Below, piece after piece: positions 1 to 45,514 of a stretch of DNA of 45,514 bases. The notes below the pieces were generated by a model that ran no database searches, was not told where the DNA came from, and saw only the letters and a list, made by a program, of their open reading frames with translations. This DNA comes from Minisyncoccota bacterium (GTDB taxonomy: Bacteria > Patescibacteriota > Minisyncoccia > Phycocordibacterales > UBA9973). The DNA lies in contig JAYTQE010000033.1 in NCBI GenBank assembly GCA_043746875.1, positions 1 through 45,514 on the forward strand. Direction: 5' to 3'. The translations under genes and the position numbers were made by a program. Numbering within the stretch: the stretch's first letter is position 1; every line of letters starts with the position of its first letter.

Positions 1-834
1 CCAGAATCTTCTGGAAAAACAACCCTTGCTCTACACGTAGTGTCTGAAGCTCAAAAACTTGGAGGTATTTGTGCTTATATAGACGCCGAACATGCAATGG
101 ATCCAGAATATGCAAAAAATATTGGCGTAAAAATACAAGAACTATTGATATCTCAACCTGATACAGGAGAACAGGGCCTTGAGATATGTGAATCCCTTGT
201 TAGGAGTGGGAAAATAGACGTCATTGTTATAGATTCTGTTGCAGCTCTTACTCCAAAAGATGAAATTGAAGGAGATATGGGTCAACAACATATGGGCAAA
301 CAAGCTCGATTGATGTCTCAAGCACTTCGCAAATTAACAGCTATTGTTCACAAATCTAAGACAATAGTAATTTTTATAAATCAGATTCGTATGCAGATTG
401 GTGTTATGTTTGGTAATCCAGAAACAACACCAGGAGGAAAAGCTTTGAAGTTTTATACTTCTATACGTTTAGATATTCGTCGTATTGCTCAAATAAAAAA
501 AGGAGAAGAAGTTGTTGGATCTCGAACCCGTGTAAAAGTAGTAAAAAACAAAGTTGCATCCCCTTTCAAACAAACGGAGTTTGATATTATATATGGTGAA
601 GGAATATCACTTGAAGGAGAATTACTTGCTCTTGGAGAAAAATTAAGTGTCATCACAAAAAGTGGTACTTCTTATTCTTATTCTCCTGAAGGTAAAGATG
701 AGATTAAACTTGGCCGAGGATATGATGCTAGTCGTATATTTATGAGAGAAAATACAAAAATTCGTGACCAAATAATGAAAGAAGTTCGCAAGAAAATGAA
801 GGAAGTCGTAATGGAGAGTTCAAGCGAAGAGTAA
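1..834 (+). CDS. recA: Recombinase RecA (5' end lies outside window)
   Basis: Frame 1 is open from nt 1 ([12 protein letters not shown], Walker A) and runs into the 40..834 ORF. RecA core motifs [17 protein letters not shown] and GGKALKFY are present. Confidence 0.95.
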
Positions 835-967
835 TACTTACTTCAGAAATCTTACAATTTTAATTAAGAACGATATTACTGATAGCTAGGTATTAATTAG
901 ACTTTGCTCTATTTTTCAGTTAAAATCACTTACACTTTCAATTTATAACTTTTAACTTACAAATACT

Positions 968-1555
968 ATGTCAATGCTGGAATACAATGAAATAAAAGAA
1001 GGGAAAATAATCGTATGGGATGGAAATCCTCACGAAGTTTTAAATTCTCACGTCTTTCGTAAACAACAACGCAAACCAGTAAATGCTACAAAATTAAAAA
1101 ATTTGATTACTGGTCGTGTAGCCGAAATATCATTTGGTTCATCTGAAAAAGCCGAAGAAGCTGATATAAGTACTAAGACTGTCATGTTTATATACAAAGC
1201 AAAAGGTGAGGTTTGGTTCACCGATCCAAAAGAAAAGAGTCAACGATTTTCTATAAAAGAAGATGTCGCTGGAGACAAAATTAAATGGCTCAAAGAAAAT
1301 AGTGAAGTTGAATTAACAATATTCACAAATGATGAAGATGATGAAGTAATTGTAGGTATAAAAATACCTGTAAAAGTAGAGCTTACTGTAACTGATGCTC
1401 CTCCATCAATTAAAGGGTCAACTGTCACAGGTGGTAATAAAGTTGCAACAGTCGAAACAGGAGCTACCGTTAATGTTCCTCTATTTATAGAAATTGGCGA
1501 GAAAATTCGAATCAATACTGGCACTGGAGAATATGTCGAAAGAGCAAATAACTAA
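968..1555 (+). CDS. efp: Translation elongation factor P
   Basis: 195 aa. By eye it is colinear with EF-P (three OB/KOW-like parts, TKLKNLITG, VPLFIEIGEKIRINTGTGEYVER). The tip loop is atypical (see findings). Confidence 0.9.
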   Translation: MSMLEYNEIKEGKIIVWDGNPHEVLNSHVFRKQQRKPVNATKLKNLITGRVAEISFGSSEKAEEADISTKTVMFIYKAKGEVWFTDPKEKSQRFSIKEDVAGDKIKWLKENSEVELTIFTNDEDDEVIVGIKIPVKVELTVTDAPPSIKGSTVTGGNKVATVETGATVNVPLFIEIGEKIRINTGTGEYVERANN

Positions 1556-1556
1556 C

Positions 1557-1588
1557 AAAAACCCCTAGGTCAGACCTAGGGGTTTTTG
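1557..1588. terminator. Bidirectional intrinsic terminator between efp (+) and rpsR (-)
   Basis: Perfect 9-bp stem cccctaggt/acctagggg with a 3-nt loop, flanked by an A-run on the left and a T-run on the right. Confidence 0.8.
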
Positions 1589-1596
1589 TATTCTTA

Positions 1597-1800
1597 TTAG
1601 TTTGCTACGAAAGGCATTAATCCCATAAAACGAGAACGTTTTATGGCTTCTGCAGTTAAGCGTTGATTCTTAGCAGATAGTGCTGTTCTTTTGCGAGATA
1701 AAATTCTTCCGTTTGGGTTAACAAATTTCTTCAAATTTTCGACATCTTTATAGTCTACAAAATGAATATTATTTGCATTGTAAAAATCGTTTTTATTCAT
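1597..1800 (-). CDS. rpsR: 30S ribosomal protein S18
   Basis: 67 aa with RILSRKRTALSAKNQRLTAEAIKRSRFMGLMPF. Sits in an rpsF-ssb-rpsR arrangement. Confidence 0.93.
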   Translation of the reverse strand: MNKNDFYNANNIHFVDYKDVENLKKFVNPNGRILSRKRTALSAKNQRLTAEAIKRSRFMGLMPFVAN

Positions 1801-1805
1801 AAATT

Positions 1806-2261
1806 TTAAAATGGTATGTCTTCAAGATTAATTTCTTCTTCTGGATATTCGACTGTATCAAGATCTACTTTTGAATTATTTTGTGATGATTCTGCGTCAC
1901 TTACACTCGTTGTATTGCTAATACCACTTGAAGTTGATTTTGGACCAAATTGAAAATTCTCCAAAACAATTTCTGTTCGATATTTTTTTATACCATCAGA
2001 ACCGTCCCATGATCGAGTTTGGAGTCTACCTTCTATATAAAGAGATGATCCTTTGTGACAATACTGAGCTATAACCTCTGCTTGTCTAGCAAAAGCTACA
2101 ACATTGTGATACTCTACGTTTTCTTTTTTTGCACCTGTTGTGTCTTTCCATGAACGGTTTGTTGCAAGAGAAATACTTGCCACCTTTGTACCTGTTGGAA
2201 GAGACTTAAGTTCTGGATCACGTGTAAGATTTCCAAGAATTATTACTTTGTTTAGATACAT
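1806..2261 (-). CDS. ssb: Single-stranded DNA-binding protein
   Basis: OB-fold N-terminus (NKVIILGNLTRDPEL), a Ser-rich linker and an acidic C-terminal tip ending in DIPF. Confidence 0.93.
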   Translation of the reverse strand: MYLNKVIILGNLTRDPELKSLPTGTKVASISLATNRSWKDTTGAKKENVEYHNVVAFARQAEVIAQYCHKGSSLYIEGRLQTRSWDGSDGIKKYRTEIVLENFQFGPKSTSSGISNTTSVSDAESSQNNSKVDLDTVEYPEEEINLEDIPF

Positions 2262-2284
2262 AATTTTTTAAGTTTAGTGGTAAT

Positions 2285-2782
2285 TTAAGCTTCTTCAACC
2301 TCTGTAGTTTCGACAGCTATGTCTTCTTTTATGTCAGGTAATTCATTTTCTAGTTCATCACTAGATGAATCATCCATGATGATAATTTCACCATCACTAT
2401 CTGATTCACGCACAGCTTCTACTTTTGGTTTCTTAAAGACAATCGTATTTTCCACGCTTGTCTTAATTAGTATATACCTAATTAGTTCTTTGTTGGAATC
2501 TAATATTTTCTTAAGTGATTCAAGACTCTCTGGTGCGGCTTCAAATTTGATAAAACCAAAATAACCTTGTGACCATTTGAACTTCTTACTTCCAATGTTT
2601 TTCTCCATTGTATAAGCAAGATCAATAAATTCAGGAGTTCCTTCTGATATAAAAGTTCCACCAATTTCATCTAATGAAGACTTCAATTTATCTACTTCTT
2701 TTGGGACTTCTACTTCTGGTGTTTGAGGAACGATTATAAAACCGAGCTCATAAACACGCTTTAGTGTTTCTTCTTTTAACAT
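2285..2782 (-). CDS. rpsF: 30S ribosomal protein S6 with an acidic C-terminal extension
   Basis: N-terminus RVYELGFIIVPQ. First gene of the rpsF-ssb-rpsR operon. Confidence 0.88.
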   Translation of the reverse strand: MLKEETLKRVYELGFIIVPQTPEVEVPKEVDKLKSSLDEIGGTFISEGTPEFIDLAYTMEKNIGSKKFKWSQGYFGFIKFEAAPESLESLKKILDSNKELIRYILIKTSVENTIVFKKPKVEAVRESDSDGEIIIMDDSSSDELENELPDIKEDIAVETTEVEEA

Positions 2783-2885
2783 TTTTATACTCTATTTTCT
2801 ATTAATGTGATTTTTATAAAAATCACGGAGCCCGCTTCGGACCTTGTCCCATTTGCACTAAGGCATCACGGGAAACGGGGGCTAC
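2783..2885 (-). promoter_or_regulatory. Putative structured 5' leader of the rpsF operon
   Basis: A ~60-nt GC-rich island (2824..2885) lies in otherwise AT-rich DNA, starting at the predicted TSS. AGCCC/GGGCU and UCCC/GGGA pairings are possible. A perfect 20-nt palindrome (2807..2826) follows. Confidence 0.3.
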
Positions 2886-2891
2886 GAAACT

Positions 2892-2920
2892 ATACTACCT
2901 CAAAAGTATGCTTATGTAAA
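2892..2920 (-). promoter_or_regulatory. Candidate sigma70-type promoter of rpsF-ssb-rpsR
   Basis: On the minus strand, TTTACA (2920..2915), a 17-nt spacer, then TAGTAT (2897..2892). Confidence 0.45.
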
Positions 2921-2923
2921 TAT

Positions 2924-3712
2924 TTATATATTAAATAGTTTTTTAGTATTTCTGATAAGAATATTTTGTGTTTCTTCAAAACTTAAACCTTTTATTTCTG
3001 CAATTTTTTTAACTACCTCTAAGACACATTCTGGTTGATTACGCTTCCCACTATAAGGAGCAGGAGTTGCAAATGGGGCATCCGTCTCTGGTAAAATTCG
3101 ATCCAGTTGAACAAAACTTACAATTTCCTCATAAGCTGGAACAAAAGTAATAACTCCAGAAAATGAAATATAAAAACCAATATCAAGAAATCTTTGAGCA
3201 ATCTCTTTTGTTCCTACAAAAAAATGTGCAGTACCGATCATTTCTGGCCATTTAATTTTATAATCTTCTAGTATATCCAATGCTTGTTCATATGCTGTCA
3301 TAGTTCCCTCCTCTGGTCTTATATGTAACATGAGTGGAAGACTGTACTCATGAGCAATACGAATTTGTTTAAGAAATAGTTCTTTTTGTTCAAAAAATCC
3401 CTTACGATCTTTTTCTCTATAAAAATCAATACCGCACTCACCTATAGCCACAACTCTTGATTCGCCTGCTAATTTACGAAATGAATCTTCATCAAAATCT
3501 TTATTCCATTCTGTGGGGTGTTGACCAATACATGCCCAAATACTTGCATGATCTTGTGCTATTCTCATCGCATAATCACTAGTTACTAGATCTATTCCTA
3601 TACATATAGTTCCAACTGAAGATTTTTCCATAGAATGAATACTCTCAATTAAATCATTTTCGAATTGATGTAGGTTAAAATGTGAGTGAGTGTCAATAAT
3701 TTTTAAGTTCAT
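2924..3712 (-). CDS. tatD: TatD-family metal-dependent hydrolase/DNase
   Basis: IDTHSHFN at the N-terminus, AIGECGIDFY, and the HxH...E...H...D layout of TatD/YcfH proteins. Confidence 0.88.
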   Translation of the reverse strand: MNLKIIDTHSHFNLHQFENDLIESIHSMEKSSVGTICIGIDLVTSDYAMRIAQDHASIWACIGQHPTEWNKDFDEDSFRKLAGESRVVAIGECGIDFYREKDRKGFFEQKELFLKQIRIAHEYSLPLMLHIRPEEGTMTAYEQALDILEDYKIKWPEMIGTAHFFVGTKEIAQRFLDIGFYISFSGVITFVPAYEEIVSFVQLDRILPETDAPFATPAPYSGKRNQPECVLEVVKKIAEIKGLSFEETQNILIRNTKKLFNI

Positions 3713-3759
3713 ATAATTGAAAGTTACAATATTAAAATAATATAGGAATTATTTAATTG

Positions 3760-5196
3760 CTAAAGTCTTACAAATAAAGGATTTTCTGGTTTTTTATTAT
3801 CACGAATTAGATCAATAATAATTTTTGATGTTTCTGGCATAAAAGGACTTAATGCTTCAGCTATAGTATAAAGCTTACCAACATGTCCACTGATCATATC
3901 CCGCCCTGCATCCAAATCTTCTTTTACCACCTTGAAAGGTTGACTTATTTGGATTTCAGAATCAAGTAAACCTATTTCTTCCCAAATAATAGTTATAGCT
4001 TTTTGTAGGTCAAACTTTTCTACAACTTCACAAACTTTATTAAATAATTTTGGATCAGGTAATCCAATCCATGCGTCGCAATACTTTTCAGAAAGAGTCA
4101 TTATTCGAGAAGTTAAGTTACCCAGACCATTTGCAAGGTTTGCATTATAAGAATCTCTAAATCTTTCAAGAGTAAAAGGACTATCTTCAAAAGAAGAAAT
4201 TTCTTTTAATAAAAACATACGTAGAGCATCTGTACCGTATTGCGAAATAATATCACTTGGATCGATTCCATTACCTAGACTTTTTGACATACGAACTCCC
4301 TTATCAGCAGTAATAAAACCGTTAACAACAATTTGATGAGAATTTGAAATACCAGCAGCAATTAACATTGCTTGCCATATAAGAGCTTGAAAACGGGTAT
4401 TGTCTTTGCCGCAATACTGAGTAGGGGTTCCATCTATCCAATATTTATTGAAATTTTCATCTTTATTTGGCCACCCTAGTGTCGATATATAATTTACTAA
4501 AGCATCAAACCAAACATACATAACATGCTTATCATCTCCTGGAACTGGTATTCCCCATGGCATATTATCCTTGAGTCTTGAAATAGAAAAATCGTCAAGA
4601 CCTCTACTTACAAAAGATTTAATTTCATTAAAGCGAAATTCAGGTATAACAAAATCTGAATGTGATGAATAAAAAGAAGTAAGACTATCTTGTAATATAG
4701 AGAGTTTAAAAAAATAATTTTCTTCATCTATTAATTCAATTTTTGAACCTGGGTGAATTGGACATTCACCACCTACAAGTTCTGAGTCAGTTTTAATTTC
4801 TTCACAACCAATGCAATATTTAGCTTTATAGTTTTTTTTATAAATATAACCATTATCATTAACTCTTTTCCAGAATTCTTGGGCTGCTTTTATATGGTTA
4901 TCATCTGTTGTTCGTATAAAATTAATATCTTCTAAAATTCCAAATTGACTAACTTGATCTTTAAAAACTTTGAATCCATTATCTACGTATTCTTGTGGCG
5001 ATAATCCAATATTATTTGCATTATTAAAAATTTTAACTCCGTGCTCATCTGTTCCTGTATTAAAAAAAACATCATTTCCTTGTAAAATTTTTATTCTAGC
5101 CAAAGAGTCGGACCTAATAAATTCTAAAGCGTGACCTATATGAAGAGGCGCATTAACATATGGCAATGTTGTAGTTATATAAAATGATTTAGACAT
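3760..5196 (-). CDS. metG: Methionyl-tRNA synthetase, short form without a C-terminal tRNA-binding domain
   Basis: PYVNAPLHIGH (HIGH) and RMSKSLGN (KMSKS) motifs in a MetRS-type core. 478 aa. Confidence 0.93.
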   Translation of the reverse strand: MSKSFYITTTLPYVNAPLHIGHALEFIRSDSLARIKILQGNDVFFNTGTDEHGVKIFNNANNIGLSPQEYVDNGFKVFKDQVSQFGILEDINFIRTTDDNHIKAAQEFWKRVNDNGYIYKKNYKAKYCIGCEEIKTDSELVGGECPIHPGSKIELIDEENYFFKLSILQDSLTSFYSSHSDFVIPEFRFNEIKSFVSRGLDDFSISRLKDNMPWGIPVPGDDKHVMYVWFDALVNYISTLGWPNKDENFNKYWIDGTPTQYCGKDNTRFQALIWQAMLIAAGISNSHQIVVNGFITADKGVRMSKSLGNGIDPSDIISQYGTDALRMFLLKEISSFEDSPFTLERFRDSYNANLANGLGNLTSRIMTLSEKYCDAWIGLPDPKLFNKVCEVVEKFDLQKAITIIWEEIGLLDSEIQISQPFKVVKEDLDAGRDMISGHVGKLYTIAEALSPFMPETSKIIIDLIRDNKKPENPLFVRL

Positions 5197-5198
5197 AA

Positions 5199-6254
5199 TT
5201 ATTTTTCCTCGATAGTAATAAGTTTATGTTTTTCAATGTCACCTAAATACTCAAGGATAAATACAGCTACAGGCATAGCAACTAATGCTCCCCAAAATCC
5301 AGCTAGTGTAATACCTATAAGAAAAGCTAACATAACAACAAGAGGAGGAATACCCGCAATCCTTCTAGCTACAGCTGGTGCTAGAACATAGTTTTCTATG
5401 TTTTGTATAACAATATACAAAATTAAAACTTTTACACCCAAGACAAAACCTCCATCAATAACAGCAAAGAGTATTGCGGGGATAGCTGCAAATATTATGC
5501 CAAATGGAATTAATTCTGCTATTCCAGTTATTAATCCTATTAAGAATGCATACTTAACACCTAATAATGCTAATACAATAAAAACAACGGTACCCATAAT
5601 TAATCCTAGTATCAATTGACCTTTAAACCATAAACCTATTTTACGTTGAGTCCTAGACCAAAGATCAATTACATATTTTTCATTTTTTGCAGGAGTAAGA
5701 ATTCTTAAAAATGAATCTATTCCTTTTTCTTGTATAGAAAGATAAAAAGACATTACAATTATCAATATAGTATTCAAAAGACCCCCAAAGGTTGAGCCAA
5801 TAACCGATGTTGCCCCTTTTGATAAGAGTGACCCAGCTGTTTTTATATTTGAAAGTATACTTCCATCAGAGGAATATTTACTTATTGTGTCTACAAATTG
5901 AGTAGCTCCATCTATTGATGGTTTACTTATAGCTGTATCAGAAGGTAGGTACTTAAAAAGCAAAGTAAGCATATCTGATAATTCTCTAAATAAAATTGGG
6001 ATAAATGCGTAAAATACACCTAAAATAACAAGGGCAACTACAGTAAATATAATTGGGACAGAAGTTGTTCTACCTATTTTGTATCTAGCAAAAGCGTGAA
6101 CTCCTGCCTCAACAAAAGAAGCTATAACAATTGAAACTAATATTAATAATAGTATATCTCTTATAAGAAAAGCTGAATAAGCAAGAACCAAAAAAAGTAT
6201 AAATCTTATAATACTTCCATTACTTATTTGCAATATACGAGAATCATTGTTCAT
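5199..6254 (-). CDS. AI-2E (PerM/UPF0118) family transporter
   Basis: Polytopic membrane protein of 351 aa with the typical AI-2E layout. Translationally coupled to metG. Confidence 0.8.
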   Translation of the reverse strand: MNNDSRILQISNGSIIRFILFLVLAYSAFLIRDILLLILVSIVIASFVEAGVHAFARYKIGRTTSVPIIFTVVALVILGVFYAFIPILFRELSDMLTLLFKYLPSDTAISKPSIDGATQFVDTISKYSSDGSILSNIKTAGSLLSKGATSVIGSTFGGLLNTILIIVMSFYLSIQEKGIDSFLRILTPAKNEKYVIDLWSRTQRKIGLWFKGQLILGLIMGTVVFIVLALLGVKYAFLIGLITGIAELIPFGIIFAAIPAILFAVIDGGFVLGVKVLILYIVIQNIENYVLAPAVARRIAGIPPLVVMLAFLIGITLAGFWGALVAMPVAVFILEYLGDIEKHKLITIEEK

Positions 6255-6293
6255 AATGATATGTTATCACCCACAGACATTAGGTACAAGTAT

Positions 6294-7565
6294 TTAAAGG
6301 TATAGAGTTTTTTCAATACTTTTTATATCTTTGAAAGGACCGACAATAGCCAAGTTCAGACCTTTGTTTTGAAAAATATCTTTTGCTGCATTTTGAATCT
6401 GAACAGGAGTTATAGATCTAATTTTTTTCTCAAAAAAATCTAAATCTTGTTGTTTTTTACGCAAAATTCCCTGCCCACCATAATACATTGCCCAAGCATC
6501 ACTTGATTCTAATTCCAATTTCATATTACCTATCAAATATTCTTTTGACTTTTCTAGTTCTATATGAGAGATAGCTTCATCTTTAATTTTAGAACATTCT
6601 TTTAAGATTTCTCTTATAATTTCATATATTTTATCTTTTGAAACACCTGCACTAATAGTAAAATCTCCATGATTTATAGATGAATTATTTCCAGCTCTTA
6701 CATAATAAGCAACTCCTAATTCCTCACGAAGCTTCATAAATAAACGCGATGAAAAACCTCCTGATAAAATAATACCTAATAAATCTAAAATATAGTTATC
6801 TTTATGATAAACATTATAACTTCTAAAACCTAAAACTATATGAGCTTGATCTGTATCTTTGTATTTGATAGCTAGTTTTGGTTTTTTTTGATTAATTTTT
6901 GTTTTCTTTTGAGGAATAAATTTTTGTTTTTTTAATTTACCAAAAGAATTTTTAATAAGTTCTAAAATTTCTTCTTCTTTTATTTGACCAGATACGACTA
7001 CCAGTGTTTTATTTGGAATATAGTGGTCTTTATGATATTTGACGAAATCACCTCTTTTCATATTTTTGACATTTTCCTTATTACCTAAAACACTTCTACC
7101 TGAAGGTTGATCTCCAAAAAGTAAACTGGCAAATAAATCATGAACTTGTTTTTGAGGGATATCTTCATACATATTTATCTCTTCAATAATAACTCCTTTT
7201 TCTTTTTCTATTTCATTTTTTGAAAAAGTTGGATTAAGATAAATATCAGAAACAATATCGAGTATTTTATTTAAGTGACGAGGTGAACTTTTTGCGTAAT
7301 ATCCAGTATATTCATTTGATGTAAAAGCATTATATTGACTACCTATACTATCTAGTTCTGATGATATCACCATTGTATTTGGACGTTCTACTGTTCCCTT
7401 AAAACACATATGCTCTAAAAAATGTGATAAACCTGATTGTTTTTTTGATTCATAAAAAGATCCTGTCTCAACAAGCACCAATACTGTGACAGTTAAACTG
7501 TCTTTCATTGGAATGGTTATTAATCGTAAACCATTTGAAAAGTTTTTTAAATTTGATTTGACCAT
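6294..7565 (-). CDS. M16-family (pitrilysin/insulinase-like) zinc peptidase
   Basis: Inverted zinc motif HFLEHMCFKGT (HxxEH) near the N-terminus. 423 aa. Confidence 0.85.
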   Translation of the reverse strand: MVKSNLKNFSNGLRLITIPMKDSLTVTVLVLVETGSFYESKKQSGLSHFLEHMCFKGTVERPNTMVISSELDSIGSQYNAFTSNEYTGYYAKSSPRHLNKILDIVSDIYLNPTFSKNEIEKEKGVIIEEINMYEDIPQKQVHDLFASLLFGDQPSGRSVLGNKENVKNMKRGDFVKYHKDHYIPNKTLVVVSGQIKEEEILELIKNSFGKLKKQKFIPQKKTKINQKKPKLAIKYKDTDQAHIVLGFRSYNVYHKDNYILDLLGIILSGGFSSRLFMKLREELGVAYYVRAGNNSSINHGDFTISAGVSKDKIYEIIREILKECSKIKDEAISHIELEKSKEYLIGNMKLELESSDAWAMYYGGQGILRKKQQDLDFFEKKIRSITPVQIQNAAKDIFQNKGLNLAIVGPFKDIKSIEKTLYL

Positions 7566-8956
7566 TACTTCAATCGAAGATTAATAAAATTTTCAAGCTC
7601 TGATATTGCAATACGTTCTTGAGCACCTGTATCACGATGTCTAACAGTAATAGTGTCTAATAATTCTGGATTCTCACCCAATGTGTCAAAATCTACAACT
7701 ACACACCAAGGTGTTCCTATTTCATCTTGCCTTCTATATCTCTTCCCAACATTTCCATTGTCATCAAATTCACACATAAAACTTTTACTTAAATTCAAAT
7801 AAATTTCTTTTGCTTTTGATACAAGATCTAATTTGTTTCGTAGTAGTGGGAATACGGCGACTTTTATTGGAGATAATTTTGGATCTAATTTTAAAACAAT
7901 ACGAGAACCTTCTCCAAGTTCATCTTCTGTGTAAGCATCAGAAAGAACAGCTAACATTACCCTACCTAAGCCCATTGATGTTTCAAGTACCCATGGAATG
8001 TACTTTTCATTAGTAGTTGGGTCTGTATATGAAAGATCAATACCTGAATATTTTGTATGTTGAGACAAATCATAATCTGTACGATCATGAATACCTTCTA
8101 CTTCATCAAATCCATATGTTGGAAAGTTATATTCTATATCCCAAGCATCACTTGCATAAAAAACTAAATTTTCATGTTGTTTCCATTTAAGATTTTCACT
8201 TTTAATACCTAAACTCAAATACCAGTTCCATCTTTCTTCTTTTATTTTTTCATAAGCTTGCTTGTTTTCATTTGGTCTTACAAAAAACTGTGTATCTGCT
8301 TGTTCAAATTCACGAGTTCTAAAAAGAAAATTTCTTGGAGATATTTCATTACGAAAAGCTTTACCTATTTGAGCTACGCCAAAAGGAATTTTGGCGCGCG
8401 TAGTGTCAACAATATTTTTGAAATTCAAATAAATACCCTGACATGCTTCTCCTGGTAGATATACTGGTATTTTATTTTCACCAGTAAAATCACCTAAATT
8501 TGATTTAACAAGTAAATTAAAAGCTTTGACTTCAGTAAAATCATTTGATCCACACTTAGAGCACTTTATATTTATTTTATTTTTATCAAAAAGATTATTG
8601 AGATCTTTTTCTGACATTTTTTCATCTGCAGAGATTCCTATTTTTTCAAGTTCTTTATCTACACGAAGACGAGTGTTACATTTTTTACACTCTGATAAAG
8701 GATCAGAAAAACCACCAATGTGTCCGCTTGCCTCCCATGTACGAGGATCTTTAAAGATTGCAGAATCCAAACCAAAATAATTTTCTCTTATTTGAACATT
8801 TTCTCTCCACCAAGATTTCTTTATATTATTTAGTAATTCAACACCATATGGTCCATAATCATAAATTCCAGACATCCCCCCATAAATCTCAGAACCTGGA
8901 TAAATAAAACCTCTTCTTTTACACAAACTACTTAATTTTTCCATTGAAACATCCAT
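7565..8956 (-). CDS. glyQS: Glycyl-tRNA synthetase (dimeric class II type)
   Basis: RRGFIYPGSEIYGG at the N-terminus, class II motifs (FRNEISPR, GLGRVMLA) and a C-terminal anticodon-binding domain. Confidence 0.93.
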   Translation of the reverse strand: MDVSMEKLSSLCKRRGFIYPGSEIYGGMSGIYDYGPYGVELLNNIKKSWWRENVQIRENYFGLDSAIFKDPRTWEASGHIGGFSDPLSECKKCNTRLRVDKELEKIGISADEKMSEKDLNNLFDKNKINIKCSKCGSNDFTEVKAFNLLVKSNLGDFTGENKIPVYLPGEACQGIYLNFKNIVDTTRAKIPFGVAQIGKAFRNEISPRNFLFRTREFEQADTQFFVRPNENKQAYEKIKEERWNWYLSLGIKSENLKWKQHENLVFYASDAWDIEYNFPTYGFDEVEGIHDRTDYDLSQHTKYSGIDLSYTDPTTNEKYIPWVLETSMGLGRVMLAVLSDAYTEDELGEGSRIVLKLDPKLSPIKVAVFPLLRNKLDLVSKAKEIYLNLSKSFMCEFDDNGNVGKRYRRQDEIGTPWCVVVDFDTLGENPELLDTITVRHRDTGAQERIAISELENFINLRLK

Positions 8957-8961
8957 GTTTT

Positions 8962-10848
8962 CTATGGTAACACACGTTCGCTTCCTATGGTATATATAGG
9001 GTCATTTTTAATATCATTAAAAATTGCTTCTTTTTTTGTTGATATCGAGGTGTTTGTTGTAGAATCAATAGCTGAAACATTTACTTCTCCTAATAATTTA
9101 ATACTTTCATCTATCTGACTTTTTGAAGGTCGAGTTCTAATTTGAAAAAATAATGATCTTGATCTTTGTACACTTGAAATTCTTGGTAAAGATGCAACTT
9201 TCCATTCTATGACTCTAGTAAGAGGATTAAATGAAACATCTTCATTATTTGGAATAATTACTCCAGCCCAAGCAATTGATTGTGGCAATGTTGCACTTAC
9301 AACGATTTGAGTAATTGGATTTGTTACAGGTTTTAATACCCAATTAATAGAATAAGTAGTATCTTGATCTGCTCTTGGTGGGTATGGTCCTGTATTTTTT
9401 ATTGGACCAGTAGAAAAACTAGCTTCAGAAGAGAAGTCTATTATTGATGCAAACTTAATAGTTTTTTGACTAATATTATCAATTGTTTGCTGTTCATTAT
9501 TTCTATCTGGAAAAAATCCCTTTACGGATAAAAACATAGATATATCCTTAGAAGGTCTACTTGATGGTAATACTCTGAAACTAAAAGGAAATTGACCAGT
9601 TGCTCCAGGAGCTAAACTAATTAAAGAATCATCTGTATTTGAATTCCAAATTAAAGTATTATCGATTGAATTAAAATAACCCTTATTTATAGAAATAGAA
9701 CTTTGATCTATATTTTCACCTAAAAGATTCAAAGTAAAAATTGGTTTTGATATTGTTAAAGGAGAATTGTTGGTAAAAGAAATGTAACCATCTATGCTAC
9801 TTCCTATTGGTAGAGTAACTATTTCTGAGTCTTGATTGTTTATAGATATTTTACTTGAAATAAAAGGTTCAATAATTTTTACTACAGATAAAACTGAATT
9901 ATAAATAGTGCCTATGGGGCTTCCTATTTCTCCTTCTGGGGTCCCCACATAGATACGAAAAGCTTTTTCATCATTTTCTTCTCCTAATATTCTACCTTTT
10001 ATATTTATATTTTTTTCTGTACCTTTTTGCATATCGCCTAGGCTCCAAACATTATTACCGTAAGAAGGTTTTGGTTCTGATGATTCAAAAACAAAACCAT
10101 TTGGATATTCAATTTTTGTAATAACATTATTCAAAAATTTATCTCCAGAAAAAATATTACGAACATTAAAGGTAAAACTTTGATTTGAAACTACCCCACT
10201 TGATATATCTACCGAAAGATCCACTGGTGAAGAATTTATCATTATTGATGATTTTAATTCTTTTTCAAGAACTGCTGTTGTTCCAAATAGTTGATATGAA
10301 AGTACCGCTTTGATCTCCCTACTTAATCCTTTTTCGCCATACAAAATGATATTAAAAGATTCATTTTTTGATTTTCCAGACATAATAGTCCCTATTTCTC
10401 TTTCTATTACACTTGTATCGGCACCCTTCTCATCTGTTGAGCCTTTTGGGTAGTTTAATATCAATTTAACATTTATTAAATCAACGGAATTTTTATTTAC
10501 TATTTCAACCTGAACAGGCAGCTCTTCGCCTCCGTCAACAAAAGAATTACTCAAAATATTAAATTCAACATTTTTACTAGACAAAACACTAGCTCCACGA
10601 TAAATAGAAAAACCTGCTACCCCTAAAGCTATTATGAAAAAAAATAAAGTTACTAAGAAAAACTTTTTATATCCTGAGGTGGAATTACTAATGTAATCAT
10701 TTTTAGGAAGTTTTATATCTCCCCATGTTGAAACTACATTTTGCTTCAATGGTCTTAAAATACCAAATTTACGCTTAGGAATATTTTCAGGGTCACGTGC
10801 GTATAATTTCCTTTCTAGATTTGCAATATGATCTATTTCATCAGACAT
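8962..10848 (-). CDS. Hypothetical protein, N-terminally membrane-anchored with a beta-rich extracytoplasmic region
   Basis: 628-aa ORF with one TM segment (FFLVTLFFFIIALGVAGFSIY) followed by a long Ser/Asn/Ile-rich, Ig/CARDB-like region. I recognise no catalytic motif. Confidence 0.6.
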   Translation of the reverse strand: MSDEIDHIANLERKLYARDPENIPKRKFGILRPLKQNVVSTWGDIKLPKNDYISNSTSGYKKFFLVTLFFFIIALGVAGFSIYRGASVLSSKNVEFNILSNSFVDGGEELPVQVEIVNKNSVDLINVKLILNYPKGSTDEKGADTSVIEREIGTIMSGKSKNESFNIILYGEKGLSREIKAVLSYQLFGTTAVLEKELKSSIMINSSPVDLSVDISSGVVSNQSFTFNVRNIFSGDKFLNNVITKIEYPNGFVFESSEPKPSYGNNVWSLGDMQKGTEKNINIKGRILGEENDEKAFRIYVGTPEGEIGSPIGTIYNSVLSVVKIIEPFISSKISINNQDSEIVTLPIGSSIDGYISFTNNSPLTISKPIFTLNLLGENIDQSSISINKGYFNSIDNTLIWNSNTDDSLISLAPGATGQFPFSFRVLPSSRPSKDISMFLSVKGFFPDRNNEQQTIDNISQKTIKFASIIDFSSEASFSTGPIKNTGPYPPRADQDTTYSINWVLKPVTNPITQIVVSATLPQSIAWAGVIIPNNEDVSFNPLTRVIEWKVASLPRISSVQRSRSLFFQIRTRPSKSQIDESIKLLGEVNVSAIDSTTNTSISTKKEAIFNDIKNDPIYTIGSERVLP

Positions 10849-10880
10849 AAGTTAAGTATAGCAAAAAAATACCATAAATA

Positions 10881-11456
10881 TTAAAGATGGGTATGAGAAA
10901 TAGCCTCATTTACATCTTTGATCATTTTTTTTGTTGTAGTAATATCAAGAAGAGAAAAAGTTTTATTCAGTGGTGATAAAAATAATTCTTTATTATCATC
11001 TGGTATTGAAATATAACCTAAATGAGCTAAAACCCTCCATATCACCAAAGTATCAAAAATCTGAGAATCAAATTTATAATTAAAACATCTAGAACATTCT
11101 TCTATATGCCCAAATAGCTCCTTGTGCATTTCTCCTTCTCTTCCTAAAAATCTTTCAACAGTAGTAAGTGCTCTAATATAAGACCTGGCAAGAGGATCAA
11201 AAGGTAGCATTAGAAATGGATTATAATAATTTGTAGCACTGGTTATACGCCAAATATCGCGCCCTTTAACTAGGTCAACTTCTATAAAAGAATAGTCTAC
11301 AAGCTGACCTTTAAGCTTAGAATTTGACTTACGTACACCTTGAGCATTTGCTACAACAAGACCCAAATCCTCAGTAAAAAGCCAATAACGCTTATTTGCC
11401 TCTCCTACTGGAACACTTCGCAATATAACAGCTTTTGTATGATAAATAGGGTGCAT
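10881..11456 (-). CDS. recO: DNA repair protein RecO (short form)
   Basis: N-terminal OB-fold signature AVILRSVPVGEANKRYWLFTEDLG. 191 aa. Confidence 0.85.
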   Translation of the reverse strand: MHPIYHTKAVILRSVPVGEANKRYWLFTEDLGLVVANAQGVRKSNSKLKGQLVDYSFIEVDLVKGRDIWRITSATNYYNPFLMLPFDPLARSYIRALTTVERFLGREGEMHKELFGHIEECSRCFNYKFDSQIFDTLVIWRVLAHLGYISIPDDNKELFLSPLNKTFSLLDITTTKKMIKDVNEAISHTHL

Positions 11457-11527
11457 ATAAAGAAATTATAACACTAAATCATATGTCTATAATTTCTCTT
11501 TTAAAGAAAAAACCGTAACTTTAATAT

Positions 11528-14500
11528 TTAAAAAGTTACTTTAAATGAAATATTTTCTATAATAATTTCTCCAGAACTATCTTCATTTAGACTAATATTT
11601 TTGGCGCCAACAACTTTTTTAATATCGGATTCAAATGCTTTTATTATTTCCATACCATCTTTATTTGTACCGATAGAAAGATCTATTACATCATCAGGTA
11701 TAAGGCCTTTTTGTTTACGCATATCTTGAATGGCGCGCATGAGTTCGCGAGAAATACCTTCTGATTTGAGCTCTGGAGTTATTTCAATATCATATCCTAC
11801 GGTTATATTATTTTGCGTAATTAAGTCACTTTTTTCTCCTAACAAATTAAGTTCACTGACAGCTTCTTTAATGTTTAATTCTTCTTTTATTAAATCAATG
11901 TATTCTAAATCTAGTTTTAAGTCTGTACTGTTTATATTTATATAAATTTTAGACAATGGTTGTTTGAGTGAAATATTTATCTGTTTTCTAAGTGAATTAC
12001 CAGAAGTACAAACATTTCTAGTCACTTCCATTTTTTTAAGAATTTCATTGTTAACAATACTAGCTTCTGGCCATTTTGAAAGGTGAACTGATTCTACGTC
12101 ATTTTCATTTCTAAGTTTCATCCACATATCTTCTGCGGTAAATGGTGCAAATGGTGCAAGAAGTTGCGACATGGTTTTCAATACATGATAAAGGGTTTGT
12201 TTTGATTCAACATCATTATCTCTGAGCCTGTCTCGTGAGCGACGTAAATACCAAGTTGAAAGATCATCAATAAAATCACGTATAGAGCGAGTAGGTCTGA
12301 ACAAGTCGTAAGAATCTAACGATTCAGTTATTTCAATAATGATTTGATTTAATCTAGTAATAATCCATTGATCTAAAACATTTTTACTTTCTATTTTATT
12401 AATTTTATAATTTTCAATATCTTTGTCTCTATACAGCTCATAAAATGAATAAACATTACCAAATAGGTTGAAGACTTTATTATTTATTTCAGCAACAGAT
12501 TTTTCATCATAGTTCTTACTCTCGCCTGCTTGGTTGACTGAATACATCCAAAAACGTACAGCGTCTACCCCAAATTTATTAATTTGATCATATGGCTCTA
12601 CAATATTACCGATAGATTTAGACATTTTTTTACCATCTTTATCTAATAAGTGACCCAAACAAATAACATTTTTATAGGCCTTGCCTTTACCCATAATAGA
12701 CCCTATTGCATGTAATGTATAAAACCAACCACGAGTTTGATCTATTGCTTCAGATATAAAATCTGCAGGATACAAGAGTTCTTTATTTTCAAATCTTTTA
12801 CCTTTTTCAAAAGAAAATGGATAATGATCTTGAGCAAAAGGCATAGCTCCTGAATCAAACCAGACATCCATAACCTCTTTAATTCGCGTGAACAATTTAT
12901 TATCTTTTTGTAAAACAACATCATCTATATATGGTCTGTGCAAATCAAGTTCATAATTTTCATTATGAGGAAGTGGAACAAAATCAATTTTTCTTAAATC
13001 AGCATTTTCAAAGTTTATATAATCACGAGTATGATTAAATAATCCATGAAAATAAACTCCACGACTATGTAAGTCTATTGCTCTTGCAATGCCACCATGA
13101 GTTACTATTAATATCTTTTTTTCTTGATATTTTTTCTCTATGTCGTACATAAAGTCAGCAGTTCTAATTAGAACATCAATATATGATTCTCCATCTTCTG
13201 TTTTAAAATTATATCTATCAAAACCATTATTTCTTATACTGAAATAATCAATAAAAGGTTTTCCATCAAATTCTTTACCTACATACCATTCGCGTAATCT
13301 TTCGTCTTGAATTATTTCGATATTTAACCCTTTCGTTTCTGCAAAAATCCTAGAACTCTCTTTGGTTCGACTAAATGGTGATGTGATAATCAAATCAATA
13401 TCTTGATCAAAGGATTCAGCTCTATCTATAACCTGCTTTATACCAAATTCTGTCAGTGGATCAGGGGTACTACGATCACAGTTCCATTCTTGCTTTATAT
13501 TATGGTCAGTCTGACCATGACGCATTACAAAATAAGTATTACCTGATTTTTTTGTATATTTCTTAAGTGTATCAATTGAATCTACGACCAAAACTTCATT
13601 GTCATTTATCCAAATAGGTAATGGTGTTCCCCAGTATCGCTCTCGAGATATAGCCCAATCTTTAACCTCACGTAGCCATTCACCAAAACGTCCGTTTTTA
13701 ATGTGTTCCGGATTCCAATTGATATTACTATTTTCTCTAATAAGATCATCACGAAGCTCTGACATTCGAATATACCAAGAGTCACGAGCATAATATATAA
13801 GTGGAGTTTTACAACGCCAACAATGAGGATATGAATGTTCGTATTTTTCTTTTTTAAAAAGTAATCCTCTGTGTGCTAAATTTTTAATAATATCTATAGC
13901 AACTTCTTCGTCTTTTACGAATCTTCCTTCCAAAAAGTCTGTACCATTAATAAAATTTCCTGTTTCATTTACTGTGTGGAATTTAGGTAATCCAATTTTT
14001 GTACCTAGATCAAAATCTTCTTGTCCATACATAACAGCTGTATGGACTATTCCAGTACCATCAGTTGTAGTAACAAAGTCTGCAACATACACTTTGTAAG
14101 CATGCGTCATCTTGTCTTTTTCAGGTCCTGTTATTATTTCAGATAAATATGAATAAAGTGGCTCATATTCTAAGCCGACAAGTTCTAAGCCTTTCATTTC
14201 TGATATGACTTCGTAAGTATTAGTGACTATACTTAATCTTTCTTTTGCAAGAATCAAAAATTCTTCTCCTACTTTTATTTTTACATAATCAATATTTTCT
14301 CCTACTGCGAGGGCTACATTACCCGGTAGTGTCCAAGGAGTTGTAGTCCAAGCAAGTAGATAAGTATTATCCTGATCCTTTATTTTAAACTTAGCAGTCA
14401 CTGACAAATCTTTGTCGTCTTGATAACCTTGGGCTAATTCATGAGATGCAAGCGCTGTACCACAACGAGGACAATAAGGGATAACTTTGTAATCCTTATA

Positions 14501-15022
14501 TAATAAGTTCTTTTTATTAGCTTCACCTATAACATTCCAAACACTCTCCATAAACGATGGGTTAAATGTATAGTATGCAGAATCTTTATCCACCCAATAA
14601 CCAATACGCTCCGTAAAATCTTCCCAATCTTTTATGTGTGTGAAAACACTATCTTTACATTCTTTATTAAAATTAGAGATACCGTAATTTTCAATTTCTT
14701 TTTTTGATTGAAGTCCTAATTTTTTCTCTATTTGAAGTTCTACTGGCAAACCATGAGTATCCCAACCTGCACGACGTGCAACATGAAAACCTTGCATAGT
14801 TTTATAACGAGGCATTACATCTTTAAAAGCACGAGCTTCAAGATGATGAAGTGCTGGTTTAGCATTAGCAGTCGGTGGCCCTTCGTAGAATATAAAATCT
14901 CCTTTTGGGGATTCTTTTTCAAGAGACTTTTTGAAGATATTATTTTCTTGCCAAAACTTCAAAACTATTTCTTCACGAAATGCCGCTGTTGATTTATTTA
15001 AATTTTTATTTTCCTCTATCAT
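11528..15022 (-). CDS. ileS: Isoleucyl-tRNA synthetase (type 2-like) with an internal histidine-phosphatase domain insertion
   Basis: HHLEARA (HIGH-like), an editing domain (TTTPWTLPGN), WAISRERYWGTPLPIW, DVWFDSG and KMSKS. Residues ~495-681 carry RHGQTDHN...SPFSRT...EWYVG...THGG. Confidence 0.95.
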   Translation of the reverse strand: MIEENKNLNKSTAAFREEIVLKFWQENNIFKKSLEKESPKGDFIFYEGPPTANAKPALHHLEARAFKDVMPRYKTMQGFHVARRAGWDTHGLPVELQIEKKLGLQSKKEIENYGISNFNKECKDSVFTHIKDWEDFTERIGYWVDKDSAYYTFNPSFMESVWNVIGEANKKNLLYKDYKVIPYCPRCGTALASHELAQGYQDDKDLSVTAKFKIKDQDNTYLLAWTTTPWTLPGNVALAVGENIDYVKIKVGEEFLILAKERLSIVTNTYEVISEMKGLELVGLEYEPLYSYLSEIITGPEKDKMTHAYKVYVADFVTTTDGTGIVHTAVMYGQEDFDLGTKIGLPKFHTVNETGNFINGTDFLEGRFVKDEEVAIDIIKNLAHRGLLFKKEKYEHSYPHCWRCKTPLIYYARDSWYIRMSELRDDLIRENSNINWNPEHIKNGRFGEWLREVKDWAISRERYWGTPLPIWINDNEVLVVDSIDTLKKYTKKSGNTYFVMRHGQTDHNIKQEWNCDRSTPDPLTEFGIKQVIDRAESFDQDIDLIITSPFSRTKESSRIFAETKGLNIEIIQDERLREWYVGKEFDGKPFIDYFSIRNNGFDRYNFKTEDGESYIDVLIRTADFMYDIEKKYQEKKILIVTHGGIARAIDLHSRGVYFHGLFNHTRDYINFENADLRKIDFVPLPHNENYELDLHRPYIDDVVLQKDNKLFTRIKEVMDVWFDSGAMPFAQDHYPFSFEKGKRFENKELLYPADFISEAIDQTRGWFYTLHAIGSIMGKGKAYKNVICLGHLLDKDGKKMSKSIGNIVEPYDQINKFGVDAVRFWMYSVNQAGESKNYDEKSVAEINNKVFNLFGNVYSFYELYRDKDIENYKINKIESKNVLDQWIITRLNQIIIEITESLDSYDLFRPTRSIRDFIDDLSTWYLRRSRDRLRDNDVESKQTLYHVLKTMSQLLAPFAPFTAEDMWMKLRNENDVESVHLSKWPEASIVNNEILKKMEVTRNVCTSGNSLRKQINISLKQPLSKIYININSTDLKLDLEYIDLIKEELNIKEAVSELNLLGEKSDLITQNNITVGYDIEITPELKSEGISRELMRAIQDMRKQKGLIPDDVIDLSIGTNKDGMEIIKAFESDIKKVVGAKNISLNEDSSGEIIIENISFKVTF

Positions 15023-15071
15023 ATAAAAAATGCCCTAAAAATAATCTTATTAATAGACTATTTCTAAGGGC
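15023..15071 (-). terminator. T-box terminator/sequestrator hairpin directly abutting the ileS AUG
   Basis: GCCCUUAGAAAUAGUCU...AGAUUAUUUUUAGGGC followed by AUUUUUUAU and then AUG. Confidence 0.7.
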
Positions 15072-15209
15072 GAATTCATTTTGATTATATAGAATCGCGG
15101 TACCACCTTAGTTTTTTCTTATTTACAACTTTTACGGGTCTAACCGTCAGGTTCTACTATCTTATAAAGATTTCCTCCTGAAGCTCCAGAGTGATAGCTC
15201 TTTCAAAGC
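15023..15209 (-). promoter_or_regulatory. T-box riboswitch leader of ileS
   Basis: Minus-strand AACUAAGGUGGUACCGCGA (15092..15113) is the T-box sequence with a UGGUACC bulge. The antiterminator (CUAAGG/CCUUAG, GCGA/UCGC) is mutually exclusive with the terminator. Ile codon AUC lies at 15195..15193. Confidence 0.8.
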
Positions 15210-15215
15210 ATTTCT

Positions 15216-15244
15216 ACTTTACCAATATTAATATCTTTTTACAA
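15216..15244 (-). promoter_or_regulatory. Candidate promoter of the ileS leader
   Basis: TTGTAA (15244..15239), a 17-nt spacer, then TAAAGT (15221..15216) on the minus strand. Confidence 0.35.
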
Positions 15245-15277
15245 CCCTTATTAAAGAGTTATTTTTATAATAAAACC

Positions 15278-17701
15278 TTAACATGTTTTTTGAGATAGTT
15301 TAATTTGTCGTTTATAAAAAATATCTTTTAATAATTCAACAAACATAAAATAGCATACTGTAATTGCAACAATAATAAGAACAACATTAAATGAAATTGC
15401 CGTAAAACCAAATATTTTACCTACTGATGATAGTGCTATTGCCCATGCAATAGATACTGCAAATACCGCTGAGATAATAACTAAAATGTGAGGGCGACGA
15501 GCTTGCCAGATGGACTTTGCTGATCTAATAAAAAATATTACAAAAACCTGAGAAAGGAATGATTGTAAAAACCATCCTGTTTGAAAACTACTACCCGATA
15601 GTAAGAAAACTTTATAAAGTATAAAAAAAATAGCAAAATCAAAAAGTGAACTAAGTAATCCGAATGTTATCATGAATCTTTTTATAAATGATATATTCCA
15701 CGGATTAGGTTTGGCTAAAATCTCTGTATCAACATTATCATAAATCAAAGTTAATTGAGATGATTCATATAAAATATTATTTAATAATAACTGAGTTGGA
15801 AGCATTGGTAAAAATGGTAAAAAAATTGATGCCGCAGTCATAGAAATCATATTCCCAAAATTTGAACTAATAGACATATAAATATACTTCATTGTATTTG
15901 CAAAAACCCTACGACCCTCAGAAACACCAATTACTAATCGATCTAAATTTTTTGATACCAAAACAATATCTGCACTTTCTTTGGCAACGTCTACCGCATT
16001 TTCAACTGAAATTCCAATATCAGCAGTACGAAGTGAAGGTGCATCATTTATGCCATCACCCATGTAACCAACAACATGCCCATTTGATTGAAATGCCATA
16101 ATAATACGATTTTTCTGAGCAGGAGTAACTCTAGAAAATATTGTGACTAATTCACATCTAATTTTTAATTCCTCATCTGAAAGATTCTCTAAATCTTGAC
16201 CATCAAGAGTTCCTAAAGATTCGATGCCAACATCTTTTACAATTTTCTCTGAGATTAATTTATGATCTCCTGTTATTACTTTAATAGTGATAGATTTTTT
16301 ACATAAATCCTCAAGTACAGCTTTTACTGAAAATTTAGGAGGGTCAATAAATGCTATAAAACCAGAAAAAATTAATCCTTTCTCATCATTTTTTGTATAA
16401 ATATCTTTAATTTCATAAAAAGTTTTTGTGGCTACGGCAATCACCCTATAACCATCTTTTGATAATTTTTCAAATAATAAAATTGCTTTTTCTCTATCTT
16501 CTTTACTAATATCACTAACGTTTAAAATATCTTCTGGGGAACCTTTAGTAATAAGTATTTGTTTATTGTCAATTTGAACAATCAAACTATCTCTCTTTCT
16601 TTCAAAATCAAAAGGTATTTCATTTATTTTTTTATATTTATCTATTGAAAAAACTTGGTGCTCTATAATTGCAGCATCAAGTGGAGTTTTATTATTAGTA
16701 AGTAATTGACTATTAATATACGCTGTTTCAATTACTGAATCTGACTGATTACCATTTATATCAAGATATTCTACAACAACTATTTTATTTTCAGTCAATG
16801 TTCCTGTTTTGTCTGTACATAAAATATCCATACTTCCAAAATTTTCTATTGAAGATAGTTTTTTTACGATTATTCCCTGTTTTGACATTTTAATTGATGC
16901 GCGAGATAAGTTTACTGCAATTATCATCGGTAGAAGCTCTGGAGTTACACCAACAGCGAGTGCTAAAGAAAAAAGTAAAGAAGAAAGTATATCTTGTTTA
17001 AAAACAACGTTTATTAAGAAAATACAGATACAAAGTATAATGACTATTTTAGTTATTAAAAAACTAAACGATCTAATACCTTTCTCAAATTCATTTTTTC
17101 TTTCTTTTACCGAAAGCAAAGAGACAATTGAAGCAAATTTTGTTGAATGACCTATAGCAGAGATGCGTATAAATGCTTCACCACTTATAACACCACTTCC
17201 CATATAAACATTCATTTCTGTTGCCTTGATTACAGGTAAAGACTCTCCTGTTAGAGAGCTTTCATCAACATATAAATCACAAGATGAAACTATAGTCCCA
17301 TCCGCAGGAACAACACTCCCAGCAAAAAGTTTAACTATATCCCCTGGAACAATATCTATACTTTCTATATTTAATTCTTTTCCAGATCTAATAACAATAG
17401 TTTTTGGAGAAACTCTTTTTGCTAACAAACTAGCTGCTTTTTGTGATTTATAAGAGACACTAAAATCAAGTAAAGCGCTTACAAAAATAATAATTATTAT
17501 TAATATCCCACTTATTGTCGAACCTATGGCAAGTGAAGTAATGGCAGCTAAAAGCAAAATAATAGTCAATGGACTTTTAAATTCTTCAAAAAAAGTTCCT
17601 AATGCTGATTGTTTTTTATCAAAAGAAAGACTGTTTTTTCCTATTCGTGATTGAATATCTACAACTTGACCCTCACTTAATCCATCAATTAAGTAATCCA
17701 T
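15278..17701 (-). CDS. mgtA: P-type cation-transporting ATPase, MgtA-like (Mg2+ import type; subtype less certain)
   Basis: DKTGTLT phosphorylation site (ILCTDKTGTLTENK), TGES loop (LTGESLP), MGDGINDAPSLR, and the MgtA-typical PFDFERKR. Confidence 0.8.
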   Translation of the reverse strand: MDYLIDGLSEGQVVDIQSRIGKNSLSFDKKQSALGTFFEEFKSPLTIILLLAAITSLAIGSTISGILIIIIIFVSALLDFSVSYKSQKAASLLAKRVSPKTIVIRSGKELNIESIDIVPGDIVKLFAGSVVPADGTIVSSCDLYVDESSLTGESLPVIKATEMNVYMGSGVISGEAFIRISAIGHSTKFASIVSLLSVKERKNEFEKGIRSFSFLITKIVIILCICIFLINVVFKQDILSSLLFSLALAVGVTPELLPMIIAVNLSRASIKMSKQGIIVKKLSSIENFGSMDILCTDKTGTLTENKIVVVEYLDINGNQSDSVIETAYINSQLLTNNKTPLDAAIIEHQVFSIDKYKKINEIPFDFERKRDSLIVQIDNKQILITKGSPEDILNVSDISKEDREKAILLFEKLSKDGYRVIAVATKTFYEIKDIYTKNDEKGLIFSGFIAFIDPPKFSVKAVLEDLCKKSITIKVITGDHKLISEKIVKDVGIESLGTLDGQDLENLSDEELKIRCELVTIFSRVTPAQKNRIIMAFQSNGHVVGYMGDGINDAPSLRTADIGISVENAVDVAKESADIVLVSKNLDRLVIGVSEGRRVFANTMKYIYMSISSNFGNMISMTAASIFLPFLPMLPTQLLLNNILYESSQLTLIYDNVDTEILAKPNPWNISFIKRFMITFGLLSSLFDFAIFFILYKVFLLSGSSFQTGWFLQSFLSQVFVIFFIRSAKSIWQARRPHILVIISAVFAVSIAWAIALSSVGKIFGFTAISFNVVLIIVAITVCYFMFVELLKDIFYKRQIKLSQKTC

Positions 17702-17707
17702 AATATT

Positions 17708-18364
17708 TTATAAACTATACTCTTTTCCAATTCTTGTAGCTTCTAATTTTTTATTATCATCTTCTACAATAGCAAAAATTTTTTCTACTAATCTTTTTGG
17801 ATCATCATCAAAAATTACCCTATCTGCTGGTCTATTACCTTTTGCTATTATTTCTTTTATTACATCTCCCATAGCCCAAGGACCTTCTAATATTCCAAGT
17901 GGTTTATTATCTTCATATGCAATAGTAAATTCATGTATTGTTCCAATCCTACCACAACCCAATATTACAGCATCACAACTACGAGTAAAAAGTAAATCTC
18001 TTCCTGGATATCCAAATCCTGTATAAACTATTAAATCCATATAATCTACTGGTAAGCGATAATTCTCTACATGCTCCCTTTGACTTGCCGCTGGAGAAAA
18101 TCCTATTGATACTCCTCTTTCTTCTTTTGCACCTATAGCAGACCACAGTGGAAATCCTGTTGTTGCTCCTGTTATAAGAATACCTCCTTGTTTTATAATT
18201 TCTCTACCCAAATCTTTTCCTTTTTCAAGAGCATTTAATCCACAATGTCCAGTTTCGGCAGCCCCTGAAACACCAATTTTTATTTTAAGGTGTCCATGTT
18301 TGTCACCATTTTCAAGTGGCCCATTATAACAAATATATTTTTCTTTTTTTTCATTATCTGACAT
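17708..18364 (-). CDS. LOG/TIGR00725-like Rossmann-fold nucleotide-binding protein
   Basis: ITGATTGFPLWSAIGAKEERG resembles the GGGxGxM..GA region, and GCGRIGTIHEF resembles PGGxGTxxE of the LOG/SLOG family. Confidence 0.65.
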   Translation of the reverse strand: MSDNEKKEKYICYNGPLENGDKHGHLKIKIGVSGAAETGHCGLNALEKGKDLGREIIKQGGILITGATTGFPLWSAIGAKEERGVSIGFSPAASQREHVENYRLPVDYMDLIVYTGFGYPGRDLLFTRSCDAVILGCGRIGTIHEFTIAYEDNKPLGILEGPWAMGDVIKEIIAKGNRPADRVIFDDDPKRLVEKIFAIVEDDNKKLEATRIGKEYSL

Positions 18365-18405
18365 TTGTATTATCTAATTTAATATTATTAATAAATAGTT
18401 TTTAA

Positions 18406-19776
18406 TTATTCACAGTTTAATTCTACCACATCACCTTCTTCTGGAGCTTTTGCATCAACATCTAAATAATCATGAAGCCTTTGTGATAAAAAAAGTGCAC
18501 TTTTTGGTTCTCCCATTACTACAAAAACTTTTTTTATAGTTTCTGCTACATCACCAACAAAGTCTATTAAATGATCAGAATCTTTGTGTCCAGAATATCC
18601 ATCAATAACAACAATTTTTGCTTTCACTGGAACATTTGTATTATTAATTCTAACTTCTTTTGCTCCTTCTTGAATTATTCTACCTAGTGTACCTATAGAC
18701 TGATAACCTGTTAATAATAATGTACTTTTTGGATCAGGTAGGTAGTTAAATTCATGATGAAGTATTCTTCCTCCATTTGACATACCTGATCCTGCAATAA
18801 TTATCTTTGGGTTAATTGTGTGTAAAATATCTTTTGATTCTTCTGTTAAAAGAGTTGACTTTAATCCTGGAAAATTAAAAATATCGTTGCCATTAGAAAC
18901 TTGCTTACGTGCAAAATCATTAAAATATTGAGATGATTTTTGATATATTTTTGTAAGCCTTATACCTAAAGGAGAATCGAAATAAATAGGAACATTTGGT
19001 ATCCTTTTATTCTCAATTAATTGATCTATTTCAAATAATAATTCTTGAGATCTTTCAAGAGAAAAAGTTGGAATAATAAGGGTTCCATTGTTTTTGTAAT
19101 TATCATTTATAACCTCTTCAAGTTTAACTCTCCTTTGAGGTCTACCTATGTGATTTCTATCTCCGTAAACACTTTCCATAATCATATAGTCAACATTTTT
19201 TAATGTTTCAGTATCACGTAATAAAGGTGAAGGAGAATTACCTAAATCTCCAGTGAATACAATTTTTTTATTATTATAAATAATTTCAAGCATTCCAGAT
19301 CCTAATATATGCCCAGCATCTCTATATCTAAATATAAATGGGCCCATAGCTAAATCTTGATGATAATCAATAACTTTCCAACTCTTAAAAACTTTATCTA
19401 AAATTTCTGGTGAATATATATCTTTCAAAGATTCATTTTCTCCATGAGCAAGTATATTTGCAGTATCTTCCAACATTAATTGAGTTATTTCTTTTGTTGG
19501 AATTGTAGAGTATATTTCCCCTTCAAAACCATCAAAAAATAATTTTGGGATACGACCAATATGATCAATGTGCGCATGTGTAATAAATAGTACATCGACA
19601 GAGCTTGGATCGTATATGAATGGTAACCAATTTTTTTCTTCAGTTATTTTATTTCCCTGAGTTAAACCACAATCAATCAAAAAACTTTTTCCTTCTCCTT
19701 CTAATAAAAAATTAGCACCAGTAACAGATCCTGTTCCTCCTGCAAAAGTAAGTTTAAGTATTTTTTTTGAGTTCAT
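18406..19776 (-). CDS. Metallo-beta-lactamase fold beta-CASP ribonuclease (CPSF/RNase J-like)
   Basis: FLIDCG, THAHIDHIG (HxHxDH), DAGHILGS, FTGDLG, ESVYG and YSGHKD motifs in beta-CASP order. Confidence 0.85.
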   Translation of the reverse strand: MNSKKILKLTFAGGTGSVTGANFLLEGEGKSFLIDCGLTQGNKITEEKNWLPFIYDPSSVDVLFITHAHIDHIGRIPKLFFDGFEGEIYSTIPTKEITQLMLEDTANILAHGENESLKDIYSPEILDKVFKSWKVIDYHQDLAMGPFIFRYRDAGHILGSGMLEIIYNNKKIVFTGDLGNSPSPLLRDTETLKNVDYMIMESVYGDRNHIGRPQRRVKLEEVINDNYKNNGTLIIPTFSLERSQELLFEIDQLIENKRIPNVPIYFDSPLGIRLTKIYQKSSQYFNDFARKQVSNGNDIFNFPGLKSTLLTEESKDILHTINPKIIIAGSGMSNGGRILHHEFNYLPDPKSTLLLTGYQSIGTLGRIIQEGAKEVRINNTNVPVKAKIVVIDGYSGHKDSDHLIDFVGDVAETIKKVFVVMGEPKSALFLSQRLHDYLDVDAKAPEEGDVVELNCE

Positions 19777-20173
19777 GATTGTTATTGTATCTCTTATTCA
19801 TCGAAATAACAAAAAATGATCCAGCAATTCCCCCTAAACAATCAAAAAATAAATCACCTATTGAATCTGGAATATCTGCCAAGTGTACATTTTTAACAAA
19901 TTCTTGAATTATGTATTCGTAATACTCCCAAAACAAACCCACAATAAATGAGGATAAGACTAATATTATAAATATTTGTTTTGAGTTTTGATCTAATAAT
20001 TTATTTAAAAAAAATGAAGCAACAATAAGCACTATAAATACCCCACCCAGAAAGTGCATAAATTTATCAAATCCAAATATTGATGTATACCAATAAAATT
20101 TATTAGCCAAAATATTTACTATAAAAATAAATACTCCCAAATAACATGCATTCTTAATTAATTTTTGGTACAT
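19754..20173 (-). CDS. Small polytopic membrane protein, VanZ-like
   Basis: 139 aa with 4 predicted TM segments. FDKFMHFLGG and DxxxDxLGGxxG resemble VanZ-family motifs. Overlaps the next gene by 23 nt. Confidence 0.45.
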   Translation of the reverse strand: MYQKLIKNACYLGVFIFIVNILANKFYWYTSIFGFDKFMHFLGGVFIVLIVASFFLNKLLDQNSKQIFIILVLSSFIVGLFWEYYEYIIQEFVKNVHLADIPDSIGDLFFDCLGGIAGSFFVISMNKRYNNNHELKKNT

Positions 20174-20210
20174 ATTTTCATATTATGACATAAAATATTT
20201 CAATACAATA

Positions 20211-20242
20211 GAAAAACCCTTACTAAAAAGTAAAGGTTTTTC
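20211..20242 (-). terminator. Intrinsic terminator following the structured RNA
   Basis: A 12-bp stem. The single irregular pair is G.U on the minus-strand RNA but C.A on the plus strand. Followed by UUUUUC on the minus strand. Confidence 0.7.
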
Positions 20243-20385
20243 TTACGGCTATTTAATAACTATTACCGTAGCACTCAGGCTAAGTGGGTACCTGGATAAG
20301 AATGATGCAATTAAAACTACTTCAAAATTATCACAACAGCTCCCATGTAAAATGTGTTCTCGGTAATAATTGTAAATAGCCGTAA
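20243..20385 (-). ncRNA. Unclassified structured RNA (6S-like architecture, or a leader/riboswitch of the downstream operon)
   Basis: A ~25-bp closing helix (20243..20268 with 20361..20385) where the only C.A on the plus strand becomes G.U on the minus strand. Then a large internal loop and an irregular apical helix. It has its own promoter and terminator. Confidence 0.5.
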
Positions 20386-20389
20386 ATTA

Positions 20390-20418
20390 ATTATAGACTT
20401 AAGAAAAATATTTTTCAA
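20390..20418 (-). promoter_or_regulatory. Near-consensus sigma70 promoter of the structured RNA
   Basis: TTGAAA (20418..20413), a 17-nt spacer, then TATAAT (20395..20390). The predicted TSS falls on the first nucleotides of the closing helix (~20383). Confidence 0.55.
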
Positions 20419-20453
20419 TATGGACAGTAAAGAAATATAATGTCGAACAAATA

Positions 20454-20930
20454 TTACATCAAATCATCTGAAAAAATAAACTGTGTGTCAACTTTATCAT
20501 AGTCAACGATTTCAGTTTCTTCAAAAAATCTTTTTATTTCAGTTTCAGCATTTTCTTTTGAATCAGAGGCATGTACTACATTTGATTGCATCGAAAGAGC
20601 AAGGTCCCCTCTTATTGTACCTGCACTAGCTTCATAAGATTTGGTAATCCCAACTATCAATCTAATACTATCTACAGCCCTAAGACCAGCAACAGCCATA
20701 ATGACAACAGGAGCAGACTTCATAAACTTTTTTATTCTTGGAAAAAATGGTTTGTCAGCTATATGATTATAATGATCCTCTAGAAGAGCATCATTTAAAT
20801 ACATCATTTTCATACCAATTATTTTTAATCCCTTTCTTTCAAATCTTGTTATTATTTCACCTACCAAACTTCTTTGTATTGCGTCTGGTTTAATTATAAT
20901 AAGTGATCGCTCTTCATTTTCATGTATCAT
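20454..20930 (-). CDS. ndk: Nucleoside diphosphate kinase
   Basis: ERSLIIIKPDAIQRSLVGEIITRFERKGLKI and NVVHASDS (active-site His). Confidence 0.93.
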   Translation of the reverse strand: MIHENEERSLIIIKPDAIQRSLVGEIITRFERKGLKIIGMKMMYLNDALLEDHYNHIADKPFFPRIKKFMKSAPVVIMAVAGLRAVDSIRLIVGITKSYEASAGTIRGDLALSMQSNVVHASDSKENAETEIKRFFEETEIVDYDKVDTQFIFSDDLM

Positions 20931-20968
20931 ATGGTTTTATAATACTTGAAAAATATTACTTAGACAAA

Positions 20969-22651
20969 TTACATCTTCTCTGGAGTGGAAATACCTATGA
21001 TTTTAAGACCATTATTAATAGTTTGTTTTACAGATTCAACTATAGCTAGTCTATAGGTTGTTGCCTCTTCATTTTCATCTATAATTTTTCCCTGGCCGTA
21101 CCAAGTATTGAAGTACTGTGCTAAATCTACAAGATAAACCAAAACATGATGTGGTGCCCATTCATTTATCGAGCGAGAAACAACCTCTGGAAATCGTACG
21201 ATAATTTTCTCCAATGTTTCTGTTCCAGTGGTTGGATTTGATAAATCAGGATTTATATTTTCATTTAAACCTTTTGTAAGTAATGATCCTGCTCTAACTG
21301 TAACGTACTGCAAGTATGGACCACTATCTCCTTCAAACGATAAAGATGTTTCTGGGTCAAAGTTTATATCTTTGCCAGCCATAGCACGAAGCACACTGAA
21401 CTTAATTGCTGATATTGCAATATTTTCAACTTCCAAAATTCCAAGATTAGAATTCTTTTCTTTGATATCACCTACGACAGTATCGAGCACATCTTCAGCA
21501 AGAGGTACACCTCCGAGACGTGATGACATTTTCTGACCCTTAAATGACATACGTCCATGAGTTCGATGAATACTTCTCTCTTGCCAATCTTTGTTTATAT
21601 AACTGACAGCATCTAGAACTATTTGAAAATGAGGGATCTGGTGATTGTCTGTTATAAATATTGATTTGTCAGGATTATAGCGTTCAAACTTCATAGACAT
21701 AAGTCCAACATCTTTGGCTTCATAAGTTGGATTACCTTGGCTATTGATAAATACCGCTGTATTTATATCCTTGCGAGATTCCTCTGGTATGTAAACTATT
21801 GCACCCTCACTTTCGGTGAAAACTTTTGAGGTAAACTTTTTCACTATTTCCTTACCAATTTCCCCTGCTTCGCTTTCGTATATATAAGAATCAAAATGTG
21901 AACCAAGTCTTGTTGTGATATTTTCAAAATATTCCATATTCAAATCTTTGCATTTTTTGAAAATTTTAAATTCTGAAGAATTAATACCAGCATAAAGATT
22001 ATCAGCAATTTCTTTGACTCTTGCATGTATGGATTCGTCTTCTTCGTATCTTTTAGTACCCTCAACATAAGATTCTCCCAATATGGATACATCTGTCGGT
22101 TCAAAATCTTCACCATATTTATCAAGTACTACAAATATAGCTTTGGCGGTACCGAGAGATATGTCTGATGGAAATGACATAGTAGTAACTTCAGCACCTG
22201 AAGCACGCGCAAGACCAACAATTGCCTCTCCAATAGTATTGTTCATCAAGTGACCTATATGAAATGGCTTAAAAAGATTTGGGCTTGAATGTTCTACTAA
22301 TATCTTCTGACCTTTCAAATCATTTACATGCCCCCACTTATCACCTAACTTTTTTGCATCTTTCAATTGCTCAATAAAAATACTTCTATCGAGTGTGAAG
22401 TTTATAAATCCAGGACCTGCTATTTTAATTTCATTTATTCCTGAAATATTTTTATGTTTCAATATTTTTACAAATTGGCCTGCTAAGACTATTGGATTTT
22501 GACCTAATTTTTTACCAACAATAAGTGCTATATTTGTCGCATAGTCTCCATGACCGAGATCTTTTGGATGCTCAAGTGTGAAATCAACCTCAGGTAATTC
22601 TAACTCTGCTATAACTTTTTTGATCGCTCCTCCTATTAGGATTTCATACAT
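20969..22651 (-). CDS. argS: Arginyl-tRNA synthetase
   Basis: HSSPNLFKPFHIGH (HIGH), N-terminal Arg_tRNA_synt_N-like domain, DALR-type C-terminus ending in M. Confidence 0.93.
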   Translation of the reverse strand: MYEILIGGAIKKVIAELELPEVDFTLEHPKDLGHGDYATNIALIVGKKLGQNPIVLAGQFVKILKHKNISGINEIKIAGPGFINFTLDRSIFIEQLKDAKKLGDKWGHVNDLKGQKILVEHSSPNLFKPFHIGHLMNNTIGEAIVGLARASGAEVTTMSFPSDISLGTAKAIFVVLDKYGEDFEPTDVSILGESYVEGTKRYEEDESIHARVKEIADNLYAGINSSEFKIFKKCKDLNMEYFENITTRLGSHFDSYIYESEAGEIGKEIVKKFTSKVFTESEGAIVYIPEESRKDINTAVFINSQGNPTYEAKDVGLMSMKFERYNPDKSIFITDNHQIPHFQIVLDAVSYINKDWQERSIHRTHGRMSFKGQKMSSRLGGVPLAEDVLDTVVGDIKEKNSNLGILEVENIAISAIKFSVLRAMAGKDINFDPETSLSFEGDSGPYLQYVTVRAGSLLTKGLNENINPDLSNPTTGTETLEKIIVRFPEVVSRSINEWAPHHVLVYLVDLAQYFNTWYGQGKIIDENEEATTYRLAIVESVKQTINNGLKIIGISTPEKM

Positions 22652-22691
22652 AAAACGATTCTAGCATTTTTGAGCCAAAATTACAGAGTAA

Positions 22692-22719
22692 TTGACTAAT
22701 CCCCTTTTGTGAGTAAAGT
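22692..22719 (+). promoter_or_regulatory. Candidate promoter of the DUF1599-like gene
   Basis: TTGACT (22692..22697), a 16-nt spacer, then TAAAGT (22714..22719). It overlaps the GTG start at 22709 proposed in the ORF track. Confidence 0.35.
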
Positions 22720-22738
22720 AAAGAAAAAATACATTAAC

Positions 22739-23320
22739 ATGAACCAGATAAAATCGAATGAACAGTATGACAAAGTAATCTCTGAGGCAAAAAAAGAGTT
22801 TATTGAAAAAAACAAAAAATATGGAAACAGTCTTGATGTCTATAATGCAAATGGAATCCTTTCAAAAATATTTATAAAGCTCTATAGAATAAAGTCAATT
22901 CAAGATGCCGGAGAATACAAGGTTGAGGGGGAAACTATTGAAAAAGAATTTCCCGGTGTAGTGAATTATTGTTTATATGGAATAATAATTGCTCAACAAA
23001 TTGCATCTGGGATAAGAATTCTTTATGAAAAAGAACTTTTGTTCGCTGAGTACGACAAAGCTGTCACAATCACAAGGAGTTTGTTCCAAAAAAAGAACCA
23101 TGATTATGGTGAGGCTTGGCGGCAACTTTCAGTAAGCTATATGACACAGGAGTGTTTATCTAAGTATGAACGTACTCAAAAGATGTATAAAGACATGAAA
23201 TTCAAACCTGAAAAACAGGCTGAGCTACAAAAAGAATTCATCGAGGTATTTTCTGACATTTGTAACTACTCAATATTTTGTAGTATTCGTATTTCTGAAG
23301 GAGTAGACCCAATGATTTAA
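22739..23320 (+). CDS. DUF1599-like helical protein (two tandem repeats)
   Basis: Two repeats, KKYGNSLDVY...LYRIKSI and KKNHDYGEAWRQ...KYERTQKM. The K-x-x-DYG-x-x-W motif is as I recall it for DUF1599. Start moved to the ATG at 22739 because of the promoter. Confidence 0.55.
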   Translation: MNQIKSNEQYDKVISEAKKEFIEKNKKYGNSLDVYNANGILSKIFIKLYRIKSIQDAGEYKVEGETIEKEFPGVVNYCLYGIIIAQQIASGIRILYEKELLFAEYDKAVTITRSLFQKKNHDYGEAWRQLSVSYMTQECLSKYERTQKMYKDMKFKPEKQAELQKEFIEVFSDICNYSIFCSIRISEGVDPMI

Positions 23321-23328
23321 TAATCTTA

Positions 23329-23356
23329 TACCCCGTAATAAAGCGGGGTATTTTTA
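23329..23356 (+). terminator. Intrinsic terminator after the DUF1599-like gene
   Basis: taccccg/cggggta 7-bp stem, 8-nt loop, then TTTTT. Confidence 0.75.
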
Positions 23357-23419
23357 TTTGACATTTGCATTTTTTAATATAATCTAAAAAAAACTATTCT
23401 TTAACTAAAATTTTTAAAA

Positions 23420-24250
23420 ATGTCACAATCATTCAATGAAATCAAAGTTTTTTGTATTGCTCGTACCACTGTAGATCGTGAAGCTGTAAGGTTATGGTTA
23501 GATGATTTAGGAGCAAATGAATTTGAAATTCCTCCTGAAGAAACCGTTCGTGATCCAGCTCTTCTTGTAGCATTAGCTGCAAAACAATGCTACATGGCAT
23601 TTCAGCCAGGACTGAATCCTAATGTAAACAAAGTTAGAAAAGACATGATTGAGTATTTAGATAATGTTTTAAAACAAAAACATGGTTCTGTAATTGAACA
23701 TGCAACTTTCACTTTTGCAATAAATGGTTGTTCTAGAGTTTTTACTGGTGAGATGAATCGTCATCGTGCTGGTGTTGCTATATCTGAAAGAAGTATGAGA
23801 TATATTCGATATACAGAAAAAGATATTTCCTTTTGGATGCCTGAATGTTTCAGAGAAGAATCTATTGATGGTGTAGAAATTAAAAAAAAGAAAAAACTAA
23901 GCAGAAACTTAATGGAAAACATGTTTACCAAACAAGGTGAGGCTATGGAAAAATTTGCTGAAATCTGGAAAGAAGAATTAGATCCAAAAAGCACCTTTCA
24001 TCTTAAAAAAGTTCTAACTTCTGCATTCAGAAGATGTGTTGGTATGGGTATTGCAACTGGTGGTGTTTGGACATTAAACCTAAGAGCTCTAAGGCACACT
24101 ATAGCTCTCAGAACCGACCCTTCGGCCGAAGAAGAGATTCTGCATATATTTAAAAAGATTGGAGCTATTATGTTGAAAGAATTACCAGAAATTTTTGGTG
24201 ACTTCAAAGAAAAAGAGGGTTCATTAGTGCCGGAATATTGGAAAGTCTAA
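23420..24250 (+). CDS. thyX: FAD-dependent thymidylate synthase ThyX (divergent signature)
   Basis: RHRAGVAISERSMRY (23759..23803) resembles the ThyX motif RHRxxSxxxxSxR(Y). Size (276 aa) and overall layout fit ThyX. Confidence 0.8.
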   Translation: MSQSFNEIKVFCIARTTVDREAVRLWLDDLGANEFEIPPEETVRDPALLVALAAKQCYMAFQPGLNPNVNKVRKDMIEYLDNVLKQKHGSVIEHATFTFAINGCSRVFTGEMNRHRAGVAISERSMRYIRYTEKDISFWMPECFREESIDGVEIKKKKKLSRNLMENMFTKQGEAMEKFAEIWKEELDPKSTFHLKKVLTSAFRRCVGMGIATGGVWTLNLRALRHTIALRTDPSAEEEILHIFKKIGAIMLKELPEIFGDFKEKEGSLVPEYWKV

Positions 24251-24263
24251 AATTTTAATTTAA

Positions 24264-24304
24264 AAAAATAAAACCATTCTGTAAAATTACAGAATGGTTT
24301 TTTA
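24264..24304. terminator. Bidirectional intrinsic terminator (thyX + / DNPH1-like -)
   Basis: aaccattctgtaa/ttacagaatggtt, a 13-bp perfect inverted repeat flanked by an A-run and a T-run. Confidence 0.8.
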
Positions 24305-24323
24305 ATTAATGACTATCAATAAA

Positions 24324-24812
24324 TTAATTGATTTGATACTTATCATATTGAATCTTTAATTCAGAAACAATCATTTCAAAAAGTTCATCTAAATTTCTAT
24401 CATACAAATTAAATGAAGCATGTGGGTTATAATCTATTGAACCTATACCGAGTTTAGAAATAATATTTTCTATTTCATTTTCATTTTCTATGATTAATCT
24501 TTGAGCAAACATCATTGTTCTAACTTTGTGCTCCCTCATCGCAACACCAATTTCAAGACCTAACCCAAATGATGGATATGTAACATCCCCCAAAATAACA
24601 AATGATCTACCTACACCATCTAAGATGTCATTTTTATAAATTTCTCCCGGAGAAAGATTTGATTGTTTTTGACCTGCTGGTGGGACACAAAATTCAAATA
24701 ATTTTATCCATGGAATTTCTGAAAGTCTTTTTTTAAAAGAAGCTATTCTTTGCTTATAATCTTCGGGACCATACGCTAATGCACAACCAAAATAAATAGG
24801 TAATTGTTTCAT
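24324..24812 (-). CDS. 2'-deoxynucleoside 5'-phosphate N-hydrolase-like protein (DNPH1/Rcl-like, nucleoside 2-deoxyribosyltransferase superfamily)
   Basis: PIYFGCALAYGPED compares with Rcl YFCGSIRGGRED. GDVTYPSFGLGLEIGVA compares with Rcl AEVTQPSLGVGYELGRA, including the catalytic Glu. Confidence 0.6.
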   Translation of the reverse strand: MKQLPIYFGCALAYGPEDYKQRIASFKKRLSEIPWIKLFEFCVPPAGQKQSNLSPGEIYKNDILDGVGRSFVILGDVTYPSFGLGLEIGVAMREHKVRTMMFAQRLIIENENEIENIISKLGIGSIDYNPHASFNLYDRNLDELFEMIVSELKIQYDKYQIN

Positions 24813-24870
24813 ATTTCAAAGTTTTTTGTTTGACTTTATAATAACTAAAAAATTGTAATTGTCAAAATTA

Positions 24871-24907
24871 AAAGCCATTTTTATAATAAAATAAAAATGG
24901 CTTTTTT
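24871..24907 (-). terminator. Intrinsic terminator after the long-form dCTP deaminase gene
   Basis: aaagccattttta/taaaaatggcttt 13-bp stem with an 8-nt loop and U-rich flanks. Confidence 0.6.
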
Positions 24908-24909
24908 AG

Positions 24910-26031
24910 CTATTTGAAATATTTTGGTAACTTCGGACCACTTGTTTGGTTTTTATAATTACCTTTATATAAGGTTTTTGGATCTTTACTCATATACTCA
25001 TACTGAATTTCAGCAATAGGTTGACGGTGACGCAAACTTATACCTGATTCGTGAGATATAACCTCAAAAGTAATTGAATTGCCACAAGGTGTATCTAATC
25101 CAAATCCTGGATCTATATAACCTGCATAATGTGAACGAAGCTCACCATACTTCTCAGAAAAAGGAACAACCTCTGACGCTAAATGTCCCGGTAATTTTAT
25201 TAATTCAGAAGATCCTAATAAATATCCTACTCCTTGAATAAGAAGTAGACCATTAGGACTTAGTTCGTCACGATAGATAAAATCAAAATATTTCTTTGGA
25301 TCAATATCCCTAGATGAAAGTAATATTGGTTCATAAAATTTTTTAGTACTATATGCAACAATATCAGACTCCATGTCTACGGTTAATAAATTAGAAGCAA
25401 TATCACTCCCTACTACAGGTACTCTTGCATCTTCTTCAGTAAATAGTTCTGGATTTTTAGTGCTTCTAATAAATGAATATCTTTTCATTTCTCTTTCAAG
25501 ATTCTTACTCGAAAGTCTATCGCTTCCTTTGAAAAACCTTAATTGACTTAATGGTTCATTATCAGTAAGTTCAATACTAAAACATTTTGGTGATAACATA
25601 AGCCAATGATCTCCACCTTGTTGATTAGGATACACTTCATCATAAATATAAGAACCATCTGTTAACATCCTACTATGTAAGAATAAACGACCAGGACTTG
25701 ATTTTGGATTCATACGTGCATAAAAAGGTAGTTCACATAATTTTTCTCTTAAACGAATCATGTATTTCTTACCTTGTATAAGAATTGGATTTTTAAGCTT
25801 CCTTGCAAGGTCTTGATTATATAGTTCAATTATCATGTCAGATATTTTCTCACCTTTTTTAGGTGATGAAAAAATATCAACTTCAAATATGTCATTTAGA
25901 TCAGGAAATACATCTATACTTGCTGGTTGAATACAACTTATTTGAGCATTTTTTATCCAACCATTTTCTATAAAATTTAATATACAAGTATCAGGTAGTA
26001 CTCCTTGATGTATTAATTCATTTTTTTTCAT
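24910..26031 (-). CDS. Long-form 2'-deoxycytidine 5'-triphosphate deaminase family protein (two dUTPase-like barrels)
   Basis: 373 aa. The N-terminus GVLPDTCILNFIENGWI...IQPASIDV resembles the ~360-aa DCD family as I recall it. Family membership needs HMM confirmation. Confidence 0.65.
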   Translation of the reverse strand: MKKNELIHQGVLPDTCILNFIENGWIKNAQISCIQPASIDVFPDLNDIFEVDIFSSPKKGEKISDMIIELYNQDLARKLKNPILIQGKKYMIRLREKLCELPFYARMNPKSSPGRLFLHSRMLTDGSYIYDEVYPNQQGGDHWLMLSPKCFSIELTDNEPLSQLRFFKGSDRLSSKNLEREMKRYSFIRSTKNPELFTEEDARVPVVGSDIASNLLTVDMESDIVAYSTKKFYEPILLSSRDIDPKKYFDFIYRDELSPNGLLLIQGVGYLLGSSELIKLPGHLASEVVPFSEKYGELRSHYAGYIDPGFGLDTPCGNSITFEVISHESGISLRHRQPIAEIQYEYMSKDPKTLYKGNYKNQTSGPKLPKYFK

Positions 26032-26071
26032 TGTTAAGGTTTTGTTTGTTTTGATACTACTTTTTATAATA

Positions 26072-26104
26072 AAAAAGTCAAACGCCTCACAATGTGAGGC
26101 GTTT
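26072..26104 (-). terminator. Intrinsic terminator after rplK
   Basis: aaacgcctcac/gtgaggcgttt 11-bp stem with a 3-nt loop. The minus-strand RNA continues GACUUUUUUAUUAU. Confidence 0.75.
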
Positions 26105-26128
26105 GCAATTCATATTATATTTCCTTAA

Positions 26129-26554
26129 CTAGTCAACAATTTCGATACCAGCAGATCGAGCAGATCCTGCGACAATTTTCATTGCGGCTTCAATATCGTT
26201 AGCGTTCAAATCTGGCATTTTGCGTTCTGCAATCTCTTTGAGTTGAGACTTGGTAATCTTACCAACTTTTGATGTACGAGCCTTACCTGAACCCTTTGCA
26301 ACACCCGCAGCTTTCAAAATAAGGTCTGTAGTAGGAGGAGTTGATACAATAAAATCATAACTGCGATCTTCGTAAACTACAATTTTTACACCCAACTTTT
26401 CTCCTTTTTGATCTTGAGTTGCCGCATTGAATTTCTGAACGAAATCAGAAATATTCACACCTGCTTGACCAAGAGCTGGCCCAAGTGGTGGAGCAGGAGT
26501 AGCCATTCCTCCCATAGCTTGTACTTTAATTCTTTTTGTAATATTTTTTGCCAT
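26129..26554 (-). CDS. rplK: 50S ribosomal protein L11
   Basis: PAPPLGPALGQAGVNI hallmark. 141 aa. Confidence 0.95.
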   Translation of the reverse strand: MAKNITKRIKVQAMGGMATPAPPLGPALGQAGVNISDFVQKFNAATQDQKGEKLGVKIVVYEDRSYDFIVSTPPTTDLILKAAGVAKGSGKARTSKVGKITKSQLKEIAERKMPDLNANDIEAAMKIVAGSARSAGIEIVD

Positions 26555-26639
26555 ATTTTAATTTAGTTAGTAGTAAGTAGAAGCAAACTGCGTAACGGTC
26601 TAGATTATACTAATATAGAAATATTTGTAAAGTTTTAAA

Positions 26640-27191
26640 TTATAATTTCTTAATTTGTAAGAAATCAAGCTCTACTGGAGTTTCTCTACCAAATAATGAA
26701 ACAAAAACCTTAATTTTCCCACGATCTTGATCTATTTCTGAAACACGACCTTCAAGTTCTTTGAATGGGCCATCATTTATAATGATAGTTTCACCTATCT
26801 CCAAGTCAATTGTATGTTTTGTTGCTTCATCTGAAGAAGACATACTACCTAATAGATAGTCAACCTCTTTTGAGGTCAACGGAACAGGAACAACACCTGA
26901 ACCAACAAATCCTGTTACCCTTGGTGTATTGCGGACAACATACCAAGAATCTTCATCTACTATCATCTCAACAATAATGTATCCTGGATAAATCTTCTCT
27001 TCAACTTCAACTCTTTTACCTCCTTTAATTTTTATTTTCTTCTCAATAGGAACAACTACGTTAAAAATTTTGTCTTGCATTCCTAAGCTGTCTATTCTTT
27101 GACGAAGATTTCTAAGAACTGCATTTTCATAACCAGAATATGTATGTATTGCGTACCAATGTCTTTCTCCTGTATGTTCTTGTTTTGACAT
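26640..27191 (-). CDS. nusG: Transcription termination/antitermination factor NusG
   Basis: WYAIHTYSGYENAV (NGN domain) and a C-terminal KOW (GPFKELEGRVSEID). Sits in secE-nusG-rplK order. Confidence 0.93.
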   Translation of the reverse strand: MSKQEHTGERHWYAIHTYSGYENAVLRNLRQRIDSLGMQDKIFNVVVPIEKKIKIKGGKRVEVEEKIYPGYIIVEMIVDEDSWYVVRNTPRVTGFVGSGVVPVPLTSKEVDYLLGSMSSSDEATKHTIDLEIGETIIINDGPFKELEGRVSEIDQDRGKIKVFVSLFGRETPVELDFLQIKKL

Positions 27192-27206
27192 ATTTTTATA
27201 TAAAAA

Positions 27207-27389
27207 TTATTTAATAATAGCTGTTTTTAGAAGTTCATTAAAAATGATATCAAAACCATATAGTGTATAACCCAATCCTGCAGAAAAAAGAATTATTGCT
27301 ATTGTATAAATAATAGATCTACGTCTTGTAGGCCAAGTTACATATTTCATTTCTGTTTTTGTTTCTTTTAAAAATTGTATTATTTTCAT
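27207..27389 (-). CDS. secE: Preprotein translocase subunit SecE
   Basis: 60 aa with FLKETKTEMKYVTWPTRRR followed by a single TM. Immediately upstream of nusG. Confidence 0.85.
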   Translation of the reverse strand: MKIIQFLKETKTEMKYVTWPTRRRSIIYTIAIILFSAGLGYTLYGFDIIFNELLKTAIIK

Positions 27390-27435
27390 ATTATTTTTCC
27401 CTTACTAAAAAACACCCCTTGGGCATTACAAAAAC

Positions 27436-27464
27436 ATCATACATCAAAGGGTATTCTTAGTCAA
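27436..27464 (-). promoter_or_regulatory. Candidate promoter of secE-nusG-rplK
   Basis: TTGACT (27464..27459), a 17-nt spacer, then TATGAT (27441..27436) on the minus strand. Confidence 0.5.
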
Positions 27465-27478
27465 ATTAAGATATATTT

Positions 27479-28282
27479 TTATCTTATTTCATAAACTAGT
27501 GTTACGCTAGCTTTTATATTTTGATCTCCTATTGGGAGGCTAACTTGGGAACCAGAATCTTCTGTTTTCATCATATTTGTATACATTGGTGTTGGGTATC
27601 CTCCTGTATTTTCACTAAAAGAAACAATTCTTATAAGATTAACATCTAAAGATTTTGATAATTTCTCTGCTTCAATTTTTGCATCTGCTATTGCTAAATC
27701 ACGAGCTTCTCGGAAAATAGCCTTATCATCTTCAAAACCAAAACTTGGTCCATTCATATCTGTAACACCCACCCTACCTAGTATTTCTAAAATATTTTCA
27801 ATTTTTGATAAATCTTTGATACTAACAGTAAGCATATGGCTGACTTCATAACCTCGAAGTTTTGGGGTATTTGGTTGACAATATCCATTCATACAAATAT
27901 TTTGAACATAATCGTATTGAGGATGTGAATTATAAGAATCAGTTTTTATATATTTCTCCTCAATTCCAGAGTTAATTAATTCTTTTTTTATACTATCAAT
28001 CTTTTGACTGACATTACTTTGAGCTGTTGCCATATCTTTGTTTTCATTTTTTATAGAAAATGAAATTTTGGCTGTGTCTGGGGCTCTTTCAATTTTTCCT
28101 GTACCTGAAACACTGATTGTATTTGTTGGATTAATTCCAGAACCAACAAATTTGTATTCTCTTAGTTTTATAAATGTTGATACTAATAAAAATGATCCTA
28201 GGAAGAATCCGACAAAAATAATTAACTTATTATATTTTTCTATAAAATTTTGCATATCTATATTATAGCAAATATAAAACAA
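27479..28282 (-). CDS. SIMPL (DUF541) domain protein, membrane-anchored
   Basis: ISVSGTGKIERAPDTAKISFSI and the C-terminal beta-strand pattern of SIMPL proteins. An alternative start is Met10 (28255). Confidence 0.8.
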   Translation of the reverse strand: MFYICYNIDMQNFIEKYNKLIIFVGFFLGSFLLVSTFIKLREYKFVGSGINPTNTISVSGTGKIERAPDTAKISFSIKNENKDMATAQSNVSQKIDSIKKELINSGIEEKYIKTDSYNSHPQYDYVQNICMNGYCQPNTPKLRGYEVSHMLTVSIKDLSKIENILEILGRVGVTDMNGPSFGFEDDKAIFREARDLAIADAKIEAEKLSKSLDVNLIRIVSFSENTGGYPTPMYTNMMKTEDSGSQVSLPIGDQNIKASVTLVYEIR

Positions 28283-28287
28283 TTATA

Positions 28288-28968
28288 TTATTTATAATTT
28301 AAAGTATCTGAAATTATAATACCGTCACTTAATTCCAGTATCCTATCTGATAAGGCTGCGTACTCTGGCTCATGAGTTACCATTATAATAGTTTGCCCAT
28401 CTTTGTTTAATTCTAAAAACGTATCTAGTACTGAATTAGCTGTTTCTGAATCTAAGTTTGCAGTTGGTTCATCAGCAAAAATTATCTTTGGATCATGACC
28501 AATAGCTCGAGCAATAGAAACTCTTTGTTGTTGCCCTCCTGAAAGCTCAGAAGGTGTATAGTCTGCTCTATCTCCTAGCCCAACTCTTTCTAATGCTTTT
28601 CTAGCTTTTAATCTTGCCTCAGTTTCACTTAATCCTTGCATTAAAAGAGGTACCATTACATTTTCTATTGCTGTTAGGGTTGGAAGAATTGCATAATCCT
28701 GGAAAATATAACCAAGGGTATGTAGCCTCATATTTGTTCTAGTGTTTTCTGATAAAGAAACAGCCTCTATGCCATTGATGTATATTTGACCCTTTGTTGG
28801 GTAATCTAATAAGCCTAGTTGATATAAAAGTGTTGATTTTCCAGATCCAGATCTTCCAGTAATAGACAAAAATTGTCCTTCGGGTACATCAAAGGATACA
28901 TTTTCAACTGCATGTATTTCTGAATCTCCACTTTTGAATGTTTTAAATAAGTTTTTAACTTGAATCAT
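28288..28968 (-). CDS. ABC transporter ATP-binding protein (MacB/LolD-type)
   Basis: Walker A GRSGSGKST, signature LSGGQQQRVSIARA, Walker B IIFADEPT. Confidence 0.92.
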   Translation of the reverse strand: MIQVKNLFKTFKSGDSEIHAVENVSFDVPEGQFLSITGRSGSGKSTLLYQLGLLDYPTKGQIYINGIEAVSLSENTRTNMRLHTLGYIFQDYAILPTLTAIENVMVPLLMQGLSETEARLKARKALERVGLGDRADYTPSELSGGQQQRVSIARAIGHDPKIIFADEPTANLDSETANSVLDTFLELNKDGQTIIMVTHEPEYAALSDRILELSDGIIISDTLNYK

Positions 28969-28983
28969 AAAAATTTTTATATA

Positions 28984-30261
28984 TTACCTACCTAGTATCG
29001 CGGATAATGTATTTTGTTTGATAACAATTCTAGCTGGTATATATCCGGCAATAATCGTTGATAATAAAAGAATAAATGTTCTTTTTATTGTACCCCTAAT
29101 TGTTGCAACAAGTATTCCATCTGAAAATGGAAAATTAATTGGGTGGGCAACAAATAAAGGTTTCAAGAAAGCAAAAACAACAAATATACCTAATAATGAA
29201 CCTATCAATGCGTAAAATATAGATTGAACAATATAAGATATTGCTATTGCTCTTGGTGTAATACCAATACCCTTAAGTATTCCAATAAATCTTCTACGAG
29301 TAATAGCATTAACAAAAATAACTATAAAAATAGTAATAGCGGCAACAACTAAACCAATAGAACTTATAGCATTTCCCAAAATACCAAAAGTAGCTTTTAT
29401 GTCTTGAAGAAATTTGGGTTGAGCTTCTGTAGAGTTTTGAACCCTAGCATATTTATCTATTCCTGCAGATTCAAGAGCTTTCTGAGCATTAGAAGGATCT
29501 GCTCCATTTAATAATGTTATTGCTATTTCATTTACATTATAACTACTACTACCTAATAATTTTCTAAGTTCAGTATCTAGCATGAAAACTCTGGCATCTA
29601 CTTCATTAACCTTGCCTTTCAAAACTCCTTTTACTATATATTCTTTTTGAACATCTCCAATTTTTAATAAAATTTTTGATCCGGAACTTACATTTTTAAG
29701 TGCAGAAAAACCCGGAAATTCTATAGGTGTGTATTTAAACAACAAACTATTACCAACTAAGATACTATTTGTATCACCTTCATTTAAATACTGACCTTCA
29801 ATAACAAGACTTCCTAATTTTGTAACTGAATCTTCCATTTTAGGATTTATTCCAACAAGTGCAGCGCCTACAGAATTTGGTTTTTCATTTTTTAATAATG
29901 TAGATCGATAGTCTGCAATAATCTGACCAGTGCCTGTATATCTTGCAGTATAACTCTTAAGATCTGGAAGATTTTTAATAGTATTTATTACCTCAGTACT
30001 TTGCTCAATATATTCACGATTAAGTGATGAACTAATAAAAACGTCTCCTGTATTATATGTTTTATTTGCCTCTACTGATCCTTCTATTAACCCTACCAAT
30101 ATTCCACTAACAACAACTAGATTAAGAAAAGTTAAAAGCATCACAAAAACAATAAGAGATGTCGTCCAAAGACTAGCTCTTTTAAGTTCTCTTTTGGCTA
30201 AAAACATTCCTACAGATATATCAAGATTTAATTTTTTCCAAAAAGATATTTTTTCAGGCAT
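28984..30261 (-). CDS. ABC transporter permease, FtsX/MacB-like
   Basis: An N-terminal TM, a large extracytoplasmic domain and a C-terminal FtsX-type 3-TM bundle. Adjacent to the ATPase gene. Confidence 0.85.
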   Translation of the reverse strand: MPEKISFWKKLNLDISVGMFLAKRELKRASLWTTSLIVFVMLLTFLNLVVVSGILVGLIEGSVEANKTYNTGDVFISSSLNREYIEQSTEVINTIKNLPDLKSYTARYTGTGQIIADYRSTLLKNEKPNSVGAALVGINPKMEDSVTKLGSLVIEGQYLNEGDTNSILVGNSLLFKYTPIEFPGFSALKNVSSGSKILLKIGDVQKEYIVKGVLKGKVNEVDARVFMLDTELRKLLGSSSYNVNEIAITLLNGADPSNAQKALESAGIDKYARVQNSTEAQPKFLQDIKATFGILGNAISSIGLVVAAITIFIVIFVNAITRRRFIGILKGIGITPRAIAISYIVQSIFYALIGSLLGIFVVFAFLKPLFVAHPINFPFSDGILVATIRGTIKRTFILLLSTIIAGYIPARIVIKQNTLSAILGR

Positions 30262-30262
30262 A

Positions 30263-31816
30263 TTATTTTGAAATAGGGACCCAGAGAACCTTTTGTCCTT
30301 CTATTAGTCCATCTTTTACCTCAATAAGATCTCCATCACCTCTAATTCCTAGGTATACTTGCTTAGTTTCTGTTTTATTGTTTTTGCCGACAATTAAAGA
30401 TACTGTATTTATTCCATCTTTTGTATTTACTACTCTTCCTGGTACAACAATAGCTTCTTGGACCTGATTTATTATTACAGTCATATTTGCAGTCATTCCT
30501 GGTTTTATATCTTTAGTATCACTTAGCAGTGCTTTTATTTTATAATTAACTACGTTATTTAAAATTGTAGCAGCAGGATCTATTGATGAAATTACTGCTC
30601 TATACTGATCATTACTAAACGCATCAAAAGTAACTGTGACTTGTTGACCCACGGCAACACTTTTAATGTTACTTTCATTTATACTTGCTTCTAAATAAAG
30701 ATTAGAAATATCTTGAAGACCAATAGCTTTTTTATTTGTTTGTGTTAATTCTCCTACTTTAATATCAACACTTGTTATGGTTCCATCAGCTGGAGCTCTC
30801 AGTATTGTTTTTTCTAAATTTGCATTTGCTTGATCAAGAATTGCTTGAGCAGTTATTACCTCAGCCAAAGCAGCATCAACATCTGGTTGTCTGGCTGTAG
30901 CTCTTTTTAAATTAAGTTCAGCACTTGCTTGATTAACTTTTGCTTGTGCACTATCTACCGCTTGATCTCTATTATTTTGAGCTGTAACAAAATTATTTAA
31001 ATTTGTAGCATATGAGTTTGAAGAAGTGCTTGGAATTTTAACCACCCAAGAGCCTCCTGAGTTAATTATTGTGTCTGATGAAAAAACAATAAAAAGACCT
31101 TTTGTTCCAAGTGCTTGGGGAGAGTTTTTACTAGCCTTAACAGTACCAGACTCTATTCCACTATAAGAAATGTAGCTATTGTCATTACCTGAAAAATTTA
31201 ATGTTAAAGAATATTGTCCCTCATCTCCTTTATAAATACCAGATATATTTGGAGCATTTGTACTTTGCTGAGATGATGATTCTGCAACAAGACCACTACT
31301 ATTTAAAATTCTTCTTGAATTTTCTACTAAACCATCTTGTACTTTTTTTATATTTATTAAATCAATTTTAGAATTTTCAAATAAAACTTTTGCTAAAGAA
31401 ATTTCCTCATTTGAAGATCCTTCTATTACTTTTTTATATCTTGCTTGAGCAGAAAGTAGTCCTCCCTTAGCAGAGGCAACAGAAGCCCATTCATTATTAT
31501 TTGAAAGTGTCGCTAGGATAGTATTTTTTGTAACTTTTTGACCAACAAAAACCCTAACTGAGTTAACAATTTTACTTTGTTCAAAACTTAAATTTAAATC
31601 AGTAGAACTAATAACTGAACCACTAGCTGAAACACTTTGGGTTAATGTTTGTTTTTTTACTGTTTCAACCAGTCCTGAACTATTTTGATTGTTATTTTTA
31701 AAAATAAAAAATAATAAAAAAATAATTAAAATTCCAAAAAAGATTTTTGTCTTTTTAGATCTAAAACTCCACCATATCTTAATTTGTGATATGAATTTAA
31801 AAAATTTTACTTTCAT
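30263..31816 (-). CDS. HlyD/MacA-family membrane-fusion (periplasmic adaptor) protein with an insert in the coiled-coil hairpin
   Basis: An N-terminal TM, lipoyl-like halves (ILATL...ILRAPADGTITSV), two long Ala/Gln-rich helices and a beta-barrel C-terminus. Confidence 0.75.
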   Translation of the reverse strand: MKVKFFKFISQIKIWWSFRSKKTKIFFGILIIFLLFFIFKNNNQNSSGLVETVKKQTLTQSVSASGSVISSTDLNLSFEQSKIVNSVRVFVGQKVTKNTILATLSNNNEWASVASAKGGLLSAQARYKKVIEGSSNEEISLAKVLFENSKIDLINIKKVQDGLVENSRRILNSSGLVAESSSQQSTNAPNISGIYKGDEGQYSLTLNFSGNDNSYISYSGIESGTVKASKNSPQALGTKGLFIVFSSDTIINSGGSWVVKIPSTSSNSYATNLNNFVTAQNNRDQAVDSAQAKVNQASAELNLKRATARQPDVDAALAEVITAQAILDQANANLEKTILRAPADGTITSVDIKVGELTQTNKKAIGLQDISNLYLEASINESNIKSVAVGQQVTVTFDAFSNDQYRAVISSIDPAATILNNVVNYKIKALLSDTKDIKPGMTANMTVIINQVQEAIVVPGRVVNTKDGINTVSLIVGKNNKTETKQVYLGIRGDGDLIEVKDGLIEGQKVLWVPISK

Positions 31817-31818
31817 AT

Positions 31819-32334
31819 CTATCTAATAGAAAGTAGTGTTACCTCAAAAATCAAAGTTGCATTTGCTGGTATAACAGGAGGGTAACCATTAGGACCATAA
31901 CCCATTTCTGGTGGAATTGTTAACATTCTAACTTCTCCAACTTTCATACCCAAAACTCCTTCATCCCAACCTTTTATAACTTGTCCTGCCCCTAAAGAAA
32001 AAGAAAATCCTGAATCTCCGTGCTTCTTACTAGCATCAAAAACAGATCCGTCCTCTAATTTCCCTACATAATCAACAACAGCAGTTTTACCATTTATTAT
32101 TTCTTCTCCTGTGCCTTCTTTTACTATTTCTATTTTCATACCATTTTTTATAATTATTTTATTATTTGATAATGTCTGTTCTTCTGAGGTTTTAACAGTA
32201 GAAATTTCATCTTTTTTTTCATTTGAAATAGCCGGTGATAAATTACCTACATTTTCACTGGGATTATTTTTGATCCAAAAAAACAAAGCTAAAATTAATC
32301 CTACAATTAAAATTCCTGAAAAAATATACTTCAT
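31819..32334 (-). CDS. FKBP-type peptidyl-prolyl cis-trans isomerase, N-terminally anchored
   Basis: VDYVGKLEDGSVFD, VIKGWDEGVLGMKVGEVRMLTIPPEMGYG and LIFEVTLL. Confidence 0.9.
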   Translation of the reverse strand: MKYIFSGILIVGLILALFFWIKNNPSENVGNLSPAISNEKKDEISTVKTSEEQTLSNNKIIIKNGMKIEIVKEGTGEEIINGKTAVVDYVGKLEDGSVFDASKKHGDSGFSFSLGAGQVIKGWDEGVLGMKVGEVRMLTIPPEMGYGPNGYPPVIPANATLIFEVTLLSIR

Positions 32335-32353
32335 TTTGTTATTATAGCAAAAA

Positions 32354-34144
32354 TTACCTTATTTCAAAAGAATCATATTTATTAATCTCTTTAATTAATA
32401 AATCCCACCAAATAGTTACTTCTTTTTCTGTCAGATTTTTTTCAGAGGATTGGAAAATAAATCTATATCCAAGACTAACATTTCCATTTTTTGAAAATTC
32501 ATCAAATTTATAAGGTTTTTTAAAGCAGTATTTTTTTGCAAAAGATTCTAAAATTTCTATTAATTTATTTTTTAAATCTTCTTCTTTAACCCAAACTGAT
32601 AGGTCTCGAGTTATGTAAGGATAATTAGACCAGAGAATAAAAGGATCTGATTTCAATTGAGATCTATTAAAGCTTACAGAGTCTGAAGAAATATTATTTA
32701 TTTTTATATATTCATCGATAGGTAATTCTAAAACATTACCATCATCAATTGTAGCTACACGAATTTCTTCTCTTAATTTATCATCCATCAAGAAAAACAC
32801 TGTTCCAATTTCAAATATTTTTATTTTTTCTACTTCTAATAATAGGGTATTTTGTTTATTTTTATCATAACTTTCTTTGATTGCTGTTGATAAATTACAT
32901 CTCAAATAATTTTTATCTTTTGATCCATGAATTACACATATGTCCCCTTTTTTCTGAAAAGAGGATGTCATGACTTCACAGAATCCTTTGTTAATTAAAT
33001 AATTTTTAATACTAGAAATATTTTCAAAAATTTTATTTTTATTAATATCGAGGGAAAAAGGTAGTCCTAATGGTGTAATTTTTTCATAACCATTAACTCT
33101 TCCTATTTCTTCAGCTATATCATGTGCTCCGAGAATATCAGATCTGAAATATGGAACCTCTAAATTAAATACATCATTTTCAAAAGAATAGTTGTATTTA
33201 TATCTATCAAAAATGTCAGAGATTTCTTTGTTTGTTATTTTTCCTAAAATCCTTGCAATATCTTCAACTTTAAAAGTTATATTTTTTTGATGTTGTTGTT
33301 TTTTGTGATAATCCTTAACTCCAACAATTTCACCTCCAGCAATTTCTACTATCAGTGCTGTAGCATATTTAGCTGCAGCTAAAGCACCTTCTGGTGATAG
33401 ATTGTTTTCAAACCTTTTTGAGGCATCAGTTGTTAAGAAAAGATTTTGTGATGTTTTGCGAATATTTGATGGGTTAAAATTTGCAATTTCTAATACAATA
33501 TTTTTTGTATCATTACCTAATTCAGCTATTTTGCCACCTTTGATTCCGGCAATAGCTAAAGCTCCTAGATAGTCTGCTACGACAATAGTCTCATTATTTA
33601 GATTTTTATTTTCGTCAGATAATGTAATTATTTTTTCACCCTCATATGCTTCTCGAACTATAATACCTCCATCAATTTTATCAGCATCAAATACATGAAC
33701 TGGTTGCCCTAAATCTTGTAGTATGTAATTTGTAATATCAACTATATTGTTAATAGACCTTTGACCAATACTTTCAATTGATTTCTTTAGCCATTCCGGA
33801 GAAGGGCCAACTGAAACATTATTTATAGAAATAGTAATATACCTAGAACAATTATTTGATCTAATTTCAACAGGTAAAACTAAATCTACATTTGGTAAGT
33901 CTTTATTTTCTAATTTTTTGAGATTTAAATTAAGTAATCCAGAAATCTCTCTTGCCATACCGTAGTGCGACAAACAGTCACTAGCTCTGTCGGGTAAAAC
34001 CTTGATATCCATTATTGTATCTCCGTCGATTTCATTAAGGGATTCAACTTCAAAGGCATGGAAAATAATCACCTCTTGAAGTTCTTCTGGTTTAGGTAGT
34101 TTTTCTTCTATATGTTTTTGTATCCAATTATAAGAATATTTCAT
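32354..34144 (-). CDS. pheT: Phenylalanyl-tRNA synthetase beta subunit, lacking the OB (B2) tRNA-binding domain
   Basis: An MKYSYNWIQKHI start, B3/4, B5, B6/7 and a C-terminal FDX-ACB-like end. 596 aa against ~790 aa for typical bacterial PheT. Confidence 0.9.
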   Translation of the reverse strand: MKYSYNWIQKHIEEKLPKPEELQEVIIFHAFEVESLNEIDGDTIMDIKVLPDRASDCLSHYGMAREISGLLNLNLKKLENKDLPNVDLVLPVEIRSNNCSRYITISINNVSVGPSPEWLKKSIESIGQRSINNIVDITNYILQDLGQPVHVFDADKIDGGIIVREAYEGEKIITLSDENKNLNNETIVVADYLGALAIAGIKGGKIAELGNDTKNIVLEIANFNPSNIRKTSQNLFLTTDASKRFENNLSPEGALAAAKYATALIVEIAGGEIVGVKDYHKKQQHQKNITFKVEDIARILGKITNKEISDIFDRYKYNYSFENDVFNLEVPYFRSDILGAHDIAEEIGRVNGYEKITPLGLPFSLDINKNKIFENISSIKNYLINKGFCEVMTSSFQKKGDICVIHGSKDKNYLRCNLSTAIKESYDKNKQNTLLLEVEKIKIFEIGTVFFLMDDKLREEIRVATIDDGNVLELPIDEYIKINNISSDSVSFNRSQLKSDPFILWSNYPYITRDLSVWVKEEDLKNKLIEILESFAKKYCFKKPYKFDEFSKNGNVSLGYRFIFQSSEKNLTEKEVTIWWDLLIKEINKYDSFEIR

Positions 34145-34159
34145 AATGATTTCATCAAA

Positions 34160-34849
34160 TTACCACTGATTCAACCTTAGGTCTCCTTGATAAGAAAGTC
34201 TTACATCTGAAATTTGATATTTAATCATCATTACTCTATCAATACCTATACCAAATGCAAAACCAGTTACTTTTTTTGAATCATAATCTACCGATTTAAA
34301 CACATCTGGATGAACCATCCCGGCCCCGCCTATTTCAAGCCATTTTTCTCCAACCTTAGCATCAACTTCAAATCCAGGCTCGACAAATGGGAAGAAACTT
34401 GGACGAAGACGAATTTCTGTATTTTCACCAAATAATTCTTTGAAAAAAGAAAGCAGTACCCCTTTCATATGTTCAAAGGTGATATTATCTCCAACAACAA
34501 GTCCTTCTACTTGATTAAACTGAACCTCATGTGTTGAGTCGGTTGCTTCGTTTCGAAAAACCTTACCCGGGGCGATTATTGCAAACGGTGGTTTGTTTTT
34601 TTCCATATAACGAATTTGTACAGGAGAAGTATGTGTTCTCATAACATATCCTGGGTGCTCCTTAATCCAAAATGTATCTTGCATATCGCGAGCTGGATGA
34701 TCTTTTGGTATATTCAAAGCATCGAAATTATGATATTCATCTTCAAGTTCAGGACCAAGCTCTATAGAAAAACCTTGTTTGGCAAGAATGGATACAATTT
34801 CATCTGTAATTATTGATAGCGGGTGCAATGACCCCTTAATTATCTCCAT
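34160..34849 (-). CDS. pheS: Phenylalanyl-tRNA synthetase alpha subunit, catalytic core only
   Basis: HPLS...HPARDMQDTFW, FRNEATDSTHEVQFNQVEG and GFAFGIGIDRV class II motifs. The N-terminal coiled coil is absent (229 aa). Confidence 0.92.
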   Translation of the reverse strand: MEIIKGSLHPLSIITDEIVSILAKQGFSIELGPELEDEYHNFDALNIPKDHPARDMQDTFWIKEHPGYVMRTHTSPVQIRYMEKNKPPFAIIAPGKVFRNEATDSTHEVQFNQVEGLVVGDNITFEHMKGVLLSFFKELFGENTEIRLRPSFFPFVEPGFEVDAKVGEKWLEIGGAGMVHPDVFKSVDYDSKKVTGFAFGIGIDRVMMIKYQISDVRLSYQGDLRLNQW

Positions 34850-34886
34850 CAGAAAACTATACCTAAAATAAAATCTTTTTACAATT

Positions 34887-35831
34887 TTACCTGAGAAAAA
34901 ATTTAATTTTTTTGATTATATTAGTAAAAAAAGATCTAGATGTTTTTTGGCAACCTTTTGGGCAATAATTAATACCTTTAGTTTCAATTTGTTTCTTTTG
35001 ACATTTTTGACAAATTATAAATTGTCCATTACACCTTTCATTTCGGCAATCAACCATATTTTCTGATTTTTCTTCACAATTTTCACACTTGCCAATAATT
35101 ACATGTTTTGGGTCATCTGTATAAAAACCGATAGCAACACGACCATCGAAAACATATAATTTCCCTTCAAAATCTTCGTTAGGATATAGTTCCATATATG
35201 AAACTATTCCACCACTTAATTGATATACATCAGTGAAACCTTGCTTTATTAAGTATCCACTTGCCTTCTCGCAACGTACTCCTCCTGTACATACTGTTAA
35301 GACTGTTTTATTTTTTAAGTGCTTCAAATCTTTTGTAATTTTGGGTAGGTCTCGAAAATTATTCATTGGAGGAGTAAGGGATCCTGCAAATTTACCTATA
35401 GCATGTTCGTATGCATTGCGCATATCTACAATATAAAATTCTCTACCTTCAGAAATCCAACTGTGCAACTCTTCTGGCTCTAAATGCTTTCCTGTAACTT
35501 CATTTGGATCAATATCACAAGTTCCAAGATGTGCCGATACAAGTTCCGACCTAACCTTTACTGATAATTTTGGAAAAGCATTACCCGTACCTACACTTCT
35601 TTTATAGTGAATATTATGAAACCTTACGTCTGTTTCTAAAAGCTTAATAAATGTCTCAGTATTATGAGTTAATCCTTCAAGGGTAATATTTAATCCTTCT
35701 TTTGACACTATTAATCTTCCTTTAAGTCCATATTCTTGGCAGACATCAAAAAGCCAGTCTCTTACATTTTGAGGTTCATCTATATATACATATTTATAAA
35801 ATAATAGTATTTGATAGTTCTCCATAAACAT
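34887..35831 (-). CDS. trhO: Rhodanese-domain protein of the UPF0176/TrhO (tRNA U34 hydroxylase) family
   Basis: ILLFYKY N-terminal ACP-like domain, a rhodanese loop CTGGVRCEKASGYL and a Cys-rich C-terminus. Confidence 0.75.
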   Translation of the reverse strand: MFMENYQILLFYKYVYIDEPQNVRDWLFDVCQEYGLKGRLIVSKEGLNITLEGLTHNTETFIKLLETDVRFHNIHYKRSVGTGNAFPKLSVKVRSELVSAHLGTCDIDPNEVTGKHLEPEELHSWISEGREFYIVDMRNAYEHAIGKFAGSLTPPMNNFRDLPKITKDLKHLKNKTVLTVCTGGVRCEKASGYLIKQGFTDVYQLSGGIVSYMELYPNEDFEGKLYVFDGRVAIGFYTDDPKHVIIGKCENCEEKSENMVDCRNERCNGQFIICQKCQKKQIETKGINYCPKGCQKTSRSFFTNIIKKIKFFLR

Positions 35832-35891
35832 TATCTTATTTGTCTTTATCCATTAGGTCAAGATTTAATAATTAAGATTGAATTTTATTTA

Positions 35892-36686
35892 TTATTTTTT
35901 TCTAGCCAAAATAAAAATACTTGGTCCAAAATATATTTTTCCTAAAGGTTTTTGTAGACAAGATTCTATAAAAACAAGTATTTTAAATGGTAATATTTTT
36001 TTTAAAAATCCTGATCTTAAATTTGAAACTGATCTTATTTTAATAATCTCAAAATCTAATTTTTCAAGATCTTTTATAATTTCTTTTGGATTATGGTTAA
36101 CAAAAGGCACCTCTTTATTTTTACTATTTACTTCGTTTATTTCTTTGTTAAAAAGTTCTTTTCTTTTTTGTTTATTAAAAAATGTTTTCAATCTAGCTTT
36201 TAAGTGAATTTTATTTGCCACATCAAATATCAAATATCCTCCACTAGAAAGGATTCTATTATATTCTAAAAAAGTGTTTTCGATTTTTGGGATATGATGA
36301 GAAACTCTTACACAAACAATGACATCAACTGATTTGTTATTTAGTGGTATATTTTCAGATATCCCTCTAATGAAAGATAAGTTTGGATACTTATCCCCAA
36401 TGCGTTTTTTTGTCTCCTCCAATTGCATAATAGAAGGGTCAAGAAGTATGGCTTCTTTGAAAAGATCTATATATATAGGAACCAATCTACCCAAACCACC
36501 ACCTACATCAATGATGCAATTGTTATTTGTTTTTGTTTTTTTAAGAAAATTTAGAACAGCTATATTATCAGATTCACTTTCATAGTCTCTTCCTTTCCAA
36601 AATTCATTATAATTATAATTATCATAAAAAGCTGCCTTTTTTTCAATCTCTGTCTTGGCTGGAAATAAATAATCTTTAGAATTCAT
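35892..36686 (-). CDS. Class I SAM-dependent methyltransferase
   Basis: Motif I IIDVGGGLGRL, followed by a Methyltransf_11-like VDVIVCVRVSHHI. Confidence 0.8.
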   Translation of the reverse strand: MNSKDYLFPAKTEIEKKAAFYDNYNYNEFWKGRDYESESDNIAVLNFLKKTKTNNNCIIDVGGGLGRLVPIYIDLFKEAILLDPSIMQLEETKKRIGDKYPNLSFIRGISENIPLNNKSVDVIVCVRVSHHIPKIENTFLEYNRILSSGGYLIFDVANKIHLKARLKTFFNKQKRKELFNKEINEVNSKNKEVPFVNHNPKEIIKDLEKLDFEIIKIRSVSNLRSGFLKKILPFKILVFIESCLQKPLGKIYFGPSIFILARKK

Positions 36687-36732
36687 GATGGCTCAGAGTA
36701 TACCAGTACTTTTAAAATTTTCAAAAAAAACA

Positions 36733-36760
36733 AAAAAGCGGAATTACTCCGCTTTTTTTG
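36733..36760 (-). terminator. Intrinsic terminator overlapping the acyltransferase stop codon
   Basis: Minus-strand RNA AGCGGA-GUAAU-UCCGCU followed by UUUUUGUUUUUUUU. Confidence 0.7.
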
Positions 36761-37784
36761 AATACCTTAAATAGTATTCGTCATTTTTTCTTCTTACTTC
36801 TAACATAACTTCCTTGGAAGATTTTCCTACTGTTGATATTGGGTCTAAATATATTAATTTAATAATACTAGGATTTATCCCTTGCTTAAAAAATTGAATT
36901 AGATAACTTTTAAATTTATTAAAAATAGATCTAATATTTTGTTTTTTCTTAACATAAGAAGTTATATCTTGCTCACTTGGAAATCTCCATTTTTCACTTC
37001 CAGACGCAACTACCAGTATTATATCCAATCCTAGTTCACAGGCTATATTAAAAGCTCCATATTTAAAATCAAGACTTGGTTTATTTGTCCTATTTCTTGT
37101 AGCTTCTGGAAAGATAATTACAAAAGAATCTCTATTCTCAATCAAAAAATCTTTTGCCTTCTGAACTGTAGTTCCTCTTTTATTAGTAGCGTTATTTTCT
37201 CTCTCGATAGGAAATCCTACTGCTGAAAAAAACCATTTAAAACCCCATATTTTAAATAAATTTTTACCTATCATAGCTCTCCAATTTTTTGAAAAAGCTA
37301 TCCATGATGCAAGAAAATAATCTGCTGACCCTCGATGATTCATAACTATAACTGCACTTTTTGATTTTTTTACAACATCTATATTGCCTTTCTCTGTAAC
37401 AAAAATCATCAATGCCGTCATGGCTGTAAGTGAAATAATAGAAACTATCAAGCAAACAACTTTTGGATATTTCAATTTATAAAAAATCCATATAAATAAA
37501 GCTCCTATTGGACAGATAATTACAAATACTGGCAAAAATAATACTGAAGCTAAAATAGCAAAAGTAAATCTAACCCAATATTTCCTAATTTTTTCAGTTC
37601 TTGCTAATAAGTATCCGCCTATAAAAGAAAGAGATACTAGAAGTAAAACTATCACGTACACATAAATACTATTTATTAAGCTATGTTTAGGTTCTAAAAT
37701 CCAAACAATAAACCTAATATCAAACCACCAAACGGTTATAGGTAAAAATATACCTAAGCTGATATTTCTAATAAGATTTTTCAT
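36744..37784 (-). CDS. Lysophospholipid (1-acyl-glycerol-3-phosphate) acyltransferase-like protein with an N-terminal 4-TM extension
   Basis: NHRGSAD (HxxxxD) and FPEATRNR (FPEGTR-like) acyltransferase motifs. Confidence 0.75.
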   Translation of the reverse strand: MKNLIRNISLGIFLPITVWWFDIRFIVWILEPKHSLINSIYVYVIVLLLVSLSFIGGYLLARTEKIRKYWVRFTFAILASVLFLPVFVIICPIGALFIWIFYKLKYPKVVCLIVSIISLTAMTALMIFVTEKGNIDVVKKSKSAVIVMNHRGSADYFLASWIAFSKNWRAMIGKNLFKIWGFKWFFSAVGFPIERENNATNKRGTTVQKAKDFLIENRDSFVIIFPEATRNRTNKPSLDFKYGAFNIACELGLDIILVVASGSEKWRFPSEQDITSYVKKKQNIRSIFNKFKSYLIQFFKQGINPSIIKLIYLDPISTVGKSSKEVMLEVRRKNDEYYLRYSKKAE

Positions 37785-37889
37785 TTTTGTATTATTTAAT
37801 TTTTATAGATCAATATTGTTTATTTGTTTAAATTCATCCTAACATCAGCTGCTGATATAGCAAGCCTTGTAAGAATATTTTTATTATTG

Positions 37890-37962
37890 GGGGCCTATCG
37901 GGAATCGAACCCGAATCGAAGGTTCCACAAACCTCAGTGTTAACCGTTACACCATAAGCCCC
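37890..37962 (-). tRNA. tRNA-His (anticodon GUG) with an encoded G-1; CCA not encoded
   Basis: Cloverleaf folded by hand. G-1 plus acceptor GGGCUUA/UAGGCCC, anticodon loop UUGUGGA, T-arm UCGGG-UUCGAUU-CCCGA, C73. Confidence 0.9.
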
Positions 37963-38013
37963 ATGAAATTAAATTTTATTAGTAGAGTTTTTGTTATACC
38001 AGAAATAGAGTAT

Positions 38014-39000
38014 TTAATCTAGAGCTGATACTTCTTTATTCTTTGAAAGATGATTTTCAAAAATACGAGAACCTATAACTACACAAGAAAGTAGTACCCC
38101 ATAAAGCACAACAGCTGTGATGAAGTCTGTACTTATAGACCTCAAAGAACCTAAAATAAAAGCTAAGTACCATGATGTTATAGATATACCACCCAATGCA
38201 AAAGCTATTCTTCTAAAACGTCTTGATATTTTATCTTCAGCAAAACTAAGCCTTCTTATATGAGGGGCCACGAACATATTTAATATTAGTCCGTTTAAAA
38301 TAATCACACTAACAACAACAACTTTTAATAAAAACTTTGAGGACACAGCTAGTTTACTAGCCTCTGGAATAAACAATGCAATTCCACTCACTATAAGTAT
38401 TGCTAAACCTACCCATATAACACTAGAGAGTGTGTCCATTGTGTCTTTTTCTTCTTGAGATATTTTTCCATCTTTTAGAAATCTAAAAAATAATATATCT
38501 GTAATTGTTGCCGCTCCTATTCCCAATATAAAACCTATACTATGTACAATAACCCACATTACCTTTTGTGATGCTAAAATAAAATCAAATTGCGCTATCG
38601 GTATAGAAGATAAACTGATAAATAAAATCAAATTAGAAAGAGCTATCCCTGCACACCAAAAACACCATGATCTAATTATTAAAATCTGTGCCATGACAAG
38701 ATATATTGAAAACAAAAGTCCGATAATCAACATAAAAAACAAAATATACAAAAGCCAAGATGTTACCATACCAGAACAAGGTATCATCAAAATAGTTCCT
38801 ACACTTAAGAAATAAAATATTCCTAAAATTTCATTAGGTATGCCAAATGTTTTTGAAAATCTACTATGTAAAACACTGTCACAAGGATGTTCTCTTGGGC
38901 AGATCAATTTATCATGTCTTATTTTTTTTAAAAAAATATAAAGAGAGCACGCTATACCAAGCAAACAAGCTCCGAAAGCAATTATAATATTAATTGTCAT
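38014..39000 (-). CDS. VKOR-family thiol oxidoreductase fused to a C-terminal polytopic membrane domain
   Basis: Loop cysteines CPREHPC and the active-site CFWC in a TM helix. An additional ~170 aa with ~5 TM segments follows. Confidence 0.7.
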   Translation of the reverse strand: MTINIIIAFGACLLGIACSLYIFLKKIRHDKLICPREHPCDSVLHSRFSKTFGIPNEILGIFYFLSVGTILMIPCSGMVTSWLLYILFFMLIIGLLFSIYLVMAQILIIRSWCFWCAGIALSNLILFISLSSIPIAQFDFILASQKVMWVIVHSIGFILGIGAATITDILFFRFLKDGKISQEEKDTMDTLSSVIWVGLAILIVSGIALFIPEASKLAVSSKFLLKVVVVSVIILNGLILNMFVAPHIRRLSFAEDKISRRFRRIAFALGGISITSWYLAFILGSLRSISTDFITAVVLYGVLLSCVVIGSRIFENHLSKNKEVSALD

Positions 39001-39023
39001 TACTTTATTCTAAATGAAAATAC

Positions 39024-39053
39024 AAAAAAAGCCCAGAGATAAAATCTCTAAGC
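39024..39053 (-). terminator. Intrinsic terminator downstream of tRNA-Leu
   Basis: Minus-strand RNA GCUUAGAGAU-UUU-AUCUCUGGGC followed by UUUUUUU. Confidence 0.65.
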
Positions 39054-39064
39054 ATTTTTTTTAG

Positions 39065-39146
39065 TGCACGAGAGAGGAATTGAACCTCCACGCCTTGCGG
39101 CACACGAACCTCAATCGTGCGCGTATACCAGTTCCGCCACTCGTGC
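39065..39146 (-). tRNA. tRNA-Leu (anticodon GAG), class II with a long variable arm
   Basis: Acceptor GCACGAG/CUCGUGC, anticodon stem CACGA/UCGUG with loop UUGAGGU, variable arm UGCCGCAAGGCGUG, A73. Confidence 0.9.
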
Positions 39147-39168
39147 AAGAAATATATTATAAACTATT

Positions 39169-39582
39169 TTATTCAGTTCCAGATTCTTCTGAAACTTCTT
39201 CGTTTTCAATTTCTTGAGCTTCAATTTTTCCACCAAGAATTTGTTTCATTTTGCGACGAATTTCTTTTGTTGCCTTATCACGAATATAATAAAGTTTACT
39301 TCTTCTTGTTTTTGTCTTTTTTGTAATTTCGATACGATCAATCATTGGAGAGTAAAGTGGGAAAATACGTTCAACCCCTACAGAATTAGAAATTTTGCGT
39401 ACTGTAAAAGTAGCAGATGGCCCTGTTCCATGTTTACGAGCTAAAACTATTCCTTCAAAAGCTTGAAGTCTAAATTTACCCTTATCTTGTATTTTTGACC
39501 AAACACGAACTGAGTCGCCTGAGCTAAAAGCTAAAGATTTTCTTGACTCAATATCAACTGGAGTAAAATTCTTTGTTTCCAT
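39169..39582 (-). CDS. rplS: 50S ribosomal protein L19
   Basis: FSSGDSVRVWSKIQDKGKFRLQAFEGIVLARKHG...VERIFPLYSP. Start set at METKNF (39582) to avoid overlapping the upstream gene. Confidence 0.92.
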   Translation of the reverse strand: METKNFTPVDIESRKSLAFSSGDSVRVWSKIQDKGKFRLQAFEGIVLARKHGTGPSATFTVRKISNSVGVERIFPLYSPMIDRIEITKKTKTRRSKLYYIRDKATKEIRRKMKQILGGKIEAQEIENEEVSEESGTE

Positions 39583-39598
39583 ATAGGTCAAAATACTA

Positions 39599-40327
39599 TC
39601 ACGAAATACTATACTTAGCAACAGCATTTTTAAAATCTTCTGGATATGGGGCTACTACCTCTATTTCGTCACCATTTAAGTCCTTAAAAGTGATTTTGTA
39701 AGCATGTAGTGCCAACCTCTCAAAATTTAGTGCTTGTCTTTTTGATGAAGAATAAAGACTGTCTGAAACTATAGGTCTCTGCATATATTTCATATGGACT
39801 CTTAATTGGTGAGTTCTACCTGTCTTAGGGAATAATTTAATAAAAGAAAAATTATCTTTATTTTCGTCTTCAAATTGATTTATTACTTGCCATTTTGTAA
39901 ATGCTTCTCTTGTTTCTCCTCTTACGCCTCGCCCAGCAAGCCATTTCCGAAAATCTCCAGAACTTCGACCAATAGGTATATCTACTACACCAAATGATTC
40001 TTTGAAATGACCCCAAACAAATGCATGATATTCTTTTTCAATTTCTTTATTCATAAAAAGATTTTTGAAATAAGAAAAAGAATTTGATGTTTTTGCAATA
40101 ATGAGTACGCCTGATGTATCTTCGTCTAGTCTATGCACTATACCTGGACGATCAATTTCTTTATTCCCAAATATTGCTTTTTCTCCAACATCTATTATTT
40201 CTGGATATTTTTCAATGATCCAATCTGTTAGTGTTGGATCATTACGCTTACCATCGCTATGAACCATCAAACCTGCAGGTTTGTTTATTACCAAAAAATC
40301 TTTTGTTTCCATTAGAATATTTATCAT
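39599..40327 (-). CDS. RluA-family pseudouridine synthase
   Basis: HRLDEDTSGVLIIAK catalytic motif and TGRTHQLRVH. This is the only CDS in the window ending in TGA. Confidence 0.9.
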   Translation of the reverse strand: MINILMETKDFLVINKPAGLMVHSDGKRNDPTLTDWIIEKYPEIIDVGEKAIFGNKEIDRPGIVHRLDEDTSGVLIIAKTSNSFSYFKNLFMNKEIEKEYHAFVWGHFKESFGVVDIPIGRSSGDFRKWLAGRGVRGETREAFTKWQVINQFEDENKDNFSFIKLFPKTGRTHQLRVHMKYMQRPIVSDSLYSSSKRQALNFERLALHAYKITFKDLNGDEIEVVAPYPEDFKNAVAKYSIS

Positions 40328-40344
40328 ATCTACCAGTTTACACT

Positions 40345-40377
40345 GAAAAATAAAAAACCGTGATTAATCACGGTTTT
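40345..40377 (-). terminator. Intrinsic terminator overlapping the stop of the ClpP-like gene
   Basis: aaaccgtgat/atcacggttt 10-bp perfect stem. The minus-strand RNA is followed by UUUUUUAUUUUU. Confidence 0.75.
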
Positions 40378-40834
40378 AGAAAAAAGGTACTTTTTTTGTG
40401 GCAATCCCTAAATCAAGAAGATCAGTAGAAGACAACATAACATTATTAAGTCTTTCAATATTGGAAATATCCATTTTTGTCTGTTTCTCAAAAATTGAAA
40501 TAAAATGTTTTGTTTGCTGAATCTTTGTTGATTTATCTTTTGACTCAGGTAGATGTATAGCACCGAAACTTTTATCACAAACAATTCTTTCGTGCATATT
40601 AACAGCAAAGAGCATAGCTGATGATTCTGCATATTCAATTTCAGCTATAAAGTGATATTTGTACTGTGTAAAGTAGTATACAAATCCATTCATTATTGCC
40701 ATACTTTCAACATCTCCTCCATGGGAATTAATTCTAATTCTAATTTCTCGTTGAGTAGGTAGTACTCTTCTTAATGAAATCTTAAACTGCTTAACCATAT
40801 TCTTGTTGAATTCACCATCAATAGGAATAATCAT
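40376..40834 (-). CDS. Short ClpP/S14-like (ClpP-crotonase fold) protein
   Basis: By eye it aligns with the ClpP core. INSHGGDV matches INSPGG, AESSAM covers the catalytic Ser region, and AIHLPE matches MIHQP. The N-terminal region is missing and the Asp position appears to be Asn. Confidence 0.55.
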   Translation of the reverse strand: MIIPIDGEFNKNMVKQFKISLRRVLPTQREIRIRINSHGGDVESMAIMNGFVYYFTQYKYHFIAEIEYAESSAMLFAVNMHERIVCDKSFGAIHLPESKDKSTKIQQTKHFISIFEKQTKMDISNIERLNNVMLSSTDLLDLGIATKKVPFF

Positions 40835-40835
40835 T

Positions 40836-40863
40836 TTGACAAAGGTTTTATTTCGTGTATAAT
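40836..40863 (+). promoter_or_regulatory. Near-consensus sigma70 promoter
   Basis: TTGACA (40836..40841), a 16-nt spacer, then TATAAT (40858..40863). Confidence 0.55.
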
Positions 40864-40894
40864 GGTAACATTAATATAATAATATGTCAAATAT

Positions 40895-41065
40895 ATGGAA
40901 CAACCAGAAACAGGCCCAACAAGACCAATAATGCCATTAGAAGCAACTGATGCTAAAGGGAATATGAGAAAAGCATACACTATGGTCGAAGGAGATGTTT
41001 ATTACGGAAGTGAAGAAGAACTTACAGAGGAAATTGTAAGACGTAGAGAGGAAGCTAAAAATTAA
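40895..41065 (+). CDS. Hypothetical small protein (56 aa), not in the ORF track
   Basis: An ATG..TAA ORF (MEQPETGPTRPIMPLEATDAKGNMRKAYTMVEGDVYYGSEEELTEEIVRRREEAKN) framed by a consensus promoter and a strong terminator. It is GC-richer than its flanks. Confidence 0.35.
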   Translation: MEQPETGPTRPIMPLEATDAKGNMRKAYTMVEGDVYYGSEEELTEEIVRRREEAKN

Positions 41066-41097
41066 TAAAAAAAACTCCCATTAGGGAGTTTTTTTTA
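41066..41097. terminator. Bidirectional intrinsic terminator
   Basis: aactccc-atta-gggagtt hairpin flanked by an A-run and a T-run. It separates convergent ORFs. Confidence 0.8.
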
Positions 41098-41349
41098 TTA
41101 AGCTACTTTTTTTAATTCATCCTTTTTTATAGTAATAATTTCACCAGAAAGTTTTTCAAACTTATCAAGGAAAATTTGGTATTCTGATTCTCTAAGTTCA
41201 AATCCCATGGCAAAATACTTACCTTCACGCTCTCCAGTATTCCCTCCTTCTCCAAACATAGGTGCTTCTTCTTTCATTTTAGATATAGCAATCTGAAGAT
41301 TAACCTCGCTCCAGTGCTTTTGCTCTATTCCTTTTTCTCCAAAAATCAT
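41098..41349 (-). CDS. Hypothetical protein (83 aa)
   Basis: An ORF with no motif I recognise. A TATAAT lies 6 nt upstream of its ATG, so it may be leaderless. Confidence 0.4.
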   Translation of the reverse strand: MIFGEKGIEQKHWSEVNLQIAISKMKEEAPMFGEGGNTGEREGKYFAMGFELRESEYQIFLDKFEKLSGEIITIKKDELKKVA

Positions 41350-41479
41350 ATTTAGATTATATCATTAACTTATAATAATAGTTTACTCTATACTTATTTT
41401 ATAGAGGTCACAACGACTAAATCGTGGATTATAAAATAGCAAATTTATCTATATTTAAAAACAACTTCATTATTCTTAG

Positions 41480-41551
41480 TGCTCCCGGTAGGAATCGAAC
41501 CTACAATAACGGCTTAGAAGTCCGCAGTTATATCCATTTAACTACGGGAGC
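41480..41551 (-). tRNA. tRNA-Arg (anticodon UCU)
   Basis: Acceptor GCUCCCG/CGGGAGC, D-arm GUUA/UAAC, anticodon loop CUUCUAA, T-arm GUAGG-UUCGAUU-CCUAC, A73. There is an A31.G39 mismatch. Confidence 0.88.
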
Positions 41552-41669
41552 ATTGGTACCTACATACTATATGAACAAATAAAATTTGCAAAACTATCAT
41601 TTTTTAAGTATGCTATTTCTAGCGTTTTATACGCTCTTAGTTGTTTTGGTAGGCTCAGAATATTTATGA

Positions 41670-41745
41670 GCGCTCTTAGCTCAGTTGGTAGAGCAGTGCT
41701 TTTACACAGCAAAGGTCGGGGGTTCGAATCCCTCAGGGCGCACCA
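41670..41745 (+). tRNA. tRNA-Val (anticodon UAC) with encoded CCA
   Basis: Acceptor GCGCUCU/AGGGCGC, D-arm GCUC-AGUUGGUA-GAGC, anticodon loop UUUACAC, T-loop UUCGAAU, 3' ACCA. Confidence 0.92.
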
Positions 41746-41756
41746 AGCAAATCATT

Positions 41757-42044
41757 TTAATTTGGGGTTATTTGATCAATAACTCTTTCGTTTATCGTCT
41801 TATCTATTTTATCTAGTGTTCTACTCATAAGCTCTATTTTGTCTTTATTGGTTTCAAGCTTAACAATAGCTGGAGCATCTAATTTTTGAGAAATAAAAAG
41901 GAAATACCAGCTAAAAATAAATAGCTCAAGTGTTAATAAAATAATAAATAATATTAATATATGATTCCAAAAAGTATGGGGATTAAATACTTTTCTTTTT
42001 AAGAAATTATTTTTATATATTTTTTTAGAAAAAACTGGTTCCAT
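41757..42044 (-). CDS. Hypothetical single-TM protein at the distal end of the pilMNO cluster
   Basis: 95 aa with one TM (ILILFIILLTLELFIFSWYFLFI). Its start is contiguous with the pilO-like stop. Confidence 0.5.
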   Translation of the reverse strand: MEPVFSKKIYKNNFLKRKVFNPHTFWNHILILFIILLTLELFIFSWYFLFISQKLDAPAIVKLETNKDKIELMSRTLDKIDKTINERVIDQITPN

Positions 42045-42045
42045 A

Positions 42046-42618
42046 TTAATAACTTATTATTTGAATACTTGCTGTTAATTCAGTTGGATTTTCTTGGTTT
42101 GTAACAACTTCAAATTTTTTTTCATTTCCAACTACTTTTTCTAGGGAAATATTATGTTTAAGTAAAAATTGTACAAAATTAATTTGATATGTTTGATGTT
42201 CTAATAAAAACAAAAACTTGGCAATATCCTCTTCTTTCCCTTTTGCCATAAAACCTATACTAAACTTTGATTCTGGGTAATTAATATCAGGAGCAACAAC
42301 AGATGAAATAGAAAAATCTAGGTTGTTATTTTTAGCCAAAGATTCAAAACTAGATAATAAATTAGGAACAGTTGCTTGTGTTATTATGTATTTTTCTAAA
42401 CTATCTGTTTTATTTTTTATATTATCCAAATCTTTTGACTCTTCAGAAAAAATCTTTTTATTTTCTTCAAAAGAAACAAGTCTTTCTTTTGAAGAATTAA
42501 CCTGGTTGAACATTTGATTAAACTTTTTAAATAAAAATACAAAACCAATAACTACAGCAAAAAAGCATGTGAGTGCAATTATAAATATAATAATATGTTT
42601 TTTTAAAATTTGTTTCAT
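42046..42618 (-). CDS. pilO: PilO-like type IV pilus assembly protein
   Basis: An N-terminal TM, a coiled coil and a small C-terminal domain. Positioned after pilM and pilN. Confidence 0.55.
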   Translation of the reverse strand: MKQILKKHIIIFIIALTCFFAVVIGFVFLFKKFNQMFNQVNSSKERLVSFEENKKIFSEESKDLDNIKNKTDSLEKYIITQATVPNLLSSFESLAKNNNLDFSISSVVAPDINYPESKFSIGFMAKGKEEDIAKFLFLLEHQTYQINFVQFLLKHNISLEKVVGNEKKFEVVTNQENPTELTASIQIISY

Positions 42619-42625
42619 ATTTTTA

Positions 42626-43150
42626 TTATTTTAATTTTATTAAGAGATAAAAACTTCCATTTTCATTTTTAACAAAATTAGAAAGCGGTGAGTCCACAGA
42701 CTCAATTAAATTACTACTCCTAAGAAATTCTAAAAAATCTTGAAGTTGAACTCTAGATATATAAATACCCTCTACTTTTAGAGTTAGATTTTTATTATCC
42801 ATATCAAAACTAGTAATAATTACACCTTTTGGGGTTAATGTTTTTATATAATTTATATAAAAACTTGGTGATAAAATAGTTTCCATATTTAGTTTCTGGT
42901 CAAGATTTGTTATACGATTATTAAGGTTTTCAATATCAGAAGCATCTATAATACTCCCTCCTTCTTTTAATTTTTTTATTTGATTATCTACTATAGAGTA
43001 TCTTGAATTTACAGTGAAAATAGTTGGTAATAATAAAAATAAAGCAATTATCATAAGTATTGTCATCCCCCAAAAAACAACAGTTAGTATACGTAATTTA
43101 CGTATACTTTTTATTATTTTTTTTTCTTCATATGGTAATAAATTAATCAT
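42626..43150 (-). CDS. pilN: PilN-like type IV pilus assembly protein
   Basis: MINLLPYEEKK (the INLLP motif that binds PilM) followed by one TM. Start set at Met8 of the tracked ORF; it overlaps the pilM end by 8 nt. Confidence 0.75.
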   Translation of the reverse strand: MINLLPYEEKKIIKSIRKLRILTVVFWGMTILMIIALFLLLPTIFTVNSRYSIVDNQIKKLKEGGSIIDASDIENLNNRITNLDQKLNMETILSPSFYINYIKTLTPKGVIITSFDMDNKNLTLKVEGIYISRVQLQDFLEFLRSSNLIESVDSPLSNFVKNENGSFYLLIKLK

Positions 43151-44219
43151 AAATATAATCTGCCAGTGCAAGACCTATCGCAGTAACATAACTCATTGAC
43201 ATTTCTCTGGACATACCAGGAATAGCATCTTCGAAAGAAAGACAATTTATCCAAGGATTCACTTGTACAACATTTAATTTTAAACTATTTTTTAAATAAT
43301 CATCTAGTCCTAATAAATTACTATGACCTCCACATAAATAAATTGTTTCAATTTGGTCAAAATTTTCAATCTGACTTTTCTTTTCATGCCAGTAAATATA
43401 TCTTTTGTTTATTTCTTCTGTCAAAATATTTAAATCTTTACTCATAGCATTAAAAAGTGTCTTGTCTCCACTAGACAAATTCAGTCCTTGATCTTTTTTT
43501 ATTTTTATTGCTTCTTCTTCAGAGATATTCAATTCTTTTGCTATTGTTTTTGTGAAATTTTTACCACCAAAATCAAGAGTTGCAGTATAAATAGCAGATC
43601 CTTTTGTTAAGATTGTTATTTCTGTTCTATTTGCTCCAAAATCAACAACCATATAAGACTTATTATCATTTGGTTTAATAACTGCTCTTGCAATAGCTTG
43701 ACCTTCTAATTCAAAAGAAACTGGTACCATGCCAGAGGACATAAATGCTTCAAAATACATTCTTGAAACAACTTCAGAAATAGCGACAACTTGCACTAAA
43801 ATAGTATCATCTGTTGTAGATAAAATATGGTAATCAAAAATTGTCTCAATTGTTTTAAGGGGGATATTATCTTCTATTACTATCTCTATTGCTGATCTTA
43901 TATCATTTGAAACTACTACGTCTAAAGACAATGTAAAAGAATATATTTGAGATTCTGGTATCGAAACCCTTACATATTTCAAGTTAAATTTTTTCTTAAT
44001 GTCACTTAAAAAAGTTACGAACTTTTGATTATCTATTATCTTACCGTCTTTCATACAACCTTCGGGTATTGTTTTTTCTGCGTATTCTTCCGGCATGATA
44101 CCGTTTGGTTTTTTTGCAAGCTTAATGAAACGCATAGTCGAATCAGAAAAATCTATCCCTGCGCTTGGAATATCAAAAAAGTTTGGTGTTGGAAAAAATC
44201 TTGTAAGTGAAAACCTCAC
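43143..44219 (-). CDS. pilM: PilM, actin-like type IV pilus assembly ATPase-fold protein
   Basis: GIDFSDSTMRFIKL and VVDFGANRTEI (actin/FtsA-like phosphate motifs) plus LCGGHSNLLGL. Confidence 0.85.
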   Translation of the reverse strand: MRFSLTRFFPTPNFFDIPSAGIDFSDSTMRFIKLAKKPNGIMPEEYAEKTIPEGCMKDGKIIDNQKFVTFLSDIKKKFNLKYVRVSIPESQIYSFTLSLDVVVSNDIRSAIEIVIEDNIPLKTIETIFDYHILSTTDDTILVQVVAISEVVSRMYFEAFMSSGMVPVSFELEGQAIARAVIKPNDNKSYMVVDFGANRTEITILTKGSAIYTATLDFGGKNFTKTIAKELNISEEEAIKIKKDQGLNLSSGDKTLFNAMSKDLNILTEEINKRYIYWHEKKSQIENFDQIETIYLCGGHSNLLGLDDYLKNSLKLNVVQVNPWINCLSFEDAIPGMSREMSMSYVTAIGLALADYIYD

Positions 44220-44245
44220 ATATCTATTATACGATATGATTCAAT

Positions 44246-44599
44246 CTATCGCACGACAGATCCACTGTTTACATCTTTTTCTGGAATAAGAAATATTGGA
44301 GAACCATCAATACCATCAACAGCCATGAGCATTCCTTGGCTTTGGTATCCTTTTATTGTTCTTGGTTCTAGATTTACTATATAAAGAACTTGTTTATTAA
44401 TAAGCTTTTTATAGTCTGGATAAAATTCATGAATACCTGAGATAATTTGTCTTAATTTTTTATTACCAAGATCGTCAACTTCGTTGAAGTCAACCTGACA
44501 GATAAGCAATTTGTCAGTATCGGGAACTGGAGAAACTTCTCGAATAGTCCCAACTCTAATATCCATTTTTTTGAAATCCTCATAATTAATATATGTCAT
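44246..44599 (-). CDS. Stand-alone tRNA-binding OB-fold protein (Trbp111/CsaA-like)
   Basis: DFKKMDIRVGTIREV...LLICQVDF...PRTIKGYQSQGMLMA matches the tRNA_bind domain that is otherwise fused to MetRS or PheT. Confidence 0.85.
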   Translation of the reverse strand: MTYINYEDFKKMDIRVGTIREVSPVPDTDKLLICQVDFNEVDDLGNKKLRQIISGIHEFYPDYKKLINKQVLYIVNLEPRTIKGYQSQGMLMAVDGIDGSPIFLIPEKDVNSGSVVR

Positions 44600-44614
44600 A
44601 AATTAAAGTGTAGT

Positions 44615-44995
44615 TTATTTTTTCTTTTTATCAAGAAATCTCTGAAGTATAATTGCTGCAGCAGAATCATCTCTGTGTCCCTTTTTTTCTTGATATCTAT
44701 GAGCTTCAAAGGAAGAAAAGTCTTCTCTTTCTAAGAAAATACTAGTCTCTATAGCAAGTGCAAGTTTGGACTTAAAAGAATTAATTTCATTTGAAATATC
44801 ATTTTCATAACCATTTGTTGCATTTGAATTTCCTAAGATTATAATATCAATTTTTTCTTTTTTAGATATATTTTCTATTGTTTTTATTACTTTTTTATTT
44901 TCAACTATACCGTAAGGGAAAGCAAAATTTCCATCTTCATCAGAAATAGCAAGCCCTACTCTTTTAGTCCCATAATCTACCCCTAAGTATTTCAT
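44615..44995 (-). CDS. ruvX: Holliday-junction resolvase-like nuclease RuvX/YqgF
   Basis: MKYLGVDYGTKRVGLAISD at the N-terminus. Start set at Met24 of the tracked ORF. Confidence 0.88.
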   Translation of the reverse strand: MKYLGVDYGTKRVGLAISDEDGNFAFPYGIVENKKVIKTIENISKKEKIDIIILGNSNATNGYENDISNEINSFKSKLALAIETSIFLEREDFSSFEAHRYQEKKGHRDDSAAAIILQRFLDKKKK

Positions 44996-45067
44996 ATATT
45001 GCAGATTAACATGAACATGTTGAAAATACACTTTTGCTATGGTAGAGTTCATAAACTTCGACACAAA

Positions 45068-45154
45068 GGAAGCGTGGCAGAGTGGTCGAATGCACCTGTC
45101 TTGAAAACAGGAGTCCTCGTAAGGGGACCGTGAGTTCGAATCTCACCGCTTCCG
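45068..45154 (+). tRNA. tRNA-Ser (anticodon UGA), class II
   Basis: Acceptor GGAAGCG/CGCUUCC, anticodon stem CCUGU/ACAGG with loop CUUGAAA, an 18-nt variable arm, T-arm GUGAG-UUCGAAU-CUCAC, G73. Confidence 0.9.
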
Positions 45155-45222
45155 CAAAAACATTTTAGTATAAGAACATGACAGTGGTCCGACTCGTGTA
45201 TATAAAATTACAATAAAAAAAA

Positions 45223-45246
45223 ACATGACTAGTTCGTGTTTTTTAT
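45223..45246 (+). terminator. Possible terminator after tRNA-Ser
   Basis: ACAUGA-CUAGU-UCGUGU pairs well only on the plus strand (U.G there becomes C.A on the minus strand). Followed by UUUUUUA. Confidence 0.45.
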
Positions 45247-45514
45247 TTGGGCTTTTTTAAATTTTATCATCCTAGTAATTAAACTTATAGGAAGTGCATT
45301 ATTTAATGGAAACTGAACAGAACCTTTTCCTTGTTTGTATTTTGAAAGCTCTTTTATAAATTTTATATGAGCACTTGGAGTCGCGTAGAATCCTATGTGA
45401 TTTTTGAAGGCTGCAAAATATACTATGGGTTTACTATTTAATTTGTATGCAGGCATACCATAACTGATACTCTCTTCTGCTTTTGGTGCAACTTTTTTTA
45501 CTGTCGTACGTAAC
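45229..45514 (-). CDS. DUF1801 (YdhG-like) domain protein, N-terminus outside window
   Basis: The reading frame stays open upstream of the tracked Met to the window edge (...VKKVAPKAEESISYGMPAYK...KNHIGFYATP). Confidence 0.7.
   Translation of the reverse strand, partial: LRTTVKKVAPKAEESISYGMPAYKLNSKPIVYFAAFKNHIGFYATPSAHIKFIKELSKYKQGKGSVQFPLNNALPISLITRMIKFKKAQIKNTN

Follow-up and report, generated by a model that had tools for sequence, protein, structure and literature searches.

Few enzymes are as conserved as the aminoacyl-tRNA synthetases, and in bacteria their catalytic bodies are believed to have ceased taking up modules long ago; to our knowledge, no hydrolase other than the universal editing domain lies within a class Ia core. 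The ileS gene found in the 45,514-nucleotide stretch of a Minisyncoccota genome analysed here (the window) raises the question of whether a second enzyme has entered such a core and, if so, what it does there. A first-pass annotation had described the gene product as an isoleucyl-tRNA synthetase (IleRS) carrying an internal, apparently intact histidine phosphatase domain. The list of open reading frames contains a single uninterrupted frame of 1164 aa at this position. The whole protein matches TIGR00392 (ileS) with E = 6e-262 and 871.7 bits, above the equivalog cutoff of 621.4 despite an interruption of 190 aa, and it matches PF00300 (His_Phos_1) at residues 498–657 with E = 2.7e-26 and 92.9 bits (gathering cutoff 21.7). 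With both families above their cutoffs in a single ORF, the presence of an intact phosphatase domain inside a complete IleRS is borne out.

A protein of this kind could also be an artefact, produced by the merging of two genes through a chimeric contig or a sequencing frameshift. The frame is unbroken, and the GC content (0.28–0.35) is continuous across both insert junctions, whose positions coincide exactly with the CP3 zinc-finger loop (see below). Furthermore, the same in-frame architecture recurs among the orthologues: all 120 closest homologues (from NCBI, JGI, ENA and Logan assemblies) share the same Pfam architecture, and the insert is in frame with IleRS flanks in 80 of 80 independent loci of species-representative genomes, 62 of which are complete with both flanks. 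Because homologues and independent loci share the architecture, we reject a chimera or frameshift, by comparison with homologues rather than by read mapping, and give this explanation practically no weight.

The other Pfam matches of the whole protein are tRNA-synt_1, Anticodon_1 (E = 5.9e-34) and DUF5915 (E = 5.1e-16). The best PDB match of the IleRS is the IleRS2 of Priestia megaterium (8C8W, E = 1.7e-238), and the T. thermophilus IleRS (1ILE) also matches the full protein (E = 1e-222). The AlphaFold2 (AF2) model superposes on P. megaterium IleRS2 (8C8U/8C8V) as a full-length fold match (TM 0.66–0.79). Homology over the whole length, fold and domain order, including the C-terminal domains, are thus shared with the type-2 bacterial enzymes. 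In an alignment of 66 sequences, the segment P56-A57-L58-H59-H60, the CP1 zinc-finger cysteines C184/C187/C401/C404, the editing motifs WTTTPWTLPGN (225–235) and GTGxVH...D336, including H327, and the residues W721–G725 and K798–S803 are all invariant. The A/GXHH class of signature has been described for IleRS2, where it is tied to mupirocin hyper-resistance (10.1101/2023.01.31.526100). Overall, the score above cutoff, the signature motifs, the CP1 editing domain, and the anticodon-binding and C-terminal domains place the protein among the type-2 IleRSs. Judged from its sequence, the IleRS part is complete, with the parts for activation, transfer, editing and anticodon recognition present, and the ileS product is best read as the cell's housekeeping type-2 synthetase. 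The flanks of the window are also of housekeeping character, encoding an M16 peptidase, a class II aminoacyl-tRNA synthetase, RecO, a P-type ATPase, a LOG/SLOG protein, a beta-CASP RNase, NDK and ArgRS.

Table 1. Positions of ileS and of its parts in the window, with the basis of each assignment.
Feature	Position (nt)	Strand	Basis
ileS, type-2 IleRS with nested phosphatase	11528..15022	(-)	single 1164-codon ORF; TIGR00392; PDB and AF2 matches
IleRS N-terminal part, residues 1-473: first Rossmann half, ZF/CP1 editing domain, CP2, up to WAISRERYWGTPLPIW motif	13604..15022	(-)	Pfam tRNA-synt_1 covers 20-491
Non-canonical class I signature ALHH (A57-L58-H59-H60), in place of HxGH	14843..14854	(-)	invariant in 66 sequences
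CP3 finger N-terminal half, residues 474-491: beta-hairpin 470-479 without CxxC, then helix 483-489 into insert	13550..13603	(-)	1ILE/8C8V alignment; DSSP of AF2 model
His_Phos_1 (branch 1 histidine phosphatase, PhoE/CobC-like), residues 492-682	12977..13549	(-)	PF00300; PhoE match; AF2; Foldseek
RHG motif: R501, putative nucleophile H502, G503	13514..13522	(-)	conservation counts
R552, putative second phosphate-binding arginine (SPFSR 548-552)	13367..13369	(-)	conservation counts
E578, putative general acid/base glutamate	13289..13291	(-)	conservation counts
H642-G643, putative second catalytic histidine (THG 641-643)	13094..13099	(-)	conservation counts
CP3 finger C-terminal half, residues 683-716: PLPHN..DLHRPYID and hairpin 704-713 without CxC	12875..12976	(-)	aligns to 1ILE 488-513
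Second Rossmann half, WFDSG (721-725, nt 12848-12862) to KMSKS (799-803, nt 12614-12628)	12614..12862	(-)	alignment to 1ILE/8C8V
Anticodon-binding helical domain (884-1026) and type-2 C-terminal tRNA-binding domains (DUF5915, 1012-1156)	11555..12373	(-)	Pfam

The details of the insertion site emerge from the residue alignment with the solved enzymes. Residues 428–461 of 1ILE correspond to residues 440–473 of the query and 488–527 to 692–730, and between these two blocks there are 26 residues in Thermus compared with 218 here (22–26 at the CP3 finger when both solved type-2 IleRSs, from T. thermophilus and P. megaterium, are considered). The alignment stops at query residue 473, where 1ILE has C461 and 8C8V has C459, while C502 and C504 of 1ILE fall within the segment matching query residues 683–716; the positions of the finger cysteines of Thermus and P. 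megaterium are occupied by other residues in the query. The CP3 module is the last connective peptide and precedes the second Rossmann half. The phosphatase domain is nested within the loop of the CP3 finger, and the finger itself is not replaced. The domain had been assigned to the catalytic Rossmann fold; it does lie in the catalytic core of the IleRS, but its host element is the CP3 zinc-finger module rather than the Rossmann fold proper. Similarly, the reported absence of the cysteines is correct for the query when aligned to 1ILE, but it is a clade-specific loss, since many insert-bearing relatives retain the CxxC...CxC/CxxC pattern. The query therefore differs from the type-2 bacterial IleRSs of known structure, which have a short CP3 finger, in lacking the finger cysteines and in bearing a second enzyme fold. 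The linker residues 683–716 are highly conserved (majority fraction 0.86) and confidently modelled by AF2, and these conserved, rigidly modelled linkers suggest an integrated rather than a loosely tethered module.

When the insert interval was searched alone, PF00300 was matched with E = 7.1e-28 and up to 98 bits. The four signature motifs follow each other in the expected order (RHG 501–503, SPFSR 548–552, E578 and THG 641–643), and the positions given for them in the first-pass annotation proved exact, with R501-H502 at nt 13517–13522 and T641-H642-G643-G644 at nt 13091–13102. The closest sequence relatives are PhoE (1EBB/1H2E, E = 1e-9), then PspA, GpgP and CobC. AF2 folds the insert at high confidence, with a pLDDT of about 90–96 in the full-length model and of 91.2 (pTM 0.89) when modelled alone. 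Foldseek retrieves PhoE with TM 0.81, and PhoE, CobC, GpgP and PspA together with TM 0.72–0.81 and probability 1.00; the top 50 neighbours are all capped metabolite phosphatases or mutases of about 200–250 aa, and the nearest ones are phosphatases of about 200 aa rather than mutases of 250 aa. The Pfam score, the RHG/R/E/H catalytic set and the alpha/beta/alpha fold with a cap identify the insert as a branch-1 histidine phosphatase. The same catalytic set, the size of about 190 aa and the cap are found in PhoE (YhfR) of Geobacillus stearothermophilus and in the PhoE/CobC/GpmB/PspA/GpgP group; the members of this group are, however, free-standing, whereas the domain of the query is tethered at both termini inside another enzyme, and the identity is only about 20–25%.

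The substrate is harder to assign. The best NCBIfam match of the insert is CobC (TIGR03162), an alpha-ribazole-5′-phosphate phosphatase acting on a nucleotide-like substrate, but this identity was rejected at 79.8 bits against a cutoff of 162.9. A 2,3-BPG-dependent phosphoglycerate mutase was also rejected (NF038349, 49.8 against 225; the other dPGM models, TIGR01258 and related ones, score lower). Because the insert reaches no curated equivalog cutoff, no substrate can be transferred to it from the PhoE/CobC group. On the other hand, since its nearest sequences and structures are metabolite enzymes and the insert is acidic (pI 5.3, net charge −6; no more basic than its standalone relatives), the small-molecule type of activity appears the most plausible. 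Taken as a proxy for RNA binding, charge gave no sign of it: the embedded domains are acidic, just as the standalone ones are.

The histidine phosphatase superfamily also includes SixA, Sts and PGAM5, so that the domain could be a protein or phospho-histidine phosphatase which reverses inhibitory phosphorylation of the synthetase, for instance by HipA-like toxin kinases, or which acts in signalling. A weak match to TIGR00249 (sixA; E = 1.6e-3) points in this direction, but with 18.3 bits against a cutoff of 74.5 it is marginal and the SixA identity was rejected; SixA, Sts and PGAM5 are absent from the top 50 Foldseek neighbours of the insert, and an active site with a cap is usual for metabolite enzymes. 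In addition, neither kinase nor repair genes occur in the ileS neighbourhood of the window. We consider this function very unlikely.

The catalytic residues are conserved far beyond the close relatives of the query. R501, H502, R552, E578 and H642 are invariant in 121 of 121 close sequences (60–69% overall identity), with G503 present in 120 of them, and they are equally invariant in all 25 divergent IleRS inserts (28–53% identity), in which the only other invariant columns are S548 and E612. Among 80 embedded copies taken as 50%-identity representatives, R552 is found in every copy, R501/H502 in 79, E578 in 79 (one copy has Asp) and H642 in 78; second and third copies within a protein are included in this near-complete retention. 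As a whole, the insert (conservation 0.64) ranks between the anticodon-binding domain (0.71) and the C-terminal domain (0.47), and it evolves faster than the catalytic core. The cap residues R597, R603 and K607 are conserved in the close clade and not across the wider IleRS-embedded family. These patterns support the view that the catalytic residues are under purifying selection, in agreement with the earlier reading that the insertion is not a decayed one. The faster evolution of the insert and the loss of the finger cysteines in the query's clade would be compatible with a catalytically irrelevant domain, that is, a structural brace substituting for CP3 zinc binding or a neutral passenger. 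Yet, the near-exclusive invariance of the catalytic residues across the divergent inserts and their retention in nearly all copies speak against it, and we regard it as highly improbable. Replacement of the zinc finger was rejected, given the zinc ligands kept by many insert-bearing IleRSs.

The named carriers are all Patescibacteria, mostly Paceibacteria, and the architecture is the standard IleRS of a large class-level group of Patescibacteria comprising hundreds of related species. Public databases have contained it at least from the GW2011 genomes onwards, under the automatic labels "isoleucyl-tRNA synthetase" or "class I tRNA ligase family protein". No description of an IleRS with a nested His_Phos domain was found in the literature searched, including papers on IleRS evolution and catalogues of synthetase modules; the architecture is thus apparently undescribed, as first supposed, but common rather than rare. 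In relatives, the domain occurs at three IleRS sites besides CP3 (four in total), in two to four copies. CP3 and the loop after WFDSG are insertion sites within the catalytic body; site 3 is the junction with the anticodon-binding domain, which, from the general structure of class I synthetases, is presumably away from the ATP site. The domain is embedded also in the ValRS of other CPR lineages, where close relatives exist with and without it and two bear an alpha/beta-hydrolase instead. Standalone relatives of 170–200 aa (35–48% identity) account for 68 of the best 150 matches, against 73 embedded ones, whereas IleRS and ValRS make up 76 of the 82 non-standalone host representatives. The copies borne by ValRS and TsaC are nearest to the IleRS-borne ones. 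The fusion with TsaC is rare (4 clusters), and TsaC of the same bacteria is also fused to Ogt, TruB, LigT-like, NUDIX, GNAT and glycosylase domains; in view of these few clusters and of the many unrelated partners, the fusion was down-weighted as a functional clue. In a comparison aimed at the deep history of the insertion, the divergences of insert and body correlate with r = 0.09 among distant representatives, a value reached by 459 of 2000 permutations and obtained with insert identities saturated at 26–44%. The A/GXHH-versus-HxGH class structure is present in the bodies and absent in the inserts.

The choice of hosts could reflect a coupling to adenylate chemistry, in which the phosphatase would clear AMP (to adenosine and Pi), possibly PPi, or a 3′/5′-phosphorylated nucleotide, either relieving product inhibition or feeding nucleoside salvage. 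Indeed, all three hosts (IleRS, ValRS and TsaC/Sua5) turn ATP into an acyl-adenylate and PPi and later release AMP, the ValRS- and TsaC-borne copies of the domain are nearest to those of IleRS, the insertions at CP3 and after WFDSG are in the catalytic body, and CobC, with its nucleotide-like substrate, is a top structural neighbour besides being the best NCBIfam match. However, CobC is matched at a score well short of its cutoff, fusions with TsaC are few and TsaC has many unrelated partners, site 3 lies at the anticodon-binding junction, and close ValRS relatives do without the domain. Moreover, the destruction of AMP is energetically costly, and we know of no branch-1 histidine phosphatase that hydrolyses PPi. 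Overall, we judge such a coupling to be unlikely.

Alternatively, the domain could act on the tRNA itself, removing a 3′(2′)-phosphate or a pyrophosphate from damaged or toxin-modified acceptor ends before charging, which would add a third catalytic centre to those for synthesis and editing. This role would account for the strong, recurrent bias towards the two editing synthetases of class Ia, seen at several sites and with multiple copies; the nesting in the CP3 finger parallels that of the editing hydrolase in ZF, and the junction with the synthetase body is both rigid and conserved. The acidic insert, no more basic than standalone homologues, argues against this role, as do the structural neighbours, all of which are metabolite enzymes whose pocket is capped, and the cap residues R597, R603 and K607, which are not kept in the wider family. 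In addition, the differing insertion sites cannot all bring the pocket near A76, and a restriction to tRNA-Ile or tRNA-Val would be odd. We therefore hold tRNA-end repair to be rather unlikely, and of the roles on which the first-pass annotation had speculated, action on tRNA ends and regulatory phospho-transfer are both disfavoured by the acidic insert and its small-molecule phosphatase neighbours.

The reading which we tentatively favour, at slightly below an even chance, is that a housekeeping IleRS hosts an active small-molecule phosphomonoesterase, captured at a permissive CP3 loop, with the two activities uncoupled. On this reading, the self-contained PhoE/CobC-type phosphatase that occupies the distal loop of the CP3 zinc finger, much as the editing domain is lodged in ZF/CP1, would be catalytically active: H502 would attack the terminal phosphoryl group to give a phospho-histidine intermediate, R501, R552 and H642 would hold the phosphate, and E578 would protonate the leaving group. 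The probable substrate would be a small phosphomonoester metabolite, nucleotide-like or a sugar or acid phosphate, and neither tRNA nor protein. Synthetase and phosphatase would work side by side on one polypeptide, with no fixed channel between the sites, because a domain carried by relatives at four IleRS sites and in up to four copies implies no fixed geometry. The CP3 loop may represent a permissive, outward-facing site at which a streamlined genome captured a needed phosphatase, locking it to an essential, constitutively expressed gene. Capture appears more plausible than an obligatory partnership, since standalone relatives are about as numerous as embedded ones, ValRS occurs with and without the domain, TsaC has many partners, and no further His_Phos gene is found elsewhere in the window, nor at up to 6 kb from ileS in the 80 loci. 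Against uncoupled capture stand the conserved, rigidly modelled linkers and the bias towards IleRS and ValRS as hosts, together with the recurrence at several sites and in both paralogues; such host specificity exceeds what random capture would predict and hints at a functional link with aminoacylation. The domain could then be a third catalytic site of CPR class Ia synthetases, mechanistically tied to aminoacylation through the clean-up of tRNA ends or of blocking nucleotides and hence repeatedly recruited; we take this to be possible, although somewhat unlikely.

Known systems offer partial parallels. The CP1 editing domain of IleRS, ValRS and LeuRS is a hydrolase nested in the ZF zinc-finger loop of the class Ia connective peptide (PMC10810186). 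The phosphatase described here resembles it as a hydrolase inside a Cys-rich finger loop, but it differs in its location (CP3 instead of ZF), its unrelated fold, its chemistry (phosphoryl transfer instead of ester hydrolysis) and its restriction to CPR bacteria, the editing domain being universal. NCBIfam NF040702 (ileS_w_GNAT) provides a curated precedent for an IleRS with an additional enzyme domain; that domain is a GNAT, apparently located in the CP1/editing region, as profile-coordinate offsets indicate, and not in CP3. The query does not belong to this family (314.7 bits against a cutoff of 1999) and has no GNAT match in Pfam. Finally, the Rv2228c-type bifunctional RNase H/acid phosphatase (NF005567) combines a CobC-like His_Phos domain with a nucleic-acid enzyme, and the insert matches its phosphatase half (E = 8.8e-17); it is, however, an end-to-end fusion with a different partner rather than a nested arrangement, and the query scores 61.5 against a cutoff of 326.

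The synthetase core described here hosts, in its other zinc finger, a second hydrolase that is unrelated to the editing domain and has kept its active site intact. In a class-level group of Patescibacteria this is the norm, and the domain recurs at other sites, in tandem copies and in ValRS. Coupling to aminoacylation, if real, would give the synthetases a new kind of auxiliary function, for example the clean-up of tRNA ends or of nucleotides. As an independent metabolic enzyme, the phosphatase would instead be a clean natural case of domain-in-domain capture driven by genome streamlining, and the CP3 finger would be a permissive site open to engineering. In both cases, the domain offers a testable handle on the biology of organisms not yet obtainable in pure culture.

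The whole product of the ileS ORF is, judged by profile, an isoleucyl-tRNA synthetase (IleRS), since it matches TIGR00392 with E = 6e-262 and 871.7 bits (cutoff 621.4); its Pfam matches are tRNA-synt_1, Anticodon_1, DUF5915 and His_Phos_1. The IleRS body is of type 2, and its top solved relatives are the IleRS2 of Priestia megaterium (8C8W, E = 1.7e-238) and the IleRS of Thermus thermophilus (1ILE). Its ALHH signature is the A/GXHH variant known for IleRS2; Brkic et al. (10.1101/2023.01.31.526100) give experimental proof that this variant confers mupirocin hyper-resistance, which suggests that the drug would not inhibit these CPR IleRSs. In P0184, a cluster representative from our searches, HVGN replaces HxGH and the final His of the signature is gone.

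Features of the window and alternative His_Phos sites in related IleRSs
Feature	Position	Strand	Remarks
ileS ORF	11528..15022	minus	single, uninterrupted; 1164 aa
ALHH in place of HxGH (class I HIGH signature)	14843-14854, residues 57-60	minus	invariant in clade
628-aa ORF	8962-10848	minus	two genes downstream of ileS, past RecO-like gene
Alternative His_Phos site	within finger hairpin 2		P0128, P0144
Alternative His_Phos site	loop after WFDSG, query ~732-750		P0128, P0129, P0135, P0225
Alternative His_Phos site	before anticodon-binding domain, ~868-880		P0129, P0135, P0192, P0270

The first-pass annotation had read a histidine phosphatase within the synthetase, and profile searches bear this out: His_Phos_1 (PF00300) covers residues 498-657 of the whole protein (Pfam, E = 2.7e-26), and the isolated interval 12977-13549 (residues 492-682) gives E = 7.1e-28 alone. 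The motif positions it named are exact (R501-H502 at 13517-13522; T641-G644 at 13091-13102), and GC content is continuous over both insert junctions. In a residue-level alignment, Thermus 428-461 corresponds to query 440-473 and Thermus 488-527 to query 692-730, so that 26 residues in Thermus stand against 218 in the query. Cys pairs flank this gap in Thermus and Priestia and are missing from the query, as had been noticed at first reading. Douglas et al. (PMC10810186) describe CP3 as an insertion module, a "cysteine-rich zinc finger, 25-77 aa", and place the IleRS/ValRS editing domain in the other zinc finger, ZF; both domains are thus nested in a finger, the editing domain in ZF and the phosphatase in CP3. 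Both finger hairpins (470-479 and 704-713) are retained in the AF2 model, and the phosphatase rises from the intervening loop. Replacement of the CP3 finger by the insert is ruled out because, in the full-length alignment, many divergent insert-bearing members keep the CP3 cysteines around it; the cysteine loss is therefore specific to the query's clade. Three members (P0206, P0129 and P0135) lack the first CP1 zinc-finger Cys pair (YSPKLGS for CPRCGT), so zinc-site erosion is not uniform across lineages or from one finger to the other.

All 120 closest homologues (60-69% identity, 1072-1189 aa; from NCBI, JGI, ENA and Logan, the named ones being Paceibacteria, Nomurabacteria or Patescibacteria) share the Pfam architecture of the query. 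A scan of genomes, one for each species, with patterns specific to the insert gave 288 stretches encoding a relative. The best 80 of these are all from Patescibacteria (Paceibacteria, Nomurabacteria, Zambryskibacteria, Taylorbacteria, Kaiserbacteria); the insert is in frame with IleRS flanks in 80/80, and the gene is complete in 62. This survey of related CPR genomes rules out an assembly artefact or a one-genome oddity. One locus lies in LBOM01000005.1, a GW2011 Nomurabacteria genome, and a further member is UniRef A0A1G1XM41 (Brennerbacteria); such sequences have thus long been public with automatic annotation. An IleRS of Paceibacteria type with the insert (53% insert identity) also occurs in JBEBJM010000005.1 (L030), labelled 'Nitrospira sp.'; it probably entered that MAG as contamination at the binning step.

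The first-pass annotation knew of no such IleRS and had named a common, already described subtype as a possible objection: common it proved to be, but our full-text literature search found no description of a phosphatase-bearing IleRS. The IleRS-evolution papers and aaRS module catalogues consulted mention no phosphatase module for any synthetase. Precedent for extra enzyme domains in IleRS is given by an NCBIfam model, in which the added domain is GNAT and not a phosphatase. Both component families are well known; their combination, the nesting site and its recurrence appear undescribed so far.

Elsewhere in the window, translation genes are dense (7565-8956 (-), 20969-22651 (-), 37889-45155), comprising ArgRS, a class II synthetase that bears an HGTP anticodon domain, and tRNA genes for His, Leu, Arg, Val and Ser (five in all); no extra domain was seen in the other synthetases. 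NDK, a beta-CASP RNase J-like protein and a LOG/SLOG protein are also encoded. The 628-aa ORF, without a Pfam match at E 1e-4, has a single N-terminal hydrophobic segment followed by a long Ser/Asn/Thr/Ile-rich stretch, a composition from which it may be a surface protein.

Residues R501, H502, N508, R552, E578, H642 and G643 are invariant in 121 sequences (G503 in 120/121). The columns R, H, S548, R552, E578, E612 and H642, and no others, are invariant among 25 IleRS-embedded inserts sharing 28-53% identity, and each catalytic residue is kept in 78-80 of the 80 embedded copies of the representative library. The earlier view of a preserved, non-decayed catalytic site thus holds for close and divergent inserts alike. 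The insert changes faster than the catalytic core, under constraint equal to that of peripheral IleRS domains. At the sequence level, the query combines a complete synthetase with a complete predicted phosphatase whose active site is conserved. Insert and body diverge in step inside the query's clade; among distant representatives, the distances between inserts have reached saturation and show no correlation with those between bodies (r = 0.09). There may have been one ancient insertion, or several insertions or exchanges.

A search with the insert as query among 1.84 billion cluster representatives yielded 5728 matches (487 under 1e-10). The best 150 of them comprise 73 IleRS or IleRS fragments, 68 standalone proteins of ~170-230 aa, 3 ValRS, 1 TsaC and 5 others. 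Host IleRS2s include both A/GXHH and canonical HxGH forms, and several proteins carry two His_Phos copies. Catalytic residues are intact in every copy of the two-domain, alternative-site IleRS variants (P0128, P0129, P0135, P0144, P0192, P0225, P0270). Another insert-bearing IleRS, P0233 (1066 aa), has an extra, unassigned ~225-aa segment between query positions 249 and 290, in the editing-domain region. P0172 scores as a genuine ValRS (1018 bits vs 704) and has His_Phos at the equivalent CP3 position; in P0130, also a ValRS, the domain is present four times. PF00300 occurs in about half (~60) of the 120 closest ValRS relatives, the named ones being Falkowbacteria, Komeilibacteria and Peregrinibacteria; close relatives in Magasanikbacteria and Buchananbacteria are without it. 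P0171 is also among the His_Phos-bearing ValRSs of other CPR lineages, whose domain is of the same kind and lies at the CP3 position as well, and P0466 (1750 aa) and P0449 (1414 aa) are, with P0130, multi-copy giants. The CPR ValRSs P0437 (1080 aa) and P0514 (1054 aa) have alpha/beta-hydrolase domains (PF00561, PF06821) and no His_Phos, so hydrolases of other kinds may also be accommodated in the connective-peptide region of class Ia synthetases in CPR bacteria. ValRS-borne and TsaC-borne copies are closest in similarity to IleRS-borne ones. The Patescibacteria TsaC/Sua5-type threonylcarbamoyl-AMP synthase is a fusion hub (P0193, P0271-P0273, others), with partners including His_Phos (4 clusters), an Ogt DNA methyltransferase domain (the commonest), TruB, LigT-like 2'-5' ligase/phosphoesterase, NUDIX, GNAT and purine DNA glycosylase.

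The fold is confidently predicted (AF2 pLDDT 90-96 for the insert inside the full-length model, whose mean is 80.6; 91.2 for the insert alone). PhoE is the nearest PDB sequence (E = 1e-9), and the Foldseek neighbours PhoE (TM 0.81), CobC, GpgP, PspA, riboflavin-pathway HFP, Rv3214 and TIGAR are all metabolite phosphatases, with no protein phosphatase among the top 50. No curated equivalog cutoff was reached, and identification as CobC (79.8 vs 162.9), dPGM (49.8 vs 225) or SixA (18.3 vs 74.5) was rejected. A small-molecule substrate is favoured over tRNA or protein by these neighbours, by the acidic insert (pI 5.3), no more basic than standalone relatives, by cap residues that the close clade conserves but the wider embedded family does not, and by several insertion sites incompatible with one fixed geometry. 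Repair of tRNA ends by the insert is accordingly improbable. A functional link to the host is hinted at by the strong bias of hosts toward IleRS and ValRS, by repeated insertion at different sites and in more than one copy, and by the conserved, rigid linkers. Coupling of the phosphatase to adenylate by-products we consider unlikely, if somewhat less so than tRNA-end repair, and the remaining functional readings minor. Capture in a permissive loop is favoured over obligatory coupling by the ValRSs with and without the domain, two of them with an alpha/beta-hydrolase in its place, by the promiscuous fusion of TsaC to many partners and by the abundance of standalone relatives. Our tentative preference is that the insert may well act as an independent small-molecule phosphatase, an activity predicted from its sequence and fold.

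Follow-up and report, generated by a model that had tools for sequence, protein, structure and literature searches.

6S RNA is a decoy that holds bacterial RNA polymerase, and its classical representatives are about 180-200 nt long. In the 6S RNA of Escherichia coli, the 3′ side of the central bubble is open as long as the RNA is free, and only after pRNA synthesis does a 9-bp hairpin arise there (PMC8876501). Truncated versions of Bacillus subtilis 6S-1 RNA, reduced to the bubble and a pair of short arms, still pass through the whole 6S cycle in vitro (PMC8876501), and the pRNA made from 6S-1, 5′-GUUCGGUCAAAACU, is printed in PMC3923129 and PMC12005410. Both the maturation and the degradation of 6S RNAs in B. 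subtilis involve RNase J1 (PMC10578484). Our literature search returned no relevant paper joining 6S RNA with Patescibacteria, the candidate phyla radiation, Parcubacteria or Saccharibacteria.

The minus strand of the window (the whole 45,514-nucleotide stretch of DNA that was analysed) carries at 20384-20242 what we consider, with a probability of roughly 85%, to be ssrS, the gene for 6S RNA, in a compact and diverged form, belonging to an ultra-small bacterium of Candidatus Nomurabacteria/Paceibacteria (Patescibacteria, CPR). An earlier note on this DNA had placed the unit in an unknown class while remarking that its layout was that of 6S RNA. The first of these statements has to be abandoned, as signature motifs, co-located weak matches and a chain of models reaching sequences above the cut-off tie the RNA to the Rfam 6S family (RF00013). 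The second is borne out by a covarying closing stem and apical arm and an open bubble strand as well as by this homology which, at the level of sequence comparison, goes beyond mere resemblance to the Rfam 6S RNAs. Because the unit appears to be a shortened, diverged 6S RNA that the standard Rfam model overlooks, the annotation is useful, yet the kind of RNA is not new: compact Paceibacteria 6S RNA belongs to a known class, with a gene unannotated until now, and does not open another.

The coordinates of the features are collected in Table 1. As the earlier note had proposed, the minus strand holds a self-contained transcription unit in which promoter, RNA and terminator follow one another. 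The promoter TTGAAA-17-TATAAT (20418-20390) matches the consensus at 11 of 12 positions and is the top promoter-like site within 19700-21000. Likewise, the strong intrinsic terminator expected after the RNA is present, and it is the sole terminator-like site of the scanned region (approximately 20243-20210). Across the order, a TATAAT, TATACT or TACAAT box ends exactly 5 nt ahead of the first model position in 34 of 40 relatives, and a hairpin with a U-run lies no more than 60 nt from the RNA 3′ end in 38 of the 40. This fixed spacing of the -10 box, together with the terminator that follows, argues for an independent gene whose primary transcript is predicted to be about 175-180 nt long.

Table 1. 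Features of the candidate 6S RNA gene and of the promoter of the operon that follows it (window positions)
Feature	Position	Strand	Remarks
-35 hexamer TTGAAA	20413..20418	-	TTG kept at the same position in genus relatives
-10 hexamer TATAAT	20390..20395	-	17-nt spacer; predicted start near A20383, 7 nt downstream
Putative 6S RNA (ssrS-like) core, 143 nt	20242..20384	-	covariance models R1, R2 and R3
Closing stem P1, 5′ strand ('downstream duplex' of 6S)	20361..20384	-	P1a nt 1-11, A12 bulge, P1b nt 13-24
5′ central-bubble strand AGAACACAUUUUACAU, 16 nt	20345..20360	-	unpaired in the consensus; aligned to the 5′ bubble (16 nt) of RF00013
Apical arm P2 ('upstream/-35-like' arm)	20286..20344	-	begins GGG-A-GC, ends ..-A-CCC
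3′ central-bubble segment, A + CUUAGC-CUGAGU-GCUA	20269..20285	-	small hairpin P3; counterpart of 6S CACCUgg..CaGG
Closing stem P1, 3′ strand	20244..20268	-	pairs with nt 1-24
Intrinsic terminator	20205..20243	-	hairpin with 15-bp stem and UUUU loop; U-rich tail (U-run)
Extended -10 promoter of the downstream operon, TGTCATAAT (20190-20182), and ATG (20173)	20173..20190	-	separate from the RNA

The RNA is predicted to fold far more stably than chance would allow, with a minimum free energy of -66.4 kcal/mol compared with -32.8 +/- 3.7 kcal/mol for shuffled sequences (z = -9.0). The choice of the minus strand is supported by G.U pairs, which are confined to the RNA read from it, and by the genus-level covariance model R1, which scores 122.9 bits on this strand versus 43.6 bits on the other. 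To assess the structure in relatives, we used an alignment of 41 sequences (A3) comprising five helices and 41 base pairs. Compensatory changes are present in 37 of these 41 pairs, and 88.7% of cells are paired, compared with 36-49% for slid controls; none of 500 shuffles reaches the observed values. Thus, the helices are conserved and covary in relatives, while the 16-nt 5′ strand stays unpaired.

The closing helix, described earlier as spanning about 25 bp, is present between nt 1-24 and nt 117-141 (20268-20244). It consists of 11 bp, a small internal loop and another 11-12 bp (22-23 bp in total) with one G.U pair, and in A3 (helices 1 and 2) 22 of its 23 pairs have changed on either side, with 86-96% of cells paired. 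The irregular apical helix, GGGA...UACCC, is also real and has the richest covariation: 12 of the 14 pairs of P2 (helices 3 and 4) are compensatory, its GG/CC base pairs are invariant, and its GGGag...caCCC motif also stands in the RF00013 consensus. Of the two stretches that had been read as unpaired, only AGAACACAUUUUACAU on the 5′ side, in which UAGAAC/UAGAUY is conserved, is open in the comparative structure. The 3′ stretch CUUAGCCUGAGUGCUA (20284-20269) is instead the hairpin P3, which in relatives comprises 4-6 bp with compensatory changes such as CGUGGU/ACCACG. In A3, P3 is 92% paired with 4 of 6 pairs compensatory and CCCAC invariant; the window's own version is a weak 4-bp UAGC/GCUA stem. 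P3 stacks straight onto the closing stem, which in formal terms makes the molecule a three-way junction and not an open bubble.

The RNA is single-copy and nearly universal in its order. Within the genus, R1 detects one copy in 49 of 51 genomes (36/36 of the high-quality ones), and across the order covariance models recover a single copy in 244 of 301 genomes, representing 159 of 191 genera. In the 495-kb genome considered here the locus is the sole copy. Model R2, built from 14 sequences of other families without any from the window's genus, scores the window RNA at 89.3 bits (E 1e-18), and R3, built from this order alone, scores it at 97.1 bits. When applied to 401 genomes sampled across Patescibacteria, R3 identifies one copy in 108. 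The core measures 125-163 nt across the order, and it is the apical region that varies most in length and sequence. A search with a 20-base pattern containing a 31-length gap gave 58 matches, about 25 of them in unrelated taxa, a number near the roughly 34 estimated to arise by chance.

The scan against Rfam that had been suggested for this RNA placed no family above its cut-off on the window RNA, and the same holds for each family on the RNA when 46 homologous loci are added to the window. Specifically, RF00013 (curated gathering cut-off 46.4 bits) has no match on the window at the gathering threshold, nothing on 20100-20520 at E <= 10, and nothing on 12 genus relatives at E <= 1. It also returns nothing at E <= 10 when the entire genome is searched, and hence no other 6S candidate there. 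Because RF00013 is silent on both the window and these relatives, membership of the window RNA in the 6S family is argued through transitive homology.

The links of this chain are as follows. Among 4227 Rfam families, 6S alone gives weak matches that span the whole RNA, on its own strand, in several genomes, and the other weak matches (microRNA and snoRNA models on one locus, L063) cover only part of the apical arm. The weak RF00013 scores at order-level loci are 20.9-23.4 bits. In the order-wide search, 15 of 17 RF00013 matches coincide with an R2 or R3 match in strand and ends; a single coincidence of this kind would be expected by chance in about 1e-4 of genomes. In the phylum-wide sample, 22 of 39 RF00013 matches coincide with R3 matches, 18 of them below the cut-off and four above it (G486, 73.2 bits; G398, 58.4; G530, 48.9; G455, 46.8). 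Eight more loci score 27-42.5 bits.

The same connection is visible in the motifs. The RNA family carries the 6S signature GGG-A-GC...GC-A-CCC-A-CCUGG-loop-CNAGG beside the open 16-nt 5′ bubble. The RF00013 consensus reads ...CuGAgCCgA-aaauuuuuauaaua-GGGagccc...gggcaCCCACCUgg-aAcag-CaGG..., and its counterpart in the family is CUAGAuuAA-(AU-rich, 16 nt)-GGGAGC...GCACCCACCUAG-loop-CUAGG. Even the A/A mismatch within the GGG-A-GC/GC-A-CCC helix is common to both, and the window presents the motif as GGGAGC...GGUACCCACUUAGC. These bubble motifs are aligned with each other in the cmscan alignments, and in A3 the GG, the CCCAC and the hairpin vary little or not at all.

Among described 6S RNAs, the window RNA is best compared with B. 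subtilis 6S-1 and the RNA of Aquifex aeolicus. Both sides of this comparison have a closing stem, an AU-rich open 5′ bubble strand of 16 nt, an apical arm and the motif GGG-A-GC...GC-A-CCC-A-CCUGG, and both come from one housekeeping gene that is driven by a strong sigma-70-type promoter. As in 6S-1, a small hairpin is pre-formed at the 3′ side of the bubble (PMC8876501). Moreover, the conserved ...ACC(G/U)AGAAC at the border of stem and bubble in the window's family seems to resemble the 6S-1 template for its pRNA. The differences are that the window RNA is shorter, with its 143-nt core, that its closing stem is near-perfect and lacks the distal bulged part, that its 3′ hairpin adjoins this stem without a linker, and that an intrinsic terminator is fused to its 3′ end. 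It also falls under the Rfam cut-off, and no 'central bubble collapse helix' is evident. Of these points, the shortness of the core, the three-way junction, the missing collapse helix and the failure to match RF00013 directly weigh against the assignment to 6S.

The order of elements is identical in E. coli 6S RNA, whose 3′ bubble sequence CACCU-UG...CAAGG corresponds to CACCUAG...CUAGG in the RNA family described here. However, the hairpin that E. coli forms only after pRNA synthesis (PMC8876501) is pre-formed here, and the E. coli RNA is processed from a longer transcript and linked to ygfA, whereas the window gene follows ndk and has its own promoter and terminator. The pre-formed 3′-bubble hairpin and the open 5′ bubble place the RNA in the B. 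subtilis 6S-1/Aquifex type and not in the E. coli type. One E. coli-like property can be recognized in most of the order. In 92% of cells, the 3′ CUAGG can alternatively pair with a 5′ CUAG beside the closing stem, and covariation with both partners is seen at one column. This parallels the alternative between closing stem and release hairpin in E. coli. The sequence conservation leaves little statistical power for this alternative, and the pairing is not evident in the window's own sequence.

Closer relatives in other classes of Patescibacteria bridge the distance to the Rfam model. For these RNAs, which come close to or exceed the Rfam cut-off (for instance G486, 73 bits; G397, 60; L109, 42.5), R3 and RF00013 agree on coordinates. 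They are compact as well (about 145-160 nt by RF00013) and have the same GGGAG...CACCCACCUGG core, but they retain a more canonical closing stem, and for this reason they reach 35-73 bits with RF00013. Where the window RNA has ndk and the beta-CASP RNase as neighbours, these RNAs have genes for tRNA and RNase P RNA.

Polymerase binding and pRNA synthesis by the window RNA are inferred from the established 6S RNAs of E. coli and B. subtilis (PMC8876501, PMC3299989). By analogy, the RNA would mimic an open promoter and sit in the active-site cleft of the housekeeping sigma-RNA polymerase holoenzyme, with the closing stem playing the downstream duplex and the apical arm the upstream/-35 side. Polymerase would be sequestered in this manner as growth slows. 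When NTP levels rise, the 5′ bubble strand, which we predict to be the template region for pRNA initiation, would be copied from a start near nt 29-33 (...GAGAAC29ACAU33...) into the closing stem. The short product, predicted to be 5′-GUUCUCGGUAAUAAU... or to start a few nucleotides upstream, would unzip the closing stem and release the enzyme; both the start and the sequence of this pRNA are predictions taken solely from an alignment with the start sites of E. coli and B. subtilis. A compact RNA acting in this way is plausible since truncated 6S-1 RNAs still cycle and 6S-1 also has a pre-formed 3′-bubble hairpin (PMC8876501). When the pRNA-hybrid region was masked and 12 family members were refolded, no conserved new helix corresponding to a central bubble collapse helix emerged and P3 became only slightly longer. 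The presumed protein partner is present as well, as a homologue of primary sigma-70 is encoded on contig C32.

It is conceivable, though we think it unlikely, that Paceibacteria 6S RNA is naturally minimised and acts unlike the textbook version, either as a hibernation factor whose turnover or release is tied to a nuclease or without binding polymerase at all. If the former were true, the RNA could act as a general hibernation factor for polymerase where a cell has essentially a single sigma factor. The features that come together in such a proposal are the closed three-way junction, the fixed 3′ hairpin, the perfect 22-bp 'downstream' stem and a CPSF-like beta-CASP ribonuclease that adjoins the RNA gene order-wide.

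A related proposal, which we regard as improbable, is that the locus encodes a Patescibacteria-specific housekeeping RNA, derived from 6S or convergent with it, that is no longer a polymerase decoy. Such an RNA might be a conformational switch, or it might serve the beta-CASP ribonuclease or Ndk as a partner or substrate mimic. The order-wide synteny ndk - RNA - beta-CASP RNase could reflect a lineage-specific role with those genes, but it is gone in the other classes, where genes for tRNA and RNase P RNA take their place. The closed junction and the genus-invariant termini ACGGCUAUUU/AAAUAGCCGU suggest contact with a sequence-specific protein, and the 3′ CUAGG can pair with two partners in 92% of sequences; such two-partner pairing is, however, a known 6S feature, in which the release hairpin competes with the closing stem (PMC8876501). 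Finally, while the window sequence fails RF00013, the 6S signature, the co-located matches and the chain to 6S RNAs above the cut-off speak against this proposal, and the genome would be left without another 6S candidate.

A cis-acting leader, riboswitch or attenuator, that steers read-through into the four-gene operon downstream had been judged equally open, and we now find it very improbable. The operon encodes a membrane protein, a beta-CASP RNase, a SLOG protein and a P-type ATPase (Pfam names). The RNA lies 38-70 nt upstream on the same strand, these neighbours persist throughout the order (35 of 40 loci have the arrangement ndk - RNA - (membrane protein) - beta-CASP RNase), and a three-way junction with conserved joining strands resembles an aptamer. 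Yet the terminator, found in 38 of 40 relatives, is very stable, separate from and independent of the 22-bp closing stem, and no antiterminator alternative is visible. The operon also has its own extended -10 promoter between terminator and ATG, about 8 nt ahead of the latter, such that its mRNA is near-leaderless, and TGnNATAAT or TGnNATACT boxes occupy the matching place in genus relatives. Furthermore, the first downstream gene is missing in 8 of 40 loci, the class of downstream gene is not constant outside the order, where the RNA adjoins unrelated genes, and the spacing from promoter to RNA is fixed, as expected for a gene product.

We give equally little credence to a very diverged SRP (4.5S) RNA. 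The bacterial SRP models RF00169 and RF01854 have no match in this genome or in any of 30 relatives, which leaves a universal RNA unaccounted for in the lineage. Nevertheless, the anatomy speaks against SRP RNA: the window RNA has neither a GNRA tetraloop nor the domain-IV AGCA/GGAA motif, and its apical part, the conserved core in SRP RNA, is here the most variable. No SRP family matches any of the 46 homologous loci at E up to 1-5, whereas 6S recurs. An ad hoc genome scan for the SRP domain-IV hairpin gave only coding-like matches.

A MITE or other palindrome acting at the DNA level has almost no likelihood, since the 24-nt near-perfect terminal inverted repeats around about 95 nt that would favour it occur in a single genomic copy, at the same syntenic site in hundreds of species, with strand-asymmetric model scores, G.U pairs only on the minus strand, internal helices that carry compensatory changes, and a promoter and terminator at fixed spacing. 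The same inverted repeats brought a retron-type ncRNA to mind, but no reverse transcriptase lies near the locus, which is surrounded by the genes for Ndk, for a small membrane protein and for the beta-CASP RNase.

If the RNA is indeed 6S, a global regulator of RNA polymerase has been retained in bacteria with 0.5-Mb genomes, which bears on the starvation and regrowth of episymbionts. The natural forms of 125-145 nt would also provide minimal 6S scaffolds for structural work, and the addition of Paceibacteria sequences to the RF00013 seed would close a systematic annotation gap. At the curated cut-off, Rfam/Infernal reports 6S RNA in 0 of 301 sampled genomes of the order and in 8 of 401 sampled Patescibacteria; the new models recover a single copy in about 80% of the order's genomes and, with strict filters, extend to a quarter of the phylum.

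The 143-nt structured segment between ndk and the four-gene operon (20384-20242) is a minus-strand RNA gene that is both conserved and single-copy. Together with its terminator, the RNA folds at -66.4 kcal/mol, versus -32.8 ± 3.7 kcal/mol for shuffled sequences (z = -9.0). The reverse strand of the same region also yields a good fold (z = -8.2), and therefore the strand had to be decided by evidence other than fold energy. By BLASTN, the 495-kb genome has a single copy and 12 other members of the genus show partial matches, and RNAalifold assigns 48 pairs to 13 sequences, 22 of them with compensatory changes. Covariance model R1, built from the genus alignment, matches 49 of 51 genomes of the genus (36 of 36 of high quality) exactly once each, at 84-152 bits for the RNA strand versus 30-60 bits for its complement; the window RNA scores 122.9 bits on the minus strand versus 43.6. 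Model R2, built from 14 sequences of other families only, matches 244 of 301 genomes of the order (159 of 191 genera), almost always once per genome, and retrieves the window RNA at 89.3 bits (E 1e-18). Model R3, built from 41 sequences of the order, matches 108 of 401 genomes in a search of the phylum. When partners in the 41-sequence alignment are slid, only 36-49% of cells pair, versus 88.7% in register; both-sided changes occur in 37 of 41 pairs, and the observed values were reached by none of 500 shuffles.

The transcription signals are equally regular. A consensus scan ranks the promoter first in the region (11 of 12 matches) and finds a single terminator-like site in the region scanned, the hairpin that follows the RNA. 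Among 40 relatives, 34 have a -10 box ending exactly 5 nt ahead of the model's first position, and 38 have a hairpin with a U-run within 60 nt after the RNA. All 12 genus relatives carry a -35 TTG, a -10 TATAAT or TATACT, then (U/C)ACGGCUAUUU...AAAUAGCCGUAAG, and then the terminator. Upstream of the -35 box (20419-20450, minus strand, in the window), CTGTCTAT(A/C)TTG is kept in the genus (L002-L013), and about half of these sequences have TCGACA(G/C) another 14-15 nt upstream, which makes an inverted repeat with the kept motif. A compensatory change is seen once (GACAC...GTGTC, in L005), and similar palindromes precede the RNA at two loci from other families (L061 and L074). This repeat is a possible operator, at which a regulator could control transcription of the 6S RNA.

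Features of the RNA gene and its surroundings (window coordinates, or nt counted from 20384 as nt 1; tandem copies in coordinates of their own loci)
Feature	Position	Strand	Remarks
End of ndk	stop at 20454	minus	Pfam NDK
Promoter	TTGAAA 20418-20413, 17-nt spacer, TATAAT 20395-20390	minus	sequence reading and consensus scan
Structured segment	20384-20242	minus	143 nt; first 24 nt pair with last 25 nt
Terminator-like hairpin	20243-20210	minus	15 bp and U-rich tail
Extended -10 promoter of operon	20190-20182	minus	TGTCATAAT
Start ATG of four-gene operon	20173	minus	
P1a	nt 1-11 with 131-141		closing stem, outer part
Internal loop	A12 / 128-130		small
P1b	nt 13-24 with 117-127		one G.U pair
J1/2	nt 25-40		AGAACACAUUUUACAU, unpaired; UAGAAC conserved
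P2	nt 41-99		starts GGG-A-GC, ends GGU-A-CCC; distal part variable, richly covarying
Joining nucleotide	A100		
P3	nt 101-116		CUUAGC-CUGAGU-GCUA
Tandem 6S-like copies, L064	1202-1323 and 1501-1632	plus (both)	
Tandem 6S-like copies, L179	305-451 and 547-733	plus (both)	

The structure described in the earlier note is correct, except that its 3′ unpaired stretch is the hairpin P3, which is weak in the window RNA and elsewhere forms a covarying hairpin of 4-6 bp (for example CGUGGU/ACCACG in L067).

That note had left the RNA in an unknown class and proposed an Rfam scan. The scan recognizes neither the window sequence nor its genus relatives, but weak matches to the 6S family, RF00013, fall on the same spot in more distant relatives. 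Specifically, cmscan alignments of relatives match CUAGAuuAA, a 16-nt AU-rich open strand and GGGAGC to the 6S consensus CuGAgCCgA-aaauuuuuauaaua-GGGagc, and GCACCCACCUAG-loop-CUAGG to gcaCCCACCUgg-aAcag-CaGG; an A/A mismatch within the GGG-A-GC/GC-A-CCC helix is common to both. Among all Rfam families, 6S alone gives weak matches that span the whole RNA on the right strand in several genomes, the others being a few microRNA and snoRNA models that cover only part of the L063 apical arm. In the order, 17 genomes have an RF00013 match at E <= 1, and 15 of these lie on an R2 or R3 match with the same strand and ends; one of the other two is 43-nt noise. Across the phylum, 39 RF00013 matches reach E <= 0.01, eight of them above the cut-off. 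R3 matches lie at the same place in 22 of these 39 cases, and four such RNAs exceed the cut-off (G486, 73.2 bits; G398, 58.4; G530, 48.9; G455, 46.8). Thus, a model derived solely from the window's order picks up accepted Rfam 6S RNAs. An RF00013 search of the window's genome found no other 6S candidate. Judged on these shared motifs, co-located weak matches and the chain to accepted 6S RNAs, the window RNA is a diverged 6S RNA.

A 6S-shaped RNA with some other function is an unlikely alternative, whose main hint is the order-wide linkage of ndk, the RNA, (a small membrane protein) and a beta-CASP RNase at 35 of 40 loci. A leader or riboswitch of the downstream operon, which the earlier note held equally open, is rejected: the terminator does not depend on the closing stem, which is 22 bp long; a separate extended -10 promoter serves the operon a few nucleotides before the ATG, in the window and in the genus; the first downstream gene is absent at 8 of 40 loci; and in other classes the neighbours of the RNA are tRNA genes and the RNase P RNA gene. 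SRP RNA would fill a vacancy, since neither bacterial model (RF00169, small; RF01854, large) matches at E <= 0.01 anywhere in the whole genomes of the window's organism and 30 relatives. This reading is likewise rejected, because the window RNA lacks a GNRA loop and domain-IV motifs and varies most at its apex. RF00169 finds nothing in the window's genome even at E <= 1, the same searches yield matches in most control genomes, and an ad hoc search for domain-IV motifs in the window's genome returned only matches resembling coding sequence; this lineage either has a very diverged SRP RNA, has one that the first-look filter of the search overlooked, or has none. A MITE is ruled out, as the element is single-copy and syntenic.

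With gene structure, fold, conservation and 6S homology established, a mechanism for this 6S RNA can be proposed by analogy with the known cycle (PMC8876501; PMC3299989). The RNA would occupy the housekeeping holoenzyme as an open-promoter mimic, with P1 as downstream duplex, J1/2 as template strand and P2 as upstream arm. pRNA synthesis would begin near C29-U33 and proceed into P1b, unzipping the closing stem and freeing the enzyme. With its pre-formed P3 and open J1/2, the RNA corresponds to the B. subtilis 6S-1 / Aquifex type, and the 143-nt form is plausible because truncated 6S-1 RNAs with short arms still complete the cycle in vitro (PMC8876501). Across most of the order, the 3′ CUAGG has two alternative partners, the 5′ strand of P3 and the CUAG beside P1; each pairing is possible in 92% of cells, and covariation of column 178 is seen with both. 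This alternative, which is not clear in the window's own sequence, echoes that between closing stem and release hairpin in E. coli. Constrained folding revealed no collapse helix. A tblastn search with an E. coli RpoD C-terminal segment finds a primary sigma-70 homologue on contig C32 (1811-2443, 52% identity) and only one further match, weak and region-4-like (C45:6032-6232); the cell may hold very few sigma factors.

In the library searched, we found no paper on 6S RNA in CPR/Patescibacteria, and none of the 301 order genomes passes the RF00013 cut-off. Because 6S is a widespread and well-known family, in which Rfam already includes a few Patescibacteria RNAs, the window RNA is a new, compact 6S member rather than a new kind of RNA. 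It is a modest surprise, of use in annotation and as a minimal scaffold for 6S.

Two tandem 6S-like copies, 100-180 nt apart and downstream of ndk, occur in G081, in G132 and in about ten further genomes of the order that have two R2 matches, recalling 6S-1 and 6S-2 of Bacillus; in G132, RF00013 favors the copy that our own model scores lower. Several MAGs with the Paceibacteria-type RNA are labelled 'uncultured Candidatus Saccharibacteria bacterium' (for example CAZSWF010000005.1, contig C5 of G003, in the window's genus), probably automatic mislabels.

The beta-CASP RNase downstream (18406-19776, minus strand) is CPSF/aCPSF1-like and not a typical RNase J. Among NCBIfam models it is most similar to the Cas14 MBL-beta-CASP protein of type VII CRISPR systems (below the cut-off at 388 bits) and to archaeal aCPSF1 (288 bits), with 18 bits for the RNase J model. 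In B. subtilis, 6S RNAs are processed by RNase J1 (PMC10578484). Within 20173-20190 (minus strand), the operon's extended -10 box (TGnNATAAT/TGnNATACT) lies only ~7-9 nt before the ATG, as it also does downstream of the RNA in the genus relatives (L002-L013), and its mRNA is therefore probably leaderless or nearly so. At seven loci from other Patescibacteria classes (L095, L098-L101, L106 and L107), the 6S-like gene lies 0.1-1.5 kb from tRNA genes and an RNase P RNA gene (RF00010, 130-270 bits), which suggests a small cluster of stable-RNA genes.
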